In this document: one piece after another, positions 1-64,000 of the stretch | Position numbering within the stretch: the stretch's first letter is position 1 | How the letters are laid out: every line of letters starts with the position of its first letter | Assembly: GCF_015223195.1 (NCBI RefSeq) | Contig: NZ_JADFUA010000001.1 | Location: 575,858-639,857, forward strand | Length of the DNA stretch: 64,000 nucleotides | Direction: 5' to 3' | From: Chitinilyticum piscinae | GTDB lineage: Bacteria > Pseudomonadota > Gammaproteobacteria > Burkholderiales > Chitinibacteraceae | Made by a program: the position numbers and the translations under genes | The notes under the pieces: generated by a model | Seen by the model: the letters and a program-made list of their open reading frames with translations, nothing else | Databases searched by the model: none | Told to the model about the DNA's origin: nothing

Positions 1-384
1 TACGAAGCCATGCCTGCATTTGTGCCCGGGCTGTCAAGCAGTCGCATTCTCCAGCGCGAAGGCCCGGTGCTGAAAATCAGCCAGCACGGGCGTTACCGCT
101 TCGGGCCGTTTACCGTTTCTGGCGACAGTGTGGCGCGGATCGAATTGCGCGGGCGTGAAGAAATCCTTTGCCAGTCGCTGTCGGGATCGCAAGGGGAATT
201 TTCCAGTATCACGGTGTTGCAGCCGCTTAATGGCAGTACCCAGATCCGTTTTCGTGCCCTCTGGCAACCTGGTAATGCCCTGGTCGCCACGCTGGGAACT
301 GGCACGGTACGCGAGCATGTACGCGAGCAGCTTGCCAGTCTGCAGCAGGAAATGTTGCGCCGCGCCGCATTGGCCGGTAAATAA
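1..384 (+). CDS. hypothetical protein, 5'-partial (C-terminal fragment)
   Basis: ORF 10..384 sits in frame 1 with no upstream stop before the window edge, so the gene probably continues upstream. No recognisable motif. Confidence 0.3.
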   Translation, partial: YEAMPAFVPGLSSSRILQREGPVLKISQHGRYRFGPFTVSGDSVARIELRGREEILCQSLSGSQGEFSSITVLQPLNGSTQIRFRALWQPGNALVATLGTGTVREHVREQLASLQQEMLRRAALAGK

Positions 385-459
385 GTCACGCGGGCTGCCT
401 CGCACGGAACCGGCCACCGGATTGGCGGGTCAGTCAGGTTTTACCCCGGAGAGCTGGCC

Positions 460-987
460 ATGGCTGCATGCCTGAAATTGCGTCCGCTGGAGCGCGAAGA
501 CCTACGCTTTGTCCATGAACTCGACAATAACGAATCGGTGATGCATTACTGGTTCGAGGAGCCCTACGAGGCATTCGTCGAACTGTGCGATCTCTATGAC
601 AAGCACATCCATGATCAGAGCGAGCGCCGCTTCATCGTCGAGGATGCATCCGGTGAGCGTGTAGGCCTGGTCGAGCTGGTTGAGATCAACCATATCCACC
701 GCCGCGCCGAATTCCAGATCATCATCGCACCAGCGCACCAGGGGCGCGGCTATGCGTCCGCCGCGACACGGCTGGCACAGCACTATGCCTTCACGACGCT
801 GAACCTCTACAAGCTGTCGCTCATTGTCGATTGTGCCAATGCGCCGGCCATTCACGTCTACAGCAAGCTGGGTTTTCGCGAAGAGGGCATTTTGCGACAC
901 GAATTCTTCGTGAACGGCGAATATCGTGACGTGATCCGCATGGCAATTTTCCAGCCTGACTATCTGGCCGGATTGCCCGGGCGCTGA
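460..987 (+). CDS. speG: spermidine N1-acetyltransferase (GNAT family)
   Basis: 175 aa. Nearly collinear with E. coli SpeG: [37 protein letters not shown]...[12 protein letters not shown]...[19 protein letters not shown]...LNLYKL.LIVD..N..AIH.Y.KLGF. Both the length and the motifs match. Confidence 0.85.
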
Positions 988-1056
988 TTGCTCGTCACGA
1001 CGGCACGTTTCCTGTTGAGCTGTGAATCATTGTGCCGCCGTGTCAGGATCGCTGGC

Positions 1057-1497
1057 TCAGTGAAAGCCCATCGCCTCCCCCGGAGTTGCCGGTGGAATCT
1101 TGTTGGCCGCGACCATGTTGTAGTTCAGCATGAAGTTGGTTGAACGATCAGTGCTTACCGTATCGTTCATCCACCACATCGGGTTGATGAACAGGGAGTC
1201 GTCCTGCGGCAGTACGCCGATGGCATCGTTGTCTGCATCGCCATCCCAGACAACTCGTGCCCAGCGCCAGGCAAAGCCGCGCACATACTGCTGGCCCAGT
1301 AGAATGCCCAGTCCCAGAACATCATCTTCTTGCGGAACGTCACCACGGGTTTTCAGCTCGCGGACATATTCAGTGATGCTGCGGACAATCTGTTCGGGGG
1401 GCGAGTTTTCATCCACCCCGATAAGTTGCAGTCCATGGTGGGTGTAATGGGCGAGGTCGTCGAGAATGTCCTGGTCCAGGTTGCTTGTTTCGGCCAT
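1057..1497 (-). CDS. hypothetical protein
   Basis: 146-aa ORF on the minus strand with a consistent codon pattern. No recognisable catalytic motif. Confidence 0.45.
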   Translation of the reverse strand: MAETSNLDQDILDDLAHYTHHGLQLIGVDENSPPEQIVRSITEYVRELKTRGDVPQEDDVLGLGILLGQQYVRGFAWRWARVVWDGDADNDAIGVLPQDDSLFINPMWWMNDTVSTDRSTNFMLNYNMVAANKIPPATPGEAMGFH

Positions 1498-1634
1498 TGC
1501 AATTCCTGATGTGGGTTAAGAGTGCTGATTACGCCAGCAATGTGCCAATATCATGCGCGCGCCGCAAGAATGAAGTTTGATTTGGGAAAGCAATGCAACG
1601 GCTGCCTGGCTGAACCCCGCCGCAGACTGGAGAA

Positions 1635-2057
1635 ATGATGGCTGAATACGATGATCTCGAGCGATTTGTGGTGGCGCAGGAGGCTTACTATGCCACGGCC
1701 CTGGCCGAATTGCGGGCAGGGAAAAAGCGCAGCCACTGGATGTGGTTTGTCTTCCCGCAACTGGCCGGGTTGGGGCGTAGCGAAACGGCGCGCTTTTATG
1801 CGCTTTCGGGGCGGGAGGAGGCGCAGGCCTTTCTGGCGCATCCCCTGCTTGGTACGCGCTTGCTGGAATGTACTGCCGCAGTGCTGGCGCTGCCCGCGCC
1901 GGATCTGCTGCAGCTGTTCGGCAGGCCGGACGACCTGAAATTCGTCTCTTCGATGACGCTGTTTGCAGCGCTCAGCCCGCCCGGCTCGGTGTTTGGGCAG
2001 GCTCTGCAGCATTGCCGAGCCTGCCCCGATGCGCGCACGCTGGCGCTGCTGGCTTAG
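1635..2057 (+). CDS. DUF1810 family protein
   Basis: 140 aa containing the HWMWFVFPQ...GLGRS motif typical of DUF1810 proteins. Confidence 0.65.
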
Positions 2058-3673
2058 GCGCGGAACTGGCTGATCAGCGCCTGCAGGCGGTCAGTCTGGC
2101 CGCGCAGCTGCTGGCTGAGTTGTTTGGCATTGGCTGCCGCTGCCGCATTGCTTTCCGAGGCCGCCGAGATACGGTCTACCTGCTCGGTGACCATCTGATT
2201 GGCCTGTGATTGCTCGTGCAGTGCCGAGGCAATGCTTTCGATCATGGCCATGGATTGTTGTGCCGACTGTTCGATGCCTTCAACAGCCTGACCACCATCG
2301 CGGGTAAGAGTAACCCCTTGCCCGACGCGGCTGACGGCTGTCTGCATGTGGTTCATCGACGCATCGGACTCCTGCTGAATCTGGCCAATCATGCCAGCGA
2401 TTTCTGCCGTAGCCCGTGTCGTGCGTTCGGCCAGCTTGCGCACCTCGTCGGCCACTACGGCAAAGCCGCGCCCCTGTTCGCCGGCACGTGCCGCTTCAAT
2501 CGCGGCATTCAATGCCAGCAGATTGGTCTGGTCTGCCACATCCTTGATGGTCTGCATGATGCTGGAAATGCTGGCGGTTTTGTTCACCAGGCTGTTGATG
2601 ACGGTAGATGTATCTGCAACCGAGACGTTGATTTCTTCCATTTCCAGAACGGCTTTGCCCAGCAGGGTCCGCCCTGCCCGTGATTGCTCGGCAGACTGGC
2701 GTGAGTGCACATTGGCCGATTCGGCACTTGCGGCTATCTGATGCACGCTTTCGGTCAGCTCGGTGATGGCGGCAGCCATGGCCGCAGCGGCCTCATGCTG
2801 GCGGAAGGAGCCGGATTCAACCTGTTCGGCATCGCTGGCCAGCTGCTGGCTCATGCGGTTGACCCCGCCGGATACGGATCCCAGTTCGCTGACCAGTGTG
2901 CGCAATGAGGACTGCATCCGCGCCAGATCGTGCATCAGACTGCCATCGTAGTGGCGCGCAACCGGAATGGGGTTTTGCAGGTCACCATTGGCAATCGCGC
3001 GCATGGCGCCAGCGGCGGTCGCGGGTTCCCCGCCCAGCTGCCGGTAAAGCGAGCGGGTAATCTGCAGCGCGATGGCCAGCAGGATGGCGGTGATGACCGC
3101 GATCAGGAGCAATTCCTGCAGCAGGGTTTGCCAGAACTGGGCCTGAATGTCCTCGACATAGACCCCGGTACCAATAATCCAGCCCCAGGCGGCGAAGCCC
3201 TGGACATATGACAGCTTGGGCTGGGGTTTGTCGCTGCCCGGCTTGGGCCATTGATAGCTCACGAAGCCCTTGCTCTGCTGCGTGACGGTGGCAACCATCT
3301 CCATGAACAGCAGTTTGCCATCCGGATCCTTGATGCTGCTGAGGTCCTTGCCATCCAGTTCCGGTTTTGCCGCGTGCATCACCATGCGCGGCTGCATGTC
3401 GTTGATCCAGAAATATTCGCTGCCGTTGTAGCGTAGGGCCTTGATGGCGGCCTTGACCTCGGCCTGTGCCGCTTCGCGGCTCAATTGCCCGGCCAGTTCG
3501 CGGGCATGGGCCTGAGCAGCCAGCTGGACCGCGATTTCAACCAGATTGCGCAGCTTGTCCTCGCGGTCCGTCTGCATCTGGCTGCGCAGCATCAGACTGC
3601 CAACGAGGGCGACGATGCTCACGCCGATGAGCGCCAGGGCAATCAACCCGAGCAAACGATTGCGTACCGACAT
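2054..3673 (-). CDS. methyl-accepting chemotaxis protein (single-Cache sensor)
   Basis: 539 aa with an N-terminal TM helix and a periplasmic Cache-like region ([25 protein letters not shown]). A second TM helix and a HAMP domain follow. The MCP signalling domain carries the highly conserved [33 protein letters not shown] stretch. Confidence 0.9.
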
Positions 3674-3785
3674 GCTGTTCTCCCTTTGTAGGTCTGTTTA
3701 TTAGGGGGATCTTATATTGATATGGCGCAAATTCTGAATATCAGTTTAAGTTTGTGTCAGTTTTATGTTGCCAAGCCCCGGCTGG

Positions 3786-4889
3786 CTACGGGGCTTCGGC
3801 GGCTAGGTGTGGCCAGAGCGGCAGTGTGTGAGGGGTGGCGGCACAGGAGGGTGAGCTTGCCGTCGCGGCGTCGGTAAATCGAACCCCGACGCCCAGCAGC
3901 CGTACGGGCCGAGCGCCACGCTGCCAGGCTTGTGTGAGTAGCCGCTTGAATAGCTCGGGGTCGGGATTGCGGGCACTGCACTCCATCGTGGTCTGCGTGA
4001 AATCGTGGAATTTGATTTTGACAAATGCTTTGCTTGGGGTATCACCCTGATGTCTATGTAATCTATTGCTTAGGTCGATATACAGGGAGGGGGTTTTCTC
4101 CAGGCAGGCTGCGAGATCGGGCAAATCCTGCGCGTAGGTGTGTTCGACCGACAATGACTTGCGTTGCCATTCGGTTTCCACCGGGCGATCGTCGATGCCA
4201 CGGCACTGGCGGTAGAGCGAACTGCCCAGCCTGCCGAAATGGTGTTCGAGCGAGGCGAGTGGCCAGCGCTGGGCATCGCCGCACAGAATCAGTCCATGTC
4301 TGGCCAGTCGTGCGGCGGTCACCTTGCCGATGCCCCACAGTTTGGCAATCGGCAGCGACGGCATGAAGGCATCGATGCCATCCGGCGTGATGACGAACTG
4401 GCCATCGGGTTTGTTCCAGTCGCTGGCGATTTTGGCCAGCAGCTTGTTGGGCGCGATTCCGGCGCTGGCGGTAATACCGACCTCGCTGGCGATGCGGGCG
4501 CGGATTTCCTGTGCCATCAGCGTGGCACTGCCCTGACAGTGGCTCAGCCCGCTTACATCCAGATAGGCTTCATCCAGTGACAGTGGCTCGATGCGCTCGG
4601 TGTAGTCGCGGAAGATCGCCTGCACGCGCTGCGAGGCATCCTTGTAGCGGGCAAAATCATGGGGCAGCAGCACCAGTTGCGGGCATTGCCGCAAGGCCCA
4701 GCTGGTAGGCATGGCCGAATGGATGCCGAATTGCCGTGCGACATAGTTGCAGGTGGAAATGACGCCGCGCTGGCCGGGGGCGCCGCCGATGGCAATCGGG
4801 CGCGTGCGCAGCTCGGGCTGGTCGCGCATTTCCACGGCGGCGTAGAAGCAATCGCAATCGATATGGATGATCTTGCGCTGGGTGGTCAT
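3786..4889 (-). CDS. dinB: DNA polymerase IV (Y-family translesion polymerase)
   Basis: 367 aa. The N-terminus MTTQRKIIHIDCDCFYAAVEMRDQPELRTRPIAIGG, together with SLDEAYLDV and the little-finger region, is the classic DinB signature. Confidence 0.9.
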   Translation of the reverse strand: MTTQRKIIHIDCDCFYAAVEMRDQPELRTRPIAIGGAPGQRGVISTCNYVARQFGIHSAMPTSWALRQCPQLVLLPHDFARYKDASQRVQAIFRDYTERIEPLSLDEAYLDVSGLSHCQGSATLMAQEIRARIASEVGITASAGIAPNKLLAKIASDWNKPDGQFVITPDGIDAFMPSLPIAKLWGIGKVTAARLARHGLILCGDAQRWPLASLEHHFGRLGSSLYRQCRGIDDRPVETEWQRKSLSVEHTYAQDLPDLAACLEKTPSLYIDLSNRLHRHQGDTPSKAFVKIKFHDFTQTTMECSARNPDPELFKRLLTQAWQRGARPVRLLGVGVRFTDAATASSPSCAATPHTLPLWPHLAAEAP

Positions 4890-4962
4890 GGCGGCAGCGA
4901 ACGACGGGATACTTTATTGTACGATCGTTCTATATTGGCTGCCAGTATTCGTCGGCGAAGTT

Positions 4963-5622
4963 TTAGTAGCCCCCACCGCCTCCGCTGCTATTGAGGCCAT
5001 TGGCAAAAGGCGGTCTGCGGTATTGCAGCGCTTCCAGCATGGTCAGTTCGGCATCGGTGTGGTTGATGACTTCACTGGCCGCTTTGATCTGCTTGCCCTC
5101 CACCCAGTAAGGATGCTCGTGGTGCTTGGTCTGGTACGTCATTCTGGCAGCTGGATCCGCTGTCGGCGTCAGCTCCACGCTGCCATAGCACAGACAGACA
5201 TAACTGCGAGCGCCATGGCTTTCGACATACAGACCGGTTCCGCGGATGCCCAGCGTCACGGCCTGGGTGCGGATGGTCTTTTCGCCGGGGCCGAAGACTG
5301 CCAGCATTTTTCCGCTCTGCACCTTCACCACGTGCTCTGCTGCCGCGAGGCCCAGGGTGACTTCGGTATTGGCGCGCAGCAGGTAGGCGTCGCCATCGAC
5401 GGTAAAGACCGCTTCGCTATTGCTGCCGGTGACAACTTCATCGCCCCAGCTGACGGGTTGGCCGACCACGGCTGGTTTGCCGTTGATCAGCACCTGTCCC
5501 TTGATGCTTTTCAAGCCCGGCTTGGGCAGGAAAAAGGCGCCGGCAATCGCTCGGCCACCCAGGAGCAGGGTGCTTCCGGCAAGCCATTGCAGGATCTGGC
5601 GGCGGGTGTATGGCTTAGACAT
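4963..5622 (-). CDS. FecR-domain protein with Tat-type signal peptide
   Basis: 219 aa. Twin-arginine leader TRRQILQWLAGSTLLLGG. FecR-like beta region VVTGSNSEAVFTVDGDAYLLRANTEVTL. Glycine-rich C-terminus. Its start lies 2 nt after the stop of the upstream CHASE2 cyclase gene. Confidence 0.65.
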   Translation of the reverse strand: MSKPYTRRQILQWLAGSTLLLGGRAIAGAFFLPKPGLKSIKGQVLINGKPAVVGQPVSWGDEVVTGSNSEAVFTVDGDAYLLRANTEVTLGLAAAEHVVKVQSGKMLAVFGPGEKTIRTQAVTLGIRGTGLYVESHGARSYVCLCYGSVELTPTADPAARMTYQTKHHEHPYWVEGKQIKAASEVINHTDAELTMLEALQYRRPPFANGLNSSGGGGGY

Positions 5623-5624
5623 GA

Positions 5625-7763
5625 TCAGCTCCGGTGGGGGCGGGTAGCCAGCTGCTCACGGTAGATGTGGTAGAGCTGGCGTTGTGGTGCCTGCCGGGCG
5701 AGGTCGTCCAGCAGGGCATGGGCACGTTCGGTGTCGTTTTGCTGCAGAGCCTGCTGCAGCTCATCCCAGCGTAGCACTTCGCCGGCAGACAGCCAGGGCG
5801 CACGCTCGTCCAGCGGCAGGGTCAGCGCGACAGTCTGCTGGCGGCCCTTGACTGTCGTGGTGGCGATGGGCAAGCAAGGTATGTTGCTGGTGACACGAGA
5901 AGCTACCTCGCCGCTGACCAGCAAGGGCACGTCATAAACCCGGGTCAGTTTTTCCAGCCGGGCTGCGACATTCACCGCGTCACCCATAACTGTGTAGGCG
6001 CGGCGGAATTCCGAGCCCATATTCCCTACCCGTACCTTGCCGCAGTGCACGCCGATCCCCAGATTCAGGACCGGCCAGCCGCGGCTGGCAAAGTCGGCAT
6101 TCAGCTGGGTAACGCGTCGCTGCATGGCCAGCGCGGCGTCCACGGCGTGCCGGCAATGCTCGGTGTCGGCCAGCGGCGCCCCCCAGAAGGCCATGACGGC
6201 ATCGCCGATGTACTTGTCGATGGTGCCCTGGCGTTGATGAATTTCTTCGGTCATTGCACTCAGATAGCCGTTGACCAGCTCGGCCAGTGCCTCCGGCGGC
6301 AAGGCTTCGGCCACGGCGGTGAAATCGCGCAGATCGGCAAACAGGATGGTCAGTTCGCGGGTTTCCGGCTGCATGGCGAAGTGCTGTGCGTCATCCTGCA
6401 TGCGCCGCACCAGCTCCGGCGGCACATACTCCCCGAACAGGCGCAGCAGCTGGCGGCGCTGACGTGCTTCCCAGAGCCTTGCGGCCAGCACGAAGCCGAA
6501 ATAGGGCAGCAGCATCGCCGCCAGCGGCTCGACCAGTGGCAGCAGCAGACGCTGGTTCTGCCACGCCCAGCCGACGATCCCCAGCAGACTGCTCACGCCC
6601 AGCAGCAGCCACAGGTGGCTTTCCAGCAATCCGGCGCGCGGCAAGCGCCACAGTAGCAGTCCGCCCGCCAGTACGATCCAGCCCACGGCAAACAGCGCAC
6701 CCCATTGGGGCGCTTGCGGCAGGGTGCCGGTACGCAAGCCCAGTACGGTCGCCGCCTGTGCTTCGACTCCGGGAAACAGCGGGCTCACCGGCGTGGCGCG
6801 GATGTCCTGCAGCCCGGTTGCGGTGGCCCCCACGATGATGATTTTACCCTTCAGGGTATTGGTCGGCAGGCTCCTGTTAATGATGGCTGCCGCCGAATAC
6901 GTAGGGATGGTTCCCGGTGGGCCATAGAAAGGGATACGGACTCGCCCGTGCCGGTCGGTGTGCACCAGCCGGCCATCCAGCAGTACACCATCGGGCCAGG
7001 GCTGGCCGCTCTGCCAGTCGGGAATGACCGGCTGCTGGCTGGCCAGCCGCGCCGAGAGCGCGGCATACAGGCTGTGGCGGTAGGCAATCAGCAGCGGGAT
7101 GCGCCGCACGATGCCATCGTCGTCGATTTCGGGGTTGAGGTAACCGGTGTGCGGCAAAGCACCAGCCAGTCCGGCATGCGTGGCGCCATAGCCGCCGGCA
7201 GTGACAAAGGGCGCCAGCCTTGCCGCATCACCTTGCCAGTCCGGCGCAGGTAGCACCCCCTGCTGCTGCGGATCCGGTGTGAAGTAGTAGCCGGCGACCA
7301 GTTGCAGCCTTCCGGCGCGACTGCGGAACAGCGCGTCGGGATCTTTCTCGGCGGCCCAGTCCTTTTCGGCTTCGCTGCACTGGCGTGGACCCAGCCGTTC
7401 GCACAGCAGCGGCCACAGGCGGGCCAGCTGGCTTTCCTCGGCCTCGGCCAGCACGATGTCCAGCCCGATGCGCTGCGTGCCGTAATGGGTCTGCAGGGTT
7501 TCCAGCAGCTCGAGCAGGCGGGTGCGCGGCCAGGGCCAGCGGCCCAGGCTGGCCAGGCTGGCGTCGTCGATGGCCACGATGGCCACATCCTGCGCCGGCA
7601 GCTGCCCGGTCGCCGAGGCGCGCTGGCGGGCATCTTCGCTGTAGCGGTCGAGCTGCCCGAGCAAGGGGAGCGACAACCAGCCCAGTGCATGCAGGAGCAG
7701 CAGCGCCAGAACGGCGCCGAGCAGCAGGCGGCTGAGCAGCAGGCGGGGCAGGGGCATGGACAC
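5625..7763 (-). CDS. CHASE2-sensor class III adenylate/guanylate cyclase
   Basis: 712 aa. N-terminal TM helix followed by a periplasmic CHASE2-like region and a multi-TM segment. The CYTH-cyclase catalytic core is LTILFADLRDFTAVAE...IDKYIGDAVMAFWGAP...GIGVHCGKVRVGNMGS. Confidence 0.85.
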   Translation of the reverse strand: MSMPLPRLLLSRLLLGAVLALLLLHALGWLSLPLLGQLDRYSEDARQRASATGQLPAQDVAIVAIDDASLASLGRWPWPRTRLLELLETLQTHYGTQRIGLDIVLAEAEESQLARLWPLLCERLGPRQCSEAEKDWAAEKDPDALFRSRAGRLQLVAGYYFTPDPQQQGVLPAPDWQGDAARLAPFVTAGGYGATHAGLAGALPHTGYLNPEIDDDGIVRRIPLLIAYRHSLYAALSARLASQQPVIPDWQSGQPWPDGVLLDGRLVHTDRHGRVRIPFYGPPGTIPTYSAAAIINRSLPTNTLKGKIIIVGATATGLQDIRATPVSPLFPGVEAQAATVLGLRTGTLPQAPQWGALFAVGWIVLAGGLLLWRLPRAGLLESHLWLLLGVSSLLGIVGWAWQNQRLLLPLVEPLAAMLLPYFGFVLAARLWEARQRRQLLRLFGEYVPPELVRRMQDDAQHFAMQPETRELTILFADLRDFTAVAEALPPEALAELVNGYLSAMTEEIHQRQGTIDKYIGDAVMAFWGAPLADTEHCRHAVDAALAMQRRVTQLNADFASRGWPVLNLGIGVHCGKVRVGNMGSEFRRAYTVMGDAVNVAARLEKLTRVYDVPLLVSGEVASRVTSNIPCLPIATTTVKGRQQTVALTLPLDERAPWLSAGEVLRWDELQQALQQNDTERAHALLDDLARQAPQRQLYHIYREQLATRPHRS

Positions 7764-7846
7764 TCCGGCAGAATGTGTCTGCAGTCAAGAACATCAATCG
7801 GACTGGGGCAAGCCCCGGCAGTACCGATGGCGAGCCACAACGTGGC

Positions 7847-10800
7847 TCACGGGCGGATGAGTGTCTGAATTGCGTGTTGCAGCTGCTGTTGCCGCATGTC
7901 GAGTTCCTCCTGGGCTGTCTGCAGCAGGTGCAGCTGGCCGGTATGTTTCAGCGCAATCAGGCGCTGGCCGAGCAGGTGCAGCTGCTCGTGCCGCGAGGCG
8001 AGCTCCAAGAAGGCCGGTTTGCTGCCGTGCCGCTGCAGGCCGTCGCCATTCAGCCAATGCCCGAGTTTGCAGTCGTGGCTGGCTGCGGCGGGGGGCAGCG
8101 CCGATTCGCCCCGTAGCCAGCCCTGCAGCTGTGCCATCCAGGCGCGATGGTCAACCGCGGCAAACAGCAGCGGGAGATCATCTCGCCGGACTTCCGCACA
8201 ATGAGCCCATTCCGGCGGTGGTTGCCAGCGAGCCAGCCATTCGGGTATTGCGGCAGCAGGCATCGGGCGCGCGATGGCATACCCCTGCGCCCATTCGCAG
8301 CCCATCTGCAGCAGCAGCTCGCCATGAGCCAGTGTTTCTACCCCTTCGGCAATCGCATTGCGCTGGAACGCGGTAGCCAGCCCCAGCACCCCTTCCAGAA
8401 TGGCGAGGTCTTCCGGATCGTCAAGCATGTCGCGCACGAAGCTCTGGTCGATTTTCAGCACCTGCGCGGGTAGCTGTTTCAGATAAGTCAGCGAGGAATA
8501 GCCGGTACCGAAATCATCCAGTGCGAAGCCCACCCCCAGATCGCGACAGGCCAGCATGATGTCCGAGAGCTGGCGGATATCCTCCAGTGCACTGGTTTCC
8601 AGTACTTCCAGCTCCAGATCGCCGCTCTGGAGGGCTGGATGTGCGGCCAGCGTCGCGCGCAGTTTGTCCAGAAAAGTGGATTGTCCGAACTGGATGGCGT
8701 CGATATTGACGCTGACCGGCACGTGCAGGCCCAGGCTGCGCCACTGGCTGATCTGCGCCAGCGCGGTATCCAGTACCCATTCGCCCAGCTGGATGCCGAG
8801 GGCATGATTATCGATCGCCGGGAGAAATTCAGCCGGTGGCAGCAGGCCTTTTTGCGGATGCTGCCAGCGCAGCAAGGCTTCTGCCCCCAGCACCTGCCCG
8901 GTGCGCATATTCACCTTGGGCTGGTAGTGCAGCACGAACTCATTGCCGGCCAGTCCCTGCCGGATGCGTTCCTGGGTTTCGTGATGCCCGCGCACCATCC
9001 GATCCTGTTCGGCATCGAAAAGGTGATAGCGGTTCTTGCCGGCCTGCTTGGCCACATACATTGCCTGATCTGCCTGGCGCAGCAGCTGGTCGGCATCAAC
9101 CTTGTCCGCTTGCGGGAAAAACGTCACCCCGGCACTGGCTGAGACATGCAGCAGCTTGCCATCGACATGCACCGGCTCGGCAGCAGCGGCCAGCAGCCGT
9201 TTCAGAATCGGTGTACTGCTCTCCTGATCGTGCAGATCCTGCAGCACGGCCACGAATTCATCGCCACCCAGCCGCGCCAGGGTATCTTCATCACGCAGGG
9301 CATCCTTCATCCGGGCGGCCAGTCTGGCCAGCAGGCGATCCCCCGTCTTGTGGCCAGAACTGTCGTTGATTTCCTTGAAGCCATCCAGATCCAGATACAC
9401 CACGGCCAGGCTGGCTGCATGCCGCTGGGCATGGGCCATCGCCTGGTGCAGCCGGTCGCCCAGCAGTACCCGGTTGGGCAGATCGGTGAGGATGTCGAAA
9501 TGGGCAATCCGTTCCAGCTGGGATTGGTGCTGCTTCAGTTCGGTAATGTCGATGGCGACCCCCAGGACATGGGTGGCATCGGCAACCTGATAGGGGATTT
9601 TGCTCGTCTGCAGATCCCGGCGACAGCCGGTGTGATCGATGAAGGTATCGTCAGGAATGCAGATGGCCTTGCCGGACTGGATGACTTCCTGATCGGCCGC
9701 CTGTATGCCGGCAACCAGCTCCGCATCCCGGTTGAAGTCCGCATCGCGGTGGCCCAGCAGTTGTTCCGGTGTGGTGCCATAGGCGCTGGCGAGAGCCTGG
9801 TTGGCCAGTGTGTACTGGCCCTGATTATTCCGCGCAAAAATGAAATGCGGTACCAGGTCAATGATGGTGCGCAGATGGCGCTCGCGCTCGCTGATTTCTG
9901 CTTCGGCGTGCTGGCGCTGCCTGATTTCGTGACTGAGTGCCGCGTTGCTTTCGCTGAGCTGCCGGGTGCGTTCGGCCACCCGCTGTTCCAGCGAGGCCTG
10001 CAGCTCGCCCAGACTATCCGCCATCTGATTGAAGGAGCGCGCCAGTTCCCCGATTTCATCCTGATTGTGCACGGCGGCCCGTTCATCGAGGTGGCCGGCC
10101 GTAATGGCCTGGGTGGTGCCCAGCAGGTGGCGCACCGGCTCAAGGATACCCCGGCCAAGCTGACGGGCCAGCAGCATCGCCGCAATGATCGTCAGCACAA
10201 AGCAGCTGCCGGCCAGAATCAGAGCCAGCAGGATGCTGTGCCGGATTTGCGCACGGGTATCGTTTTCCAGTTGCTGCGCGGCCGACTGAATCTGCTCCGA
10301 CAGGCTTTGCAGTGTCTGTTCGGTCTGGCGATTGCGGCTCTGGTATTGCAGTGCGCTGGCGAAACTGTTCAGGTAACTGCCGGCATCGCGCAGGATGCGA
10401 TAGATCTGCCGCTGCTGCTCGGATTGTCTGATCTGCACCCTGCTTTCCCCTTGCAGACGGGCCAGCTCGAGTGTCAGCCGCTCGATCTGTGCGGTGGCCG
10501 CCGTGGGGGGCTGGTTGCGGATTGCCTGGGTCTGCCAGAGCAGGCTGCTCACTTGGTCTGAGAGCGTATCGACCGCTGAATGAGTATGAGGGTGTGATTC
10601 GGAAAGCCGGATGGCGACGATGTCGTTCATCACCCGCGCGCTCAGGGCGCTGGCCTGGCTTTCCAGTGCGGCCTTCTGGTCCAGCTCGATAACGAACTTC
10701 TGGAAGGTGGCGCGGTACTCGTCCAGCACCGGGGGCAGTTTGCCAAGCAGGCGGGTGCGATCCTGCAGTCCGCTGATTGCACCCCTGACCTGATCGAGCT

Positions 10801-11038
10801 GGTGAAAGGTTTCCGCGGCATCTTCTCGGGCACGGGTTTGCACGAAATGCGTGACTCCGTCGTGCATGCGGTCAAGCTTGCTGGTCAGTTGCTCCGAATC
10901 GTTCTGCAGATCCAGCTGGCGGGTGATGGCCAGCCCGGTCACTACCCCGACCAGTGCGTTCAGTGCCAGCAATGCAATCAGCACGCCAAAGCTCAGGCTG
11001 ATTTTCTGCTGGAAACGGAGTCGGGACAGCAGTTTCAT
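7847..11038 (-). CDS. membrane sensor with HAMP-PAS-GGDEF-EAL domains and a C-terminal CZB (chemoreceptor zinc-binding) domain
   Basis: 1063 aa. TM helix, ~270-aa helical periplasmic sensor, second TM and HAMP (QAITAGHLDERAAVHNQDEIGELARSFNQM), then a PAS domain. GGDEF domain with RLGGDEFVAVL. EAL domain with EALLRWQHPQKGLLPP...QPKVN. C-terminal ~100 aa HRAWMAQLQGW...CKLGHW...HEQLH fit the CZB H-x3-W / C-x-L-G-x-W / H-x3-H pattern. Confidence 0.9.
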   Translation of the reverse strand: MKLLSRLRFQQKISLSFGVLIALLALNALVGVVTGLAITRQLDLQNDSEQLTSKLDRMHDGVTHFVQTRAREDAAETFHQLDQVRGAISGLQDRTRLLGKLPPVLDEYRATFQKFVIELDQKAALESQASALSARVMNDIVAIRLSESHPHTHSAVDTLSDQVSSLLWQTQAIRNQPPTAATAQIERLTLELARLQGESRVQIRQSEQQRQIYRILRDAGSYLNSFASALQYQSRNRQTEQTLQSLSEQIQSAAQQLENDTRAQIRHSILLALILAGSCFVLTIIAAMLLARQLGRGILEPVRHLLGTTQAITAGHLDERAAVHNQDEIGELARSFNQMADSLGELQASLEQRVAERTRQLSESNAALSHEIRQRQHAEAEISERERHLRTIIDLVPHFIFARNNQGQYTLANQALASAYGTTPEQLLGHRDADFNRDAELVAGIQAADQEVIQSGKAICIPDDTFIDHTGCRRDLQTSKIPYQVADATHVLGVAIDITELKQHQSQLERIAHFDILTDLPNRVLLGDRLHQAMAHAQRHAASLAVVYLDLDGFKEINDSSGHKTGDRLLARLAARMKDALRDEDTLARLGGDEFVAVLQDLHDQESSTPILKRLLAAAAEPVHVDGKLLHVSASAGVTFFPQADKVDADQLLRQADQAMYVAKQAGKNRYHLFDAEQDRMVRGHHETQERIRQGLAGNEFVLHYQPKVNMRTGQVLGAEALLRWQHPQKGLLPPAEFLPAIDNHALGIQLGEWVLDTALAQISQWRSLGLHVPVSVNIDAIQFGQSTFLDKLRATLAAHPALQSGDLELEVLETSALEDIRQLSDIMLACRDLGVGFALDDFGTGYSSLTYLKQLPAQVLKIDQSFVRDMLDDPEDLAILEGVLGLATAFQRNAIAEGVETLAHGELLLQMGCEWAQGYAIARPMPAAAIPEWLARWQPPPEWAHCAEVRRDDLPLLFAAVDHRAWMAQLQGWLRGESALPPAAASHDCKLGHWLNGDGLQRHGSKPAFLELASRHEQLHLLGQRLIALKHTGQLHLLQTAQEELDMRQQQLQHAIQTLIRP

Positions 11039-12348
11039 GGCGCGGGTTTCACGGCCCTAGTGGCGGAAAACCGGGCGGCCGCTTCATCGGCCAGCCGCCG
11101 GGTGATTTCCGGATAGGCATCAGGAAAAGCGAGAAATTCGGCAAAGGCATCCAGCCCGAGCTCGGCGACTGGTGGGGGGGTGGCAAGGTCAAAGGCAAAA
11201 TCGAAGACCGGACTGCGCTCGAGTTCTTTGCGTACCCGGCGCTGGATATCGCTGTAGGCGGAATCAGGAACCTGCAGATTCGGTGCCAGTGCGCCGGAGT
11301 AACGGCTGAAGGTGCGCTGGGCCTCGGCGCTGGCCAGATAGCGCAGCGCAGTACCGGCACCGGCCTTGTCGTGTGCCCGTTTCGGCATCACGATCCCGTC
11401 AATGGGGCCGAGTGCCACCGTCGGAATGGCCGGGTCAATTTGCGGGAAGGGAAAGAAGTCGAAATCCTTGCCGGCCTGCCACTGGTGCGTGTTGTTGCTG
11501 AAATAGGCCAGATTCCAGGTGCCCATCAGGGTCATGGCGGCTTCACCACGGAAGACCATGTCGTTGGCACCGCTGTCCCAGGCCAGCTCATTGGGATGCG
11601 GTCTGCTGTTGAAATACCCCTTGTCGATCAGGCTTTTCCAGCGCGCAAACACGGCCCTGACCTGCGGGTCGTCAAAGCGGGCCTCACCGGACATCAGCTG
11701 CTGCCGGAACGAGTAGGGCGCGGTGCGCAGCAGCAGATAATCGAACCAGAACTGTGCCGGCCACTTGTCGCGGGCACCCAGTGCAATCGGCGTGATGCCC
11801 CGCGCCTTGAGCGCGGCACATACCGCCAGAAACTCCTCCCAGGTCTTGGGGGGCTGCAGCTGCAGCTGATCGAACAGTTTTTTGTTGTAGAAGAACGCAA
11901 TGTAGTGCTGGGTTAGCGGCAGGAAGTATTTCTTGCCCCGGTATTCGCTGGCTGCCTTGATCACGGAGGGGGCGAATGCCTTGTCCCAGCCGGCTTGCTG
12001 CCACAGCTCGTCCAGCGGCTCCAGCTCATCAACAATCGAAGCCGTGCGTGCACCGGCCCAGTAGGAATACAACTCGGGCGGATTGTCGGTTTTCAGCGTG
12101 TCCTGGATGCTGGTCTTGAATGCTTCGTGGTCGAGGGAAATTGCTTTCAGCTCCAGTGCCGGATGCTGGTTATTGAAGCCCTGCGACATTTCATCGATGC
12201 CGCCACTGAGCGAATCGGTGAAGTAATGCAGAAACGTGATCGAGGATCGTGGCGGCGGTACTGCCGTGTCATCGTTGCGGGAGCAGGCCGCCAGTGCCAG
12301 CAGGATGGCGCTCAGCAGTGCGGCGAGCAGCAGGGTTCCGGCACGCAT
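11035..12348 (-). CDS. periplasmic solute-binding protein (ABC-type, family 1) with lipoprotein signal; orphan, coupled to the sensor gene
   Basis: The ORF runs to 12441, but the signal peptide MRAGTLLLAALLSAILLALAACS begins at ~12348. The ~430-aa mature protein has the family-1 SBP fold (FLAVCAALKARGITPIALGARDKWPAQFWFDYLL). Its stop overlaps the downstream sensor start as ATGA (11035-11038). Confidence 0.8.
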   Translation of the reverse strand: MRAGTLLLAALLSAILLALAACSRNDDTAVPPPRSSITFLHYFTDSLSGGIDEMSQGFNNQHPALELKAISLDHEAFKTSIQDTLKTDNPPELYSYWAGARTASIVDELEPLDELWQQAGWDKAFAPSVIKAASEYRGKKYFLPLTQHYIAFFYNKKLFDQLQLQPPKTWEEFLAVCAALKARGITPIALGARDKWPAQFWFDYLLLRTAPYSFRQQLMSGEARFDDPQVRAVFARWKSLIDKGYFNSRPHPNELAWDSGANDMVFRGEAAMTLMGTWNLAYFSNNTHQWQAGKDFDFFPFPQIDPAIPTVALGPIDGIVMPKRAHDKAGAGTALRYLASAEAQRTFSRYSGALAPNLQVPDSAYSDIQRRVRKELERSPVFDFAFDLATPPPVAELGLDAFAEFLAFPDAYPEITRRLADEAAARFSATRAVKPAP

Positions 12349-12543
12349 CTCGGGATCCATGGTGTGTGGATGAGCCTGAAGTATAGGATGCCCTGCAGGG
12401 AGCGCAGGCGGAGGGAGGAACCCCGTCGCCGTCGCAGGCATGCAGGCCTTAACGTGCCCCTTTCCGGAAAATGGCTCGCGGGGCTGGTCAAATGCGGGTC
12501 AAGCGCGCAAGCTAGCGGGCGTCATGCCCCTGACAGCACCATC

Positions 12544-13524
12544 ATGAATGCCCCCGACCCCCTGCGTTACCAAAAGCGTCTGCAGCGTGTACTGCAGCAC
12601 ATCGAAGCGCGGCTGACCGAGCCGCTGGAGCTGGCCGACCTGGCCGGGGTTGCCAATTTTTCTCCGTTTCATTTCCAGCGCATTTTTTCGGCACTGATCG
12701 GCGAAACACCGCAGGATTACATCCGCCGCCTGCGGCTGGAGCGGGCGGCCAACCAGTTGCTGGTGCACAAACGGCGCAGCGTGCTGGATATTGCGCTCTC
12801 GAACGGTTTTGAAACGCAGCATGGTTTTGCCAAGGCCTTCCGCAAGCATTTCGGCATGAACGCGACCCAGTGGCGCAGCGATCGCAGTTTCTGGCAGTGG
12901 AACGGCTATCGCTGGGAATGGCGCAAGGATCGCAATCCCGGACCCATACCGGGCAATTTCCGACACCTGTACCAGACCGACGCCGCGTACTCTGAGGACC
13001 GGATTGCCGCACTGAATGCTGCGCATCGGGGTGAGCGTCCGGAATGCATCCGGGGGGTGCGGATCGACATCTTGCCGGCCTATCACGCAGCAGTCTTCCG
13101 GCGGCTGGGTCATCAGCTGGAGCAGCCCCTGGCGCACTGGCGCGAGGTGCTGGCGTGGGCCGAGCTGCAAGGCGTGCCGCTGGAAGGCGGCACCGGGCTG
13201 TGCGTGTGTCACGACAACATCAATATCACGCCGGAGCGCATGCTGCGGCTGGATACCGGATTGGTGGTGCCGGCAGACTATGCGCCCGACGGCGTGACAA
13301 CACTGATCGACACCCTGCCTGGCCGCTATCTGGTGGTGCAGTTCGAAGGCGCGATTCATGAGGAAGTCGTGGCCAATGCCTGGCTGTGGGGGCACTGGTT
13401 CAACGACAACCCCTACGAGCCCGACGACCGGCCGACCATCTATCGCGCACCGTATCAGCCGCTGGATGTGTCGCCTGATGCCCGATACCGCTTCGACATC
13501 TGCATTCCGGTACGCCTGATCTGA
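12544..13524 (+). CDS. AraC-family transcriptional regulator with GyrI-like effector-binding domain
   Basis: Real start at MNAPDPLRY (~12544) inside the longer ORF 11995..13524. HTH_AraC signature LADLAGVANFSPFHFQRIFSALIGETPQDYIRRLRLERAANQL. C-terminal ~160 aa form a GyrI/Rob-like domain. Confidence 0.8.
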   Translation: MNAPDPLRYQKRLQRVLQHIEARLTEPLELADLAGVANFSPFHFQRIFSALIGETPQDYIRRLRLERAANQLLVHKRRSVLDIALSNGFETQHGFAKAFRKHFGMNATQWRSDRSFWQWNGYRWEWRKDRNPGPIPGNFRHLYQTDAAYSEDRIAALNAAHRGERPECIRGVRIDILPAYHAAVFRRLGHQLEQPLAHWREVLAWAELQGVPLEGGTGLCVCHDNINITPERMLRLDTGLVVPADYAPDGVTTLIDTLPGRYLVVQFEGAIHEEVVANAWLWGHWFNDNPYEPDDRPTIYRAPYQPLDVSPDARYRFDICIPVRLI

Positions 13525-13570
13525 CGCAGCAATCCGCTTGAGCCGGCAGCCGTTTAACGGAGGCAGGGGC

Positions 13571-13789
13571 ATGCTTAATGGTTTGGTATCGGGGTGGGCC
13601 GCTTGGGGCGGATTGCTGGTGTTGTCCTGCCTGCTGATCGGGTTCATTCCCGATACAACGCCACGACCTCCGGCGGGTGTCCATCCCGCTAGCGCCACAG
13701 CCAGCGGCCCTCCGGCGCCAGATCCTGCCTGCAGTGCCGTGCTGCAGTACCGCAGCGGCAAGGCAAACTGCCGTTTGTGGTCGCTTTGA
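13571..13789 (+). CDS. small hypothetical membrane/secreted protein
   Basis: ORF 13538..13789. A plausible start at MLNGLVSGWAAWGGLLVLSCLLIGF gives a hydrophobic N-terminus. Weak evidence only. Confidence 0.25.
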   Translation: MLNGLVSGWAAWGGLLVLSCLLIGFIPDTTPRPPAGVHPASATASGPPAPDPACSAVLQYRSGKANCRLWSL

Positions 13790-13884
13790 GCGCCACCCAT
13801 CGCGGTTGCCCCGCTTGCCACCGCGTGCCGGGCTGCCGATATACTGGCATCATGCTTCTTTTCCCTTAGCGCAGGTGAATCTGA

Positions 13885-14628
13885 ATGTTGCGCCATCTGC
13901 TTGCACTGTTGCTGCTATGGTCCGGTGGCTACGCGTACGCCAGTGACCTGACCATGCTGATCGGCGAAAACCCGCCGTTCAACTCCTTTCGCGAGAGCCG
14001 TCCCGAGGGATTGGCGGTGCAGATTGTCGATGTGATGCTGCAGCGCTCCGGCTTGTCGGTCAGGTATGCCGAATACCCGTGGAGCCGCGCACAGAAGCTG
14101 GCACAAACCGAGCCAGGGCATTGCGTGTATACGCTCAGCCGTTTACCCGAGCGGGAGAACGCCTACGAATGGATCGGCCCGATTGCCGTCAATCCCTGGG
14201 CGTTTTTTGCGCTGCGCGAACGCCGGATCAAGCTGAAGGGGCTGGATGATGCGCGACAGTACACGATTGCCGGGCAGCGTAACGACGGCAAGGCGATCTG
14301 GCTGGAGTCACAGGGCTTCGTACTCGATTACGCGGCCAAGGAAAGCCAGGGCTTGAAAAAGGTGGCCAGCGGCCGGCTCGATCTCTTCCCCGGCGGGCTT
14401 TACAGCCTGCCGGAGCTGGCGGTACAGGCGGAGGTCGACCCGGCCCGCTTCGAGCCGCTGCTGGTGTTTCACCGCATCGAGTATTACGTGGCCTGCAACA
14501 AGAACACCGACCCCGGCAAGCTGCGACGCTTGCGCGCGGCTCTCGCCGGCATGAAGGTGGATCAGTCCTTTGAACGCATCACCCAGCGCGCGGTGGCTTC
14601 ATTCCGCAATCCCTTGCAGCAGCGCTGA
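13885..14628 (+). CDS. periplasmic substrate-binding protein, family 3 (PBPb-like), orphan
   Basis: 247 aa. Signal peptide MLRHLLALLLLWSGGYAYAS. Fold pattern of amino-acid-type SBPs (IGENPPFNS...YEWIGPI...RLDLFPGGLYSL). No adjacent permease or ATPase. Confidence 0.75.
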   Translation: MLRHLLALLLLWSGGYAYASDLTMLIGENPPFNSFRESRPEGLAVQIVDVMLQRSGLSVRYAEYPWSRAQKLAQTEPGHCVYTLSRLPERENAYEWIGPIAVNPWAFFALRERRIKLKGLDDARQYTIAGQRNDGKAIWLESQGFVLDYAAKESQGLKKVASGRLDLFPGGLYSLPELAVQAEVDPARFEPLLVFHRIEYYVACNKNTDPGKLRRLRAALAGMKVDQSFERITQRAVASFRNPLQQR

Positions 14629-14640
14629 CGTCGGGTTTTG

Positions 14641-15183
14641 CTAGCGCAGAGGCCCCAGCAGCACATTGTTCGCGTGCCGTGTCTGGCCCAGCAGAAAATC
14701 CGCGGTGCCTACCTGCTGATAGCCATGGGTCTGATAGAAGCGGATTGCCTTGCTGTTGCGGGAATTGACCGTTAGCCACTAGCGGCTGCCTGCGGTCTGT
14801 CGTGCGTGATGTTCTGCTGCATTCAGTAGTGCACTTCCCAAACCCTGGCCGTGACAATGTTCCTGCACATACAGCGTTTCCAGCTCGGAGCGCGCAGCGT
14901 CGTCGTCCGGGCAGGGCTGGCCGAAGGCGACGGCGGCGAAACCGAGCAGATTGCCGCCCCGCTCAGCGACGAGGACGCTCTTGTCGGGATCAGTGAGCAG
15001 TGCCGTGTAGCGGGTCAGCGTGAAAGCGTCGAGTACGTGATCGGCGATCGTCACCGAGATGCCTGCATCGGCATAGGTGTGCAGCCAGACTTGGGCTGCG
15101 AGCACGGCTAGTTGGGGTGCATCACCGGCCCGGCCCTTCCTGATCAGGGCTTGCTGAGCGGCGGGTTGATCAGCCGTTGCCAT
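14641..15183 (-). pseudogene. GNAT N-acetyltransferase interrupted by an in-frame TAG (amber) codon at 14779-14781
   Basis: The N-terminal 134 aa (ORF 14779..15183) end ...ARQTAGSR*. The same frame continues after the TAG as WLTVNSRNSKAIRFYQTHGYQQVGTADFLLGQTRHANNVLLGPLR*. This is the canonical GNAT C-terminal L.V...N..A..FY...GF motif, so the stop interrupts an otherwise intact ~180-aa gene. Confidence 0.6.
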
Positions 15184-15556
15184 ACACCTGCCACAGCACC
15201 AGCGCCCACATCAGCGCCAGATTGCTCAGGCACACCAGCTGTGCGGCACTGCCGAGATCCTTGGCGCGTTTGGCCAGCTCGTGGCGCTCCAGCGAGGTGT
15301 GGTCGACCGCCGCTTCGATGGCGGAGTTGAGCAGCTCGACGATCACACTGGCGACATGGCTGCCAATCAGCACGGCCCGGCCCCAGCCCGGCAGCGGCAG
15401 CAGCAGGGCGGCAGCGATGCCGGCAATGGCCAGCAGCGAGACCTGGCGGAATGCCGCTTCATTGACCCAGCCGGCCTTCAGACCGTCCAGTGAATAGCCA
15501 AGCGCATTCATAACCCGACGTATGCCGGTCTTGCCTTTGAAGGGACTTTCTTTCAC
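15170..15556 (-). CDS. dgkA: diacylglycerol kinase
   Basis: 128 aa. Prokaryotic DAGK family pattern: GIRRVMNALGYSLDGLKAGWVNEAAFRQ, SHVASVIVELLNSAIEAAVD. Three TM helices. Confidence 0.85.
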   Translation of the reverse strand: MKESPFKGKTGIRRVMNALGYSLDGLKAGWVNEAAFRQVSLLAIAGIAAALLLPLPGWGRAVLIGSHVASVIVELLNSAIEAAVDHTSLERHELAKRAKDLGSAAQLVCLSNLALMWALVLWQVYGNG

Positions 15557-16344
15557 GCCAATACTCCATGGGGTTTATGCGGAAACACACGGGCAAAGAT
15601 TGCGGTATTGCACAGCAGCAGCAAGGGGGTGACCAGAATCACGCCGAATAGCCACAGCATGCTGGCCAGCAGCAGTACGACAAACTGGCACAGCACCAGC
15701 AGCACCAGTGCCGGCAGGTTGCACCACAGGGCACTGAAACCCAGCCGGATGCTTTCCACTGCCCGCAGTTGCTGGCAAGCCATCAGCGGGGCGGCAAAGG
15801 TACAGCAGACCAGCCAGTTCACAATCATCAGGGCAAAGCTCGCCAGCACAAAGGGCATGAAGGCGGCCAGCTGTTTGAGCGCCTGTTCGCTTTGTTCGGG
15901 GCTCGTTGCCAGCGGTGCCGTGCCGAATTCGGCAAACATCCGGTTCAGTTGTTCCAGTTGCACGTCGCTGACCAGCACGGCCAGCAGCAGCTGGGACAGT
16001 AGCAGGGTAAACAGGGTGGTCAGCAGGCCGAGTCGCAGAAAGCGGCCCTGGAATACCAGGCTGAACAGCTGGGCGATCTGTGGCTTCTGCCCGCTTTCCT
16101 GCTGCCGCAGTCCCATCAGCACATACGCGGCCAGCACACCCGGCGCCAGCGCATAGGCCGCCAGCCCGATCACCGGAATGATCGACAGGCTCAGCAGCAC
16201 CATGACGATCAGCGAGCAGCCCAGCCAGGCCAGCGGTGCGCCGCGGTAAAGCGCAAAGGCGTCGCGCAGCCAGACGAAGCCGCTGAGCGCGGGGACCCGG
16301 CGCGGTTCAATCAGGTTGTCGATGATGAGATCCTGGTCGTGCAT
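15553..16344 (-). CDS. polytopic integral membrane protein (hypothetical)
   Basis: Several strongly hydrophobic helices. Probable start at MHDQDLIIDN (~16344) within ORF 15553..16389. Its stop overlaps the dgkA start. Confidence 0.55.
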   Translation of the reverse strand: MHDQDLIIDNLIEPRRVPALSGFVWLRDAFALYRGAPLAWLGCSLIVMVLLSLSIIPVIGLAAYALAPGVLAAYVLMGLRQQESGQKPQIAQLFSLVFQGRFLRLGLLTTLFTLLLSQLLLAVLVSDVQLEQLNRMFAEFGTAPLATSPEQSEQALKQLAAFMPFVLASFALMIVNWLVCCTFAAPLMACQQLRAVESIRLGFSALWCNLPALVLLVLCQFVVLLLASMLWLFGVILVTPLLLLCNTAIFARVFPHKPHGVLA

Positions 16345-16493
16345 GATTGGCAGTCGCAAACGTGGGCAAGGCCGCCATCGTAGCAGCACTGACGGACGGC
16401 GGGTGCATTCTGCGGGGCTTGTATGAAGGCGGGATGAAGCGGTATCGTAAAAAGCACTGTGAACTTTTCATGCCCGTGACGCTCTGTTTCCCC

Positions 16494-16898
16494 ATGCTGC
16501 GCCGCTACCTGCTCCTTCTGCTGATCGCCCTGCTGCCCCTGCAGGCGCTGGCGGCTGCGCGCATGATGCACTGCACCCCGCCTGCGGCGGCTGGCGCGGC
16601 TGAAAGCGCGGCCGCAGGGCCGCATGCCCATGCTGCAGGGACCGCTGCGCACGAGCATGGCGCTGCCGCTGCGCCGGAATCCGATTTCGCCGCCGGCACC
16701 ACGCAGGATGCCCCGGCCTTCAAGGGTCGGCTGGCCGGCTGCAGCGATTGCGGCCATTGTGCCGTGTGCTACCCCGCCTTGCCTCCGGCGCTGCCGCATG
16801 CCCCGCCTGCGGCGGATTCCGCCTATCTGCCCGCGCCGGTCGCGCTCGCGCCCGACGCCGAATATCAGCCTCTTTTGCGCCCTCCGCGCGCCGCCTGA
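16494..16898 (+). CDS. small secreted Cys/His-rich protein (putative metal-binding)
   Basis: Start at MLRRYLLLLLIALLPLQALAAA (signal peptide) inside ORF 16347..16898. Mature part is Ala/Pro/His-rich (HAHAAGTAAHEHG) with a CSDCGHCAVC cysteine cluster. Sits immediately upstream of the copper cluster. Confidence 0.5.
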   Translation: MLRRYLLLLLIALLPLQALAAARMMHCTPPAAAGAAESAAAGPHAHAAGTAAHEHGAAAAPESDFAAGTTQDAPAFKGRLAGCSDCGHCAVCYPALPPALPHAPPAADSAYLPAPVALAPDAEYQPLLRPPRAA

Positions 16899-17082
16899 TC
16901 CCTGCCTGAAGCCGTCACCTGCCCGCTGCCGCTGAGCCGCGCGGCCGGTGCCGAGCTGCGGAGCAAGCCGTGACCATCCGGTTGCGGCGTGCATTTCTCG
17001 CCCGTTTTTCCGCCGCTGGCGGAGAACAGGGGCGCAGCCGGCAGGCTTGGTCCCGCCTGCTCGCCCCGCTGGAGATCAGAAC

Positions 17083-18240
17083 ATGACAAGAAAAATACCG
17101 TTATACGGTGGCATGGCTGCGGCCATGTTGCTGCTGGCCGGCCTGGCGCCGGCTGCCGCCCCGCCTTCAGAGCCGGTTCCCGCGCTCTGGCTGGGGCAGG
17201 CGCCGCTGCGCGCCACCGAGCTGGCATCGATGCCGCTGGATGCCGATCGCGTGGCGCGGATTGCCATCCTGAATGCCCCCGCGCTGCGGCCGGCGCTGCG
17301 CGAACATGGCATCAGCCCGGCACAGCTGGCCGTTTTACCGCTGTGGCAGCAGACAGCCGCGGTCGACATTGGCCGTGATGTACTGGGGCTGGCGCAGGCC
17401 CCGCAGGGACGCACGGCGCTGGCGCAAGCCGTGCTGGATAGCGTGCGCGAGGCGCGGCTGGCCTGGTTACAGCTGGCGCTGGCCAGCCAGACGCTGCAAG
17501 TGTGCGAACAGCAGGCGCGCGCGGCCGATGCCGCGCTGACCCTGATGGAGGCGCAGGTACAGGCCGGCAACGCGGCCGAGGAAAAGCGCCTGCCGCTCAG
17601 ACAGGCGGCACGCGCCGCCGCTCGCGAACGTCTGCACTGTGCCGCCGCGCTGGCCAAGGCGCAGCGTCGGCTGGCCAGTGTGCTCGATTTGCCGGATGCC
17701 ACGACTCTGCGCACCGCCCCCTTGCCCGCACTGCCGGCCAGCCTGCCGCAGGCCGAGCTGCCGCAATGGCTGGCAGCCAGCCCGACAGGCCGGCAACTGC
17801 AGCAGCAGCAGGCCATCGAGGCGGCGGCACTGCTGCCGCGTGCGGCCAGCCGCAGCCTCCGTCTGCCGCTGACTGGCGCACTGGATCCCGAAGGCATGCC
17901 GGCCGTGTCGGCCGCCCAACTGGAGCTGGGCCTGCAGCAAGCCGGGCTGCGTGCGCAGCTGGCGGACGACTGGGCGGCGCTTGAGCTGACCTTTCAGGAG
18001 TATCGCTCGCTAAGCGAGCAGTTACCTGATGCCCAGAGCTATACCCGGGTAATGCTCACCCATTACAACGGCATGCTCGGCAGTGTGTACGAGCTGATCG
18101 ACGCCCGCGCCGCCGAATTCGCCCTGCAGCGCGAGTTGCTGGAAAAACAGGCCGCCTTCTGGGAACACGCCTTCACGCTGGAAGCGCGCCTGGGCGCGCC
18201 GGTCATCATCAACAAGGAGGTGCGTCATGCAGCGCCGTGA
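17083..18240 (+). CDS. TolC-like outer-membrane efflux protein (short, ~385 aa)
   Basis: Start at MTRKIPLYGGMAAAMLLLAGLAPAAA (signal peptide) within ORF 16948..18240. Ala/Leu/Gln-rich helical coiled-coil composition typical of OEP/TolC family proteins. Shorter than the usual 450-500 aa. Its stop overlaps the multicopper oxidase start by 14 nt. Confidence 0.6.
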   Translation: MTRKIPLYGGMAAAMLLLAGLAPAAAPPSEPVPALWLGQAPLRATELASMPLDADRVARIAILNAPALRPALREHGISPAQLAVLPLWQQTAAVDIGRDVLGLAQAPQGRTALAQAVLDSVREARLAWLQLALASQTLQVCEQQARAADAALTLMEAQVQAGNAAEEKRLPLRQAARAAARERLHCAAALAKAQRRLASVLDLPDATTLRTAPLPALPASLPQAELPQWLAASPTGRQLQQQQAIEAAALLPRAASRSLRLPLTGALDPEGMPAVSAAQLELGLQQAGLRAQLADDWAALELTFQEYRSLSEQLPDAQSYTRVMLTHYNGMLGSVYELIDARAAEFALQRELLEKQAAFWEHAFTLEARLGAPVIINKEVRHAAP

Positions 18241-19528
18241 TTTTCTGGGAGCCAGTGCGGGTGCGCTGGCCGGGCTGGGCTTGCTGGGTATTGGTCGTGA
18301 GGCCAGCGCTGCGGCTGCCAGTGTGGCAAACCCCCTTGGTGTATCTGGCGGTCGCACCCCGGTGACGACGCTGAACACCCGCACGCTGGGTTTTCGCATG
18401 AACAATGGCGTGAAGGAATACCACCTGATCGCCGAACCCGTCGAACAGGAAGTCGCCCCCGGCATGACGGCGCTGTTCTGGGGCTATAACGGCAGCAGCC
18501 CGGGCCCGACCATCGAGGCCGTCGAGGGCGACCGCGTGCGCATTTTCGTCACCAACAAGCTGCCCGAGCACACCACCATCCACTGGCACGGCATTCTGCT
18601 GCCGGCCGGTATGGATGGTGTGGGCGGGCTGACGCAGCCGCAGATCAAGCCGGGCGAAACCTATGTCTACGAGTTCACCCTCGGCAAATCCGGCACTTTC
18701 ATGTACCACCCGCATGCCGACGAAATGGTGCAGATGGCGCAGGGCATGATGGGCATGTTCATCGTGCATCCGAAAAACCCTGCCGAGCGCCGTGTCGACC
18801 GCGATTACGCCTTCATGCTGGCCAGCTACAAGATCGATCCCGGCACGCGCCGGCCCGATCCTTCGGAAATGCTCGATTTCAACCTGTGGACCTTCAACAG
18901 CCGTACCTTCCCGGCGATTGCCCCGCTGGTGGCGCGCACCGGTGAACGGGTGCGCATCCGCGTGGCCAACCTGACGATGACCAATCATCCGGTGCATGTG
19001 CATGGGGTGGATTTCCGCGTCACCGGCACCGACGGCGGCTGGGTTCCGGAGGCCGGGCAATGGCCGGAAGTGACGACCGACGTCGCCGTCGGGCAGATCC
19101 GCGTGATCGAGTTTGTCGCCAAGGCGCCGGGCGACTGGGCGCTGCACTGCCACAAATCGCACCACACCATGGGGCCGATGGGGCATGGCGTGCCGAATAT
19201 GCTGGGGGTCGACCAGGCCGCCGCCACCGCGAAAATCGAAGCATTGCTGCCCGGCCAGCACTATATGGAAATGGGCAGCAACGGCATGGCCGAAATGCAG
19301 GACATGGCGGCCATGGCGGCGATGATGCCGCTGCCGCCCAACACCCTGCCGATGATGACCGGTGAAGGGCCGTTCGGGCCGATTGAAATGGGCGGCATGT
19401 TCACGCTGCTGAAGGTGCGCGACGCGCAGAAGCCGGGTGATTACAGCGACCCGGGCTGGTACGAACACCCGCCGGGTACCGTCGCCAGGCCAGCAGACAG
19501 CAAGGCCTTCAGTGGCATACCCACCTGA
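18227..19528 (+). CDS. multicopper oxidase (CopA/PcoA/CueO type), Tat-exported
   Basis: 433 aa. Tat leader MQRRDFLGASAGALAGLGLLG. Type-1/2/3 copper-ligand motifs HWHG, HPHADE, HCHKSHH. Met-rich insert MEMGSNGMAEMQDMAAMAAMMPLPPNTLPMMTG typical of copper-resistance MCOs. Confidence 0.9.
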   Translation: MQRRDFLGASAGALAGLGLLGIGREASAAAASVANPLGVSGGRTPVTTLNTRTLGFRMNNGVKEYHLIAEPVEQEVAPGMTALFWGYNGSSPGPTIEAVEGDRVRIFVTNKLPEHTTIHWHGILLPAGMDGVGGLTQPQIKPGETYVYEFTLGKSGTFMYHPHADEMVQMAQGMMGMFIVHPKNPAERRVDRDYAFMLASYKIDPGTRRPDPSEMLDFNLWTFNSRTFPAIAPLVARTGERVRIRVANLTMTNHPVHVHGVDFRVTGTDGGWVPEAGQWPEVTTDVAVGQIRVIEFVAKAPGDWALHCHKSHHTMGPMGHGVPNMLGVDQAAATAKIEALLPGQHYMEMGSNGMAEMQDMAAMAAMMPLPPNTLPMMTGEGPFGPIEMGGMFTLLKVRDAQKPGDYSDPGWYEHPPGTVARPADSKAFSGIPT

Positions 19529-19575
19529 TACGCCAGCAGTTCCACAAGTTCACAACGCATTGAAAGGATTCACCC

Positions 19576-20070
19576 ATGAAAACCACCCTGATCATCACCT
19601 CCTTCCTGCTGGCACTGGCTGCGCCCGCGAGCTTTGCCGCCGGTAGCGGCGAGCACGACCACGGCAGCATGCACGGCGAGGGCTACAGCTTTGGCGAACC
19701 GGGCAAGGCTACTGAAGTGACCCGCACCATCAAGGTCAGCGCCGGCGATGACATGAAATTCGTCTTCGACCCGCCGATCGGCAGCATCAAGCGCGGCGAA
19801 ACCATCCGCTTCGACATCACCAATACCGGCAAAACCGTGCACGAATTCTCGGTGGGCGATGCCGCCAGCCAGCGCGCGCATGCCCTGATGATGAAAAAGA
19901 TGCCCGACATGAAGCACGATGCCGATCCGAGTGCGGTGACGCTGGAGCCGGGCCAGAGTGGCAGCGTGATCTGGAAATTCAACAAGACCCCGCAGGGCGA
20001 CATCGTGTTTGCCTGCCAGAAGCCCGGCCACTACGACGCCGGCATGCAATTCAAGACCAGACTGAAATAA
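19576..20070 (+). CDS. copI: periplasmic cupredoxin-like copper-binding protein (CopI-like)
   Basis: 164 aa. Signal peptide followed by a His-rich N-terminus GEHDHGSMHGEG. Cupredoxin fold with type-1 Cu ligands (H..C..H..M: VHEF...FACQKPGHYDAGM). Confidence 0.75.
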   Translation: MKTTLIITSFLLALAAPASFAAGSGEHDHGSMHGEGYSFGEPGKATEVTRTIKVSAGDDMKFVFDPPIGSIKRGETIRFDITNTGKTVHEFSVGDAASQRAHALMMKKMPDMKHDADPSAVTLEPGQSGSVIWKFNKTPQGDIVFACQKPGHYDAGMQFKTRLK

Positions 20071-20078
20071 GCGCCAGG

Positions 20079-20097
20079 CCGGAGCATCATGCTCCGG
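20079..20097 (+). terminator. hairpin between the copI-like and copG-like genes (possible attenuator or weak terminator)
   Basis: Perfect inverted repeat CCGGAGCA-TCA-TGCTCCGG located 9 nt after the copI stop. No strong U-tract. Confidence 0.4.
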
Positions 20098-20174
20098 TCT
20101 GCCATACCTGCCAATCCATAGCGATGCAGGCCAAGCTTGCCAAAGCCCACAATCACATACCCATAGGAATTCTC

Positions 20175-20597
20175 ATGAAAACCCGCTTATTGGCCGTACT
20201 GACGGCCCTGGTTTCCGCCTCAGCACTCGCCGCCCCGGCCGGCACGCTCTACAAGGACCCGCACTGCGGCTGCTGTGGCGCGCATGCCAGCTACCTGCGC
20301 AGCGCCGGCTACAGCATCAAGGAAGAGCCACGCAGCGACATGCCGGCGATCAAGCAGCAATACGGCACCGACAAGGCGCCAAGCTGCCACACGCTGGTGA
20401 TCGGCGGCTACGCCGTCGAAGGCCATGTGCCGGCCGCCGCCATCGCCAAACTGCTGAAGGAGAAGCCCGCCGCCAAAGGCATCGCCGTACCCGGCATGCC
20501 GGCCAATTCGCCGGGCATGGGCGAGTACAAGCCCGGCACCATCGAGGTGGTCCTGCTGACTAAAGACGGCAGCGTGAAGCCCTATGGCAAGTTCTAG
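20175..20597 (+). CDS. copG: DUF411 copper-resistance protein (CopG-like), CxCC motif
   Basis: Start at MKTRLLAVLTALVSASALA (signal peptide) within ORF 20124..20597. Conserved CGCC motif (DPHCGCCGAHASY) and a Met-rich C-terminus (PGMPANSPGMGEY) characteristic of CopG/DUF411. Confidence 0.8.
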   Translation: MKTRLLAVLTALVSASALAAPAGTLYKDPHCGCCGAHASYLRSAGYSIKEEPRSDMPAIKQQYGTDKAPSCHTLVIGGYAVEGHVPAAAIAKLLKEKPAAKGIAVPGMPANSPGMGEYKPGTIEVVLLTKDGSVKPYGKF

Positions 20598-20603
20598 TGG
20601 CCC

Positions 20604-21569
20604 TTAAGCGTCGATCTGCCGGTCAAACAGCCAGTTACCGGCCAGATCGATGTAGCCATTGCGCCCGTCACGGCTGGCTTCCAGCACGTCCGGATAGAGG
20701 TCTAACTCGATGTTATCAAAGGTGCAGGGGATGACCAGTTCGCCGCTGCGGTCGATGCAGCCTTGCCTGCCTGTGGCATCGTAGACCACCGCCAGCCCGC
20801 AGGGCATGAAGCTGCTGGCGTCCGCAAAGCGGGCGGCAATCACCAGTTCGCCCGTGCGGTTGATGAAGCCGTAGCGGCCGTCGATCTCGACGCGTGCCAG
20901 CCCCTGCCGCAGGTCGGCCAGATCATCGTATTGCGGAGTAACAACCTCCGCGCCCTGGCTGTCGATCAGCCCGTAGCGCCCGTCCTGCACCACCAGCGCC
21001 AGCCCTTCCGGACCAAAGTGGAAAACGCTGTCGAAGTCCGGCGTCAGCACGGTGTCGCCATTGCGGTTGATGAACAGTACCCGTTCATCCTCGTCGCGCG
21101 CGCGCGCCAGCCCGTTGGCCGCGAAATCACTCAGCTTCTCGTAGCGCGGCGGAATCCGCCAGGCGCCGCTGGTGTCGATATAGCCCAGCTGACCTTTATC
21201 CACCCTGGCCATGCCGTGCTCGTCAAAATCGTAGGCATTGTCGAACTGTGCGGGGATGACCAGCTCGCCGCTGCGGTCGCAGTAGCCGCTGAGGTAACTG
21301 CCATCCGTGACCGCTGCCAGCCCGCAGGCGGCAAAGTCGCGGGCACTATAGAAGCGCGGCGAGATCTGCCACTGGCCGTCCATTCCCAGATACCCCAGCG
21401 AGTCGTCGCGGTGGGGAACGATGATGGCGGCTGCCAGCCCGAAGCAGAACCGGCCGATGTCGTAATAGCGCGGCGCAATCAGGATGCTGCCGTCACGGTC
21501 GGCATAGCCCTGCTGGCCGCCGGCGTTTTCGATGGGCAGCCAGTGATAAGGATCGGTGATGATGGGCAT
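20604..21569 (-). CDS. WG-repeat (KWG) containing protein
   Basis: 321 aa of repeated ~35-aa units with an aromatic-G-(Y/F)I(D/N) pattern (GYADRDGSILIAPRY, GYLGMDGQWQISPRF, GYCDRSGELVIPAQF, GYIDTSGAWRIPPRY, and so on). Confidence 0.7.
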   Translation of the reverse strand: MPIITDPYHWLPIENAGGQQGYADRDGSILIAPRYYDIGRFCFGLAAAIIVPHRDDSLGYLGMDGQWQISPRFYSARDFAACGLAAVTDGSYLSGYCDRSGELVIPAQFDNAYDFDEHGMARVDKGQLGYIDTSGAWRIPPRYEKLSDFAANGLARARDEDERVLFINRNGDTVLTPDFDSVFHFGPEGLALVVQDGRYGLIDSQGAEVVTPQYDDLADLRQGLARVEIDGRYGFINRTGELVIAARFADASSFMPCGLAVVYDATGRQGCIDRSGELVIPCTFDNIELDLYPDVLEASRDGRNGYIDLAGNWLFDRQIDA

Positions 21570-21832
21570 GGGTGATTTTCCGGTTAATTGAACGGGGTGT
21601 TGCTTATACCTGACAGCCTATGGCTATTAGATCATTTGTTGCTGGGAAGTTCAGGGTCATACCCTGCCTGGCAGATGGTTGAAAAAGCCGGTTTTTCCAA
21701 CCACAGCAAGCACCGGGCCAGGCCCGGCGCAAATCGGCTTCTGAAAAAATCAACGACGTATATTTTGCTTTTCATCCGTTTTTCCCGGCTTTGCCGGAAA
21801 AAACGGATCGCAGGCCGTTTTTCAACAACCTG

Positions 21833-24049
21833 CTAGGCGAAGGGTAATTCCTCCGGGGAAATCTCCGCGCGGGTGCTGGCAAGCCGCGCGCGCGCATCCG
21901 CATCACATTCGAAGACGGCAGCGAGTACGGTGGCATATTCCGGCGTGTTGCACAGTTCTTCATCGCAGGCTTCCGCCGCCAGTAGCCAACGTACGCCAGC
22001 ACGGTAGTCATGCAGACTGCCAGAGCGGGCATTCCCTCGAATAGTGGCTATCGCCAGCATAGCGGGCGCGCAGTCCTCGCTTTCTGCCTCCAGTTCGCCC
22101 AGCATCTCCTCTAGCAGTGTTTCATCGTCCAGCCAGGGCAGTAGCGGCAGAAGGTGGCGCAGAGTTTTGCCGCGGCGGTCGACCAGATCGGCATTTTCGA
22201 TCAGCACGCGCACGAGTTCAGCCACGCTGGCCAGCAGGGTGGCGCGTTGCGATGCATCGTCCGTGCTGGCAAAGGCTTCGCTATAACACGGCAGCAGCTC
22301 GCGAGCATTGCCCGCCCGATCACATTCCAGCCAGCGGATTACCTGTTCGCGGCTGCCGCTGCTGCGCCCTTCCAGCACGCTGCGAGCTAAAAAACTGGCG
22401 CAGTGCGGGTTGCCCAAACCCGCACCGATGCGGCAAAAGGTGTCGGCATCTTCATCTGCAAGGCAATTCGCGATCCCGACCCAGTCGTTCGTGTGCGGCG
22501 CAAGCCGGGCGACTTCGGCGTACCAGTGCTCGGCAACCACGGCATCGGCGCAAAAGCCGCCGCGACCGGTTTGCGCCAGCCATGCATACAGCAGCATGGC
22601 GGTGGTATTGGCGCGTTCACGCACGGCCAGCTCCAGCGAGGCCGGTAGCCAGTCGCACTCGTGCGCCAGCGCGAACTGGTACAGCCACCGTTGTGCCCCC
22701 GCGATCCAGCTATCGCTCAGGCCATGGCGGATCGGGCCTGTGCTAAGGAGTTCTTCGGCAAAGGGGCTGTCCGCGTCATTCGGGCACATCTCATCAATCA
22801 CCTGCAGCAGCAAAAATTGCCGCTGCCCCGAGCGCAGGGGCTTGCCCAGCTCGTGATTCAGCCGCTCGAACAACGTCTCTGCGTCGACTTGGGATTCTGG
22901 ATCGTAGCTGATGCCGGTGTTGTCATATATAAAGCGGCAACCGAGCGGGTAGGCGACGACATTGCGCCGTTCCGGAGTGAGCCACGCGAGTTCCCGGCTA
23001 TCCAGCCAGGACTGCAGAGCCGCGTCGTTCAGATGCCAGGCGCGAACAGGCAACACGCAGAAAATTCGCGGATGCATGGACTGTGCGACGCGCAGCCAGT
23101 AATCCAGCAGCCATTGATTGCTGCCATCAAGATGCACTTGCAACACGCTCGGGCTTTTAGCGCCCAGGCTTTGCCGCAGTTTCTGCCACAGACCTTGTGG
23201 CTCAGGCGCCGTGACTGGCGCAGCGCGCTGCTGATGAGCATCGTCAGCAACGTCGTCGTAGACACTGCTGGCAATTTCAACCGCAGGTAGCGCAGCTGGC
23301 CGCAGACGTGGGAAAGCGAGTTCCGCATCAGCGGGCAGGCCGATCTGTGCCAGCAAGCGTGCAACCCCGGCACGCTCGGCTTCATCTTCGTCGACGCGAT
23401 AGTTATATGGGCTACTATTTTGTTGTTCTGCTGCGCGTCCAGCCAGCAGCTCGGCCAGCCACAGGTCGAAATACGGCTCGGCGTGGTGGTATTCGCCGAT
23501 GTGAAAGAGCGCCAGCGCCGGTGCGGTCCACAATCGTTCATCGCGCTCCAGCGCAGCAAGGACGGCTACCAGCAGCAGATCGCTGCAAAAATTGGCAACA
23601 CTCGCCGCTGCCTGGCGCGATGCCAGTTGTGCCTGGGGTGAGCCTTGGTCGGGTGTGACAGTGAGGCGGTGGTAGCAGAACTGCCAGTAGGCCGCTTCCA
23701 GCAGGCAGGCCTGCGCAGATTGGGGAAAGGCGTCGCGCCAGGCACGCAAGCGCTGGTAACTGGCCGCGCCATCGGCAAACAGCGTGTCCCCATCGCGCAC
23801 CAGCAGATGAAAGAACGCCTCTTCATCCTGCGCATGCCTGCGGCCCGCGCTCGTTGCCGCGGCGAGCAGCTTTTCGATTTGAGGGTATTGCCCTGCATGC
23901 AGCAGTTCATGAATGCTGCTGGCTAATGCGGGGGCGGGGTATGGCAGTGCCGCGGGCAGTTTGGGCGTGTACGGCAGGCACACTTTTGGCAGCTCGGTTG
24001 CGGCTGGTGCGTAGAGTTTCCAGTTGCGTTGCTGTTTGTCGATCCACAT
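21833..24049 (-). CDS. large hypothetical protein (738 aa), no recognisable catalytic motif
   Basis: Long uninterrupted ORF with codon usage consistent with neighbouring genes. Cys/Trp-rich helical composition. I recognise no domain. Confidence 0.55.
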   Translation of the reverse strand: MWIDKQQRNWKLYAPAATELPKVCLPYTPKLPAALPYPAPALASSIHELLHAGQYPQIEKLLAAATSAGRRHAQDEEAFFHLLVRDGDTLFADGAASYQRLRAWRDAFPQSAQACLLEAAYWQFCYHRLTVTPDQGSPQAQLASRQAAASVANFCSDLLLVAVLAALERDERLWTAPALALFHIGEYHHAEPYFDLWLAELLAGRAAEQQNSSPYNYRVDEDEAERAGVARLLAQIGLPADAELAFPRLRPAALPAVEIASSVYDDVADDAHQQRAAPVTAPEPQGLWQKLRQSLGAKSPSVLQVHLDGSNQWLLDYWLRVAQSMHPRIFCVLPVRAWHLNDAALQSWLDSRELAWLTPERRNVVAYPLGCRFIYDNTGISYDPESQVDAETLFERLNHELGKPLRSGQRQFLLLQVIDEMCPNDADSPFAEELLSTGPIRHGLSDSWIAGAQRWLYQFALAHECDWLPASLELAVRERANTTAMLLYAWLAQTGRGGFCADAVVAEHWYAEVARLAPHTNDWVGIANCLADEDADTFCRIGAGLGNPHCASFLARSVLEGRSSGSREQVIRWLECDRAGNARELLPCYSEAFASTDDASQRATLLASVAELVRVLIENADLVDRRGKTLRHLLPLLPWLDDETLLEEMLGELEAESEDCAPAMLAIATIRGNARSGSLHDYRAGVRWLLAAEACDEELCNTPEYATVLAAVFECDADARARLASTRAEISPEELPFA

Positions 24050-24151
24050 GGGCTTGCTCGTTCAAATCAGATATTGGGGGAAACGTTGGGCACGCCATTT
24101 GCCGCTTGCATGGGCAGATGTTCCAGCGCCAGTGCGCCGCCTGTGCTGGAG

Positions 24152-25207
24152 CTAGTTGTCGTTACCGAAATGGCAGTTGGCGGCGCTGATGCGATAACGC
24201 CGCACCGTATTGTGCTCGCCGTCGACGATCTGGATGTCGTTGATCATGCCCTGGCGCAGCAGCTTCTGCATTTTCGGGTCCTGGCAGATCTGGTTGTGGT
24301 TTGCATCCAGAAAGCCGTTGATGGCCTCGTCAGCCAGTGCTTCGTCCTGCATTTCGATGGTATCGGTCAGCACATTGCCGCTGGCGCTGACGGCAATCAG
24401 ACGGGTGTTCGCATCGATGCGGTAGGGCAGACCGTTTTTCGCATCCTCGTGCGCAATGTCTGCCACCAGCTGGCTAACTGTGACGGTGCTATCGAACAGT
24501 GGACCCAGCGCAAAGCCATAAGCCAGCGTGGCGAGTGTTCCGAGCAGCATGGCCAGCCCCATCGGGCGGCGCGGATAGTGCCACGGCAGCATCGTTTGTG
24601 CCTGCCTGCGTCCTGCGCAGAAATACCAGAGCACCAGCACCGGAAAGGACAGCAGCATGAAGATGCCCATGCCACCGTGCAGATCGCGGGCAATCCACAG
24701 CAGATAGGCGCTGATGCCCAGTACGCCGCTCAGCGTTGCCAGCAGCCAGATCAGGCTGCGGCGGCGGGCAGCATGGTCGCCGATGCGGCACCAGTTCTGG
24801 TAATGCAGCAGCATCGGAAACAGCGGCCCGAGAATCATGCCGATCGCGGCGGCCCAGTCCGGGTGCCACAGCGCGGGCATCGGGTCGGGTGCGGCCGGGC
24901 TGGCGGCAGGTGCCGCTTCGTCCTCATCGTCCAGTGCCAGCGTGCCGGCGCGGTATTCGGCCAGCAGTGCGTTGGCTTCCGGCAAATCGCGCTCCTGCAC
25001 CAGCAGGCGGATTCCGCCCAGCGCATTGCCCAGCACGCCATAGGCATTGACCGTATTCAGATCGGCCAGCTGCGCCGGTATGCCGGCGCTGGCGAGCAGG
25101 CTTCTGACCATTTCGGCATCGATGGCTTGCTCGAAACGCGTGAGGGTAACCAGCTCGGCCGGATCGGCCGGCGGCAAGGCGGATGGCGCAGATGGAGTGT
25201 CGCTCAT
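24152..25207 (-). CDS. DUF2007-domain membrane protein
   Basis: N-terminal cytoplasmic DUF2007-like segment (LVTLTRFEQAIDAEMVRSLLASAGIPAQLADLN). Four to five TM helices. C-terminal ~110-aa extracytoplasmic domain. Start chosen at MSDTPSAP (~25207) within ORF 24152..25258. Confidence 0.55.
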   Translation of the reverse strand: MSDTPSAPSALPPADPAELVTLTRFEQAIDAEMVRSLLASAGIPAQLADLNTVNAYGVLGNALGGIRLLVQERDLPEANALLAEYRAGTLALDDEDEAAPAASPAAPDPMPALWHPDWAAAIGMILGPLFPMLLHYQNWCRIGDHAARRRSLIWLLATLSGVLGISAYLLWIARDLHGGMGIFMLLSFPVLVLWYFCAGRRQAQTMLPWHYPRRPMGLAMLLGTLATLAYGFALGPLFDSTVTVSQLVADIAHEDAKNGLPYRIDANTRLIAVSASGNVLTDTIEMQDEALADEAINGFLDANHNQICQDPKMQKLLRQGMINDIQIVDGEHNTVRRYRISAANCHFGNDN

Positions 25208-25413
25208 TACGGGATCTTGGCTACAAAGTTCGGAATGATACGCGGGAGCGCAAAACAATGACTGCTTCTGTCAGAAACAGGGTTTCATCGTCTGATTTCA
25301 GCCGGGCCGGACTGGCGACCCTGCCTCAGCGTATCGTGCCATTCATTGTTAATTTGGTGGGTATATTGATGTAGCCATTCATAATAAATGGTTTCGTCGA
25401 TATACCCTTGTAT

Positions 25414-26823
25414 TTACCAGCGCAGCGGTGTGGCTTCCTGCTGCCAGAACAGCCAGCGTTCACGCTCGCGATGTGGGCCGGTGCCGATCTGCCAGGCATC
25501 GCGTTCACCGCTGTTCAGCGCGATCAGGCTGATTGCGCCGCCATAGCTGCCGACTGCCAGCGTTTTGCCGTCGCCGGACAGTGCCATGCTGCTGATGGTT
25601 GAGCCGACGAAGTGCGTCCAGTGCGGCGTGCCATCATGGCCGAAGGCGCGCAGATAACCGTGGGCATCGCCGACGATGTATTCGCCGGCGCGGCTGATGG
25701 CGGCATAGACGCGTGCGCCCTCCTGCAGCGTGGTGATGGCCGGATGGGCGTCGTCGTAGTAATCGGTATCCAGTCCGATCCAGTGTTCGCGATTCACGCC
25801 GATGCTGCAGCCGCTGTAGAAATGGCAGGCATTCAGCAGAACCTGGCGGCTGTCAGCCGCAAACAGGGCGTAGTCCGGATATTCGCTGTGCGGGCCGATG
25901 TGGCCAACGGGCTTGAGTGCGGCATCAAACAGGACGTGCACGCTGCACTGGTCGCCGGCGGCAATCCATTGTCCGTCCGGTGACAGTGCGGCATGCACCA
26001 TGTCGAGGTCGATTTCCAGTGGCATGCCACTGCGCTTGCTGCCACTGCGCTTGCTGCCACTGTCGCGCGCCAGCTCGTGCAAGCGTCCGGCATCGGGATG
26101 CAGCCGGGTCGCTCCGCCTGCAGCCAGTACATACACGCCGCTGCGGCAGGCCAGCAGCACGCGCTGGCCGTCGGGGAAGGGCTGCAGCGCCTCGATTTCA
26201 AAATTGCGCGGGTTCTCTGCCAGCGCCAGCCCGTAGGGCAGGCCCTCGGCGCCAGTGGGCCACGCCAGCATGGCTAGCCGTTCACCCTGCCAGCCGGCGT
26301 GAATGGCAATGCCCTCGACGCTTGCCAGGGCCAGCAGCCGGCCGTCGCCGGATAGGCCGAAGCCGAGCAGGGCGGAATCCAGCTGCTCGCACTGGCCTTG
26401 CCGGAGTCGCACGCAGCGGGGTGTTTCATAGCTGGCACCGATGCGTGCCAGTACGCTGCCATCGGCCAGTACGGCCAGTTGGGAAATGGCCTGGGCATTG
26501 CCCTCAAGCAGGCCGGCATACAGATCGGGACTGGGTGGCCAGTCCTCGCGCAACTGGCGGATCGCCGCGTCACCGGCGGCATTGGCGGCACGCAGTGCTT
26601 CCAGCAGCGCAGGGTAGAGGGGCTGCATCCCGGGCAACTCCGGCTGCTCACCGGCCACATCCCAGCCGTAGTCGTTGCCGATGCGGACATAGTCATTGAT
26701 GGCGGCGCCCCAGGCTTGCGCGAGGCGTTGCCAGTTTTGCCGGGCGCTGTCGTTCAATTGCAGGGTCATCGCCTGGCGGTGGCGGGCCATGGCAAGTTTC
26801 TGTTCGGGATGGGCGATGGGCAT
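25414..26823 (-). CDS. WD40/YVTN-like beta-propeller repeat protein (hypothetical)
   Basis: Start estimated at MPIAHPEQKLAMARHRQ (~26823) within ORF 25414..27108. Repeated LSPDGQWIAAGDQ and LSGDGKTLAVGSYGG type blades. Contains a 15-bp coding tandem repeat (SGSKRSGSKRSG). Confidence 0.55.
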   Translation of the reverse strand: MPIAHPEQKLAMARHRQAMTLQLNDSARQNWQRLAQAWGAAINDYVRIGNDYGWDVAGEQPELPGMQPLYPALLEALRAANAAGDAAIRQLREDWPPSPDLYAGLLEGNAQAISQLAVLADGSVLARIGASYETPRCVRLRQGQCEQLDSALLGFGLSGDGRLLALASVEGIAIHAGWQGERLAMLAWPTGAEGLPYGLALAENPRNFEIEALQPFPDGQRVLLACRSGVYVLAAGGATRLHPDAGRLHELARDSGSKRSGSKRSGMPLEIDLDMVHAALSPDGQWIAAGDQCSVHVLFDAALKPVGHIGPHSEYPDYALFAADSRQVLLNACHFYSGCSIGVNREHWIGLDTDYYDDAHPAITTLQEGARVYAAISRAGEYIVGDAHGYLRAFGHDGTPHWTHFVGSTISSMALSGDGKTLAVGSYGGAISLIALNSGERDAWQIGTGPHRERERWLFWQQEATPLRW

Positions 26824-27015
26824 GGCAAGGGTGTCCGGGTGATGAAGATGCAAAGCCGAGGGGATTTTGTCAGATTGATGAAATGAATGGCGGAAATTGT
26901 GTGTGACGGTGGTGACAGCACTGCTGTTCGCACATCCCGTTGCACTCACGCGCTTGCCGCATTCGCTCCGCTCCGGTTTAATAACTGACCAGTCAGTCAT
27001 TAAGTGTGTGTCATC

Positions 27016-27669
27016 ATGGACGAACACCGCGATCAGCCTTCCCGCCGGCAACGGCGCAAGGACGCCAGACCCTCGGAAATCACCGCCGCCGCCTTGCGTT
27101 TGTTTCACGAACGCGGCTTTGCCGCAACCAAGCTGGACGATGTCGCCGCGGCGGCCGGCGTGACCAAGGGCACGCTCTACCTCTATTTCCCGAGCAAGGA
27201 AGCCTTGTTCAAGGCCGTGGTGCAGGAAAGCGTCATTCCGAACATCGACCGGCTGGCGCAGGCTGCGGCCTCATCCACCGAGCCGCCGCTGGGCAAGCTG
27301 GCGCTTGTGCTGCGCCTGCTGGCGCAGGGGCTGAACGAGAGCGACGGCTGCATTTCCAAACTGATGCTGGCCGAGGCCGGCAATTTCCCCGAGCTGGCGC
27401 AGTTCTATGTCGACGAGGTGGTGCACCGGCTGCACGACGTGGTGCGCGGAATACTCTCCGAGGGTATTGCCACGCAGAGCTTCAGAAATATCGATCTTGT
27501 GCATACACCCCGCCTGATCATGGCCCCGTTGCTGCTGGCCAATATGTGGCGCAATACCTATGGCAGCTTCGACCGCTATCCGGTCGACCCCGCCCATTAC
27601 GCCGAACTCCAGATTGCCATGCTGCAGCACGGCTTGCTGCCATCACCCCAGGAACCCCGTCATGACTGA
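27016..27669 (+). CDS. TetR/AcrR-family transcriptional repressor
   Basis: HTH signature ITAAALRLFHERGFAATKLDDVAAAAGVTKGTLYLYFPSKEALF. Start at MDEHRDQ. Its stop overlaps the start of the downstream HlyD gene. Confidence 0.85.
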   Translation: MDEHRDQPSRRQRRKDARPSEITAAALRLFHERGFAATKLDDVAAAAGVTKGTLYLYFPSKEALFKAVVQESVIPNIDRLAQAAASSTEPPLGKLALVLRLLAQGLNESDGCISKLMLAEAGNFPELAQFYVDEVVHRLHDVVRGILSEGIATQSFRNIDLVHTPRLIMAPLLLANMWRNTYGSFDRYPVDPAHYAELQIAMLQHGLLPSPQEPRHD

Positions 27670-28765
27670 AACCGCAAACGCCGCTCCGCCGCGGCAGAAC
27701 AAGGCCCGCAAGATACTGGGCGGCATCCTGCTGCTGGTCGCCGCCCTGATCGGCTGGCGCATCTGGTGGTCCAGCGGCCATATCGGCACGGATAACGCGC
27801 AGGTCGAAGGGCACATCGTGCCGGTGTCGGCACGGGTCGGCGGCTATGTGCTGCGGGTGCCCAACGAGGACAACAGCCAGGTGGCACGCGGCCAGTTGCT
27901 GGTCGAGATCGACCCGCGCGACTACATCGCCAGGGTGGCGCAGGCCGAGGCCGACTGGCGCAATGCGCTGTCGGCATCCGGCCAGTCCGGTCAGCCGGGC
28001 GAGGCGCTGGCCAAGATCGGTGCGGCCAATGCCGCGGCGGCTGCCGCCGCCGCACAGGGACAGGCTGCCGAGACAGCAATTGCCGAAGCCCGCGCAACGG
28101 CCACCAAGGCACGCAATGACCTGCAACGCGCCCGCGAGCTGGCGGCGCAGAAGATGTACAGCCAGGCGCAGCTCGATACTGCGCAGACGGCACTGGCGGT
28201 CGCCGAAGCGCGCGTACAGAGCCTGATCGCGCAGAAAAATGCCGCGCAGGAGCAGGCCGCCGCCGCACGCCAGCAGGTGGTGGTGTCCGGAGCCGGGCTG
28301 AAGTCGGCCGAAGCCAAGACCATGGCCGCCGAGGCCGCGCTGGCACTGGCCAGGCATCAGCTGGCCGATACGCAGGTGACCGCGCCGGCCAGCGGCGTGG
28401 TGAGCAAACGCGCGGTCGAGCCGGGGCAGATGATCCAGGCCGGGCAGACGCTGATGTATCTGGTCGATACCTCGCGTCTGTGGGTGACGGCCAACCTCAA
28501 GGAAACCGAGATTGCCGAGGTGAAACCGGGCCAGCGGGCCGAGATCAGGGTCGATGCCCTGTCCGGGGTGAAGCTGACCGGCAAGGTTAAATCGTTCAGC
28601 CCGGCAACCGGCGCGCGCTTTACCCTGCTGCCACCGGACAATGCCACCGGCAATTTCACCAAGGTGGTGCAGCGCGTGCCGGTGCGCATCGCGCTGGATC
28701 CCTTGCCCGAAGGTGTGACCTTGCGCCCCGGGCTGTCGGTGGATGTGACCATCCTGACGCGCTGA
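27662..28765 (+). CDS. HlyD-family membrane fusion protein (EmrA-like)
   Basis: Start at MTETANAAPP. N-terminal TM helix ILGGILLLVAALIGW. Long coiled-coil. Biotinyl-lipoyl-like and beta-barrel segments characteristic of EmrA. Confidence 0.85.
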   Translation: MTETANAAPPRQNKARKILGGILLLVAALIGWRIWWSSGHIGTDNAQVEGHIVPVSARVGGYVLRVPNEDNSQVARGQLLVEIDPRDYIARVAQAEADWRNALSASGQSGQPGEALAKIGAANAAAAAAAAQGQAAETAIAEARATATKARNDLQRARELAAQKMYSQAQLDTAQTALAVAEARVQSLIAQKNAAQEQAAAARQQVVVSGAGLKSAEAKTMAAEAALALARHQLADTQVTAPASGVVSKRAVEPGQMIQAGQTLMYLVDTSRLWVTANLKETEIAEVKPGQRAEIRVDALSGVKLTGKVKSFSPATGARFTLLPPDNATGNFTKVVQRVPVRIALDPLPEGVTLRPGLSVDVTILTR

Positions 28766-28819
28766 GCAGACATTTGAAGGGCAATGCCATGCTTCAGAGG
28801 CCACTGTGAACCCGCAACG

Positions 28820-30400
28820 ATGAAACCCATCCTTCCCACCCTGTCCCGTTCGGTCGACGACGCCAGCATCCATGCCAACCGCTACATCATCGCGATGACG
28901 GTAACGCTGGCCTGCGTGCTGGAATTGCTCGACACCAGCATCGTCAATGTCGCCATCCCGCACATGATGGGCACGCTGGGCGCGACGCTGGACGAAATCA
29001 CCTGGGTGTCGATCGGCTATGTGGTTGCCAATGTCATCGTACTGCCGATCTCGGGTTTTCTGGGCAATCTGTTTGGCCGGCGCAACTACCTGCTGCTGTC
29101 GATTACGCTGTTCATCGTGGCGTCGATTGCCTGCGGCAACGCCAGCACCCTGCCGGAAATGGTGTTCTGGCGCATCGTGCAGGGCCTGGGCGGCGGCGGG
29201 CTGATCGCGACCGCGCAATCGACGATGTTCGAGGTGTTCCCGCGCAAGGAAATGGGCGCGGCGATGGCGATCTTCGGCATGGGTATCATGCTCGGGCCGA
29301 TGCTGGGACCGACTGTCGGTGGCTGGCTCACCGACCAGTACAGCTGGCCGTGGATTTTCTACATCAACCTGCCGCTGGGCCTGCTGGCGCTGCTGCTGGT
29401 GCTGCTGTACGTGCCGGAATCAAAGCTCAGGCAGAAGGTCGAGCATATCGATTTCACGGGCTTGCTGCTGATGGCCGCCGGCATCGGCGCGCTGCAGCTG
29501 ATGCTGGAGCGCGGCGAGCGGCTGGACTGGTTCGATGCCTGGGAAGTGGTGGCCTATGCGGTGATCAGCATCGCCGCGCTGGGGGCCTTCATCATCCGCC
29601 AGCTGGAACACCTGCACCCGCTGGTCGACCTGCGCGTGTGCCGCGACCCGCAGTTTGCCGCCGGGCTGGTGATGACCTTCTTCCTCGGCGCCTCGCTGTT
29701 TGCCACCGTGTTCATCTTCCCCGTGTATCTGCAGACACTGATGGGCTATTCGGCCTGGCAGACGGGCTTGCTGATCCTGCCTTCTGCCCTGGCATCCGGG
29801 CTGATCATGCCGGTATCGGCACGGCTGGTGAGCAAGGGGTTTCCGGCGCGCGGGCTGATTATCTGCGGTGCTGGCCTGTTCATGTATTCGATGTGGCTGC
29901 ATTACCACTTCACCACGCAGTCGGGCACCTGGGATTTCATGCTGCCGCTGGTGATCCGTGGCGTAGGCCTTGGCATGATTTTCATGCCCTTGAACAATCT
30001 GAGCATGGCCAATCTGCAGCCGCTGCAGATCGGCAGTGCCACGGGCTTGTACAACCTGACCCGCCAGCTTGGCGGCAGTGTCGGCATTGCGCTGTCGGCG
30101 ACGTTTTCGACCAAGCTCTCGCACATGAAAAACGATGTGCTGCTGGAACACCTGAGCGGGCCGTTTGCCAGCGAGCGCCTGGCAATGCTCAAGTCCCGCC
30201 TGCTGGCGAGCGGCATGCCGGTCACCAGCGCGGATGGTGCGGCGCATGCACTGCTGGCGCAGCAAGTGCAGAAACAGGCACTGATGCTGGCCTACGACCA
30301 TCTGTTCATGCTGTTCGGCCTGGCCATGCTGCTGACCCTGCCCTTGCTGGTGGTGATGAAAAAGCAGCAGGTTGCGGCATCGGCAGAAGTGGCACACTAA
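28820..30400 (+). CDS. MFS drug:H+ antiporter, DHA2 (EmrB/QacA) family, 14 TM
   Basis: Start at MKPILPTL. DHA2 motifs LDTSIVNVAIP and GxxxDxxGRR-like FGRRNYLL. 14 predicted TM helices. Confidence 0.85.
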   Translation: MKPILPTLSRSVDDASIHANRYIIAMTVTLACVLELLDTSIVNVAIPHMMGTLGATLDEITWVSIGYVVANVIVLPISGFLGNLFGRRNYLLLSITLFIVASIACGNASTLPEMVFWRIVQGLGGGGLIATAQSTMFEVFPRKEMGAAMAIFGMGIMLGPMLGPTVGGWLTDQYSWPWIFYINLPLGLLALLLVLLYVPESKLRQKVEHIDFTGLLLMAAGIGALQLMLERGERLDWFDAWEVVAYAVISIAALGAFIIRQLEHLHPLVDLRVCRDPQFAAGLVMTFFLGASLFATVFIFPVYLQTLMGYSAWQTGLLILPSALASGLIMPVSARLVSKGFPARGLIICGAGLFMYSMWLHYHFTTQSGTWDFMLPLVIRGVGLGMIFMPLNNLSMANLQPLQIGSATGLYNLTRQLGGSVGIALSATFSTKLSHMKNDVLLEHLSGPFASERLAMLKSRLLASGMPVTSADGAAHALLAQQVQKQALMLAYDHLFMLFGLAMLLTLPLLVVMKKQQVAASAEVAH

Positions 30401-30749
30401 GGGTATATCCCCAAAAGTCATTTGAATAAATGGCTGCATGGTAATACCCATGCAACTGGCTGGCCAAACATGGTGCGCGGCTGATCCCGCTGCGGGCAGG
30501 ATCAGTGCCGCGGCTCTTGCTGCCGCAACCGGAAAACCGCTCAGCATTCCGGAAAATTGCTGATCCGGCGGGTTTATCCCGCCAACCCTTCCAGAAAACT
30601 TGAAAGTGCTTCAAGAAAGCTCTGTGACAGGCCTGCGGGTCATGCGCCTAAGATGAGCTTGTCTTCCCGAGAGGAAGCGGCGCGAGCCACCTGCCAGTTC
30701 TTGGGCAGACTGGCCGCACCCCTGACAAGCATATCAAGAGGGTTCGGAG

Positions 30750-33251
30750 ATGAATGATCTGTTGCAGCCACTGTTCGACCACGCCGGCATGCTGGCTATC
30801 GGCGCGGTGTTGATTGTTTTGCTGGTGAATTCCATCGTCATTGTTGGCGGTGAAGAAATGGCGCTGCTGGAACGCCGCTGGCTGGGGCGCAAGATGCCGC
30901 AGGGGCGGGTGGTGGCGCAGCCCGGTGAGGTGGGGATCCAGGCGCGCACACTCGGGCCGGGACTGCACCTGCTGATTCCCTTCCTGTTCAAGGCGACCAA
31001 GATTCCCTTCGTTACGATTGCCGATGCCGAAATCGGCCTGGTTGAATCCATCGACGGGCATGCGGTATTGCCGGGCAAGATCTTTGCCGAGCCGGTCGAC
31101 GGGCACAACTCCTTCCAGGATGCCGAAGCCTTCCTGCGCAATGGCGGCCAGAAAGGCCCGCAGGTAGCGGTGCTGCCACCGGGGAAATACCGTATCAACC
31201 CGTATCTGTTCCGTGTGGACAAGGCCGCGATGATCACCATCCGCGACCATGAAATCGGTATTGTCGAGGCGACCGATGGCGACCCGATTCCGGCCGGCCG
31301 AATCTTTGCCCGCACGGTGGCCGGCCATCAGGCATTCCAGGACGGCGCCGGGTTTCTGCGCAACGGCGGGCAGAAAGGTCCGCAGATCGACGTGATCCCG
31401 CCGGGGAATTACCGGATCAACCCGCTGCTGTTCAAGGTAAGCAAGAGCGCGGCGGTCAGCATTCCCGAAGACAGCATCGGCCTGATCGAAGCCACGGATG
31501 GCGAGCCGATTCCGGCCGGGCGCATCTTTGCGCGGGTGGTGAAAGGCCATGATGCCTATCAGTCCGGGCAGGCCTTTATCGACAATGGTGGGCAGAAGGG
31601 CCCGCAGATCGATGTGCTGCCTCCGGGGCTGTACCGGATTCACCCGAATCTGTTCAAGCTGCAGATTGTGCCGGCCATCGTGATCGAGAAGGGCGCGGTC
31701 GGGGTGGTGCTGGCACAGGATGGTCTGCCGATTCCGACCGGGCGTCTGCTCGCGCACCGCGTCAGCGGCCATGACAACTTCGAGAATGGCGAGGCCTTCC
31801 TCAACCAGGGCGGGCAGAAAGGGCCGCAGATCGATGTGCTGCTGCCGGGTACTTACCGGATCAATACCGCACTCTTTGCCGTTCGCACCGCGCCGGCCAC
31901 GGTGGTCGAGGCCAATCACGTCGGGCTGGTGACCGCGCTGGACGGTATCCCGCTGCCGGAAAACGAATACGTGGCACGGCAGGTGGGCGGCCATGACGAC
32001 TACCAGAACGGCTCGGCCTTCCTGACCCAGGAAGGCCAGCGTGGCCCGCAGCTGGACGTGCTGCGCCCCGGGACGTATTACATCAACCCGCTGCTGTTTA
32101 CCGTCGAACTGGACAAGGTGGCCGTCATCGAGCGCGGTCAGGTCGGTGTAGTCGTGTCCAACGTCGGGGAGGCCCCGCCCGAGGAAATGATCCGCCGTCT
32201 GTCCGCCACGCAGGGCTCGACACAGGAAGCCGGGCAGGAACGCTATGTGGTGCCCAAGGGCTTCCGCGGGATTCAGGAGGAAGTCGCCGGCCCCGGCAGC
32301 TATTACCTGAATCGTCGCGCCTTCATGGCCTACATCATCGATACGACCAACATCACCATCGACTGGGACGAGCAGGCCGATACCCGCTTTGACGAACTGA
32401 CGGTGATTTCCAAGGATGGCTTCCCCATCCAGGTCTCGGTCAAGGTGGTCATTCGCGTGCGGCCCGATCAGGCGCCCTATATGGTCGCCAAGGTCGGCTC
32501 GGTCGATAACCTGATCCAGCACGTCATCCATCCGATGATCGACTCTTCCTTCCGCAACCAGGCCTCCACGGCCTCGGCGATGGATTTCCTGCAAAGCCGC
32601 TCGGAAGAACAGGCCAAGGCCGAAGCGCGCGTGCGCGCCGATCTGGAGAAATACCACGTCGAATGCGTCTCGGTGCTGATCTGCCAGATCAAGCTGCCTG
32701 CCGAACTGATGGAAACGCAGACCAAGCGCATCATCGCCGAGCAGCAGCTGGAGATGTACAAGATGGAGCAGCGCTCGCAGGTGGAACGCACGCAGATGGA
32801 AAAAATGCGCGCCACCGCCGACCAGCAGCCTGTGCTGGTGGCTTCGGAAATTGCCGTGCAGGTGGCCCAGCAGAAAAAGAGCGAGATGGTGACGCTGGCC
32901 GAAGGCGAGGCCCGTTCCAAGGCGCTCGACGGCGAGGGGGAAGGCAACCGGCTGCGGCTGATCGGTGACGGCGAGGCGGCCAAGATCTCCGCCATCGGTG
33001 AAGCCACCGCGCTGGCCTACCAGAAGCAGACCGAAGCGCTGGGCGAGGATGCCATCCGCTCGATCAAGCTGGTCGAACTGATTTCGGGGGCCATCGAACG
33101 CGGCCAGCTCAAGATTGTTCCCGATGTCATGGTCTCGGGCAGCGGAGCCAGCGAAGGCTTCATGGCCCAGCTGGCCCGCCTGCTCCCCGGCATGGACCTG
33201 GGCCAGCTGCTGGCGCGCGGCAAACCCGATGTGCTGCCGCCACCGCAATAA
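30750..33251 (+). CDS. flotillin/SPFH (band-7) family protein with an expanded N-terminal region of five to six ~75-aa tandem repeats
   Basis: 833 aa. TM helix LAIGAVLIVLLVNSIVIV. SPFH beginning VVAQPGEVGIQARTLGPGLHLLIPF. Five near-identical units (...IG.VEA.DG.PIP.GRIFAR.V.GH..FQ.G.AFL.NGGQKGPQIDV.PPG.YRINP.LFKV) plus a degenerate sixth. Flotillin-type Glu/Ala/Gln-rich coiled-coil C-terminus (EQQLEMYKMEQRSQVERTQMEKMRATADQQ). Confidence 0.8.
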   Translation: MNDLLQPLFDHAGMLAIGAVLIVLLVNSIVIVGGEEMALLERRWLGRKMPQGRVVAQPGEVGIQARTLGPGLHLLIPFLFKATKIPFVTIADAEIGLVESIDGHAVLPGKIFAEPVDGHNSFQDAEAFLRNGGQKGPQVAVLPPGKYRINPYLFRVDKAAMITIRDHEIGIVEATDGDPIPAGRIFARTVAGHQAFQDGAGFLRNGGQKGPQIDVIPPGNYRINPLLFKVSKSAAVSIPEDSIGLIEATDGEPIPAGRIFARVVKGHDAYQSGQAFIDNGGQKGPQIDVLPPGLYRIHPNLFKLQIVPAIVIEKGAVGVVLAQDGLPIPTGRLLAHRVSGHDNFENGEAFLNQGGQKGPQIDVLLPGTYRINTALFAVRTAPATVVEANHVGLVTALDGIPLPENEYVARQVGGHDDYQNGSAFLTQEGQRGPQLDVLRPGTYYINPLLFTVELDKVAVIERGQVGVVVSNVGEAPPEEMIRRLSATQGSTQEAGQERYVVPKGFRGIQEEVAGPGSYYLNRRAFMAYIIDTTNITIDWDEQADTRFDELTVISKDGFPIQVSVKVVIRVRPDQAPYMVAKVGSVDNLIQHVIHPMIDSSFRNQASTASAMDFLQSRSEEQAKAEARVRADLEKYHVECVSVLICQIKLPAELMETQTKRIIAEQQLEMYKMEQRSQVERTQMEKMRATADQQPVLVASEIAVQVAQQKKSEMVTLAEGEARSKALDGEGEGNRLRLIGDGEAAKISAIGEATALAYQKQTEALGEDAIRSIKLVELISGAIERGQLKIVPDVMVSGSGASEGFMAQLARLLPGMDLGQLLARGKPDVLPPPQ

Positions 33252-33276
33252 GGGAGTGATCAATAAGCCAGCAAAG

Positions 33277-33307
33277 CAAACGCGCCAGGATAGCCATGGC
33301 GCGTTTG
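33277..33307. terminator. probable bidirectional terminator hairpin between the convergent flotillin and lipoprotein genes
   Basis: 10-bp stem CAAACGCGCC / GGCGCGTTTG with an 11-nt loop. Lies in the 167-nt gap between convergent stops (33251 and 33419). Confidence 0.5.
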
Positions 33308-33418
33308 CCTTCATCTGAAAGCGAAAATGTCGATGCCTCCGCTTTAGGCCTTGCATCCACATGAAGCATGACAAGGAATCCGGATTCCGCCCGCCAAGGG
33401 CAGCGGGCGGAGTTGGAA

Positions 33419-34834
33419 TCAATCGCTCCAGCCGCCTTCGCAGCGGAAGCTTTCAGCGGGCAGGGTACGCAGCTTGCCGCTGCGTGCATCCAGCTCCCAG
33501 AGGCGGCCTTGGGTCTGTTTGGCATCCCAGCGGTGCTTGTGCCAGCCACTCATGTCATCGCTCTTGCCCTGCTTGAATTTCGGCGAAGGCAAAAAGCCGA
33601 TCTGGACCAGTTGTTTGCTATCACCGATGAGCTGAGGCAGCTTCTGGGTCCCGGTAATGCACGACTGGCCACCTGCTTCGCCCTGATAGGAATGCTCAAC
33701 CGTCAGTTTATTCATGTCGTAGGGGCCAACCGGCTGTGCATCGGCAACCACGAAGCTGCGCTTGTCGACAACCAGTAGCCACTGCTGCTCCGGTCGCGAA
33801 GCCAGAATCAGCTGCCAGTGTCTGGCTGCGTTGTCGTACTCTTCCCGTCCTCCGCCACGAACATCGAACTGAGTGAACGATTTGGCTGCCTTGCTACCGG
33901 GGGGCGTTTCTATCCAGCCAGCGCTTTTGAGCAGCGGGTATTTGCCACTGTCGTCGATCCCGCCGGGCAGGGTCTTGCCGATCAGCAAACGCGGGTCGCT
34001 GCCGAGATTGCTGCTGGCTACCACCTCTTCGGTGCTGGTATTGCGCGCTTTATAGCGACCACTGGCAGGATCAAGGCCCCATACCCTGACGAGCGGTTTG
34101 GCGAGTTGCACCAGCTTGCCCTGAGCATCGCTGATGGTTCCGGTGGTGGTGGTTCGCAACTGCAGTGGCTGGTTGGCACTCGCCAGTACTTCCAGCTTGG
34201 TATCGCTTTCCTGACAACGGGCGTTCGGTTTGCACGCTCCGGCATTGCTGACGGAACCATCAATACTGCCCAGCTCGGCGATCTGACCGTCCTTGTAGCC
34301 ACCAATCAGCCAGCGTTCAGACGAGTACCCCTGCCGGAAAGTCCATGCGCTGATAAGCCAGCCAGCATGCCCAGTGCCCAGATCGAGCCAGCGGATGCTC
34401 TCCGCTGCCGGAGGGTTGCCGAATCCAAGGCTGGATTCTGTTCTTTGTACGGCTTGCCAGCCTTTGCTCGTATTTAAAAAACGCCCAATTAGGATAGAAC
34501 CGCTTGCGGTATTGCCATCCCGTTCTGCGGCGGCAATCGCGTAAAGAGCCTGAGTGCCGTCGGACTCCCGAATCAGTCGCGCATCGAGCACGTACGCTGT
34601 TGCCACGCTGCCATCCTTGAGGCGGATGCGGGCTTGCCCCTGAGCGTTGCTGCTCCCAAACCATGTGTGAGCTAGTCCTACCGTATCTAGTTTGGAAATG
34701 CTGGAAATCTGGACAGGCTTTCCGGCACTGACTGGTGGTTTGGTTGGCTGAGTGGGCGAAGTGGCAGGCTGGACGGTCACACACCCAGCCATTAGTGCTG
34801 CCAGTGGGAGCAGGGCTAGCAGTGGCTTATTCAT
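33419..34834 (-). CDS. lipoprotein, hypothetical (471 aa)
   Basis: Lipobox LLPLAALMAGC. Ser/Thr/Gly-rich secreted protein. Convergent with the flotillin gene. Confidence 0.65.
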   Translation of the reverse strand: MNKPLLALLPLAALMAGCVTVQPATSPTQPTKPPVSAGKPVQISSISKLDTVGLAHTWFGSSNAQGQARIRLKDGSVATAYVLDARLIRESDGTQALYAIAAAERDGNTASGSILIGRFLNTSKGWQAVQRTESSLGFGNPPAAESIRWLDLGTGHAGWLISAWTFRQGYSSERWLIGGYKDGQIAELGSIDGSVSNAGACKPNARCQESDTKLEVLASANQPLQLRTTTTGTISDAQGKLVQLAKPLVRVWGLDPASGRYKARNTSTEEVVASSNLGSDPRLLIGKTLPGGIDDSGKYPLLKSAGWIETPPGSKAAKSFTQFDVRGGGREEYDNAARHWQLILASRPEQQWLLVVDKRSFVVADAQPVGPYDMNKLTVEHSYQGEAGGQSCITGTQKLPQLIGDSKQLVQIGFLPSPKFKQGKSDDMSGWHKHRWDAKQTQGRLWELDARSGKLRTLPAESFRCEGGWSD

Positions 34835-35024
34835 TATTACATTTCCAGTTTAAAAACTGACGCTGAGTGTATAGTTTTCGGGCGGTAGCGCTTGTAACGC
34901 CTCTCACACCTAACGGAATGAGTCTGTCTTGTGTAGCAAACCGCTTTCGCGAAAAGGCGTACATTCTTCAGTAGAAATCCTGCTTCCCTGGAGCATGAGC
35001 GATTTCTCGTCGGATCAAACCGGT

Positions 35025-35645
35025 TTATCCCCACAGACTCAATGCCGGCTCGGTACTGACGGCGCGCAGGATGTCGGTTTTGGAGATGAAGCCGGCGATG
35101 CCCTGATCCGCAGCCAGTACCGGTACGCCGTCCAGCGCGTGGTCAAGCATCAGTGCGGTGACGTGGCGCAGGTCAGTGTCGGGGCTAACCACCAATACCG
35201 GCGTGCGCATGACGTCGGCGACCTGCCGTTGCAGGACCTCGTGCGCGATGCCGTCGGCGATGACCAGCGAAGTGAGCAGATCGCGGTCGCTGACCAGCCC
35301 GACCAGCTGGCCGTCCTGCAGCACCGGACACTGATGGATGCCGTGCGCGTGCAGCAGTTGCCAGGCATCCTGCACGCTGAGTGCGGCATCGGCGGTGATG
35401 ACCGGGCTGTGCATGATGCGCCCGCAGCTGAAGACCGGCCCGCGCTCATGATCGAGCTGCTGGGTGCGCAGGTATTCGTTGCGCGCAAGCTTGCCCGGCA
35501 GGGGCAGCTGGAAGCCGCTGGTGGATTCTTCGTTATTGCGGGCGACGGCGGCGATGCGCCGCGCCGGGTAGAGGCCCGGGGTGGTGTCAAGCTCGCTGCG
35601 CGTGCCATGAAACACGCGGCCGGTGATGCCATAGACCGAAAACAT
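35025..35645 (-). CDS. CBS-pair domain protein
   Basis: 206 aa. Two CBS motifs (IMHSPVITADAALSVQDAWQLLHAHGIHQCPVLQDGQLVGLVSDRDLL; VADVMRTPVLVVSPDTDLRHVTALMLDHALDGVPVL). Downstream of the P-type ATPase on the same strand. Confidence 0.75.
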   Translation of the reverse strand: MFSVYGITGRVFHGTRSELDTTPGLYPARRIAAVARNNEESTSGFQLPLPGKLARNEYLRTQQLDHERGPVFSCGRIMHSPVITADAALSVQDAWQLLHAHGIHQCPVLQDGQLVGLVSDRDLLTSLVIADGIAHEVLQRQVADVMRTPVLVVSPDTDLRHVTALMLDHALDGVPVLAADQGIAGFISKTDILRAVSTEPALSLWG

Positions 35646-35734
35646 GCACGGCTCCTGCCGGATACAGTTGGTGGTATAAGCTTGTAGGCCTTAACTCATA
35701 GCGTTTTATTGGACATACCCAAGTAATTCCAGGC

Positions 35735-38401
35735 TCAGGCACGTGGCAGTAGCAGCCGGCACAGCAGTTTGCGGGCTTCTTCCAGCAGCAGTGTTGTGGA
35801 TGCCAGCCCGATGGCCAGCAGCCAGTCGCGTGCAGCGAGATCGGTGGCGTCGAACACGGCCTGCGCCGGTGCCCAGTGCACGGCCACCACCTGCATCAGC
35901 AGCACGCCGGCCAGAGCCAGCCACAATTTGCCATTGCTGAAGAACTGCTCATTGAAGGCCGAGCCGGATTCGCTGCGGGCATTGAAGATATTGAAAAACT
36001 GGAACAGCACGAAGGTGGTGAAGGCCAGTGTGCCGGCATAGCGCTCGCCATGCGCCGCGCCGAACTGCCAGGCTGCCAGCGTGCCGCAGGCCATGGTGAT
36101 GCCATACAGGGCGATGCGCAGCAGGCGCGGGCCGGTGAGGATGTGCGCGGTGGTGGCTCGCGGCGGCTTGTGCATGATGCCCGGCTGTGCCGGTTCAACG
36201 CCCAGTGTCATCGCCGGCGGCCCATCCATGATGATGTTTACCCACAGGATCTGGATGGCGGTGAACGGCGCCGGCCAGCCCAGCAGCATTGCACCCAGCA
36301 TGGTCAGTAGCGCGCCAATATTGGTCGAGAGCTGGAAGCGCACGAATTTGACGATGTTGTCGTAGATGGTGCGCCCTTCCTGCACGGCATGCACGATGCT
36401 GGCGAAATTGTCGTCGGTGAGCACCATTGCCGCAGCCTCGCGGCTGACTGCGGTGCCGGTCTGCCCCATGGCCACACCGATGTCGGCCGTTTTCAGTGCC
36501 GGTGCGTCGTTCACGCCGTCGCCGGTCATGGCGACGACCTGCCCGCTGGCCTGCAACGCTTCGACAATGCGCATCTTGTGTTCGGGAGCAACGCGGGCAA
36601 ATACGCCGGTGTCGCGCACCAGCGCGGCGGTGGCGGCGGCGTCCAGCCCATCGAGTTCCCGTCCTTCGCGGACCTGGCCGGGCAGGCCAAGCTCGCCGGC
36701 GATGGCGGCCGCGGTGAGGCGGTGGTCGCCGGTAATCATCTTCACGCCAATGCCGGCGCGGTGACAGGCGGCAATCGCCGCGGCGGCTTCGCTGCGCGGC
36801 GGGTCGACCATGCCGGCGAGCCCCAGCAGGGTCAGTCCCTTGCTCCACTGCGCCAGATCCTGGCTGGACGCAAACTCGCTGGCGGGGATAAGGCGGGTTG
36901 CCAGCGCCAGTACCCGCATCGACTGATCAGCCATTGCGCGGGTATGGGCTTGTATACTTTTTATCGCATCGCTTGTGATTGGTATGGAGTGGTGGGTATT
37001 GCTGCTGTGGTGCGTGCTGCGTGCAAGCAGCACATCCGGAGCCCCTTTGACCCAGAGGCGCACCTGCTCGCCTTCGCGATGAAAGGTCGCCATGAATTTG
37101 TTTGCCGAGTCGAAGGGGATTTCGGCCAGCCGCGGGCTGGCGGTACGCAGCGTCCCGGCGTCAAGGCCGGCCTGGGCGGCCAGCTGCAGCAGCGCGCCTT
37201 CGGTGGGATCACCGATGATGTGTTCGCCATCAAGCTGTGCATCCGCGCACAGTACCGCGGCAAGCAGCAATTGCAGCAGCGTGTCATCGGCCTGCAAGCT
37301 CAGCTGCGCCGGTGTCAGGGTGCTGGCATCGTAGCGCTTATCCGCAGCGTACAACTGCCGCACAGCCATGCGGTTCAGCGTCAGCGTGCCGGTCTTGTCC
37401 GAGCAGATGACGGTGGTACAGCCCAGTGTTTCCACTGCGGCGAGTTTTTTCACGATGGCATTCTTGCGCGCCATGCGGTGCATGCCCAGCGCCAGTGTCA
37501 CGGTGACTACCGCGGGCAGTCCTTCCGGAATGGCGGCAACGGCGAGCGCAATCGCGGTCATGGCGGTTTGTGCCAGCGGATCTCCGCGCAGAATGCCCAG
37601 CAGAAAAAACAGCAACACGACAAAACCGGCAATCAGTGCCAGCCGCTGGCCGAGCCGGTCGAGCTGGCGCTGCAGTGGGGTAGCCGATTCGGCCGTGGCC
37701 GCCAGCAGGTGCGCCAGCCGGCCGGTTTCGGTGCGCATGCCGGTGGCGGTGACGATGGCTTCCAGCCGGCCACGGGTCACGACGGTGTTCATGTACAGCA
37801 TGTTGCTGCGCTCGGCCAGTGGCGTATCGGCTGGCAGTGGGCTGCTGCCCTTCTCCAGCGGATGGGCCTCACCGGTCAGGCTGGCCTCGCTGACTTCGGC
37901 GCCGTGGGCGGCCAGCACCCTGGCATCTGCCGGCACACGGTCGCCGGCCTCCAGCAGGATCAGGTCTCCGGGTACCAGCTCGCTGGCCGGGATATCGCAG
38001 ACTTCGCCATCGCGCCGCACGCGCGCCGTGTGGGCCAGCATGGCTTTCAGGGCGGCGAGTGCGGCTTCGGCACGGTTTTCCTGGATAAAACCCAGCGTGG
38101 CGTTCAGGAGCACTACCAGCACGATGACCACGGCATCGGTGAGATCCCCGATCAGCGCGGCGACAGCGGCAGCGGCCAGCAGAATCAGGATCAGCAGATT
38201 GCGGAACTGGTCGGCAAAGCGCAGCCAGCCTGGCCGGCGTGCCGCTTCCTGCAGGCGGTTGAGCCCGCATTCAGCCAACCTGCTCCGTGCAAGTGCGGCA
38301 GCAAGCCCCTGCTGCGTGCTGTGCAGCGCCGCCACAACCTGCTCGCTGGACAGGGAATGCCAGTGCATCGAGGCATCGGGGGGATGGTGTGATGGATCCA
38401 T
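35735..38401 (-). CDS. cation-transporting P-type ATPase (P2-type, Ca2+/Mg2+-ATPase-like)
   Basis: DKTGTLT phosphorylation motif ([12 protein letters not shown]). [20 protein letters not shown] in TM4. About 10 TM helices. Start taken at MDPSHH...[15 protein letters not shown] (~38401) within ORF 35735..38539. Confidence 0.9.
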
Positions 38402-38546
38402 GCGTCCTCCTGCTCTCATAGTAGTCGCTCCACCGTGCGCAGGTCGGCAGGTCTGCAGCGGGGTATGGCGATGGCCGGTACTGCAAAGTCGGCGGCTTTG
38501 CGACAAAATCGGGATATTCAAGCATGTTCCGGAATTCAAAATTCAA

Positions 38547-39704
38547 ATGGCAGACAGTCACCGTAAATTGAAAGTTCTTTGTGTATTTGGCACCCGTCCG
38601 GAAGCCATCAAGATGGCGCCGGTGATCAGGGCCTTGCAGGCGGATGAGCAAATGGATTGCCTGGTCTGTGTGACCGCGCAGCACCGGGAGATGCTTGATC
38701 AGGTGATGCGGCTGTTCGGTTTGCAGGCTGATTTTGATCTCGATCTGATGCGCCCGGGACAAACACTGGCCAGTCTGACCTCACGTGTTCTGGAAGGGGT
38801 GACCGATGTGCTGGAGCGCTGCCGGCCCGATATCGTGCTGGTGCATGGTGATACGTCCACTACCCTGGCGGCAGGACTGGCTTCGTTTTACCAGCGCATT
38901 CCGGTCGCGCATGTCGAGGCTGGCCTGCGCACCGGGGATATGGAGGCACCGTGGCCGGAGGAGCTGAATCGTTCGGTGGTCGGGCTGTTTGCCCGTCTGC
39001 ATTTTGCGCCCACCGGGCAGGCTGCCCAGAACCTTCGTGCGGAGGGGCGCCGTGAGGAGGATATTTTCATCACCGGGAATACCGTGATTGATGCACTGCT
39101 TGGCATCAGCAAACAGCTGGACGAGAACCCGGCACTGGCGCAAGAGCAGGCCACGCGTTTCCCCTTTCTGGCTGCGGACAAGAAGCTGGTGCTGGTGACC
39201 GGCCATCGCCGCGAGAATTTTGGCGATGGTTTTCTGAATATCTGCAAGGGACTGGCCAGGCTGGCCAGCCGTGACGACATCCAGATTGTCTATCCGGTGC
39301 ACCTGAACCCGAATGTGCAGGAGCCAGTCAATGCGCTACTGCGCGGCTTGCCGAACATTCATCTGATCGAGCCCCAGGATTACCTGCCCTTCGTGTATCT
39401 GCTTAAGCGTGCCGAGCTGATTCTGACCGACAGCGGGGGGATTCAGGAGGAGGCACCGGCACTGGGCAAGCCGGTGCTGGTCATGCGTGACACCACTGAG
39501 CGTCCCGAAGCCGTGGCTGCCGGCACAGCCAGACTGGTGGGGACGGACTGTGAGCGCATCGTCGCGGCGGTCAGCAATTTGCTGGATGACCGTCAGGCCT
39601 ATCTTGGCATGACCGAGGCGCCCAATCCCTACGGCAATGGCCAGGCTGCCGCACAGATCCGCGCCGCCATGCTCGATTGGTGGGCGCGAACCCGAGCGGA
39701 ATGA
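38547..39704 (+). CDS. wecB: UDP-N-acetylglucosamine 2-epimerase (non-hydrolysing)
   Basis: 385 aa beginning [27 protein letters not shown]. Contains HVEAGLRT and the ...[27 protein letters not shown] motifs. Start lies inside the longer spurious ORF 37368..39704. Confidence 0.9.
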
Positions 39705-39715
39705 AAAGCAGGTTT

Positions 39716-41860
39716 CTAAGTCTGTGGCGCATCCTGCCCTGAGCGTGCAGAAGGGATTTCCTGGGCCTGTTGCAGTTTTTGCAGCTGTTCGAAGTCTTCC
39801 CGGCTGATGGCACCCTTGCTGATCAGATAGTTGATCAGGTGCTGATGCTCATCCAGATCAAAGCCCCTGATGGCCTCATCCAGCTCGCGAGCCGTGAGCA
39901 GATTGTGGATGACCATCAGGTCGATCAGGGCGGGTTTCCCATCAGGCAGGAAGTCCGAGCTGAGCCCCGAGAGCAGGCGCAGCGCGGCATTGATCTCGCT
40001 CTCGCGAGCGATGAACTGGCGGATGGGTTTGCCCAGTTGTTGCTCCAGAGCATCCTTGTCCGTATCGGTCAGCGGGGTGGCAACCGCCACATGGATGAGT
40101 TGCTCGTGCTGCAGAAACGGGATCGCCCGCAGGCGGAAGCAATGTTCGAAAGCCAGCCGCCGATGCAGCTGCAGGATGCCGTCCTTATCCAGCCTGGCGC
40201 GGCGCAGGTCATATTGCGCGGAGATGGCCTCCGCCAGCGTTTCATCATCCAGTGCGCCTTGCACCACCAGCAAGCGCCCGACAGGCAACTGGAACTGGCT
40301 TTGCTGGCGCAGCGCGGTTTCGAGTTGCTCGGGCTCGATGGCTTGCCAGCTGACCAGCAGCTCGCCCAGCCGTTTGCGCTGTTTGGCCAGCCTTTCTGCC
40401 GAAGGAAAGTGGTGCATGGTCTTGTCCCAGACCAGGCGCTTGCCAGTAAACAGAAAGTTGAGAAACATCCGCCAGGCGCGCATCGTCGCCAGAAAGTTGA
40501 TCAGATTGCTGACCGCCATGCGAGGGATCGACATCAGTCCCTGTTCCCAACCGTATAGCCGGTTCACGAAATAGAAGCGCTGCACGACGCGACTGATCAT
40601 GATGGAGCCGGTGAAGGTGGCGATGTACAGCGGCCAGCTACCGGGGGCGAAAATCGGCGGAAAATGCAGTGTCCACCAGCCCGCCTTGCTGGCAATGTAG
40701 AAAGCGAGAAACTGGAAGAAGACCAGATAAGCCAGCACATTGAGCAGCGAGGTAACGATGCCTTTGCGGTCACGGAACAGCAGGTATCGATCTGCCAGCG
40801 AGCCGTGCCAGCCCAGATGCATCCAGCCCTGCAGGCTGATGCCGAGTACCCAGCGTGCGCGCTGGCGGTAGGAGGTGTACAGGGTATCGGGGAAATATTC
40901 GCGCACGCAAAGCGGCATGTCGATCACGGTTTCCCGGTCTGCCGCCAGGCCGAACCAGCTCTTGCGCCGCACCTGGAATTGCACCGGGAAGCGGGCAAAG
41001 ATGGTCTTCATATCGGTGGCCGCCAGCCGGGTGCCGATGTCGTAGTCTTCGGTCAGGCTGTCGGTGTTGAAGGGCTGGTTATTGCTGTCTGCACACAGGT
41101 GCAGGAGGGCCCGCCGGGAAAAGCAGGTGCCCACTCCGGCGGAGGGCACCATCCCCGAGAGGCTCTCGCGTACGACCAGATCCTTGCCATGCCATTCGGC
41201 AAATTCATCCATGTAGGTGCCGGCCACCAGCTCGAACCAGTCGCGCTCGAGCGAGGTAACTGGCAGCTGGATCATGTCCTTGCGCGGCAGCAAGTAATTG
41301 AAAAACTTGAGTTCCAGCGGGTGCAGCACATCTTCGGCATCGTGCATGACAATCCCGGCAAATTCGATGCCGTTATCCTGCTCGTACTTGAAAATGGCCT
41401 GGATGATCCAGTTCAGGCAATCTGCCTTGCAGGTCGGCCCGGGATTGGGCACTTCCACCCGCAGCAAATGGCGGAAATGGCGGCGAACACGTTCGACTTC
41501 GTCGATGGTGGCCTGATCATTGCAATAGGTGCCCACGAACACGACATAGCGGCGATAGTCGAGCACACTCATCATGTTCTCGACCATCTGCGCGATGACA
41601 TCGTATTCCTGCCAGGCCGGCACCATGATCGCCAGATATTGCTCGTTTTTTTCCTTGAGCTGGGCCGCACTGAGTGGCCGGTAATCCGCACGGCGCTTGA
41701 TCGTGAGCTTGCGCCAGAGCTCGCGCGCCCAGTACCAGATGTCGATGAAGACATCATCCACGCTGGAGATGAGGATCAGGATGGTCAGAACAACCGCCAC
41801 GACCTCCAGTGCCGCATAGTACTGGGCAAAATAGACTGACGTTCCAAGCGAGAGACTCAC
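39716..41860 (-). CDS. processive family-2 glycosyltransferase with C-terminal MshEN-type c-di-GMP-binding domain (NfrB-like exopolysaccharide synthase)
   Basis: 714 aa. N-terminal TM helix. GT2 domain with VMHDAEDV (DxD), SLTEDYDIG (TED) and YRQRARWVLG (QxxRW). About four C-proximal TM helices. Cytoplasmic tail carries RLGELLVSWQAIEPEQLETALRQQ, then a 7-aa spacer, then GRLLVVQGALDDETLAEAISAQ. These match the two tandem MshEN motifs (RLGxxL(L/V)xxGx(I/L)xxxxLxxALxxQ). Confidence 0.85.
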   Translation of the reverse strand: MSLSLGTSVYFAQYYAALEVVAVVLTILILISSVDDVFIDIWYWARELWRKLTIKRRADYRPLSAAQLKEKNEQYLAIMVPAWQEYDVIAQMVENMMSVLDYRRYVVFVGTYCNDQATIDEVERVRRHFRHLLRVEVPNPGPTCKADCLNWIIQAIFKYEQDNGIEFAGIVMHDAEDVLHPLELKFFNYLLPRKDMIQLPVTSLERDWFELVAGTYMDEFAEWHGKDLVVRESLSGMVPSAGVGTCFSRRALLHLCADSNNQPFNTDSLTEDYDIGTRLAATDMKTIFARFPVQFQVRRKSWFGLAADRETVIDMPLCVREYFPDTLYTSYRQRARWVLGISLQGWMHLGWHGSLADRYLLFRDRKGIVTSLLNVLAYLVFFQFLAFYIASKAGWWTLHFPPIFAPGSWPLYIATFTGSIMISRVVQRFYFVNRLYGWEQGLMSIPRMAVSNLINFLATMRAWRMFLNFLFTGKRLVWDKTMHHFPSAERLAKQRKRLGELLVSWQAIEPEQLETALRQQSQFQLPVGRLLVVQGALDDETLAEAISAQYDLRRARLDKDGILQLHRRLAFEHCFRLRAIPFLQHEQLIHVAVATPLTDTDKDALEQQLGKPIRQFIARESEINAALRLLSGLSSDFLPDGKPALIDLMVIHNLLTARELDEAIRGFDLDEHQHLINYLISKGAISREDFEQLQKLQQAQEIPSARSGQDAPQT

Positions 41861-44058
41861 AGCGCAACATCACCCTTGCGACGGCGGCGGATCTGCGTGA
41901 GACGTGCAAGCAGCAGCACGAAACCGACCAGGCCGATCAGACCGGTCCATAGCCACCAGTAGCGATCCCAGACGGTATCCGGATCAGCGGCTTCTGCCAG
42001 CGCGCTACCGTCCGGATCGTGCTGATCCAGCTGGATTACTTTGCCATCCCCAGTGATGATGGCCAGGTTTCCGCGATCAAGTGATGGGGTATTGTCTTGA
42101 ATCTCTGGTATTTCAGCGCCTGTGGATGTATACAATACACCGTATTGGCCGCCGGCCTTGACGATTTCGGCGAGCCCGAGCTTGTGAAGCTGGTTGGCCC
42201 CCAGATTCTGCACGGCCTTGCCGTTAACGAGCACCTGACCATTGCGCAGAGAGGTCACGGGGCTGACACCCGGTAGCGTTACACCCACGGCAAAGAAGGT
42301 ACTTTCGGGTACGGGGGCGGCCTGCTTCTGGGCGATGAAGCGTGCCGGTGCCATATCGGCACTGGCACCCAGTGCGCTGGCCATGTCGATCAGGCCAGGC
42401 AGGTTCTTCTGTGCCTGATCAAGCAGTGAATCGGCAAGTAGCACAGTGCCGGTGCTGCCAAAACGCGTACTGATGCCCATGAAGTTGCTGCTGCCAAGCG
42501 ATTTGCCAAGCTGCAGGTGGCTTCCGGGGAGCAAGGACACCGGATAGGCAACCGGGGTGTCATGGCAGCGCGGGGTGCTGGGCTGGCGGTTGAAGCGCAC
42601 TGTGAGCGTGTTCTTGCTGCGCAGGATATAGTCAGGAATTGCAACTTCGATGCGTTGAACCTTGCCATTGCTGCGCACGTGCTGCGCACCGAGCAGCAGA
42701 TCATTCAGGAAGACCGATACCACCGGCTTTTCCTGCTGCTGATTAGGGGCGGCAGAGACATCCAGCACCACGGCCGTCGGCTGTTTGCCGCTTGTGCTCA
42801 AATCAGCCAGTGAAAACGACACACTGCGCTGTCCCTGGCTGAGTATGTCGAGGCTGCCGGAGAAGGCGGCCAATTTGTCCAGCAGGATGGCGTCCCTTCT
42901 GAGCGAAAAATCACCAGACTGGCTTTCCGGCTGGGCGCGCAGATCATTACGCAGCTGTTGCCACGCCGGCTGGAATGTATTTCCCAGATGGCGAGCCTGC
43001 GCACCAACGATAATCAGCGGCTGCCCAGCAAATTGCCCCAGCGCGATTGAATCGTTGGCCTGTGGCAGCGCGAAGCGCTTGCTGCGCCAGGCCGCGAAGC
43101 TGGCGGCACTGTCAGCCGATACTTCGGCCATCTGTGCCTGCAACGCATCCAGCGCTTTCTGGATGGCTCCGCGCAGGGCCGGGCTGTCGACCAGCAGATC
43201 GGCGGACAGCGGCCCCTGTCGCCCCAGTACCAGCAGTGCGCCCAACTGGGCTTCGTCGGCAATGAGATGGCTGGGTGATGCCTTGCTCAAGGCAGCAAAG
43301 GCCGGGATGCCCTGCAGACTGGCCGGCACCTGGATGCTGCGCAGGTCAATCTGGCTGCCAACGGTTGGCAGGCTGCGCAATTGCAGCCGTTTGTTGTGCT
43401 CTTTCAGCAGCACGCCGATGCGCCATGCCTGATCAAAGCTCTGTGGGTCGCTACGTCCCGCAGGAAGAAGGAGGATCGGCTCGGGGGGCAGCGATTGCCA
43501 TGCTGCCGTGGCGCTCATGACGTCATCGGCATCAAAGCTGAATTCCAGTCGTGTGGCCGGATTGATGTTCAGAATGTTGCCATCGCTGGATTCGCTGCTG
43601 CAGACCTGCTCCGCAAGCGCGGAGGACCAGCCTACGGAAAATTGCAGGAACCCATTGCGGATTTGCGTGTTGCCCAGAGCCAGCGGCAGCTGGAGTGGGG
43701 CGCTATCAGCGGTGATGTTCTGGCTGAGTACCGGGACGCCATTGGCCGTCACCTGCAAGGTCGAGCGGCCACCGCTGCCGCGCAGATAGTTGCCATTCAA
43801 CTGGAGGCTGGCTTGCTGCAGGGCGATGCCAGCTGGTACCGGAAAGTAAAAGTCACGTGAGCTGTTGCGGCCGCGCAGGGTAACCGGCTCGGGGATGCCG
43901 ATCTGGGTCAGCGGGATCGAGCGCGTGACCAGAGACCTGCTTTGCCAGCTGGCAAACTGATCACCAGCAGGACCGGCATGAGTCGTGGCGCCAAGCGAGG
44001 CAAGAACAGGAATAAGTACTGCCGCCAGAAAGCGGCTGGGGTAGAAAAGAGCTGGCAT
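41857..44058 (-). CDS. large periplasmic protein with C-terminal membrane anchor (BcsB-like architecture), translationally coupled to the GT2 gene
   Basis: 733 aa. Signal peptide FLAAVLIPVLASLGATTHA. ~690-aa soluble region. C-terminal TM helix WWLWTGLIGLVGFVLLLARL with basic tail TQIRRRRKG. The stop overlaps the GT2 start by 4 nt. Assignment to the BcsB family rests on architecture and context only, not a verified alignment. Confidence 0.55.
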   Translation of the reverse strand: MPALFYPSRFLAAVLIPVLASLGATTHAGPAGDQFASWQSRSLVTRSIPLTQIGIPEPVTLRGRNSSRDFYFPVPAGIALQQASLQLNGNYLRGSGGRSTLQVTANGVPVLSQNITADSAPLQLPLALGNTQIRNGFLQFSVGWSSALAEQVCSSESSDGNILNINPATRLEFSFDADDVMSATAAWQSLPPEPILLLPAGRSDPQSFDQAWRIGVLLKEHNKRLQLRSLPTVGSQIDLRSIQVPASLQGIPAFAALSKASPSHLIADEAQLGALLVLGRQGPLSADLLVDSPALRGAIQKALDALQAQMAEVSADSAASFAAWRSKRFALPQANDSIALGQFAGQPLIIVGAQARHLGNTFQPAWQQLRNDLRAQPESQSGDFSLRRDAILLDKLAAFSGSLDILSQGQRSVSFSLADLSTSGKQPTAVVLDVSAAPNQQQEKPVVSVFLNDLLLGAQHVRSNGKVQRIEVAIPDYILRSKNTLTVRFNRQPSTPRCHDTPVAYPVSLLPGSHLQLGKSLGSSNFMGISTRFGSTGTVLLADSLLDQAQKNLPGLIDMASALGASADMAPARFIAQKQAAPVPESTFFAVGVTLPGVSPVTSLRNGQVLVNGKAVQNLGANQLHKLGLAEIVKAGGQYGVLYTSTGAEIPEIQDNTPSLDRGNLAIITGDGKVIQLDQHDPDGSALAEAADPDTVWDRYWWLWTGLIGLVGFVLLLARLTQIRRRRKGDVAL

Positions 44059-44223
44059 GGCGTCACGGGGCTTCGGCTGTGGGTGCTTGAACTATAAGCA
44101 CAAAAGGGAAAATTCGGCGCGTATATTACCAAGCACCAAATCAACCCGAACAAGCCCTGTGTAACGCTATGCACATGACATAGCGCAGTGCGTGAGCACC
44201 GCGCCATGTCTTGCTGCCTAGGG

Positions 44224-45426
44224 TTATGCCACGCAGGTATTTGCCTGGCGGGCGATCATCAGCTCTTCGTTGGTCGGGATGACATACACGGCGACCTTGC
44301 TGTCTTCCGCCGAGATGCGACGCGGTTCGCCCGAACGCACGGCGTTGGCCGCCGGGTCGACGATGACGCCCAGCCAGCCCAGTTGCGCGCAGACAGCCGC
44401 ACGGGTCAACGCGTCGTTTTCGCCGATACCGGCGGTGAACACCAGCGCGTCGATACCTTGCAGTGCGGCGGCCAGTGAGCCGGTTTCACGCACGATGCGT
44501 GACACGAAGTAATCGATGGCCAGTTTGGCGCGCGGCGAATCGGAGGCTTCCAGATCGCGCATGTCGCTGGAAATGCCGGACATGCCGAGCAGGCCGGATT
44601 TCTTGTACAGCAGGTCTTCGATCTGTTTGGCATCCATTTTCAGGTGGTTCAGCAAGTGCAGCACTACACCGGCGTCGATCGAGCCGGTGCGGGTGCCCAT
44701 CGGCAGGCCTTCCAGTGCGGTAAAGCCCATGGTTGAGGCGATACCCTTGCAGGCTTGCAGCGCGGCCATCGACGAACCGTTGCCCAGGTGGCAGACCACG
44801 GTGCGGCCTTCGGCTGCGCGGGCGTCGATCTGCGGCAGGACGCTGGCGATGTATTCGTAAGAGAGACCGTGGAAGCCGTAGCGGCGAATGCCTTCCTGCT
44901 GGCTGAATTCATACGGCAGGCCATAGAGCTGGTTCAGCTCCGGCTGGTTGGCGTGGAAGGCGGTGTCAAAGCAGGCCACCTGCGGTACGTCGGGCAGCAG
45001 GCCTTGCAGGATCTTGATCGGGGTGATGTTGTGCGGCTCGTGCAGGGGGGCCAGCGGGATCAGTTTTTCCAGCTCGCTGACTACCTCGGCGGTGACTACG
45101 ACCGGCTGCGAGAATTTGGTCCCACCATGCACCACGCGGTGGCCGATGACGGCAATCTTGCGGCCGTTGATGACGCCGTTGATCCACGCCAGCATGTGGC
45201 GCAGCGCTTCATCGTGATTCTTGGCACTGCCCGGAATTGCCTCCGCAGAAACGAGTTTCGCGTCGCTGGCATCCTTGGCGGTGAATTTCGGATCGACATA
45301 GATGCCCTCGGCCAGCCCCTTGTACAGCAGGACCGGATCGGCGGCGCTGTTTTCGAACAGGGAAAACTTGATGCTGCTCGAACCGGCATTGATGACAAGA
45401 ATCAGCTCGTTCTGCTTGGTGGTCAT
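44224..45426 (-). CDS. ackA: acetate kinase
   Basis: 400 aa. N-terminus LILVINAGSSSIKFSLF. Also HRVVHGG and the FDTAFH motif. Confidence 0.95.
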   Translation of the reverse strand: MTTKQNELILVINAGSSSIKFSLFENSAADPVLLYKGLAEGIYVDPKFTAKDASDAKLVSAEAIPGSAKNHDEALRHMLAWINGVINGRKIAVIGHRVVHGGTKFSQPVVVTAEVVSELEKLIPLAPLHEPHNITPIKILQGLLPDVPQVACFDTAFHANQPELNQLYGLPYEFSQQEGIRRYGFHGLSYEYIASVLPQIDARAAEGRTVVCHLGNGSSMAALQACKGIASTMGFTALEGLPMGTRTGSIDAGVVLHLLNHLKMDAKQIEDLLYKKSGLLGMSGISSDMRDLEASDSPRAKLAIDYFVSRIVRETGSLAAALQGIDALVFTAGIGENDALTRAAVCAQLGWLGVIVDPAANAVRSGEPRRISAEDSKVAVYVIPTNEELMIARQANTCVA

Positions 45427-45432
45427 GATGAT

Positions 45433-46785
45433 TTAACTCCGTTGGTGATGGGCCACCAGCGCCATGACAGCGCAGGAGGCCAGACGAACCTTGGCGTCGT
45501 CTGCGCGCGAGGTCAGCACGATGGGCACACGTGCACCCAGTACGATCCCCGCCGAGTCGGCGCCGGCGAAATAGGACATCTGCTTGGCCAGCATGTTGCC
45601 GGCTTCGATGTCGGGAACAACCAGAATGTCGGCCTGCCCGGCGACCGGCGACACGATTTTCTTGGTCTTGGCTGCGGTCATCGAGATGGCATTGTCAAAG
45701 GCCAGCGGGCCGTCGAGCACCCCGCCGCTGATCTGGCCGCGATCGGCCATCTTGCACAGCAGCGCCGCGTCCAGCGTCGAGGGCATTTTTGACGACACGG
45801 TCTCCATCGCCGAGAGGATGGCAACCTTGGGGTTGGTATTACCCAGTACATGCGAAAGATTGATCGCGTTCTGGGTAATGTCGATCTTGTCTTCCAGTGT
45901 CGGTGCGATATTGATTGCGGCATCGGTCACCAGCAGCGGGCGCTCGTACGCCGGCACATCCATGACGAACACGTGCGACACACGCCGGCCAGCGCGCAGG
46001 CCGGTTCCCGACGCCATCACCGCGCGCATCATTTCGTCGGTGTGCAGCGAGCCTTTCATCAGCGCCTCGGCTTCACCGGTGCGCGCCAGCTCGACAGCCT
46101 TCTCGGCGGCAGCCACGCTATGCTCGGTATTGACGATGCGGTAGGGTCCGATGGCAATGCCTTCTTTCTCGGCTACCGCGCGGATCTTGGCCTCCGGTCC
46201 GACCAGAATCGGCGTGATCAGCCCGGCCTCGGCCGCATCGACGGCACCCAGCAGCGATTCGCGGTCGCAGGGGTGGATGACGGCGGTGGGGATTGGCGAG
46301 AGCTGTGCCGCTTTGGCTTGCAGTTCGGCAAACACGCGGTGCTGGCGCAATGTGAGCTGCGGTGGCTCGGTCTGCACCGATACACGTTTTTCGATTGGTG
46401 CGATCACCACCAGCGGGCCGCTCATCAACACTTCGCCGCGCTGGTTGCTGCACTGGCCGTGCAGCACCACTTCGCGGGTGGCCGGGCGCTTTTCCTGCAC
46501 GCTCAGCTCGATGTTCAGCACATCGCCTTCCTCGATCCAGCCATGTGATTTCAGGCCATGGCTGGAAAGGATCGAGCCGTTGCCGGGAAAGAAATTGACC
46601 GTTGACGAGGTCAGCGCGATGAAGGCGCCAATGGCCGGAACGCGCTCGCGGCCTTCCTCTTCCTGCTGCCCGCCCAGCATGGCGAACAGCGCAAAATCAT
46701 TGGGGGTCACGGCGTGCGTGCGCTGATAGCGCATCCCGGGTGCGATATCGTCAAACAGCACGTTCTCAATATTCTCGATAGCCAT
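45433..46785 (-). CDS. pta: bifunctional MaoC-like (hot-dog) domain / phosphate acetyltransferase
   Basis: Start at MAIENIENVLFDDIAPGMRYQ (~46785). N-terminal ~140-aa hot-dog/MaoC-like region, then a Pta/PTB domain (LVGPEAKIRAVAEKEG...MKGSLHTDEMMRAV...VSHVFVMDVPAYERPLLVTDAAIN...GNMLAKQ). Sits 6 nt upstream of ackA. Confidence 0.85.
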   Translation of the reverse strand: MAIENIENVLFDDIAPGMRYQRTHAVTPNDFALFAMLGGQQEEEGRERVPAIGAFIALTSSTVNFFPGNGSILSSHGLKSHGWIEEGDVLNIELSVQEKRPATREVVLHGQCSNQRGEVLMSGPLVVIAPIEKRVSVQTEPPQLTLRQHRVFAELQAKAAQLSPIPTAVIHPCDRESLLGAVDAAEAGLITPILVGPEAKIRAVAEKEGIAIGPYRIVNTEHSVAAAEKAVELARTGEAEALMKGSLHTDEMMRAVMASGTGLRAGRRVSHVFVMDVPAYERPLLVTDAAINIAPTLEDKIDITQNAINLSHVLGNTNPKVAILSAMETVSSKMPSTLDAALLCKMADRGQISGGVLDGPLAFDNAISMTAAKTKKIVSPVAGQADILVVPDIEAGNMLAKQMSYFAGADSAGIVLGARVPIVLTSRADDAKVRLASCAVMALVAHHQRS

Positions 46786-46971
46786 GACCGCTCCTGTTGG
46801 CCCGCATGCACGGTCGCCTGCGGCAAATGATGGATGATGTTCCATCATAGCAGTGCCATGTTGCACTGCAATATCACTGCCGCGGCCGCACGGGTGCCAG
46901 TCCGGTATGATAAAGGCGTACGCCCGGGCCGCCTTGGGCAATATCAAAGCTTGCCGAGTGAATATTCACAG

Positions 46972-47451
46972 ATGGATGCCTATACCACTCACCTGATCTG
47001 CGCCCCCGAGCTGACCGAGCCGGCACTGGTGCTGCGCATCAACGCCAGCAGCGGCGAAGCGGTTGCCGCCGATACGCCCCTGGTGCACCTGCTGTGTGCG
47101 GGGGAGGAGCTGCGCGTGGCGGCGCCGGACGACGGCGTACTCGGCCAGGTAATGGTGCGCGTCGGCGACGCGGTGCACGGGGGAGATCTGCTGCTGATGA
47201 TGGAAATCATCGAGGAATCGACCCAGCTGTATCCGCTGCAGGAGGAAGAAGCCGTGTTCGCGCCGGCCTGCCAGCTGCCGCCGCGCAGTAGCGTGCCCGG
47301 TGCCCTGGCCACTGACGAGCTGCGCGTGACGCGCGCCGCCGCCACGCTGGCAGCGCGCATGGGCGTCGATTTGGGGCTGGTCGCCGCTCCCGGTGTGCTG
47401 ATCGATGAAGCGGCCGTGTTTGCCTTTGTGCGACAGCAGCTACAGGGCTGA
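46972..47451 (+). CDS. small protein with lipoyl/biotinyl-like domain and peripheral-subunit-binding-like segment (hypothetical)
   Basis: Start at MDAYTTHLICAPEL within ORF 46834..47451. Hybrid-barrel motif (VHLLCAGEELRVAAPDDGVLGQVMVRVGDAVHGGDLLLMMEI). C-terminal TDELRVTRAAATLAARMGVDLGLVAAPGVLIDEAAV resembles an E3-binding domain. Confidence 0.45.
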   Translation: MDAYTTHLICAPELTEPALVLRINASSGEAVAADTPLVHLLCAGEELRVAAPDDGVLGQVMVRVGDAVHGGDLLLMMEIIEESTQLYPLQEEEAVFAPACQLPPRSSVPGALATDELRVTRAAATLAARMGVDLGLVAAPGVLIDEAAVFAFVRQQLQG

Positions 47452-47542
47452 CGGGTATTGCTGCAAAATCATCAAGAATAAAGGCTTTACAGTAAATACA
47501 TATGCAGGTATCCGGTGGGCCTGTCGCTGCCTGCGGTTTCGT

Positions 47543-48358
47543 CTATTTCCACATATAGCCGGCGCCCAACAGGAACGTCATTTCGCCGCCGTGTTGCACC
47601 AGCGGGCTATCGGCGATGGCGCGGTCATAGCGTTCGTAAAAGACCCCGGCCATGCTCACCCAGTCCCGGTTGATTCGCCAGGACGTCAGCAGCGACGCGC
47701 CGTAACCCAGCGTGCTGCCGGTGTCATAGGCCGCGTAGCCTGATTGTGCCGCTTCCGCCGCCGATACGCCGCCGAAGTAGTAATTGCTCAGCTTGCTGCT
47801 GCGCCAGAACACGCCGGTGCCGGGCATGATCAGCCAGTTGTCGCGCACGATGGGGAAATCTGCCCACAATAGCGCGTCACCGCCCTTGCTGGTGCCGGTG
47901 ACGTCGTGCGAAACCCGTGCGGTCAGCAGTGCATAGGGAGTGAGCAGATTGGCGCCGATGCCGGCTTCCAATTCGGCCTTGCGCTTGTTCAGCCCGCTGA
48001 AGGCTGTCGGGTCTTCCGGATCCAGGTTGCCAAAGCGCACACGGCCATAGCCGTAGACGCCCAGACCGTTTTCCTGATAGACGTAGTAGCGCAGGCGGTC
48101 GCCCAGAAACATGAACTGCTGCCCCATATAAATGAAACCCGGGATGGGCAGTACCTTCTGCTGCTGTTCCTGGTAACGCGGCGTGTAGGTCAGTCCGATG
48201 CCGCCGACTACCAGCCCTTCCGGCACGGGCGAAAGCGCGCCCTCCGGGGTGAGCTGGCCGAGCGAGCCCAGATCCATTTCAAAATCGGCATAGGCCGGCA
48301 AGCTGCTGCACAGCAGCAGGCCGGCGAGTAGCCGGCGTAAGGGTTGCAACATAGAAAG
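47543..48358 (-). CDS. mipA: MipA/OmpV-family outer-membrane protein
   Basis: Signal peptide at MLSMLQPLRRLLAGLLLCSSLPAYA. Beta-barrel pattern ending in the aromatic C-terminal residues GAGYMWK, typical of MltA-interacting protein. Confidence 0.75.
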   Translation of the reverse strand, partial: LSMLQPLRRLLAGLLLCSSLPAYADFEMDLGSLGQLTPEGALSPVPEGLVVGGIGLTYTPRYQEQQQKVLPIPGFIYMGQQFMFLGDRLRYYVYQENGLGVYGYGRVRFGNLDPEDPTAFSGLNKRKAELEAGIGANLLTPYALLTARVSHDVTGTSKGGDALLWADFPIVRDNWLIMPGTGVFWRSSKLSNYYFGGVSAAEAAQSGYAAYDTGSTLGYGASLLTSWRINRDWVSMAGVFYERYDRAIADSPLVQHGGEMTFLLGAGYMWK

Positions 48359-48507
48359 CATCCTGTTCTGGCATGGCCGGCAGTGTACGCTGGCCCTTGA
48401 TGCGGCGCGACCTTGCCCGAGGAGGCTGTGGAAAACAGTCTGCAATCCGTCTGCGAAGCGGGAGGCGCGCCGTGCGGCGTGTGCTGCGGGGAGGCGGAGT
48501 TCTGCGG

Positions 48508-49770
48508 CTAGCCGTAGCGTTGCTGTGCCGTCACCGCCAGCCCGCTGCCGACACTGCCGTAGGCATCGCCCTCGACGGCCTGTGCTGCCGGGAAGGCACC
48601 AGCCAGGGCCAGCCGCAGTGCCGGAACGGCCGAAGCGCCACCGGTGAAGAACAGCGTATCGAGCTGCTCCGGTCGTACGCCGGCACTGGCCAGTGTGGCC
48701 AGTGCCGCCTGGACCACGCGCTGGATGTCGCCGCCAATCGCGTCTTCAAGGATTTCGCGGGGTATATCGATGCAGAAACCGTCTTCCAGTGCGTCCAGTT
48801 CAATACGGGTGCTGGTATTAGCGGAAAGCGCAATCTTGGCTGCTTCGATGGCGATGGCGATTTCGTGTGCGCGCTGCTGGCGCACCACGCGCGCCAGCCG
48901 GTCATAACGCGGACGGTCGGCCACATCGCGGGCCATGTTCTGCAGATCGCTCCAGGTCTTGCGCGTGTAGGCCAGATGGATGGTGTGCCAGGTGGCCAGC
49001 TGGAAGAACACACTGCTGGGAAAGGGCTTGCCGTCTTTCAGCGCCAGCCCCAGCCCTAGCTCGGGCATCACAGCGGCCAGCGACAGCTGCCGGTCGAAAT
49101 CGGTGCCGCCGATATGCACGCCGCCATGCGCCAGCAGGTCGCTGCTGCGGTCACTTTTGCCGCGGCGTTCGGGTGACAGGCGCACCAGTGAAAAGTCCGA
49201 CGTACCGCCACCGATGTCGATGACCAGCACCAGCTCCTCGCGGGTGATGTCCTGCTCGTAATCGTGCGCGGCGGCCAGCGGTTCGTACTGGAAGCTGATT
49301 TCGCGAAAGCCGCAGTCTCGGGCGATTTCGCCCAGCGTGCGCTCGGCCAGCGCGTCGGCGGCATCGTCGTCGTCGACAAAGCGGACCGGGCGGCCCAGCA
49401 CCACCTGAGTGAATCCGGTCTGCGCCTGCGCTTCGGCGCGGCGTTTCACCTCGCCGATGAACTGCCCCAGCAGATCGCGAAATCGCAGATGCCGTCCGGC
49501 CACTTCGGTACCGGCGTCCATCAGTGAACTGCCCAGCAGGCTCTTCATCGACCGCATCAGCCGGCCTTCGTAGCCATCGAGGTATTCCGCCAGCGCGGCG
49601 CGGCCGTAGCTGTGCGAGTCTTCGTCGACATTGAAGAAGATCGCCGACGGCAGCGTGACCTTGCCGTCTTCCAGCGCCAGCAGCCGTGCGCGCTGGCCGT
49701 CATGGATCGCGGCAGTGGAATTGGACGTGCCGAAGTCGATGCCGCAGGCGGGCAGAAGGGGGCGGGTCAT
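48508..49770 (-). CDS. yegD: Hsp70-family ATPase (YegD-like putative chaperone)
   Basis: 420 aa. Actin-like ATPase motifs CGIDFGTSNST, DIGGGTSDFSLV, LFFTGGASAVPALR. Confidence 0.8.
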   Translation of the reverse strand: MTRPLLPACGIDFGTSNSTAAIHDGQRARLLALEDGKVTLPSAIFFNVDEDSHSYGRAALAEYLDGYEGRLMRSMKSLLGSSLMDAGTEVAGRHLRFRDLLGQFIGEVKRRAEAQAQTGFTQVVLGRPVRFVDDDDAADALAERTLGEIARDCGFREISFQYEPLAAAHDYEQDITREELVLVIDIGGGTSDFSLVRLSPERRGKSDRSSDLLAHGGVHIGGTDFDRQLSLAAVMPELGLGLALKDGKPFPSSVFFQLATWHTIHLAYTRKTWSDLQNMARDVADRPRYDRLARVVRQQRAHEIAIAIEAAKIALSANTSTRIELDALEDGFCIDIPREILEDAIGGDIQRVVQAALATLASAGVRPEQLDTLFFTGGASAVPALRLALAGAFPAAQAVEGDAYGSVGSGLAVTAQQRYG

Positions 49771-49881
49771 GGCAGGCGGGGAAAAGCGGGAAGGGGCGAG
49801 ACCATACGCCCCGCCCGAGCTGCCGTCAAATCGGCGGGCTGGATGGCAGGCTTAGGCCTCTGCTACTCCGGCAACACATGC

Positions 49882-50148
49882 CTACAGCGCGTGCGCGAGC
49901 GGTTTGGTAATGAATGTGGCTAGCGGCTGGCTGAAGCGGAGTAACGCCACCCCGAACAGGAGGTAAAACGGTGAGGATACCGTCGATTGCGCTGCATAAA
50001 ACAATAGCGTGGGATCCAGAATGCCGTCAGCCCCCAGAAAAAAGAGGGCATATATCGTGAGCGCATACAGGCCGCCAAGAATGGCTAAGCCAGCGAGAAA
50101 AAGTCCGAGGATTCTGATCAGTACTGTGGCAAGTTGGTAGGCGTTCAT
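49882..50148 (-). CDS. small membrane protein (hypothetical)
   Basis: Two to three hydrophobic helices. Start guessed at MNAYQLATVL within ORF 49882..50190. Confidence 0.35.
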   Translation of the reverse strand: MNAYQLATVLIRILGLFLAGLAILGGLYALTIYALFFLGADGILDPTLLFYAAQSTVSSPFYLLFGVALLRFSQPLATFITKPLAHAL

Positions 50149-50308
50149 GCGCAGTTTCCTTGATGCAGCAGGATGGATGCTAGCATGCAAGCCAAGCTTG
50201 TTGAATGTTACGGGTAAGTTGATGGTGGCTCAGCTTGGGTCTGGTTGGTACATTGCGGTGTATTGTGCTCGATGATCTGTAATTTAAGGCTCTGGAGGGT
50301 TATACCCC

Positions 50309-51280
50309 ATGATTAAATGGTTTGGCTGTACCTTGTTGTTGATCAGCGCACAGGCGCTGGCGAATGATTCGACAGCCACGCTGACGGCGGGTGGATTGCG
50401 CCTCAAACAGACTGACGCCATCGCAATGGCGGAAGAAATCCTGCAGATCCGCAGCTTGCCCGAGGGGAAGGCCGACGCGGATTTCGAAATCGTGGTCGAC
50501 TATCTCTTCCGCAATGTCACCGCGCAGCCGGTGCAGGAAACGATCGCTTTTCCGATGCCGGAGCAGCCCGGCGAGTGCACGCAGAATCAGGGGGACCAGG
50601 CGCACTTTGATCGCCGCAGTTTCCGGCTCACGGTGGATGGTCAGCCCGTTGCGACCCGTCAGCAGCTGCAGGCACGACTGGAAGGGCGGGGTGACATTAC
50701 CGCCGCCCTGTTCAAGCTGGGACTGACCCCGGCGCAGCTTGAGTCAGCCTACGCCAGCCTGCCCGGTTCCTTGCAGCGCAAGCTGGTCAAGGCCGGTTTT
50801 GCCAGTGCCGAAGACGAATGCAACCGCTGGAGTACGCAATGGGTGTATGTCTGGGAGCAGACCTTTCCGCCCGGGCGTGATCTGCGTGTGCACCATCGCT
50901 ATGTACCGGCCGCAGGCGGGGCGGCGAACGCCAATTACGTGCCGCCCGACGAGCGCGGCAGCGGCAAGGCACTTCCACCGCTCGCCTACCCGGAGGGCTG
51001 GCAGCATAACGTGGCCAGTTACTGCATGGGCAGTACCGAGCAGCAGCGTTTCCGCCGTGTACCGGCATACCGCAATGTCGGCTATGTGCTGAAAACCGGG
51101 GCCAACTGGGCGGGGCCGATCCGCCAGTTCACGCTGCGCATCCAGACGGCGCAGCCAGAGGAAAAGATCTCGCTGTGCTGGCAGGGAATCAGCAAGGTCT
51201 CGCCCACCGTGTATGAATCCGTGAAACGCGACTTCATGCCGCAGCAGGATCTGGACATCCTGTTTTACACCCCGGATTAA
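50309..51280 (+). CDS. secreted hypothetical protein (DUF4424-like)
   Basis: 323 aa. Signal peptide MIKWFGCTLLLISAQALA. Several conserved Cys. Domain assignment is from memory only. Confidence 0.5.
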   Translation: MIKWFGCTLLLISAQALANDSTATLTAGGLRLKQTDAIAMAEEILQIRSLPEGKADADFEIVVDYLFRNVTAQPVQETIAFPMPEQPGECTQNQGDQAHFDRRSFRLTVDGQPVATRQQLQARLEGRGDITAALFKLGLTPAQLESAYASLPGSLQRKLVKAGFASAEDECNRWSTQWVYVWEQTFPPGRDLRVHHRYVPAAGGAANANYVPPDERGSGKALPPLAYPEGWQHNVASYCMGSTEQQRFRRVPAYRNVGYVLKTGANWAGPIRQFTLRIQTAQPEEKISLCWQGISKVSPTVYESVKRDFMPQQDLDILFYTPD

Positions 51281-51367
51281 CGGGCGGTAGTCCGTTTAGC
51301 GCGGCATGATGGATTGCACGGGGGCATGTGTAAATACATTGCCATGTATGGCTTGAATTGCTTTTGA

Positions 51368-52057
51368 TTATATAGGTTGCGGCGGTATACCCCGCATCGC
51401 CGTGGGCAGATCCAGCGTATGGCGCAAGCGCCCGCACAACTCGTCCGGGCTTTGGGCGATGACTTCCTCGGGAACGCCCCACTTGCCGGTGAGACGCTGG
51501 AAGTCCTCGAAGCCATAGGACACGATCAGCGGGTGAAAGCCGGCGGCGAGACAGGCCAGATAATCCTTGTGCTCGTCGCCGCAGGCCAAGGCGCGTGCCG
51601 GGTTGATGCCCAGCCGTTCGCGCGCCTGCTTGAAGTGCCAGGTTTTTTCCATTTTCAGCGGGATGCAGGCGAAGAAATCCAGTGCGGCCAGATCGAGATC
51701 GTGGCGGGCAAACAGCTGGCGCAGGGTTTCCTGCGGCTCGTGCGTGATATTGCGCGTAACCATGCCGACACGGATGCCCGGTGTGGCCTGCAGGGTACGG
51801 ATCAGCCCGGCCACGCCCGGGTAGAGGCGCGCGGTTTCGCGGTAGACGCTGGTCAGTGTGGTGATCAGGCCCTTGCGCTGCTGTGCCGTACTCTGGCGGA
51901 GGATGTTCTTGGGAAATTCCTTCAGCCCGCCGAAATACTTGAACAGGTTGCGGCGCTTCTGGAAACGGTCGAGGTCGCCGATGTCCATGCCGTGCAGGCC
52001 GAAGGTGGTGGCGATGGCGTCAAAGGCGTCGATGATGGTGCCGTCGGCATCGAACAT
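51368..52057 (-). CDS. HAD-superfamily hydrolase
   Basis: Start at MFDADGTIIDAF (HAD motif I DxDGT) within ORF 51368..52219. Motif III/IV ACGDEHKDYLA. Confidence 0.7.
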   Translation of the reverse strand: MFDADGTIIDAFDAIATTFGLHGMDIGDLDRFQKRRNLFKYFGGLKEFPKNILRQSTAQQRKGLITTLTSVYRETARLYPGVAGLIRTLQATPGIRVGMVTRNITHEPQETLRQLFARHDLDLAALDFFACIPLKMEKTWHFKQARERLGINPARALACGDEHKDYLACLAAGFHPLIVSYGFEDFQRLTGKWGVPEEVIAQSPDELCGRLRHTLDLPTAMRGIPPQPI

Positions 52058-52264
52058 CACCAGTCTGTCACTGCTCGGGTACAATGAGTTGCCTCCTGTA
52101 GCGTAGTCGCAAGGGGCGCGACTATTCCCGCATTCTGGCGTGCGAATGCTGCATGACGATGATGTGGCGGTTTTGTTGCGCCGAACAAACACTGCCGCAG
52201 CGGCACGCTGCCGCGCCAATCGAGTGCCGCTGCCTGTCAGCTATTCATGTTTGGGTGCTGGGGC

Positions 52265-52933
52265 TTACCAGTTCGGGCGCAGCGTCTTCAGGGTGTCCTT
52301 GGGCAAGAAGCGGCCTTCGGTGCGCAGTTCGCATTCCAGTTCGGATTTTTTCTTGTCGGTGGCTTCTTCCGACAGCATCAGCACCAGATAGGGCTTGTTG
52401 CCATCGATCCTGTCGCGTGCGACGACAGTCCAGCCCGCATTCTGCTGCTGGCGGAATACCGTGCAGATGCCGTCTTCGCATTCCCACGGCAGCTTGCCGG
52501 CTTTGTCCAGTGTGCTGCGCACCTGCTTGGGCGAAGCCAGCAGGTTCAGCTTCCAGCGATAGAGTTCTTCCTTGCCATTGTCATGCGCCGTGAAACTGCG
52601 CGTGCTGCGGAAATGGCGTTCGCTGTAATAGTAGGCTCCGATACCTTCAGGAAAGAGTACTGGGGGCTGGAATTCGACATCGCGTGCGAATTCTTCCATG
52701 CCCTTGGTCAGCTCTTTCATTCCCGCGGTCTGGTCTTCCATCGGGCCCAGTTTGAAATTCGCCATCCCGTCCTTGCTGACGAGATTCGCGTTTTTCAGCA
52801 GTTCGGGATTGCTGCCGAGCAGGCGGTAGAAACTGGCATCACATTTGGCAAATTCAGCCAGAGGCGAGAGCGCCGGCGCGGCAAATGCGGGCAAAGAGAG
52901 GGTGGCAAGCAGGGCAAGGCTGGTTAGTTTCAT
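52265..52933 (-). CDS. secreted hypothetical protein
   Basis: Signal peptide MKLTSLALLATLSLPAFA. Lys/Glu-rich mature part with two Cys pairs. Confidence 0.5.
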   Translation of the reverse strand: MKLTSLALLATLSLPAFAAPALSPLAEFAKCDASFYRLLGSNPELLKNANLVSKDGMANFKLGPMEDQTAGMKELTKGMEEFARDVEFQPPVLFPEGIGAYYYSERHFRSTRSFTAHDNGKEELYRWKLNLLASPKQVRSTLDKAGKLPWECEDGICTVFRQQQNAGWTVVARDRIDGNKPYLVLMLSEEATDKKKSELECELRTEGRFLPKDTLKTLRPNW

Positions 52934-53068
52934 GACAGGACTGGCACGGTTAGAAATGGGGCGCACAGTATATTGTCATTACAAGTGGAGTCAATTTATG
53001 CCGCCTGATGGATTTGCTCCGGTGTGAGGCGTTCCACAGTGTGGCGGCGAGGTGGACTCGGCTGAGGA

Positions 53069-53521
53069 TCAGGCTGCCGGTTTGCGCGCCAGAATGCGGT
53101 CGAGCGCGGCGGCGAAATTGCGGCTGTCAGCGGCCGAGAAGCCAGCCGGGCCGCCGGTTTCCACGCCGGCATCACGCAGGCCCTGCATGAAATCGCGCAT
53201 CGACAGTCGTTCGCGCACATTGGCGAGCGTCAACAGCTCGCCGCGCGGGTCGAGCACGCGCCCGCCCTTTTCGATCACCAGTGCCGCCAGCGGAATATCC
53301 GCGCTGATGACCAGATCGCCGGCCGCCACGCGGCGCACGATTTCCGCATCGGCGACGTCGAAGCCTTTCTCGACTTGCAGCGCCCGGATGTGCGGTGACG
53401 GTGGCACGCTCAGCAGCTGGTTGGCGACCAGCGTCATCGGTGTTGCGGTGCGGTCCGCGGCGCGGAACAGAATGTCCTTGATGACGCGCGGGCAGGCGTC
53501 GGCATCGACCCAGATGTGCAT
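53069..53521 (-). CDS. yaiI: YaiI/YqgE family protein (UPF0178, DUF188)
   Basis: 150 aa. N-terminus [22 protein letters not shown]...ADAEIV matches the YaiI family N-terminus. Confidence 0.75.
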
Positions 53522-53713
53522 GAGCTCAGTAGTGCGGAGAAAACCGCAGTATCGCAGGGATTGCTGTCGGAAGCGATGACGGTGCCCGGTATTCCTGATT
53601 GTTACATTTTGGTTTCGATATACTGACGGTCACCACGACGGGATAAGCACATAACCGCCACCTGTCCGGTATCGCGCCGGATCATGTCGAACCGGCCAGC
53701 AAGGGAGAAAATC

Positions 53714-55351
53714 ATGCCGAGAACGATTTCCGGCCGGCTGGTAGCCGGCTTTAGCTTGTTATTGCTGTTTCTGGTTGGTGTGGTGGTGTTGGGGGTGCTG
53801 AGTACGCGCGACATCCACCAGCAGAGCCGCGCCATTCTCGCCACCGAGGTGGCGATCGGGGATGCCGCACAGGAGATCCGTTACGCGCTGACCCGCACGC
53901 GCCAGAAGGAAAAGAGCCTGTTCATCTCGATCGGCAATCCCGGCGAGGATAATCCGGCAGCCAACAAGCAGGAGCTCGATCAAGTGCTGGCAGAGCTGGA
54001 CAAGAGCATTGCCGCGTTCAGGCAGCTACCGCTTGATCCGGAGCTGGCGCGATTGGCAGGCGGCATGCCGGACAAGCTGGCCATCTACCGCAAGGCGCTG
54101 GACGGGATCTATCGCGAGATCACGGCAGGTACGATCACCACCGCCTATCAGGCTGATGAGGCGCTCAAGCCGTTCAAGAAACCGATCTACGAGCTCAATC
54201 AGGCCGTCAAGGATGTGGCGAGCCAAGCGGCTGAGCGCACCAGAGCACGCAGTCAGGTCATCGAGGAGGAAGCCGGGCAGATCCAGCTCAAGCTGCTGGG
54301 GCTGGGCGGGATTGCGGTGCTGGTGGCGGCGGTGCTGGCCTGGCTGATCGCCCGCTCGATCATTCTGCCGATCCGCAGTCTGTGCAGCGATCTGCAACGC
54401 ATCGAGCGTGAGCGCGACCTTAGTCACGGGATCAGCTATCAGGGGCGCGATGAGCTGGGAGACATGGCGGCGGCGACCAGCGGGTTGATTGCGGCACTGG
54501 CGGGGACCATGCAGCAGCTGCAGGCGCAGTCGCGTCAGCTCAAGGAGGCGGCGCGACAGCTGGCCGCCGCGTCGGCACAGGTTCGCACCGGCTCCGAACG
54601 GCAGGCCGACGAGAGCACCTCGATGGCGGCGGCACTGGAGCAGATTTCAACCAGTATCAGCCATATTTCCGGCTTGAGCGACGACGCTCGCGAGCGCTCG
54701 CGCGCTTCCGGCGATGCTGCCAGTGAAGGTGCCCGGCAGATCGACAGCATGGTTCAGGATATTCGCGCGATTGCCGAAGCCATCCAGCATGCTGCGCACT
54801 CGGCCGAAGCGCTGGATGCCTCGTCTGACCGGATTTCCGGTATCACGCTGGTGATCAAGGATGTGGCCGACCAGACCAATCTGCTGGCGCTGAATGCGGC
54901 CATCGAGGCCGCGCGGGCGGGTGAGCAGGGGCGCGGTTTTGCGGTGGTGGCCGATGAAGTGCGCAAGCTGGCGGAAAAAACCGCGCAGTCGGCACAGGAA
55001 ATCGCGACCATGATTTCCTCCATCCAGCAGGGCGCGAAAAGCATGGCTGGCCAGATGCGCCGTTCGGTCGAGAGTGTGAATGCCGGGATGGAGGTGTCGC
55101 AGCAGGCTGGCTGCGCGATTGGCACCATCAGCAGCAGCGCGGGGGCGGTGGTCGAGCTGATCGCGGAACTCAATACTGCCTTGCGCGAACAGTCTGCCGC
55201 CAGCCAGATGCTGGCCAGCCGGGTCGAGCACATTGTGCAGATGGTCGACGAGAATTCCCGCAGCACCGGGATGGTGGCGCAGACGGCCGGCGAGTTGGAT
55301 AGCCTGGCCGACCGTCTCAGCAGCGATATTGCCCGCTACAAGGTGTCCTGA
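53714..55351 (+). CDS. methyl-accepting chemotaxis protein (4-helix-bundle sensor, HAMP)
   Basis: Start at [22 protein letters not shown]. Periplasmic helical sensor, second TM, HAMP. MCP signalling domain with [33 protein letters not shown]. Confidence 0.9.
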
Positions 55352-55400
55352 GCTGGCTAAGCTGCTGCAGCAGGCCACAGCGGCCTGCTGCGCGCTGGGC

Positions 55401-56444
55401 TTATTGCACCAGCACCGGGCCGGCCAGCGGGTCGGCCTCGACCAGCCAGCGCTTGTCGCCGGCGGCCTTCACGGCCAGCTTCTTGCTGCCCTGCTGCAGC
55501 ACCGGTGCCGAAGCGGCGGTGATTGCCAGTGTTACCGGAATCGCGTAGCGCTTGCAGTCGGTGGCGGAGGTATCGAACTGGATGCCTTTGCTATCAAGCT
55601 TTACCGAGCAATACCTGCGGGTTTCGCGGTAGCGGATCACTTCGGTCGGTGTCGCGATCCACAGCTTGCCGGCATCCGCCTGCTGCTTCAGATAATCGGC
55701 GTAAGCGGTGTATTCGGCCAGCGGCACCGCCTCCCAGCTGCCATCGGCAACCCCGTGCATGGTGCGGAAGGTCCAGCTGCCGCTGTTGATGGCGGCTTCG
55801 GCATGCTGGATCAGGATGCTGCCGGCGGCGCCCGGTTTGTACAGTGACCACTTGCCATCGGTCCAGTACACATCCCATTTCACAAAATAGGGATCACCCT
55901 CATCCGTGTTCAGCCCGGCCATGCTGCCGTCGTACAGGTGCTTGGCTGCGCGTGCGCCGAGATAATCGGGCTGCTGTTTCACCATTGCCCGGGTTTCCGG
56001 GCTGGCGAGGTCAAACGGGTAGCCGATAAAGCTGAAGCGATAGCCGGTTTTTTCCAGCATCAGTGCATGCGCGTCGAGGATTTCGCGTTTGGCATCCCAG
56101 CCTTTTACCGCGGCCAAGGTGCCGGCTTCCAGTTCGCCGCTGTGACTGAGGGTATGGTTGAAGGGCTCGTAGCCTTTGGCGATCAGCTCTTTCAGGCGCG
56201 CCCAGTCGGCAGGCTTGCATTCCTTGCCAATCACGCCAACCGCCGCCTTCAGCCCGCGTGCTTCGAGGATGGGGAGCGCGTTTTTCTCGATCCCGCTTAC
56301 CCCGGGGCTGCAGTAGTCATCATGCGCAATGGTGTGCGCGCCCCTGGCATCACCACGCCACGGGGTGATGCTGACGCTGGTGAGGGGCGCCGCCTGGGCG
56401 GCACTGGCCAGCACTGGCAGCAGGCCTGCCAGCAAAGCAATGGT
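55401..56444 (-). CDS. polysaccharide deacetylase (CE4/NodB-like), secreted
   Basis: Start at MRTIALLAGLLPVLASAAQA (signal peptide) within ORF 55401..56801. NodB-type motifs HTIAHDDY...TLSHSGE, typical CE4 His/Asp metal ligands. Confidence 0.7.
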   Translation of the reverse strand, partial: TIALLAGLLPVLASAAQAAPLTSVSITPWRGDARGAHTIAHDDYCSPGVSGIEKNALPILEARGLKAAVGVIGKECKPADWARLKELIAKGYEPFNHTLSHSGELEAGTLAAVKGWDAKREILDAHALMLEKTGYRFSFIGYPFDLASPETRAMVKQQPDYLGARAAKHLYDGSMAGLNTDEGDPYFVKWDVYWTDGKWSLYKPGAAGSILIQHAEAAINSGSWTFRTMHGVADGSWEAVPLAEYTAYADYLKQQADAGKLWIATPTEVIRYRETRRYCSVKLDSKGIQFDTSATDCKRYAIPVTLAITAASAPVLQQGSKKLAVKAAGDKRWLVEADPLAGPVLVQ

Positions 56445-56549
56445 TCTCATGAGGTGATTTCCTGTGTGCAACACGCAGGCCGGGCAGCCTGTAGCTGCAG
56501 ACGGTATCCTTGTCATGGAAGAGACAACAAGTTTTCTGGAGTAGTGTGT

Positions 56550-56750
56550 ATGGAAGATCGCATCACCGAGCTGGAAATCCGCCTGGCGCTGCAGGATGAG
56601 CTGCTGGATACGCTGAATGCAACGGTCGCGCAGCAGCAGTTGCAGCTGACGCGCCTGCAGCATCTGCTGGCCGAGATGCAGGGACATATCCGCCTGCTCG
56701 AACTCGGCCCGCGCAACCTGCCGCAGCAGGAAATTCCGCCGCATTACTAG
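56550..56750 (+). CDS. slyX: SlyX protein
   Basis: 66 aa. MEDRITELEIRLALQDELLDTLNATVAQQQLQLTRLQHLLAEMQ is collinear with E. coli SlyX. Confidence 0.85.
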   Translation: MEDRITELEIRLALQDELLDTLNATVAQQQLQLTRLQHLLAEMQGHIRLLELGPRNLPQQEIPPHY

Positions 56751-57107
56751 GACCGCACACCAAATGCGCGACGGTATTTTTGCGGGCAAATAGCGGCACA
56801 ATTACCTGTATGCCAAATGGGTGCGGGCATACCATCGTTTCACCCATCACACCGTGCAGCCTTCTTTGGCGGGATACGCCTGCGGGTTTCGGTCGGAGTC
56901 CGCCGGCGCGAGTGTGGAAAAATGGGAGCAGAGTTGGCGGGTATAGTTTGTCTGACTGTCCAAGCCAAATTGATTCAGCTATGCTTACTTCGTTGCTTTA
57001 ATCGGGCGTGGTTGGTCAATTGGCTTGCCGTAGGAAACTGGCAAGCCAAGCTTTCAGTTAAACCCTGCCGATTTGTAAATTGAAAATCATTATCAAGGAG
57101 TTTAGTC

Positions 57108-57758
57108 ATGAAAAAACTGAGTATGCTGCTTGCCGCCATGTTCGCGATGGCTTCTGTTTCTGTTTTTGCGGCCAATGCATCGGCCGTCAAGGGCGAAGGT
57201 GGTAACGACAAGGCAACCGCACCGCTGAAGGGCGAAGCCCACAGTGATCAGGACAAGGCCAAGAAGCCGCTGAAGGGTGAAGGTCATAGCGATCAGGACA
57301 AAGCCAAGAAGCCGATGAAGGGCGAGGGCGGCAATGACAAGGCCACCGCTCCGATGAAGGGTGAAGGCGGCAACGACAAGGCCACCAAGCCGATGAAGGG
57401 TGAAGGCGGCAATGACAAGGCCACCGCTCCGATGAAGGGTGAAGGCGGCAATGACAAGGCCACAGCTCCGATGAAGGGTGAAGGTGGCAATGACAAGGCT
57501 GCCAAGCCAATGAAGGGTGAAGGTGGCAATGACAAGGCTGCCAAGCCGATGAAGGGCGAAGGTGGCAACGACAAGGCTGTCAAGCCGGTGAAGGGCGAAG
57601 GCGGCAATGACAAGGCCACCGCTCCGCTGAAGGGTGAAGGCGGCAACGACAAGGCCACCAAGCCGCTGAAGGGCGAAGCCCACAGCGACCAGGACAAGGC
57701 CAAGAAGCCGCTGAAAGGTGAAGGCGGCAACGACAAGGCTGTCGCACCGGTCAAGTAA
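57108..57758 (+). CDS. secreted low-complexity protein built from ~15 tandem 13-aa repeats (KGEGGNDKATAPM)
   Basis: Signal peptide MKKLSMLLAAMFAMASVSVFA. The rest is [L/M]KGE(G/A)(G/H)(N/S)D(K/Q)(A/D)(T/K)(A/K)(P/K) repeated, encoded by 39-bp DNA repeats. A strong intrinsic terminator follows immediately. Confidence 0.7.
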   Translation: MKKLSMLLAAMFAMASVSVFAANASAVKGEGGNDKATAPLKGEAHSDQDKAKKPLKGEGHSDQDKAKKPMKGEGGNDKATAPMKGEGGNDKATKPMKGEGGNDKATAPMKGEGGNDKATAPMKGEGGNDKAAKPMKGEGGNDKAAKPMKGEGGNDKAVKPVKGEGGNDKATAPLKGEGGNDKATKPLKGEAHSDQDKAKKPLKGEGGNDKAVAPVK

Positions 57759-57812
57759 ACCGGTGTGCCGCAGCGATGAATGATCACTGTGGCAGCCTGT
57801 GGCAATGCAAAA

Positions 57813-57840
57813 GCGGGGAGCGTGGCTTCCCGCTTTTTTT
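57813..57840 (+). terminator. Rho-independent terminator downstream of the repeat-protein gene
   Basis: GCGGGGAGC / GCUUCCCGC stem (8-9 bp) with a GUGG loop, followed by a T7 run (57834-57840). Confidence 0.8.
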
Positions 57841-57908
57841 CCGTTTCCAGCCATAATTTATAAATCTGGTAATGCCAGAGACACTTTCAGGTCAAGGAGA
57901 GTCGCGTC

Positions 57909-58691
57909 ATGAAGATCAAACACTGGCTGCTCGGCGCCATGCTGCTGCCTTCGCTGAGTTTTGCCGCCAATGTGATTACCAAGTACACGCCACCGCAAAG
58001 CGAAGAGCTCAAGCCCTATTACGAGCTGCTGAAATCGCGCAATGCCCTGGATCAGGTCAAGCCCACCGTGAAATTGCTGAAATGGCCGGGAGACTTCACC
58101 CTGGAGACCATGGAATGCGGTGAAGTGAATGCAATGTACTATCCCGGGCAGAGCCGGATTGTCATGTGCTACGAGATTTTCAAGGATCTGCATGACAAGT
58201 CCGAAGAGCAGCTGACGGACTATTCCGCCGAGTATCGCCGCGATGTGGCGGTTCACGCGGCGATCTTCCTGTTCCGTCACGAACTGACGCACGCCATCAT
58301 CGATGTGTTCAAGGTGCCGATTTTCACCGACGAGGAGAACGCTGCCGATGCGGTAGCGCTGTATTACTCGCTGAACAACAGCGAACCGGAAGAGCTGAAA
58401 AAGCTGCTGAAGGGGGCCAAGTTCTACTTCATGCGCAAGAACCCGAAATTCGGTGAAACCAATGACTACCAGTTCGGAACGTTCTCGGATGTGCATCCGC
58501 TGCATGAACAGCGCTATTTCAACATGCTGTGCTACACCTACGCGAAATACCCCAAGGAAGCCGATTTCCTGGTCAAGGATGGCTATCTGCCGCAAAGCCG
58601 CGCCGATTATTGCCCGCGCCAGTGGGAACAACTGGATAACGCGATGAAAAAGCTGATCTGGCCGCACACCTACAAGAAGGTCGGCAAGTAA
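57909..58691 (+). CDS. DUF4344-family putative metallopeptidase, secreted
   Basis: Signal peptide MKIKHWLLGAMLLPSLSFA. HELTHAIID (HExxH) zinc-binding motif. Local GC is visibly lower than in neighbouring genes. Confidence 0.65.
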   Translation: MKIKHWLLGAMLLPSLSFAANVITKYTPPQSEELKPYYELLKSRNALDQVKPTVKLLKWPGDFTLETMECGEVNAMYYPGQSRIVMCYEIFKDLHDKSEEQLTDYSAEYRRDVAVHAAIFLFRHELTHAIIDVFKVPIFTDEENAADAVALYYSLNNSEPEELKKLLKGAKFYFMRKNPKFGETNDYQFGTFSDVHPLHEQRYFNMLCYTYAKYPKEADFLVKDGYLPQSRADYCPRQWEQLDNAMKKLIWPHTYKKVGK

Positions 58692-58730
58692 GCCATGCAT
58701 TGGCTAGCATGATCGGGCTGCGAAATAAAA

Positions 58731-58760
58731 AGCCAGGGTATTGTGCCCTGGCTTTTTATT
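58731..58760 (+). terminator. Rho-independent terminator downstream of the DUF4344 gene
   Basis: AGCCAGGG / CCCTGGCT stem with a 7-nt loop, followed by TTTTTATTT. Confidence 0.75.
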
Positions 58761-58798
58761 TATAAGATTTCCGGCCTTATCCCTTGTTGGGTATGGGC

Positions 58799-59284
58799 CT
58801 ACTCTTCGAGGCCTGCCAGCAGGTCGGGAGCAACCATGGCCTTGAGCAGGAAGTCGATTTCCCCGTCACGCTCCCGGCGCTGGAACCACCAGATGCCGCC
58901 TTTTTTCACGCTGGTTTCCTGTTCGACGCCGCCCAGCAGCAGGCTGGCGGTGCGCCCCAGCATCGGCTGGTGCCCGACAATGATGACCACCTTGTCGCCG
59001 CCCTGCGGCCACTGGCTGGTTTCCAGCACCCGCGCCGCGCTGGCGCTGTCCGGATTGAGCCGTGCATCAATGCTGACCGGCCAGCCCAGCGCGTTGGCGG
59101 TTTCCTGGCTGCGCCGCGCCTGGCTGGCGTAGAGCACGACATCGGCGTCGCGGCCGGCCAGCTGCGTGCGTAGCCATTTGGCCATCCGGCTTGCCTGCTT
59201 CCTGCCCTTGCCGGTCAGGGCTCGGGCCAGATCGGTGCTGGCCGTCTCTTCAGCTTCGGCGTGCCGCCACAGGATCAGGTCCAT
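58799..59284 (-). CDS. sixA: phosphohistidine phosphatase
   Basis: 161 aa. RHG motif LILWRHAEA of the histidine phosphatase superfamily. SixA size. Sits immediately downstream of ppk (10-nt gap). Confidence 0.8.
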   Translation of the reverse strand: MDLILWRHAEAEETASTDLARALTGKGRKQASRMAKWLRTQLAGRDADVVLYASQARRSQETANALGWPVSIDARLNPDSASAARVLETSQWPQGGDKVVIIVGHQPMLGRTASLLLGGVEQETSVKKGGIWWFQRRERDGEIDFLLKAMVAPDLLAGLEE

Positions 59285-59293
59285 GTCGCCCCC

Positions 59294-61378
59294 TTAAACG
59301 GTCAGTTGCGAGCCCAACTCGGCCAGCATCATTTGCTGGGCGCTGCGCGCCTTGCTGCCGCGGGTGACCTTGCGGCGATAGCGGCCATCGGATTGCATTT
59401 CCCAGGCCTGAGTGTTGTCGACCAGGAAGGGGCGCAGCGATTCGCGGATCACGCGGCGTTTGATCTTCGGGTTTTTCACCGGGAAGGCGATCTCGATGCG
59501 GCGGAACAGGTTGCGGCCCATCCAGTCCGCGCTGGAGAGATACACATCCTCGGCGCCGTCGTTGAAGAAGTAGAACACGCGATGATGCTCGAGGAAGCGG
59601 CCGATGATCGAGCGCACCTTGATGTTCTCCGAGATGCCCGGCAGACCCGGCCGCAGCGCGCAGACGCCACGCACGATCAGGTGAATCGTGACGCCGGCAC
59701 TGGATGCCTCGTACAGCCGATCAATGATCGACGGCTCCAGCAAGGCATTCATCTTGGCGATGATGATGGCTTTCTTGCCCGCCTTGGCGTGGGTGATCTC
59801 GCGCTCGATGGCGCGCACCAGGCTGGGCTGCAGCGTGAACGGCGACTGCCACAGCGCCTGGTGGTCGCCGGCCTGCCCCAGACCGGTCAGCTGCATGAAG
59901 ACATCGTTGACATCGCCGGTGATGTCCTCATCGACCGTCATCAGGCCGAAATCGGTGTAGAGCTTGGCGGTGCGCGGGTGATAGTTGCCGGTGCCGACGT
60001 GGGCGTAGCGGCGCAGCCGCCCTTCCTCGCGGCGGACGATCAGCAGCATCTTGGCGTGGGTCTTGTAGCCATAGACACCATACACGACGTGCGCGCCGGC
60101 GCGCTCGAGCTTCGCGGCCCAGTTGATGTTGGCTTCTTCGTCGAAGCGTGCCATCAGTTCGACCACGACGGTGACTTCCTTGCCGCGCACGGCCGCTTCC
60201 AGCAGGGCATCCATCAGCGCTGATTCGCTGCCGGTGCGGTACACCGTCATCTTGATGGCCACCACATGCGGATCGCGGGCAGCCTGCAGCAGCAGGTCAA
60301 CCACCGGGGTGAAGCTCTGGTAGGGGTGATGCAGCAGCACGTCACCGTGACGGATGGCGGCAAACAGGTCGGTCTGCTTTTTCAGCTCGGGCGGCAGGCC
60401 GGGGAAGAAGGGGGCGAATTTCAGATCCGGGCGGTCGACCTGATCGGGTACCTGCATCAGCCGCACCAGATTCACCGGGCCGTTGACGCGGAAGATGTCC
60501 ATTTCTTCCAGCCCGAACTGCTCGCGCAGGAAATCCTGCAGGTGTTTCGGGCAGTTGTCGGCGACTTCCAGGCGCACCGCATCGCCGAAGGGACGCTGCG
60601 ACAGTTCGCCTTCCAGCGCAGCGCGCAGATCCTTCACCTCGTCATCATCCACGGACAGGTCGGAATCGCGGGTCAGGCGGAACTGGTAGCAGCCCAGCGC
60701 ATTCATGCCCATGAACAGTTCATCGACGTGCGCGTGCAGGATGGACGACAGGAAGACGAAGCCATGGTCGACGCCGCTGATTTCCTTGGGCATCTTCACG
60801 AAGCGCGGCAGCACGCGTGGCGCCTGCACGATGGCAATGCCGGAGTTGCGGCCGAAGGCATCGCGGCCTTCCAGCTCGACGATGAAGTTCAGCGACTTGT
60901 TCAGCAGGCGCGGGAAAGGATGCGAAGGATCGAGCCCGATCGGGGTCAGGATGGGCATCAGCTCGCGGAAGAAGAAATCCCGCACCCACTCGCGCTGGGT
61001 GTCATTCCACACGCTGCGGCGGAAGAAATGGATGCCTTCCTGTGCCAGCGCCGGGAACATCACTTCGCGCAACAGGCGATACTGCCGCTCGACCAGATCA
61101 TGCGCCTCGCGGGCCACCAGCTCACTGACCTGCTGGGCGGTCAGGCCTTCAGGCAGCAGGCGCGTGGGATTGTGACGCATGCTCTCCTTCAGCCAGGCGA
61201 TGCGGACTTCGAAGAACTCGTCGAGGTTGCTCGATACGATGCAGATGAATTTCAGGCGCTCCAGCAGCGGGTTGCTGTCGTCTTCGGCCTGTGCCAGCAC
61301 GCGGCGGTTGAATTCCAGCAGGCCCAGCTCGCGGTTGAGCAGCAACTGGTTGTCGGCGGGTTTGTAAGTCATGGGCAT
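59294..61378 (-). CDS. ppk: polyphosphate kinase 1
   Basis: 694 aa. N-terminus NRELGLLEFNRRVLAQA...LERLKFICIVSSNLDEFFEVR. Two PLD-like HKD-type domains. Collinear with E. coli PPK1. Confidence 0.95.
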   Translation of the reverse strand: MPMTYKPADNQLLLNRELGLLEFNRRVLAQAEDDSNPLLERLKFICIVSSNLDEFFEVRIAWLKESMRHNPTRLLPEGLTAQQVSELVAREAHDLVERQYRLLREVMFPALAQEGIHFFRRSVWNDTQREWVRDFFFRELMPILTPIGLDPSHPFPRLLNKSLNFIVELEGRDAFGRNSGIAIVQAPRVLPRFVKMPKEISGVDHGFVFLSSILHAHVDELFMGMNALGCYQFRLTRDSDLSVDDDEVKDLRAALEGELSQRPFGDAVRLEVADNCPKHLQDFLREQFGLEEMDIFRVNGPVNLVRLMQVPDQVDRPDLKFAPFFPGLPPELKKQTDLFAAIRHGDVLLHHPYQSFTPVVDLLLQAARDPHVVAIKMTVYRTGSESALMDALLEAAVRGKEVTVVVELMARFDEEANINWAAKLERAGAHVVYGVYGYKTHAKMLLIVRREEGRLRRYAHVGTGNYHPRTAKLYTDFGLMTVDEDITGDVNDVFMQLTGLGQAGDHQALWQSPFTLQPSLVRAIEREITHAKAGKKAIIIAKMNALLEPSIIDRLYEASSAGVTIHLIVRGVCALRPGLPGISENIKVRSIIGRFLEHHRVFYFFNDGAEDVYLSSADWMGRNLFRRIEIAFPVKNPKIKRRVIRESLRPFLVDNTQAWEMQSDGRYRRKVTRGSKARSAQQMMLAELGSQLTV

Positions 61379-61469
61379 CGTTTTCTCGTTCTTGTCGGTT
61401 CAGGCAGTCTGCAGACGCGGCAGGCACAGACGAATCAGGCCGCATGATGCGGCCTGATGATGACAGTTC

Positions 61470-61742
61470 TTAGTTGCTCGGTGGCACAAAGCCGGCGATG
61501 GCGTCGGCACCGGCACCGAAGAAGTAGTTTTCCAGCTGTTGCTGCAGATACTGGCGGGCACGCGGATCAGCCAGATTCAGGCGGTTTTCGTTGATCAGCA
61601 TGGTCTGGTGCTTCACCCAGGCCTGCCAGGCTTCCTTGGACACGCTGTCGAAGAGTTTCTTGCCCAGCTCGCCCGGCAGCGGCGGGAAATCCAGACCTTC
61701 GGCGTCGCGACCCAGCTTGATACAGTGGACAGTACGGCTCAT
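61470..61742 (-). CDS. yggX: Fe(II)-trafficking / oxidative-damage protection protein
   Basis: 90 aa. [56 protein letters not shown] is collinear with YggX. Start lies inside the longer ORF 61470..61964. Confidence 0.85.
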
Positions 61743-62175
61743 GCAGATGCTCCCTTTTGAAACGGTGATGCGGTCATGGACAACCGCGCAAACGGCCATT
61801 GTAAACCGAGCCGCCGTGCTGTGGCAGCGGAGCACAGGGTTTTCTGTCTTGCCGTTCGTCGGGATGTGGCAAAATAAACCTTTGTACTTTGTGGTTTTCC
61901 GGTATGCTGCGCGGTTGGTTTCTGCTGGTGTTGCCGGCGAGCCAATGCCTGATCGCAGTTCCACAAGCCCCTCCGCCGCTTCGGCCCGCCTTTCGACCTC
62001 ACGCGAAAGCGCTTCCCTTGATGCTCCCGAGCTTGTTTGACCGGCTTCCTCATCCGGCGTGCTGTCATACCAGGCCCATTGCCGCGTGCTTCTGCCTTGC
62101 CGTTTGCCGGCTTGTGCGGATCATGTGTTGTTCAAAACCGTGCCGCCGAAGGGCTGGCACCAGCGGAGCGCCGAC

Positions 62176-62430
62176 ATGGCCAAAGAAGAAGGTATCGAAT
62201 TTGAAGGGGTGGTCAAGGAAGTACTGCCCGAATCGCGCTTTCGCGTAATGCTGGATAACGGCGTGGAAATCCTCGCCTACGCATCCGGCAAGATGAAAAC
62301 CAACCGCATCCGTGTACTGGAAGGTGACAAGGTCAAGGTCGAAATGTCGCCCTATGATCTGAGCAAAGGGCGGATTACATTCCGCTATGCCACCGGGCCG
62401 ATACCGGGCGGGTTCACACCGCGCCGCTGA
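62176..62430 (+). CDS. infA: translation initiation factor IF-1 (long paralog, 84 aa)
   Basis: [71 protein letters not shown] is an S1-fold IF-1 domain. It carries an extra 12-aa C-terminal tail ([13 protein letters not shown]). Confidence 0.85.
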
Positions 62431-62450
62431 TCGTTGTTTAAGGTAAAAAA

Positions 62451-62636
62451 TTGATTATTCGTGATTTACAGCCGGGCGACTGCTTCGCCCAGGAACTGAA
62501 CGGCCAGACCGTTCGTTTTGAAGTACTGGCGATTGACGCCACAGGCCGTCAGGTGCAGGTCACCTTCCGCAGCCCGCAGGGTGTCAGCTCCGCCGCGTAT
62601 CACCGTAACGCCTACATTTCGGCACATCCTCACTGA
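62451..62636 (+). CDS. small hypothetical protein (61 aa)
   Basis: Short ORF 21 nt downstream of infA on the same strand. No motif. Could be a small co-transcribed protein or could be noise. Confidence 0.25.
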   Translation: MIIRDLQPGDCFAQELNGQTVRFEVLAIDATGRQVQVTFRSPQGVSSAAYHRNAYISAHPH

Positions 62637-62728
62637 TGCCGCCGGCACCATCGAATGGTGCAAAGCCAAAGGGTATTGCTCTGTAGCCTCTATGAAAAAA
62701 GGCCTGCAGACCAATACCCTTATTTATT

Positions 62729-63382
62729 TCAGAAGTTCGCCGTGCGTTCCCACGCCAGCCGTTCACCCGAGACCGGATGCGGCAGCGCCAGATATTCGGC
62801 ATGCAGGCACAGCCGGGGCGACTTTGCCAGTCCGGCGGGGCTTGCATACAGCGTGTCGCCCAGAATCGGGTGGCCGATGGCCAGCAGGTGCACGCGCAGC
62901 TGGTGCGAGCGGCCGGTGACCGGCTCCAGCGCCACACGGGTGGCGTCCAGTGCGGCGTCGTACGCCAGCACCTCGAAGCGGGTGAGCGAGGGCTTGCCCT
63001 CCTCGAAATCGACCCGGTGTTTCGGGCGATTCGGCCAGTCGACGTTCAGCGGCAGGTCGATGCTGCCCGAATCCTGCGGCAGCCGGCCTTCGGCCAGCGC
63101 GACGTAGCGCTTGTCGACATGGCGATCCATGAACAGGATCGACAGTGCGCGCTGCATTGCAGCGCCGCGGCCGTAAACCAGCAGGCCCGAGGTATCCATG
63201 TCCAGCCGGTGTACCGTCAGCGCGTCGGGAAACTCGGCCTGCACGCGCGCCACCATGCAATCCAGCTTGTGCTCGCCGCGACCGGGAACGGAGAGCAGGC
63301 CGGCCGGCTTGTTGACCACCACCAGATGGTCGTCGGCATACACCAGATCAAGGCCGGTATCGGCGGGCGGAGCGTAATTCAT
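62729..63382 (-). CDS. rluA: RluA-family 23S rRNA/tRNA pseudouridine synthase
   Basis: 217 aa. Catalytic-Asp motif LTVHRLDMDTSGLLVYGR. Also VVVNKPAGLLSVPG. RluA size. Confidence 0.85.
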   Translation of the reverse strand: MNYAPPADTGLDLVYADDHLVVVNKPAGLLSVPGRGEHKLDCMVARVQAEFPDALTVHRLDMDTSGLLVYGRGAAMQRALSILFMDRHVDKRYVALAEGRLPQDSGSIDLPLNVDWPNRPKHRVDFEEGKPSLTRFEVLAYDAALDATRVALEPVTGRSHQLRVHLLAIGHPILGDTLYASPAGLAKSPRLCLHAEYLALPHPVSGERLAWERTANF

Positions 63383-63508
63383 GGCAGGACTCGGTAAAAC
63401 GGCGGCCGAAGTCTACCATGCCGCTGCCTGCCACTGATCGCCTCGGCGGCTGGCAGGTCTGCAACGCCTGTGCAATGCTGAAACGGAATGGCTGACGGAG
63501 GACTCATC

Positions 63509-64000
63509 ATGCAGCATTTACTGGCAGGCCTGGGGATGACACTGCTGTTGGTCGGGAGCGCCAGTGCCGCGGCCGCCGCCGATCTGCGCGCCTACACCGA
63601 GAATTTCCCCCCGTTCAATTACCTGCAGGAACAGCAGGAATCGGGGATTTCCGTCGAGTTGCTGCGCATGGTTGCCCAGCGCGCCAATCTCGATATCCAG
63701 ATGTCCTTTCTGCCCTGGCAACGGGCCGTCAATGAAAATGCCATGGATGCCAACAGCATCCTGTTCACGACCGTGCGCACCCCGCAGCGCGAGAATACCT
63801 ATCGCTGGGTGGGGCCGATCGATGCCTGCGATATTGCGCTGATCAAACTGAAGAAGCGCCAGGACATCCAGATTGGCAAGCTGGAAGACGCGTTCCGCTA
63901 TACCGTGGGGATTCCAACCGCGGGTGCCGATTTCGAAACGCTGAGCCGGCTGGGGTTCCCGGCCGGCCAGTTGCGCCGCGCCCCGCCTTCGGCCAGTGTC
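63509..64000 (+). CDS. periplasmic substrate-binding protein, family 3, 3'-partial
   Basis: Signal peptide MQHLLAGLGMTLLLVGSASAAAAA. YTENFPPFNY...YRWVGPI pattern paralogous to the SBP at 13885..14628. Runs off the window end. Confidence 0.65.
   Translation, partial: MQHLLAGLGMTLLLVGSASAAAAADLRAYTENFPPFNYLQEQQESGISVELLRMVAQRANLDIQMSFLPWQRAVNENAMDANSILFTTVRTPQRENTYRWVGPIDACDIALIKLKKRQDIQIGKLEDAFRYTVGIPTAGADFETLSRLGFPAGQLRRAPPSASV

Follow-up and report, generated by a model that had tools for sequence, protein, structure and literature searches.

A highly divergent BcsB-family protein is the probable co-subunit of an MshEN-containing, NfrB-type synthase in Chitinilyticum piscinae

BcsB (PF03170; PDB 4HG6 and 5EJ1 chain B, 6YG8, 7L2Z, and 9FMT) is the periplasmic co-catalytic subunit of bacterial cellulose synthase, and its amphipathic helix and transmembrane (TM) anchor are indispensable for polymerisation (PMC8892547). 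In Listeria monocytogenes, the BcsB orthologue PssD is the partner of a non-cellulose GT2 synthase, PssC, which is under the control of c-di-GMP (PMC4125290). The product of the Listeria Pss system is a chain of beta-1,4-ManNAc (PMC5422440), and PssC-PssD has no outer-membrane partner. In Escherichia coli, the nfrB-nfrA-ybcH genes encode the N4 glycan receptor (NGR) system, in which a GT2 synthase with an MshEN domain (NfrB) requires WecB and UDP-ManNAc (PMC8669469, PMC8669472). This operon has no BcsB-like gene. Finally, Sellner et al. 2021 (PMC8669472) noted that the nfrA-nfrB-wecB cluster of Achromobacter includes a bcsB homologue.

We analysed a 64-kb stretch of the Chitinilyticum piscinae genome (hereafter, the window). 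It contains an intact open reading frame at 41857..44058 on the minus strand, with an ATG start, that encodes a tail-anchored, BcsB-like periplasmic subunit of 733 amino acids. The next gene (39716..41860, minus strand) encodes a processive GT2 synthase. A preliminary description had proposed, from the architecture of the protein, that it belongs to the BcsB family, and had offered this as a hypothesis. It also proposed that the protein replaces NfrA or another outer-membrane partner. As explained below, the first proposal held up and the second did not.

The BcsB model from Pfam (PF03170) matches the protein in two stretches with 59.7 bits, against a gathering score of 21 (E = 2.3e-16). Residues 46-253 align to profile positions 4-204. 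The same family has been assigned in precomputed annotations to 19 of 27 homologues. The NCBI record for C. piscinae that is 100% identical to our protein was also named BcsB by PGAP. Structure prediction, which the preliminary description had called for, agrees: the AlphaFold (AF2) model (pLDDT 81.5, pTM 0.76) was aligned by Foldseek over its full length to BcsB, well ahead of every other structural match.

As in BcsB, the model has a jelly-roll domain, a flavodoxin-like domain, a second jelly-roll, and a second flavodoxin-like domain. All of the following coordinates are on the minus strand. The first jelly-roll, of the carbohydrate-binding type (residues 43-176; 43531..43932), is all-beta in the model and overlaps the Pfam match. 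It is followed by the first alpha/beta domain, which has a helical insert (residues 177-388; 42895..43530; the boundaries, from the model and Foldseek, are approximate). The second jelly-roll (residues 389-522; 42493..42894) is placed by the model and by weak local matches from NCBIfam's BcsB model and from hhalign, and the second alpha/beta domain (residues 523-683; 42010..42492) by the model and the Foldseek alignment.

Both ends of the protein also resemble BcsB, with a signal peptide at the start and a terminal amphipathic helix with a single TM anchor at the end. The hydrophobic segment at residues 4-22 and the surrounding sequence indicate a signal peptide at about residues 1-28 (43975..44058), with predicted cleavage after THA and before a glycine. 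At the C-terminus, sequence, model, and hydropathy together define a tail (41860..42009) with a short helix, a TM anchor at residues 701-720 (nucleotides 41899-41958), and the basic motif RRRRK. The stretch WWLWTGLIGLVGFVLLLARLTQIRRRRKG, which had been singled out as a membrane anchor beforehand, is residues 701-729. The Kyte-Doolittle peak (residues 703-721) and a long helix in the AlphaFold model (residues 693-732) confirm the anchoring. Of 25 family members, 23 have a C-terminal hydrophobic anchor with a run of arginines after it; such conservation is not due to chance.

The protein is nevertheless quite unlike canonical BcsB in sequence. In the structural alignments, the identity is only about 12%, and the NCBIfam equivalog for BcsB (NF008324) gives 19.2 bits, against a cut-off of 972, from a weak local match at residues 431-517. 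(Outside of the Pfam model, remote homology to BcsB is weak when sequences alone are compared. Neither phmmer nor a 25-sequence profile of the family found a BcsB among the sequences in the PDB, and hhalign of the family profile against the single BcsB sequence from E. coli gave a local match in the second jelly-roll with a probability of 13%.)

We then examined the synthase, which has 714 amino acids and was classified by Pfam, NCBIfam, and an AF2 model as a processive GT2 enzyme of the NfrB type. Pfam places its GT2 domain at about nucleotides 40694-41635 and its C-terminal MshEN c-di-GMP module at about 39965-40372. NCBIfam assigns it to NF012033 (1050.8 bits vs. a cut-off of 537) and detects a c-di-GMP motif (NF053729; 48.9 bits vs. 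a cut-off of 38). The equivalog for NfrB itself gives 628 bits, which is below its cut-off of 1170, so the synthase belongs to a separate equivalog from that of E. coli NfrB. Still, the two proteins are homologous over their full length (39% identity). The DxD, TED, and QxxRW columns are invariant in our alignment, and Foldseek matched the AF2 model to BcsA, to hyaluronan synthase (HAS), and to the N-terminal domain of MshE. Unlike BcsA, the synthase senses c-di-GMP with MshEN rather than PilZ (Pfam and NCBIfam scans found no PilZ in it), and it has only about 4 TM helices instead of 8. Its product is presumably not cellulose.

The GTG start of the synthase gene overlaps the TGA stop of the BcsB-like gene as GTGA, so the BcsB-like gene is translationally coupled to the synthase gene. 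As for bcsB, its neighbor encodes a c-di-GMP-activated processive GT2 synthase, and the two proteins presumably form a complex. As had been noted beforehand, the order of the genes, with the periplasmic subunit first and the synthase second, is the reverse of bcsAB. Promoter and terminator scans of 39400-44400 gave nothing better than shuffled sequence and placed no candidate in the 165-bp upstream spacer, and an Rfam scan near the pair found no riboswitch or other known RNA.

Just beyond the synthase is wecB (38547..39704, plus strand), which encodes a non-hydrolysing UDP-GlcNAc 2-epimerase (TIGR00236, 502.6 bits vs. a cut-off of 210, and Pfam's Epimerase_2). Its start is either the ATG at 38547 or the TTG at 38568. 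This gene ends 11 bp from the stop of the synthase gene. The two are convergent, so wecB is not co-transcribed with the pair. A possible link to WecB and UDP-ManNAc recalls the Nfr system of E. coli.

To see how general this arrangement is, we surveyed 80 loci, each representing one species, that were found by scanning with the synthase alignment. The BcsB-like gene is directly upstream of the synthase in all 80, so that both the pairing, whose conservation the preliminary description had asked about, and the gene order are constant. In 78 of the 80, a gene for an NfrA_C/TPR pore is in the same operon (79 loci could be assessed, as one ends at the edge of its contig). An additional six of six operons from outside Chitinilyticum (from Herbaspirillum, Robbsia, one MAG, and three metagenome contigs) also contain nfrA. 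Even Andreprevotia, from the same bacterial family as Chitinilyticum, has both genes together. Other components are often nearby as well: the epimerase accompanies the operon in 71/80 loci, and a DUF4434 gene, homologous to E. coli ybcH, was found at 200 bits or above in 50/80. The usual operon among the relatives is wecB, bcsB-like, nfrB-like, nfrA, and ybcH (DUF4434), although in one locus nfrA is upstream instead of downstream. Carriers of these Bcs/Nfr hybrid operons include Stenotrophomonas, Pseudomonas, Paraburkholderia, Herbaspirillum, Andreprevotia, and others. The relatives' operons are thus linked to wecB, nfrA, and ybcH, unlike bcsAB, which is linked to bcsZ and bcsC.

Because the two genes co-occur across the family, the BcsB-like protein and NfrA are complementary rather than alternatives: the BcsB-like protein is the constant inner-membrane and periplasmic co-subunit of this synthase subfamily, and does not stand in for the pore. 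The pairing with an NfrB-type synthase is not new, given NCBI's name for the protein and the mention of Achromobacter (PMC8669472). In particular, the wecB, bcsB-homologue, nfrB, nfrA cluster of Achromobacter xylosoxidans is the same kind of hybrid operon, except that nfrA and ybcH are missing from it in Chitinilyticum. So, the locus in the window is a pared-down version of a system that, though uncharacterised, is already known. Overall, the protein is most probably a highly divergent BcsB-family co-subunit of a c-di-GMP-switched, NfrB-type synthase, and not a replacement for NfrA.

What sets Chitinilyticum apart is the missing pore gene at the locus. The preliminary description was correct that the synthase has no NfrA neighbor: neither tblastn nor Pfam scans of large ORFs found an NfrA-like gene in the 64-kb window. 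(Our six-sequence NfrA profile misses NfrA from E. coli, so we also relied on the Pfam scans for NfrA_C.) The window has no match to DUF4434/YbcH either, and no O-acetyltransferase genes were seen in it. At the syntenic loci, three lineages of the Chitinilyticum type also lack nfrA, ybcH, and other pore genes. These absences at the locus are shared by the window, C. aquatile, and the metagenome relatives. In our reading, nfrA and ybcH were lost from the locus in a lineage-specific manner, and the genus Chitinilyticum alone has lost the pore gene there. What the locus retains is bcsB-like and nfrB-like alone, plus wecB in C. piscinae (the C. aquatile locus has no epimerase). E. coli has nfrA and ybcH without a BcsB-like gene, and the window has a BcsB-like gene without nfrA or ybcH.

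Purifying selection still acts on the retained pair. Both ORFs remain intact not only in the window but also in C. aquatile and the metagenome relatives, and all of these share synteny with pta-ackA and a P-type ATPase. dN/dS is 0.15 for the BcsB-like gene and 0.07 for the GT2 gene, at a dS of about 0.4-0.55, and the full range of values is 0.07-0.35. None of 236 comparator pairs shows periplasmic domains that diverged as fast as those of the Chitinilyticum BcsB-like protein. The tail, in contrast, shows the normal conservation of the family even in this NfrA-less clade. In the synthase, the first MshEN motif pair is intact in the Chitinilyticum clade, but the second MshEN-like pair, at the C-terminus, has lost its conserved glycines.

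How might the pair function without its usual partners? One reading, which we consider less likely than not, is that, in Chitinilyticum, the NfrB-type synthase and its BcsB-like co-polymerase operate with no dedicated porin, and that the glycan might remain in the periplasm or at the inner membrane, or might leave by an unrelated exit. Another possibility, about which we are equally hesitant, is that the outer-membrane partner is merely unlinked. An nfrA-like gene, or another TPR/beta-barrel exporter, would then be elsewhere in the chromosome, and the system would otherwise be canonical. Synthase-dependent gene clusters are sometimes split (wecB of E. coli is unlinked from nfrBA), and the upstream nfrA in one of the surveyed loci illustrates some positional freedom. 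But a search seeded with NfrA from Andreprevotia reached homologues at 26-30% identity, in a database that includes the proteome of C. piscinae, and none of the 33 proteins it found is from Chitinilyticum. (The sensitivity of this search is limited by its word index.)

The original idea could still apply within this genus alone: the BcsB-like protein might have assumed the outer-membrane partner's function, with no dedicated pore, and the polymer would be periplasmic, cell-bound, or released non-specifically. The absence of NfrA, YbcH, or any pore from the window and from the syntenic loci of the three lineages, the lack of Chitinilyticum proteins among the NfrA homologues, and the selection on the pair are all consistent with this. 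So is the record divergence of the periplasmic domains, which one would predict if whatever they bind had been altered or lost. However, BcsB is anchored in the inner membrane, and we know of no BcsB that forms an outer-membrane channel. Also, the BcsB-like protein co-occurs with NfrA nearly everywhere else, and the limits of the NfrA search and of our profile weaken the case that NfrA is gone. We consider a takeover unlikely.

It is far less probable that the two genes are a decaying, no longer functional leftover of the five-gene operon. Three observations would fit: nfrA and ybcH are gone from the locus, the BcsB-like protein diverges faster than expected, and the second MshEN-like pair lacks its glycines. 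We nevertheless rejected this idea because of the low dN/dS and the intact catalytic and first MshEN motifs; the ORFs are also full-length in at least three diverged lineages, and the start/stop overlap that couples them is preserved. Finally, despite its PGAP name, its match to PF03170, and its BcsB fold, the protein is almost certainly not a genuine cellulose-synthase BcsB, as its partner has MshEN and no PilZ and belongs to NF012033, next to NfrB and not BcsA, it scores far below the cut-off of the BcsB equivalog, and the relatives' operons lack the link to bcsZ and bcsC.

Returning to the co-subunit reading, we can sketch a mechanism, by analogy to BcsA-BcsB and to E. coli NfrB. The four-domain periplasmic part of the BcsB-like protein is predicted to be exported by Sec and is held at the inner membrane by the single C-terminal helix. 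Binding of c-di-GMP to the MshEN module would activate the GT2 domain, which would polymerise a ManNAc-containing glycan, probably using UDP-ManNAc from the adjacent WecB. The tail of the BcsB-like protein may pack against the synthase and complete its membrane channel, as a co-polymerase does; if the precedent of BcsB holds, the tail would bind the synthase and be needed for polymerisation, and its normal conservation beside the drifting periplasmic domains fits this indirectly. The periplasmic domains would receive and guide the nascent chain. The ancestral and widespread form of the system is the five-gene operon of the relatives, with NfrA and YbcH. Judged by the published descriptions, PssC-PssD is a parallel without an outer-membrane partner. 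Unlike C. piscinae, Listeria is Gram-positive, its c-di-GMP sensor is a protein of its own (PssE), and its synthase gene precedes the BcsB gene.

The practical consequence of these findings is small: the public product name for this protein is misleading. More broadly, the NF012033 subfamily of NfrB-type synthases, which is common in Stenotrophomonas, Pseudomonas, Paraburkholderia, and Herbaspirillum, always carried a BcsB-like co-subunit in our survey, while the well-studied Nfr system of E. coli has none. This implies that BcsB is not specific to cellulose. Instead, BcsB is a portable module for co-polymerisation and guidance, which is combined here with the MshEN switch and the NfrA pore. 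If Chitinilyticum does manage with no dedicated porin, then selection on the periplasmic domains and on the second MshEN-like motif pair would have been lifted or redirected once NfrA and YbcH were gone, and the locus would be a naturally occurring, minimal form, with two components, of the synthase-dependent systems of Gram-negative bacteria. The Chitinilyticum loci are a natural experiment that can tell which BcsB parts rely on the partner in the outer membrane: the periplasmic domains drift, and the membrane tail is conserved.

The BcsB-like protein is encoded by a 733-amino-acid ORF on the minus strand (41857..44058). The protein opens with a hydrophobic, signal-like stretch, has hydropathy maxima at residues 4-22 and 703-721, and carries WWLWTGLIGLVGFVLLLARLTQIRRRRKG at its C-terminal end (residues 701-729), as quoted in the preliminary description. 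The next gene on this strand encodes the 714-amino-acid synthase (39716..41860); its GTG start and the TGA stop of the BcsB-like gene overlap as GTGA. The ORF, its C-terminus, and the order of BcsB-like gene then synthase are as first described. (NCBI lists a Chitinilyticum piscinae protein of 100% identity under the name BcsB.) Acetate kinase and Pta-like genes lie upstream, on the minus strand. A convergent plus-strand wecB (UDP-GlcNAc 2-epimerase; about 38547..39704; equivalog TIGR00236, 502.6 bits) lies 11 bases past the synthase stop, and a P-type ATPase gene lies past the epimerase.

We have several pieces of evidence for the earlier proposal that this protein is related to BcsB. First, it matches Pfam PF03170 at 59.7 bits (gathering score 21). 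Second, we built an AlphaFold2 model from 25 homologues (mean pLDDT 81.5, pTM 0.76), whose blocks run beta, alpha/beta, beta, alpha/beta, and then a 40-residue terminal helix. In a Foldseek search of the PDB, the top 22 matches were all BcsB chains from E. coli or Rhodobacter (about 730 aligned columns, E = 4e-22 to 1e-14, best target-normalised TM 0.57); the matches ranking after these had E = 7e-8 and TM of about 0.1. Third, 23/25 homologues have a C-terminal anchor followed by a run of arginines. BcsB has a signal peptide, domains D1-D4, an amphipathic helix, and a transmembrane anchor, and catalysis needs the tail (PMC8892547); the BcsB-like protein has the same architecture. The similarity to canonical BcsB is remote: structural alignments show about 12% identity, the protein scores 19 bits on the NCBIfam BcsB equivalog (cut-off 972), sequence searches of the PDB gave no matches, and aligning the family profile to one E. 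coli BcsB with hhalign gave a probability of 13%. A full HMMER search with the family profile, covering 1.84 billion cluster representatives, found only 817 proteins at E ≤ 1e-3 (307 at E ≤ 1e-30); the BcsB subfamily is thus small and distinct.

The synthase has two GT2 domains and an MshEN domain (Pfam). It belongs to NCBIfam NF012033 (1050.8 bits, cut-off 537) and carries an MshE-type c-di-GMP motif (NF053729, 48.9 bits, cut-off 38). Its identity to E. coli NfrB is 39%, and its score on the NfrB equivalog is only 628 bits (cut-off 1170). Its model resembles BcsA and hyaluronan synthase, with about four transmembrane helices (one at the N-terminus and three that follow the GT domain).

The preliminary description proposed that the BcsB-like subunit replaces NfrA, the outer-membrane partner. 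Its relatives do not support this. In six of six homologous neighbourhoods outside Chitinilyticum (Herbaspirillum, Robbsia, one Polaromonas MAG, and three metagenome contigs), the order is (wecB), bcsB-like, GT2, NfrA_C/TPR protein, DUF4434. We also used the synthase alignment to search a single genome from each GTDB species and classified the best 80 loci with a profile for each component. The pair is conserved throughout, with the BcsB-like gene directly upstream of the synthase at 80/80 loci. An NfrA homologue is present at 78 (downstream at 77), the epimerase at 71, and a clear YbcH/DUF4434 homologue (at least 200 bits) at 50. The loci without NfrA are L035, a contig that ends at the synthase, and L013, from Chitinilyticum aquatile. 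The full five-gene operon is present in Andreprevotia chitinilytica, a member of the same family as Chitinilyticum. In contrast, E. coli K-12 has cusS-nfrB-nfrA-ybcH without a BcsB-like gene. Thus, synthases of the NF012033 subfamily consistently come with the BcsB-like protein, which is complementary to NfrA. This Bcs/Nfr hybrid operon is not new: it has been noticed in the literature (Sellner et al. 2021 remarked that a BcsB homologue clusters with nfrA, nfrB, and wecB in Achromobacter xylosoxidans; PMC8669472) and is annotated by NCBI, with a misleading name.

A few loci are unusual. In L019 (Herminiimonas sp. KBW02, 7613-9984) and L047 (Stenotrophomonas geniculata, 7237-9973), the BcsB-like gene is in two overlapping ORFs, reflecting either a frameshift or pseudogene or else a sequencing error. 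Stenotrophomonas-type operons (L020-L036 and other Stenotrophomonas or Xanthomonas loci) lack a strong YbcH/DUF4434 match; some have a weak one (about 70 bits) on the opposite strand, just past nfrA. L087 (JBJNRH010000013.1), labelled as the actinomycete Nocardiopsis yanglingensis, has the same layout and scores as Stenotrophomonas maltophilia loci and is probably assembly contamination. A JGI metagenome protein (P0175, 1094 amino acids) joins an NfrB-like GT2 synthase to a C-terminal BcsE-like region (PF10995, 139.7 bits) and is another Bcs/Nfr mosaic.

The two-gene form is found in the window, C. aquatile, and four metagenome contigs (L005-L008), with identities of 46% for the BcsB-like protein and 77% for the synthase. 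At all of these loci, the pair is flanked by pta-ackA and by a P-type ATPase and CBS gene, and neither nfrA nor ybcH is present; a wecB follows the synthase in C. piscinae alone. The whole 64-kb window encodes no NfrA homologue. Using Andreprevotia NfrA as the query, a word-index-dependent search found 33 homologues, down to 26% identity, and none from Chitinilyticum; this is only moderate evidence that NfrA is absent from the genus. The pair is not decaying, as dN/dS between C. aquatile and L005 is low (0.15 for the BcsB-like gene, with dS 0.55, and 0.07 for the synthase, with dS 0.37) and the synthase's DxD, TED, and QxxRW motifs and first MshEN motif pair (residues 497-549) are intact. A second pair of 24-residue MshEN-like motifs lies at the synthase's C-terminus (residues about 643-700; about 39761-39934, minus strand). 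Its cores, LLGD and RIGD/E, are kept in 20/20 homologues outside Chitinilyticum. Within Chitinilyticum both glycines are gone (ALID and HLIN in the window; SLTD and NLAD in the C. aquatile-type protein), and this degeneration coincides with nfrA and ybcH having been lost.

The BcsB-like gene is by far the fastest-evolving gene of the syntenic locus (window 41860-44058 versus L013 7800-9998): the protein is 46% identical between the window and C. aquatile, versus 92% for AckA, 85% for Pta, 78% for the synthase, and 69% for the P-type ATPase. Among 236 pairs of loci from NfrA-containing genomes with synthase identity of 0.72-0.82, BcsB-like identity averaged 0.60 (range 0.52-0.72); the Chitinilyticum pairs have 0.45-0.46, lower than any of these. 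By domain (157 pairs, synthase identity 0.74-0.82), identity for the Chitinilyticum pair is below the comparators' minimum in the first jelly-roll domain (0.48; mean 0.72, minimum 0.61) and in both flavodoxin-like domains (first, 0.45; mean 0.62, minimum 0.47; second, 0.35; mean 0.55, minimum 0.39). The second jelly-roll domain is within range (0.57; 0.68, 0.55), and the C-terminal tail equals the mean (0.57; 0.57, 0.22). So the excess divergence is in the periplasmic domains and not the membrane tail. Perhaps the tail still serves the synthase as before, and the periplasmic domains had a partner that was lost or changed when NfrA and YbcH disappeared; this is only suggestive because the pairs are not independent and Chitinilyticum is a single lineage.

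Elsewhere in the window, a HAMP-PAS-GGDEF-EAL-CZB protein (7847-11038) and a CHASE2-nucleotide cyclase (5625-7763), both on the minus strand about 30 kb from the synthase, are possible c-di-GMP inputs. A 466-amino-acid minus-strand ORF with a weak polysaccharide deacetylase domain (55401-56801, 30.4 bits) is 11 kb from the pair, with unrelated genes between. Long minus-strand ORFs within 25414-34834 (924, 566, 564, 471, and 375 amino acids) have no above-threshold Pfam match (the 564-residue ORF has only a sub-threshold WD40 match). At least some overlap plus-strand ORFs with clear domains (MFS, HlyD, SPFH), so this set probably consists of high-GC shadow ORFs.

Both families and folds, the codon overlap, the invariant synteny, the c-di-GMP-type motif, and the adjoining wecB are established for the pair, and we propose how it may work. 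C-di-GMP would bind MshEN and activate the GT2 domain, as c-di-GMP-dependent activation was shown for E. coli NfrB (PMC8669469). UDP-ManNAc from WecB would be the substrate. The tail helix of the BcsB-like protein probably completes the synthase channel, as in BcsA-BcsB, and its periplasmic domains would guide the chain, normally toward NfrA. In Listeria PssC-PssD, a BcsB orthologue serves a non-cellulose, ManNAc-based, c-di-GMP-dependent polymer, which is also a precedent for working without any outer-membrane partner (PMC4125290; PMC5422440). Overall, Chitinilyticum has a reduced version of a Bcs/Nfr hybrid operon that is widespread.

Follow-up and report, generated by a model that had tools for sequence, protein, structure and literature searches.

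Chitinilyticum piscinae and its relatives encode a previously unnamed family of exported tandem-repeat proteins, which on sequence evidence is found so far solely in the Chitinibacteraceae (order Neisseriales). In every locus that we examined, across three genera, the repeat gene is followed directly, and on the same strand, by a gene for a DUF4344 zincin. We tentatively favor, with less than even confidence, the reading that the repeat protein is a multivalent substrate of this apparently co-transcribed, exported peptidase. Exported repeat proteins and protease genes located beside those of their substrates are known kinds; what is new is this repeat motif and the fact that it is obligately paired with an orphan DUF4344 zincin.

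The window (the whole 64,000-nucleotide stretch of C. piscinae DNA that was analyzed) contains the repeat gene as an open reading frame of 216 aa plus a stop codon at 57108..57758 on the forward (+) strand. A ribosome-binding site, AAGGAG, can be read from the sequence 7 nt 5' of the ATG (57095..57100, +). The first 26 residues (MKKLSMLLAAMFAMASVSVFAANASA; 57108..57185, +) form a predicted Sec-type signal peptide, in which a basic n-region precedes a hydrophobic core and an AxA motif; cleavage would occur after ASA, or else after VFA. The orthologues from Deefgea and Chitinibacter show a similar layout (K/R n-region, hydrophobic core, AxA), and the repeat protein is probably exported via this signal. 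It contains no aromatic residues and no cysteine, and because it lacks cysteine it is not a lipoprotein.

The array itself occupies 57186..57749 (+) and is made of 14 in-frame units: 11 of 39 bp (13 aa) and three of 45 bp (15 aa; 57225..57269, 57270..57314 and 57666..57710, all +). The 13-aa units follow the consensus [M/L/V]KGEGGNDKA[T/A/V][A/K]P. The 15-aa units follow LKGE[A/G]HSDQDKAKKP and are numbers 2, 3 and 13 of the array, so they lie near both of its ends. The residues VK close the protein after the last unit. At 57252..57739, Tandem Repeats Finder detected 12.2 copies of a 39-bp period (82% matches), and the variant units gave an additional 45-bp period. A degenerate DNA pattern, back-translated from KGEGGNDKA, occurs 11 times in the 64-kb window, compared with 0.00 expected occurrences (100 shuffles). 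The long antisense open reading frames over the array are shadows of the repeat.

These results largely bear out the sequence-only reading, which had described a secreted protein composed almost entirely of 13-aa (39-bp) repeats with AHSDQDKAKKP-type variants at both ends. Its tandem repeats stand, and its count of about 15 units becomes 14 by our parse, three of them of 15 aa. Its description of near-perfect 39-bp direct repeats does not hold at the DNA level: the mean identity of the window units to one another is 83%, and the longest exact repeat is 47 bp.

The absence of obvious homology, also claimed by that reading, was confirmed in that the Pfam, NCBIfam, PDB and protein searches gave no match to a characterized family. 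In the Pfam scan (E up to 1), the sole listing was PCF11_RFEG_rpt (PF20844), with 30.2 bits against a cut-off of 43. We rejected membership in this family because the score is below the gathering threshold; the family is a eukaryotic repeat, and the match is an artefact of periodicity and composition. The NCBIfam search with the repeat protein gave no meaningful match, the PDB sequence searches matched neither the repeat protein nor the DUF4344 protein, and a word-indexed protein search with the repeat protein found nothing. An exhaustive phmmer search against 1.84 billion representatives returned 107 matches, none below 1e-30. Inspection of 12 of these 107 revealed unrelated proteins, some of them eukaryote-like, that have a periodicity of about 13 residues in common. 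Exact look-ups showed that the window protein and three of its orthologues are missing from a 15-billion-protein collection; the repeat gene is nonetheless called on three of our contigs (L007, L020 and L021). Because the members themselves are missing from the collection, the negative results at the protein level say nothing on how the family is distributed.

The sequence-only reading had proposed searching databases for the KGEGGNDKA motif. Scans with the DNA pattern gave three single-copy chance matches and no further members in the JGI metagenomes, and none in viral contigs. A literature search found no paper containing KGEGGNDKA, and none mentioning C. piscinae. It was the DUF4344 neighborhood that yielded the members of the family: we located the orthologues of the repeat gene through the neighboring DUF4344 gene. 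Complete orthologues were obtained from Deefgea rivuli (172 aa, 11 units), D. chitinilytica (133 aa, 8 units) and Chitinibacter fontanus (157 aa, 10 units). Partial arrays were found on short contigs from short-read metagenomes or MAGs (L003, L008, L009-L011, L022 and L023), whose ends fall inside the array. Thus, the family was missed by protein searches because contigs break in the array and the complete proteins are missing from the collection.

The pairing was observed in the window, two D. rivuli loci (L001 and L021), one D. chitinilytica locus (L002), two Deefgea MAGs (L003 and L023), a Logan contig (L022), two C. fontanus loci (L007 and L008) and three Chitinilyticum-like loci (L009-L011). 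This sample corresponds to about six independent lineages in three genera (Chitinilyticum, Deefgea and Chitinibacter). The outer neighbors of the pair differ between genera, and DUF4344 is the sole conserved neighbor of the repeat gene. In the window, the pair is flanked upstream by a polysaccharide-deacetylase gene (55401..56801, - strand) and downstream by genes for a histidine phosphatase and PPK. In Deefgea the flanks are a threonine-aldolase-like gene and a thioredoxin-like gene, and in Chitinibacter they are YcaO and DUF2845/PLA1. That the two genes stay strictly paired while their flanks change points to a direct functional connection between them.

The YcaO protein of C. fontanus (L007, 840..2582) is 580 aa long, contains YcaO and YcaO_C domains and is encoded 870 bp upstream of the repeat gene. 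We rejected a role as a RiPP enzyme, as the gene is not conserved in the other loci, and it is probably unrelated.

More distant DUF4344 genes, with 28-36% identity and on contigs of the Acidobacteria type among others, had no repeat partner beside them in the four contexts that we inspected (L012, L015, L016 and L018). We conclude that the pairing is an innovation of this lineage and that DUF4344 has another, ancestral function. On two unrelated metagenomic contigs the distant genes form tandem paralogue pairs (L015 901..2722 and L018 3001..5390), one of which adjoins an ECF sigma factor gene and a gene for a Ser/Thr kinase-SLT fusion.

To what extent is the repeat peptide conserved? We compared the nine core codons across four species, using 40 canonical units: 0.6% of first, 2.2% of second and 28.9% of third codon positions vary. 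Because variation is concentrated on third positions, the peptide encoded in this frame is under purifying selection; the identical proteins encoded by two D. rivuli-type alleles of differing sequence point the same way. By this measure, 57108..57758 is a real gene with a real reading frame, and the nine-residue core KGEGGNDKA is under strong purifying selection. In the same 40 units, Gly3, Glu4, Gly5, Gly6, Lys9, Ala10 and Pro13 are invariant. Not every residue of the core is equally fixed; in D. rivuli, ND is replaced by TA in 4 of the 11 units.

The arrays evolve in concert. Unit identity is higher within species (82-88%) than between them (70-84%), and position 1 of the unit is species specific (D. 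rivuli has M, D. chitinilytica has L, C. fontanus has V, and the window array is mixed), so we conclude that the arrays are homogenized per species. In-frame unequal recombination or slippage would make copy number drift between species over the observed range (8 to 14 units).

In a Chitinilyticum-like relative (L009 2..106, also L010 and L011), whose DUF4344 protein is 87% identical, the repeat protein ends in DKAEAPLW. All other complete orthologues have KAVAP[V/S/T]K at the C terminus, and L003 has KATAPTK there, so a C-terminal lysine is common and not universal.

The sequence-only reading had suggested that slipped-strand changes in repeat number could drive size or phase variation, and had proposed comparing copy number across strains and related genomes. 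The comparison gave 14 (window), 11, 10 and 8 units across species. Size change is therefore borne out between species. On/off phase variation is excluded: all units are 39 or 45 bp long, hence in frame, so slippage alters the length of the protein and not its on/off state. In the one comparison at nearly the intraspecific level, two D. rivuli-type alleles with six differences in 519 nt (98.8% identity) encode identical proteins, both with 11 units, while related species differ in copy number. That rapid slipped-strand phase or antigenic variation is the main point of the repeats thus seems very improbable to us. The long exact repeats (the window has up to 47 bp, other species have 86-104 bp) and the difference in copy number between species would agree with a contingency locus of this kind. 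Phase-variable contingency genes, however, have units whose length is not divisible by 3, whereas here every unit is a multiple of 3 bp and permits no switching, and alleles 1.2% apart have kept the same copy number. Moreover, the hosts are free-living freshwater chitin degraders, which live without immune selection.

We next consider what kind of protein the array encodes. In each of the four species the mature repeat protein is basic (pI 9.4-9.6, net charge +8 to +9) and very hydrophilic (GRAVY -1.2 to -1.4), with 19-22% Gly and about 20-21% Lys. The window protein contains 40 Lys against 31 Asp+Glu, for a pI of about 9.4-9.5 and a net charge of +9. AlphaFold2, run on the single sequence, gave no confident fold (pLDDT 52, pTM 0.42). 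It draws two three-residue strands (MKG and KAT) per canonical unit with low confidence (pLDDT 55-66 there), and a Foldseek search with this low-confidence model found nothing significant; the weak matches are all beta-solenoids, with E above 1. On these models the protein is probably largely unstructured. A functional amyloid of the CsgA/FapC kind was rejected in view of the Lys-rich, highly hydrophilic composition and the non-significant fold matches.

The short predicted strands and the nature of the weak Foldseek matches would fit a Ca2+-stabilized mini beta-solenoid. In such a structure each 13-residue unit would form one coil, GEGGND would be an RTX-like metal-binding turn (GGxG[N/D]D), the M/L/V and Ala residues would form a narrow core, and the product would be a rod-like surface or matrix fiber. 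GEGGNDKA does resemble the RTX nonapeptide consensus, if loosely (GGxG(N/D)DxUx). We consider this structure quite unlikely. The period is 13 or 15 residues and not 9, and there is no Pfam match to HemolysinCabind (PF00353). RTX proteins have an acidic domain and a C-terminal T1SS signal; here, the protein is basic, unlike Ca-binding repeat domains (pI 9.4, net +9 in the window), and has an N-terminal Sec signal. The putative turn also carries a 2-residue insertion in three window units, and its ND pair is dispensable in D. rivuli, where four of the 11 units have TA. Finally, the pTM of 0.42 comes from a single sequence, and AlphaFold2 often invents solenoids for repeats. The related proposal of the sequence-only reading, that the GGND/DKA periodicity chelates cations, is unlikely as well, because the mature protein is basic and D. 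rivuli tolerates TA; a Pfam match to RTX or other Ca-binding families is likewise absent.

The composition brings to mind the hydrophilins and LEA-type proteins, which are repetitive, disordered and very hydrophilic. Hydrophilins are defined by a Gly content above 6% and a high hydrophilicity index, and the repeat proteins of all four species fall within that range. They differ from hydrophilins in being exported and basic, with a strictly conserved motif and a link to a peptidase. Thus, the repeat protein could stand alone as a polycationic, hydrophilin-like envelope or matrix protein, with DUF4344 merely co-regulated and not acting on it. A disordered Lys/Gly-rich polymer might bind anionic surfaces (LPS, eDNA, acidic polysaccharide or polyphosphate) or retain water in the periplasm or biofilm. 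Charge, hydrophilicity, the shares of about 21% for both Gly and Lys, and the lack of a confident fold all agree with this, as does the fact that distant DUF4344 genes work without such a partner. The strong ribosome-binding site and the codon bias suggest that the protein is abundant. Compared with a background of 16 long genes of the window, the repeat gene uses GGT (38% vs 13%), GAA (93% vs 56%) and CCG (93% vs 54%) more often, with the caveat that the repeat units are not independent samples; this bias is consistent with high expression. Even so, we find a stand-alone role somewhat doubtful. Bulk roles normally tolerate drift, yet the nine-residue core is invariant beside an enzyme that is only 57-61% identical between genera, and the pairing is strict despite changing flanks.

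The partner gene (57909..58691, +) encodes a 260-aa DUF4344 zincin metallopeptidase, which shows 100% identity to a C. piscinae protein listed by NCBI as DUF4344. Its Pfam match (PF14247) has 148 bits against a cut-off of 29.6 (E = 4e-43). The protein is predicted to be exported, as it has a putative signal peptide (MKIKHWLLGAMLLPSLSFA) and four invariant Cys. It has a zincin fold, with an HExxH motif (HELTH) and a downstream Glu (E143), and H124, E125, H128 and E143 are invariant in 39 sequences. Its fold matches are to generic zincins only, with none by sequence to a solved structure. To our knowledge, DUF4344 is an orphan zincin family without a known substrate.

In the DUF4344 lipoproteins of the Acidobacteria type, a segment with the sequence GQATAPDKGNF is conserved at the N-terminal boundary of the domain, immediately ahead of its first strand. 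This segment has ATAPxKG in common with the repeat junction KATAPMKGEGG. The likeness could be due to chance in low-complexity sequence, or the repeat could be derived from, or mimic, the N-terminal segment of the enzyme.

The two genes are separated by an intrinsic terminator (57809..57837, +), a hairpin with a 13-bp stem followed by a T-run, as the sequence-only reading had noted. A hairpin with a T-tract is found at the matching position in all five aligned loci, and its stem sequences differ yet stay complementary. In Deefgea and Chitinibacter, the T-tract ends 10-15 nt before the ribosome-binding site of DUF4344. Because this leaves no space for a separate promoter in these genera, we infer read-through transcription into DUF4344. 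The terminator is, by its sequence, probably leaky, and its conservation suggests an arrangement that yields abundant repeat protein and little peptidase.

Other elements were also noted around the gene. In the window, a second hairpin (GTGCCGCAGCG...CACTGTGGCAGC, 57759..57800) follows right after the stop codon, before the terminator, and the Deefgea loci have a hairpin at the matching post-stop position (ATGCTGC...GCAGCAT). Upstream, the 358-bp intergenic region contains a hairpin with an 11-bp stem and no proper T-run (TTGGCTTGCC...GGCAAGCCAA, 57020..57049), which matches nothing in Rfam and is not shared by the other genera. An Rfam search of 56600..58000 found no RNA element. Just 5' of the ribosome-binding site, between it and the likely promoter region, lies a Fur-box-like palindrome (TAAATTGAAAATCATTATC, 57076..57094, +), which matches the 19-bp Fur consensus (GATAATGATAATCATTATC) at 15/19. 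No other site in the 64-kb window reaches 14/19; at 15/19, the expectation is 0.04 sites per shuffle. The orthologous upstream regions match at 14/19 in D. rivuli and, in the same position, at 13/19 in C. fontanus, and that of D. chitinilytica contains no Fur-like site at 12 or above. The palindrome is a possible operator, with inconsistent support among orthologues.

A nine-residue motif that is strictly conserved in a protein without a confident predicted fold is what one would expect if an enzyme cleft, or some other specific partner, recognized it. Together with this, the features of the locus can be arranged into the reading that we tentatively favor, in which DUF4344 cleaves the repeat protein. 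The two genes would be one transcription unit with an attenuating terminator, making much repeat protein and little peptidase, and both products would meet in the periplasm or outside the cell. The peptidase cleft would meet one and the same extended recognition motif in every unit. The only hydrophobic residue of the unit (M, L or V, after Pro) would be a plausible P1' position; a hydrophobic preference at P1' is typical of many zincins. Cleavage may then remove an abundant polycationic coat of the envelope or matrix, or turn it over; more speculatively, it may free a 13-mer in many copies. A protease would be expected to cut any unprotected disordered polypeptide in its compartment. The survival of the pair through rearrangement of its surroundings also counts for a substrate.

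Several observations weigh against this assignment. Adjacency and co-transcription would equally fit co-regulation, inhibition or a chaperone role. The conserved 9-mer could reflect a fold (AlphaFold2 draws periodic short strands, with low confidence) or the binding of a third partner. Distant DUF4344 genes do without a repeat partner, and the sample covers only about six independent lineages in three genera. For instance, the repeat protein could be a trans-acting inhibitor, decoy or chaperone that fills the DUF4344 cleft unproductively and so restrains a potentially self-damaging periplasmic peptidase. The gene order and the attenuating terminator predict repeat protein in excess of the enzyme, as an inhibitor would require. 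In addition, a figure legend lists DUF4344 among the domains of effectors from type IV secretion systems that kill bacteria (PMC6536674); the domain may therefore be harmful in a periplasm. Known protease inhibitors and immunity proteins are, however, usually folded, and a multivalent disordered inhibitor is without close precedent. We therefore regard inhibition as improbable.

For a substrate of DUF4344, the closest parallel is provided by PPEP-1 and PPEP-2, secreted metallopeptidases that are each encoded beside their substrate, with multiple (PPEP-1) or two (PPEP-2) cleavage sites (PMC8610288). As in the PPEP-1/CD2831 and PPEP-2/VMSP pairs of Firmicutes, a secreted zincin gene here lies beside that of an exported protein with several copies of a short motif, in all loci and in three genera. 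In the PPEP pairs these motifs are the cleavage sites, multiple and consecutive in PPEP-1 substrates and two in VMSP (PMC8610288). The locus nonetheless falls outside the PPEP family, because DUF4344 is not a PPEP (M34-like) domain and a Pro-Pro scissile bond is missing from the units.

Neisseriales also contain other small exported proteins made almost wholly of short tandem peptide repeats. The AAEAP regions of Neisseria Lip (the H.8 antigen) and Laz are short tandem repeats, rich in Ala and Pro as is the repeat protein, without an established function. Lip is a lipoprotein with five-residue AAEAP units, whereas the repeat protein has neither Cys nor lipobox, consists of Lys/Gly-rich units of 13 residues and is paired with a peptidase. 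The two are not similar in sequence.

Cleavage by DUF4344 could also serve to release peptides. Yeast alpha-factor, Kex2-processed repeat proteins and multi-core RiPP precursors are tandem-repeat secreted peptide precursors, in which a signal is followed by many peptide copies and a protease is implied. The repeat protein likewise has tandem identical core peptides behind a signal. Unlike those systems, it contains no dibasic sites (neither KR nor RR), and the conserved locus encodes no modification enzymes. We give little credence to the specific version in which DUF4344 cuts a dedicated substrate once per unit and frees about 8-14 copies of [M/L/V]KGEGGNDKAxxP that act outside the cell, for example as a signal. 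We know of no bacterial Sec-dependent tandem-repeat peptide precursor. If true, this would be such a precursor system in a Gram-negative bacterium, analogous to the fungal alpha-factor and other Kex2-processed precursors.

The family also illustrates that low-complexity repeat families of this kind are invisible to protein-level homology search, being absent from the large protein collections that we searched and broken inside the array in short-read assemblies. For the orphan DUF4344 peptidases, an exported protein that is paired with the enzyme and carries 8-14 conserved motifs is a ready candidate substrate or ligand. Its assignment as a substrate, if true, would give the DUF4344 family a function.
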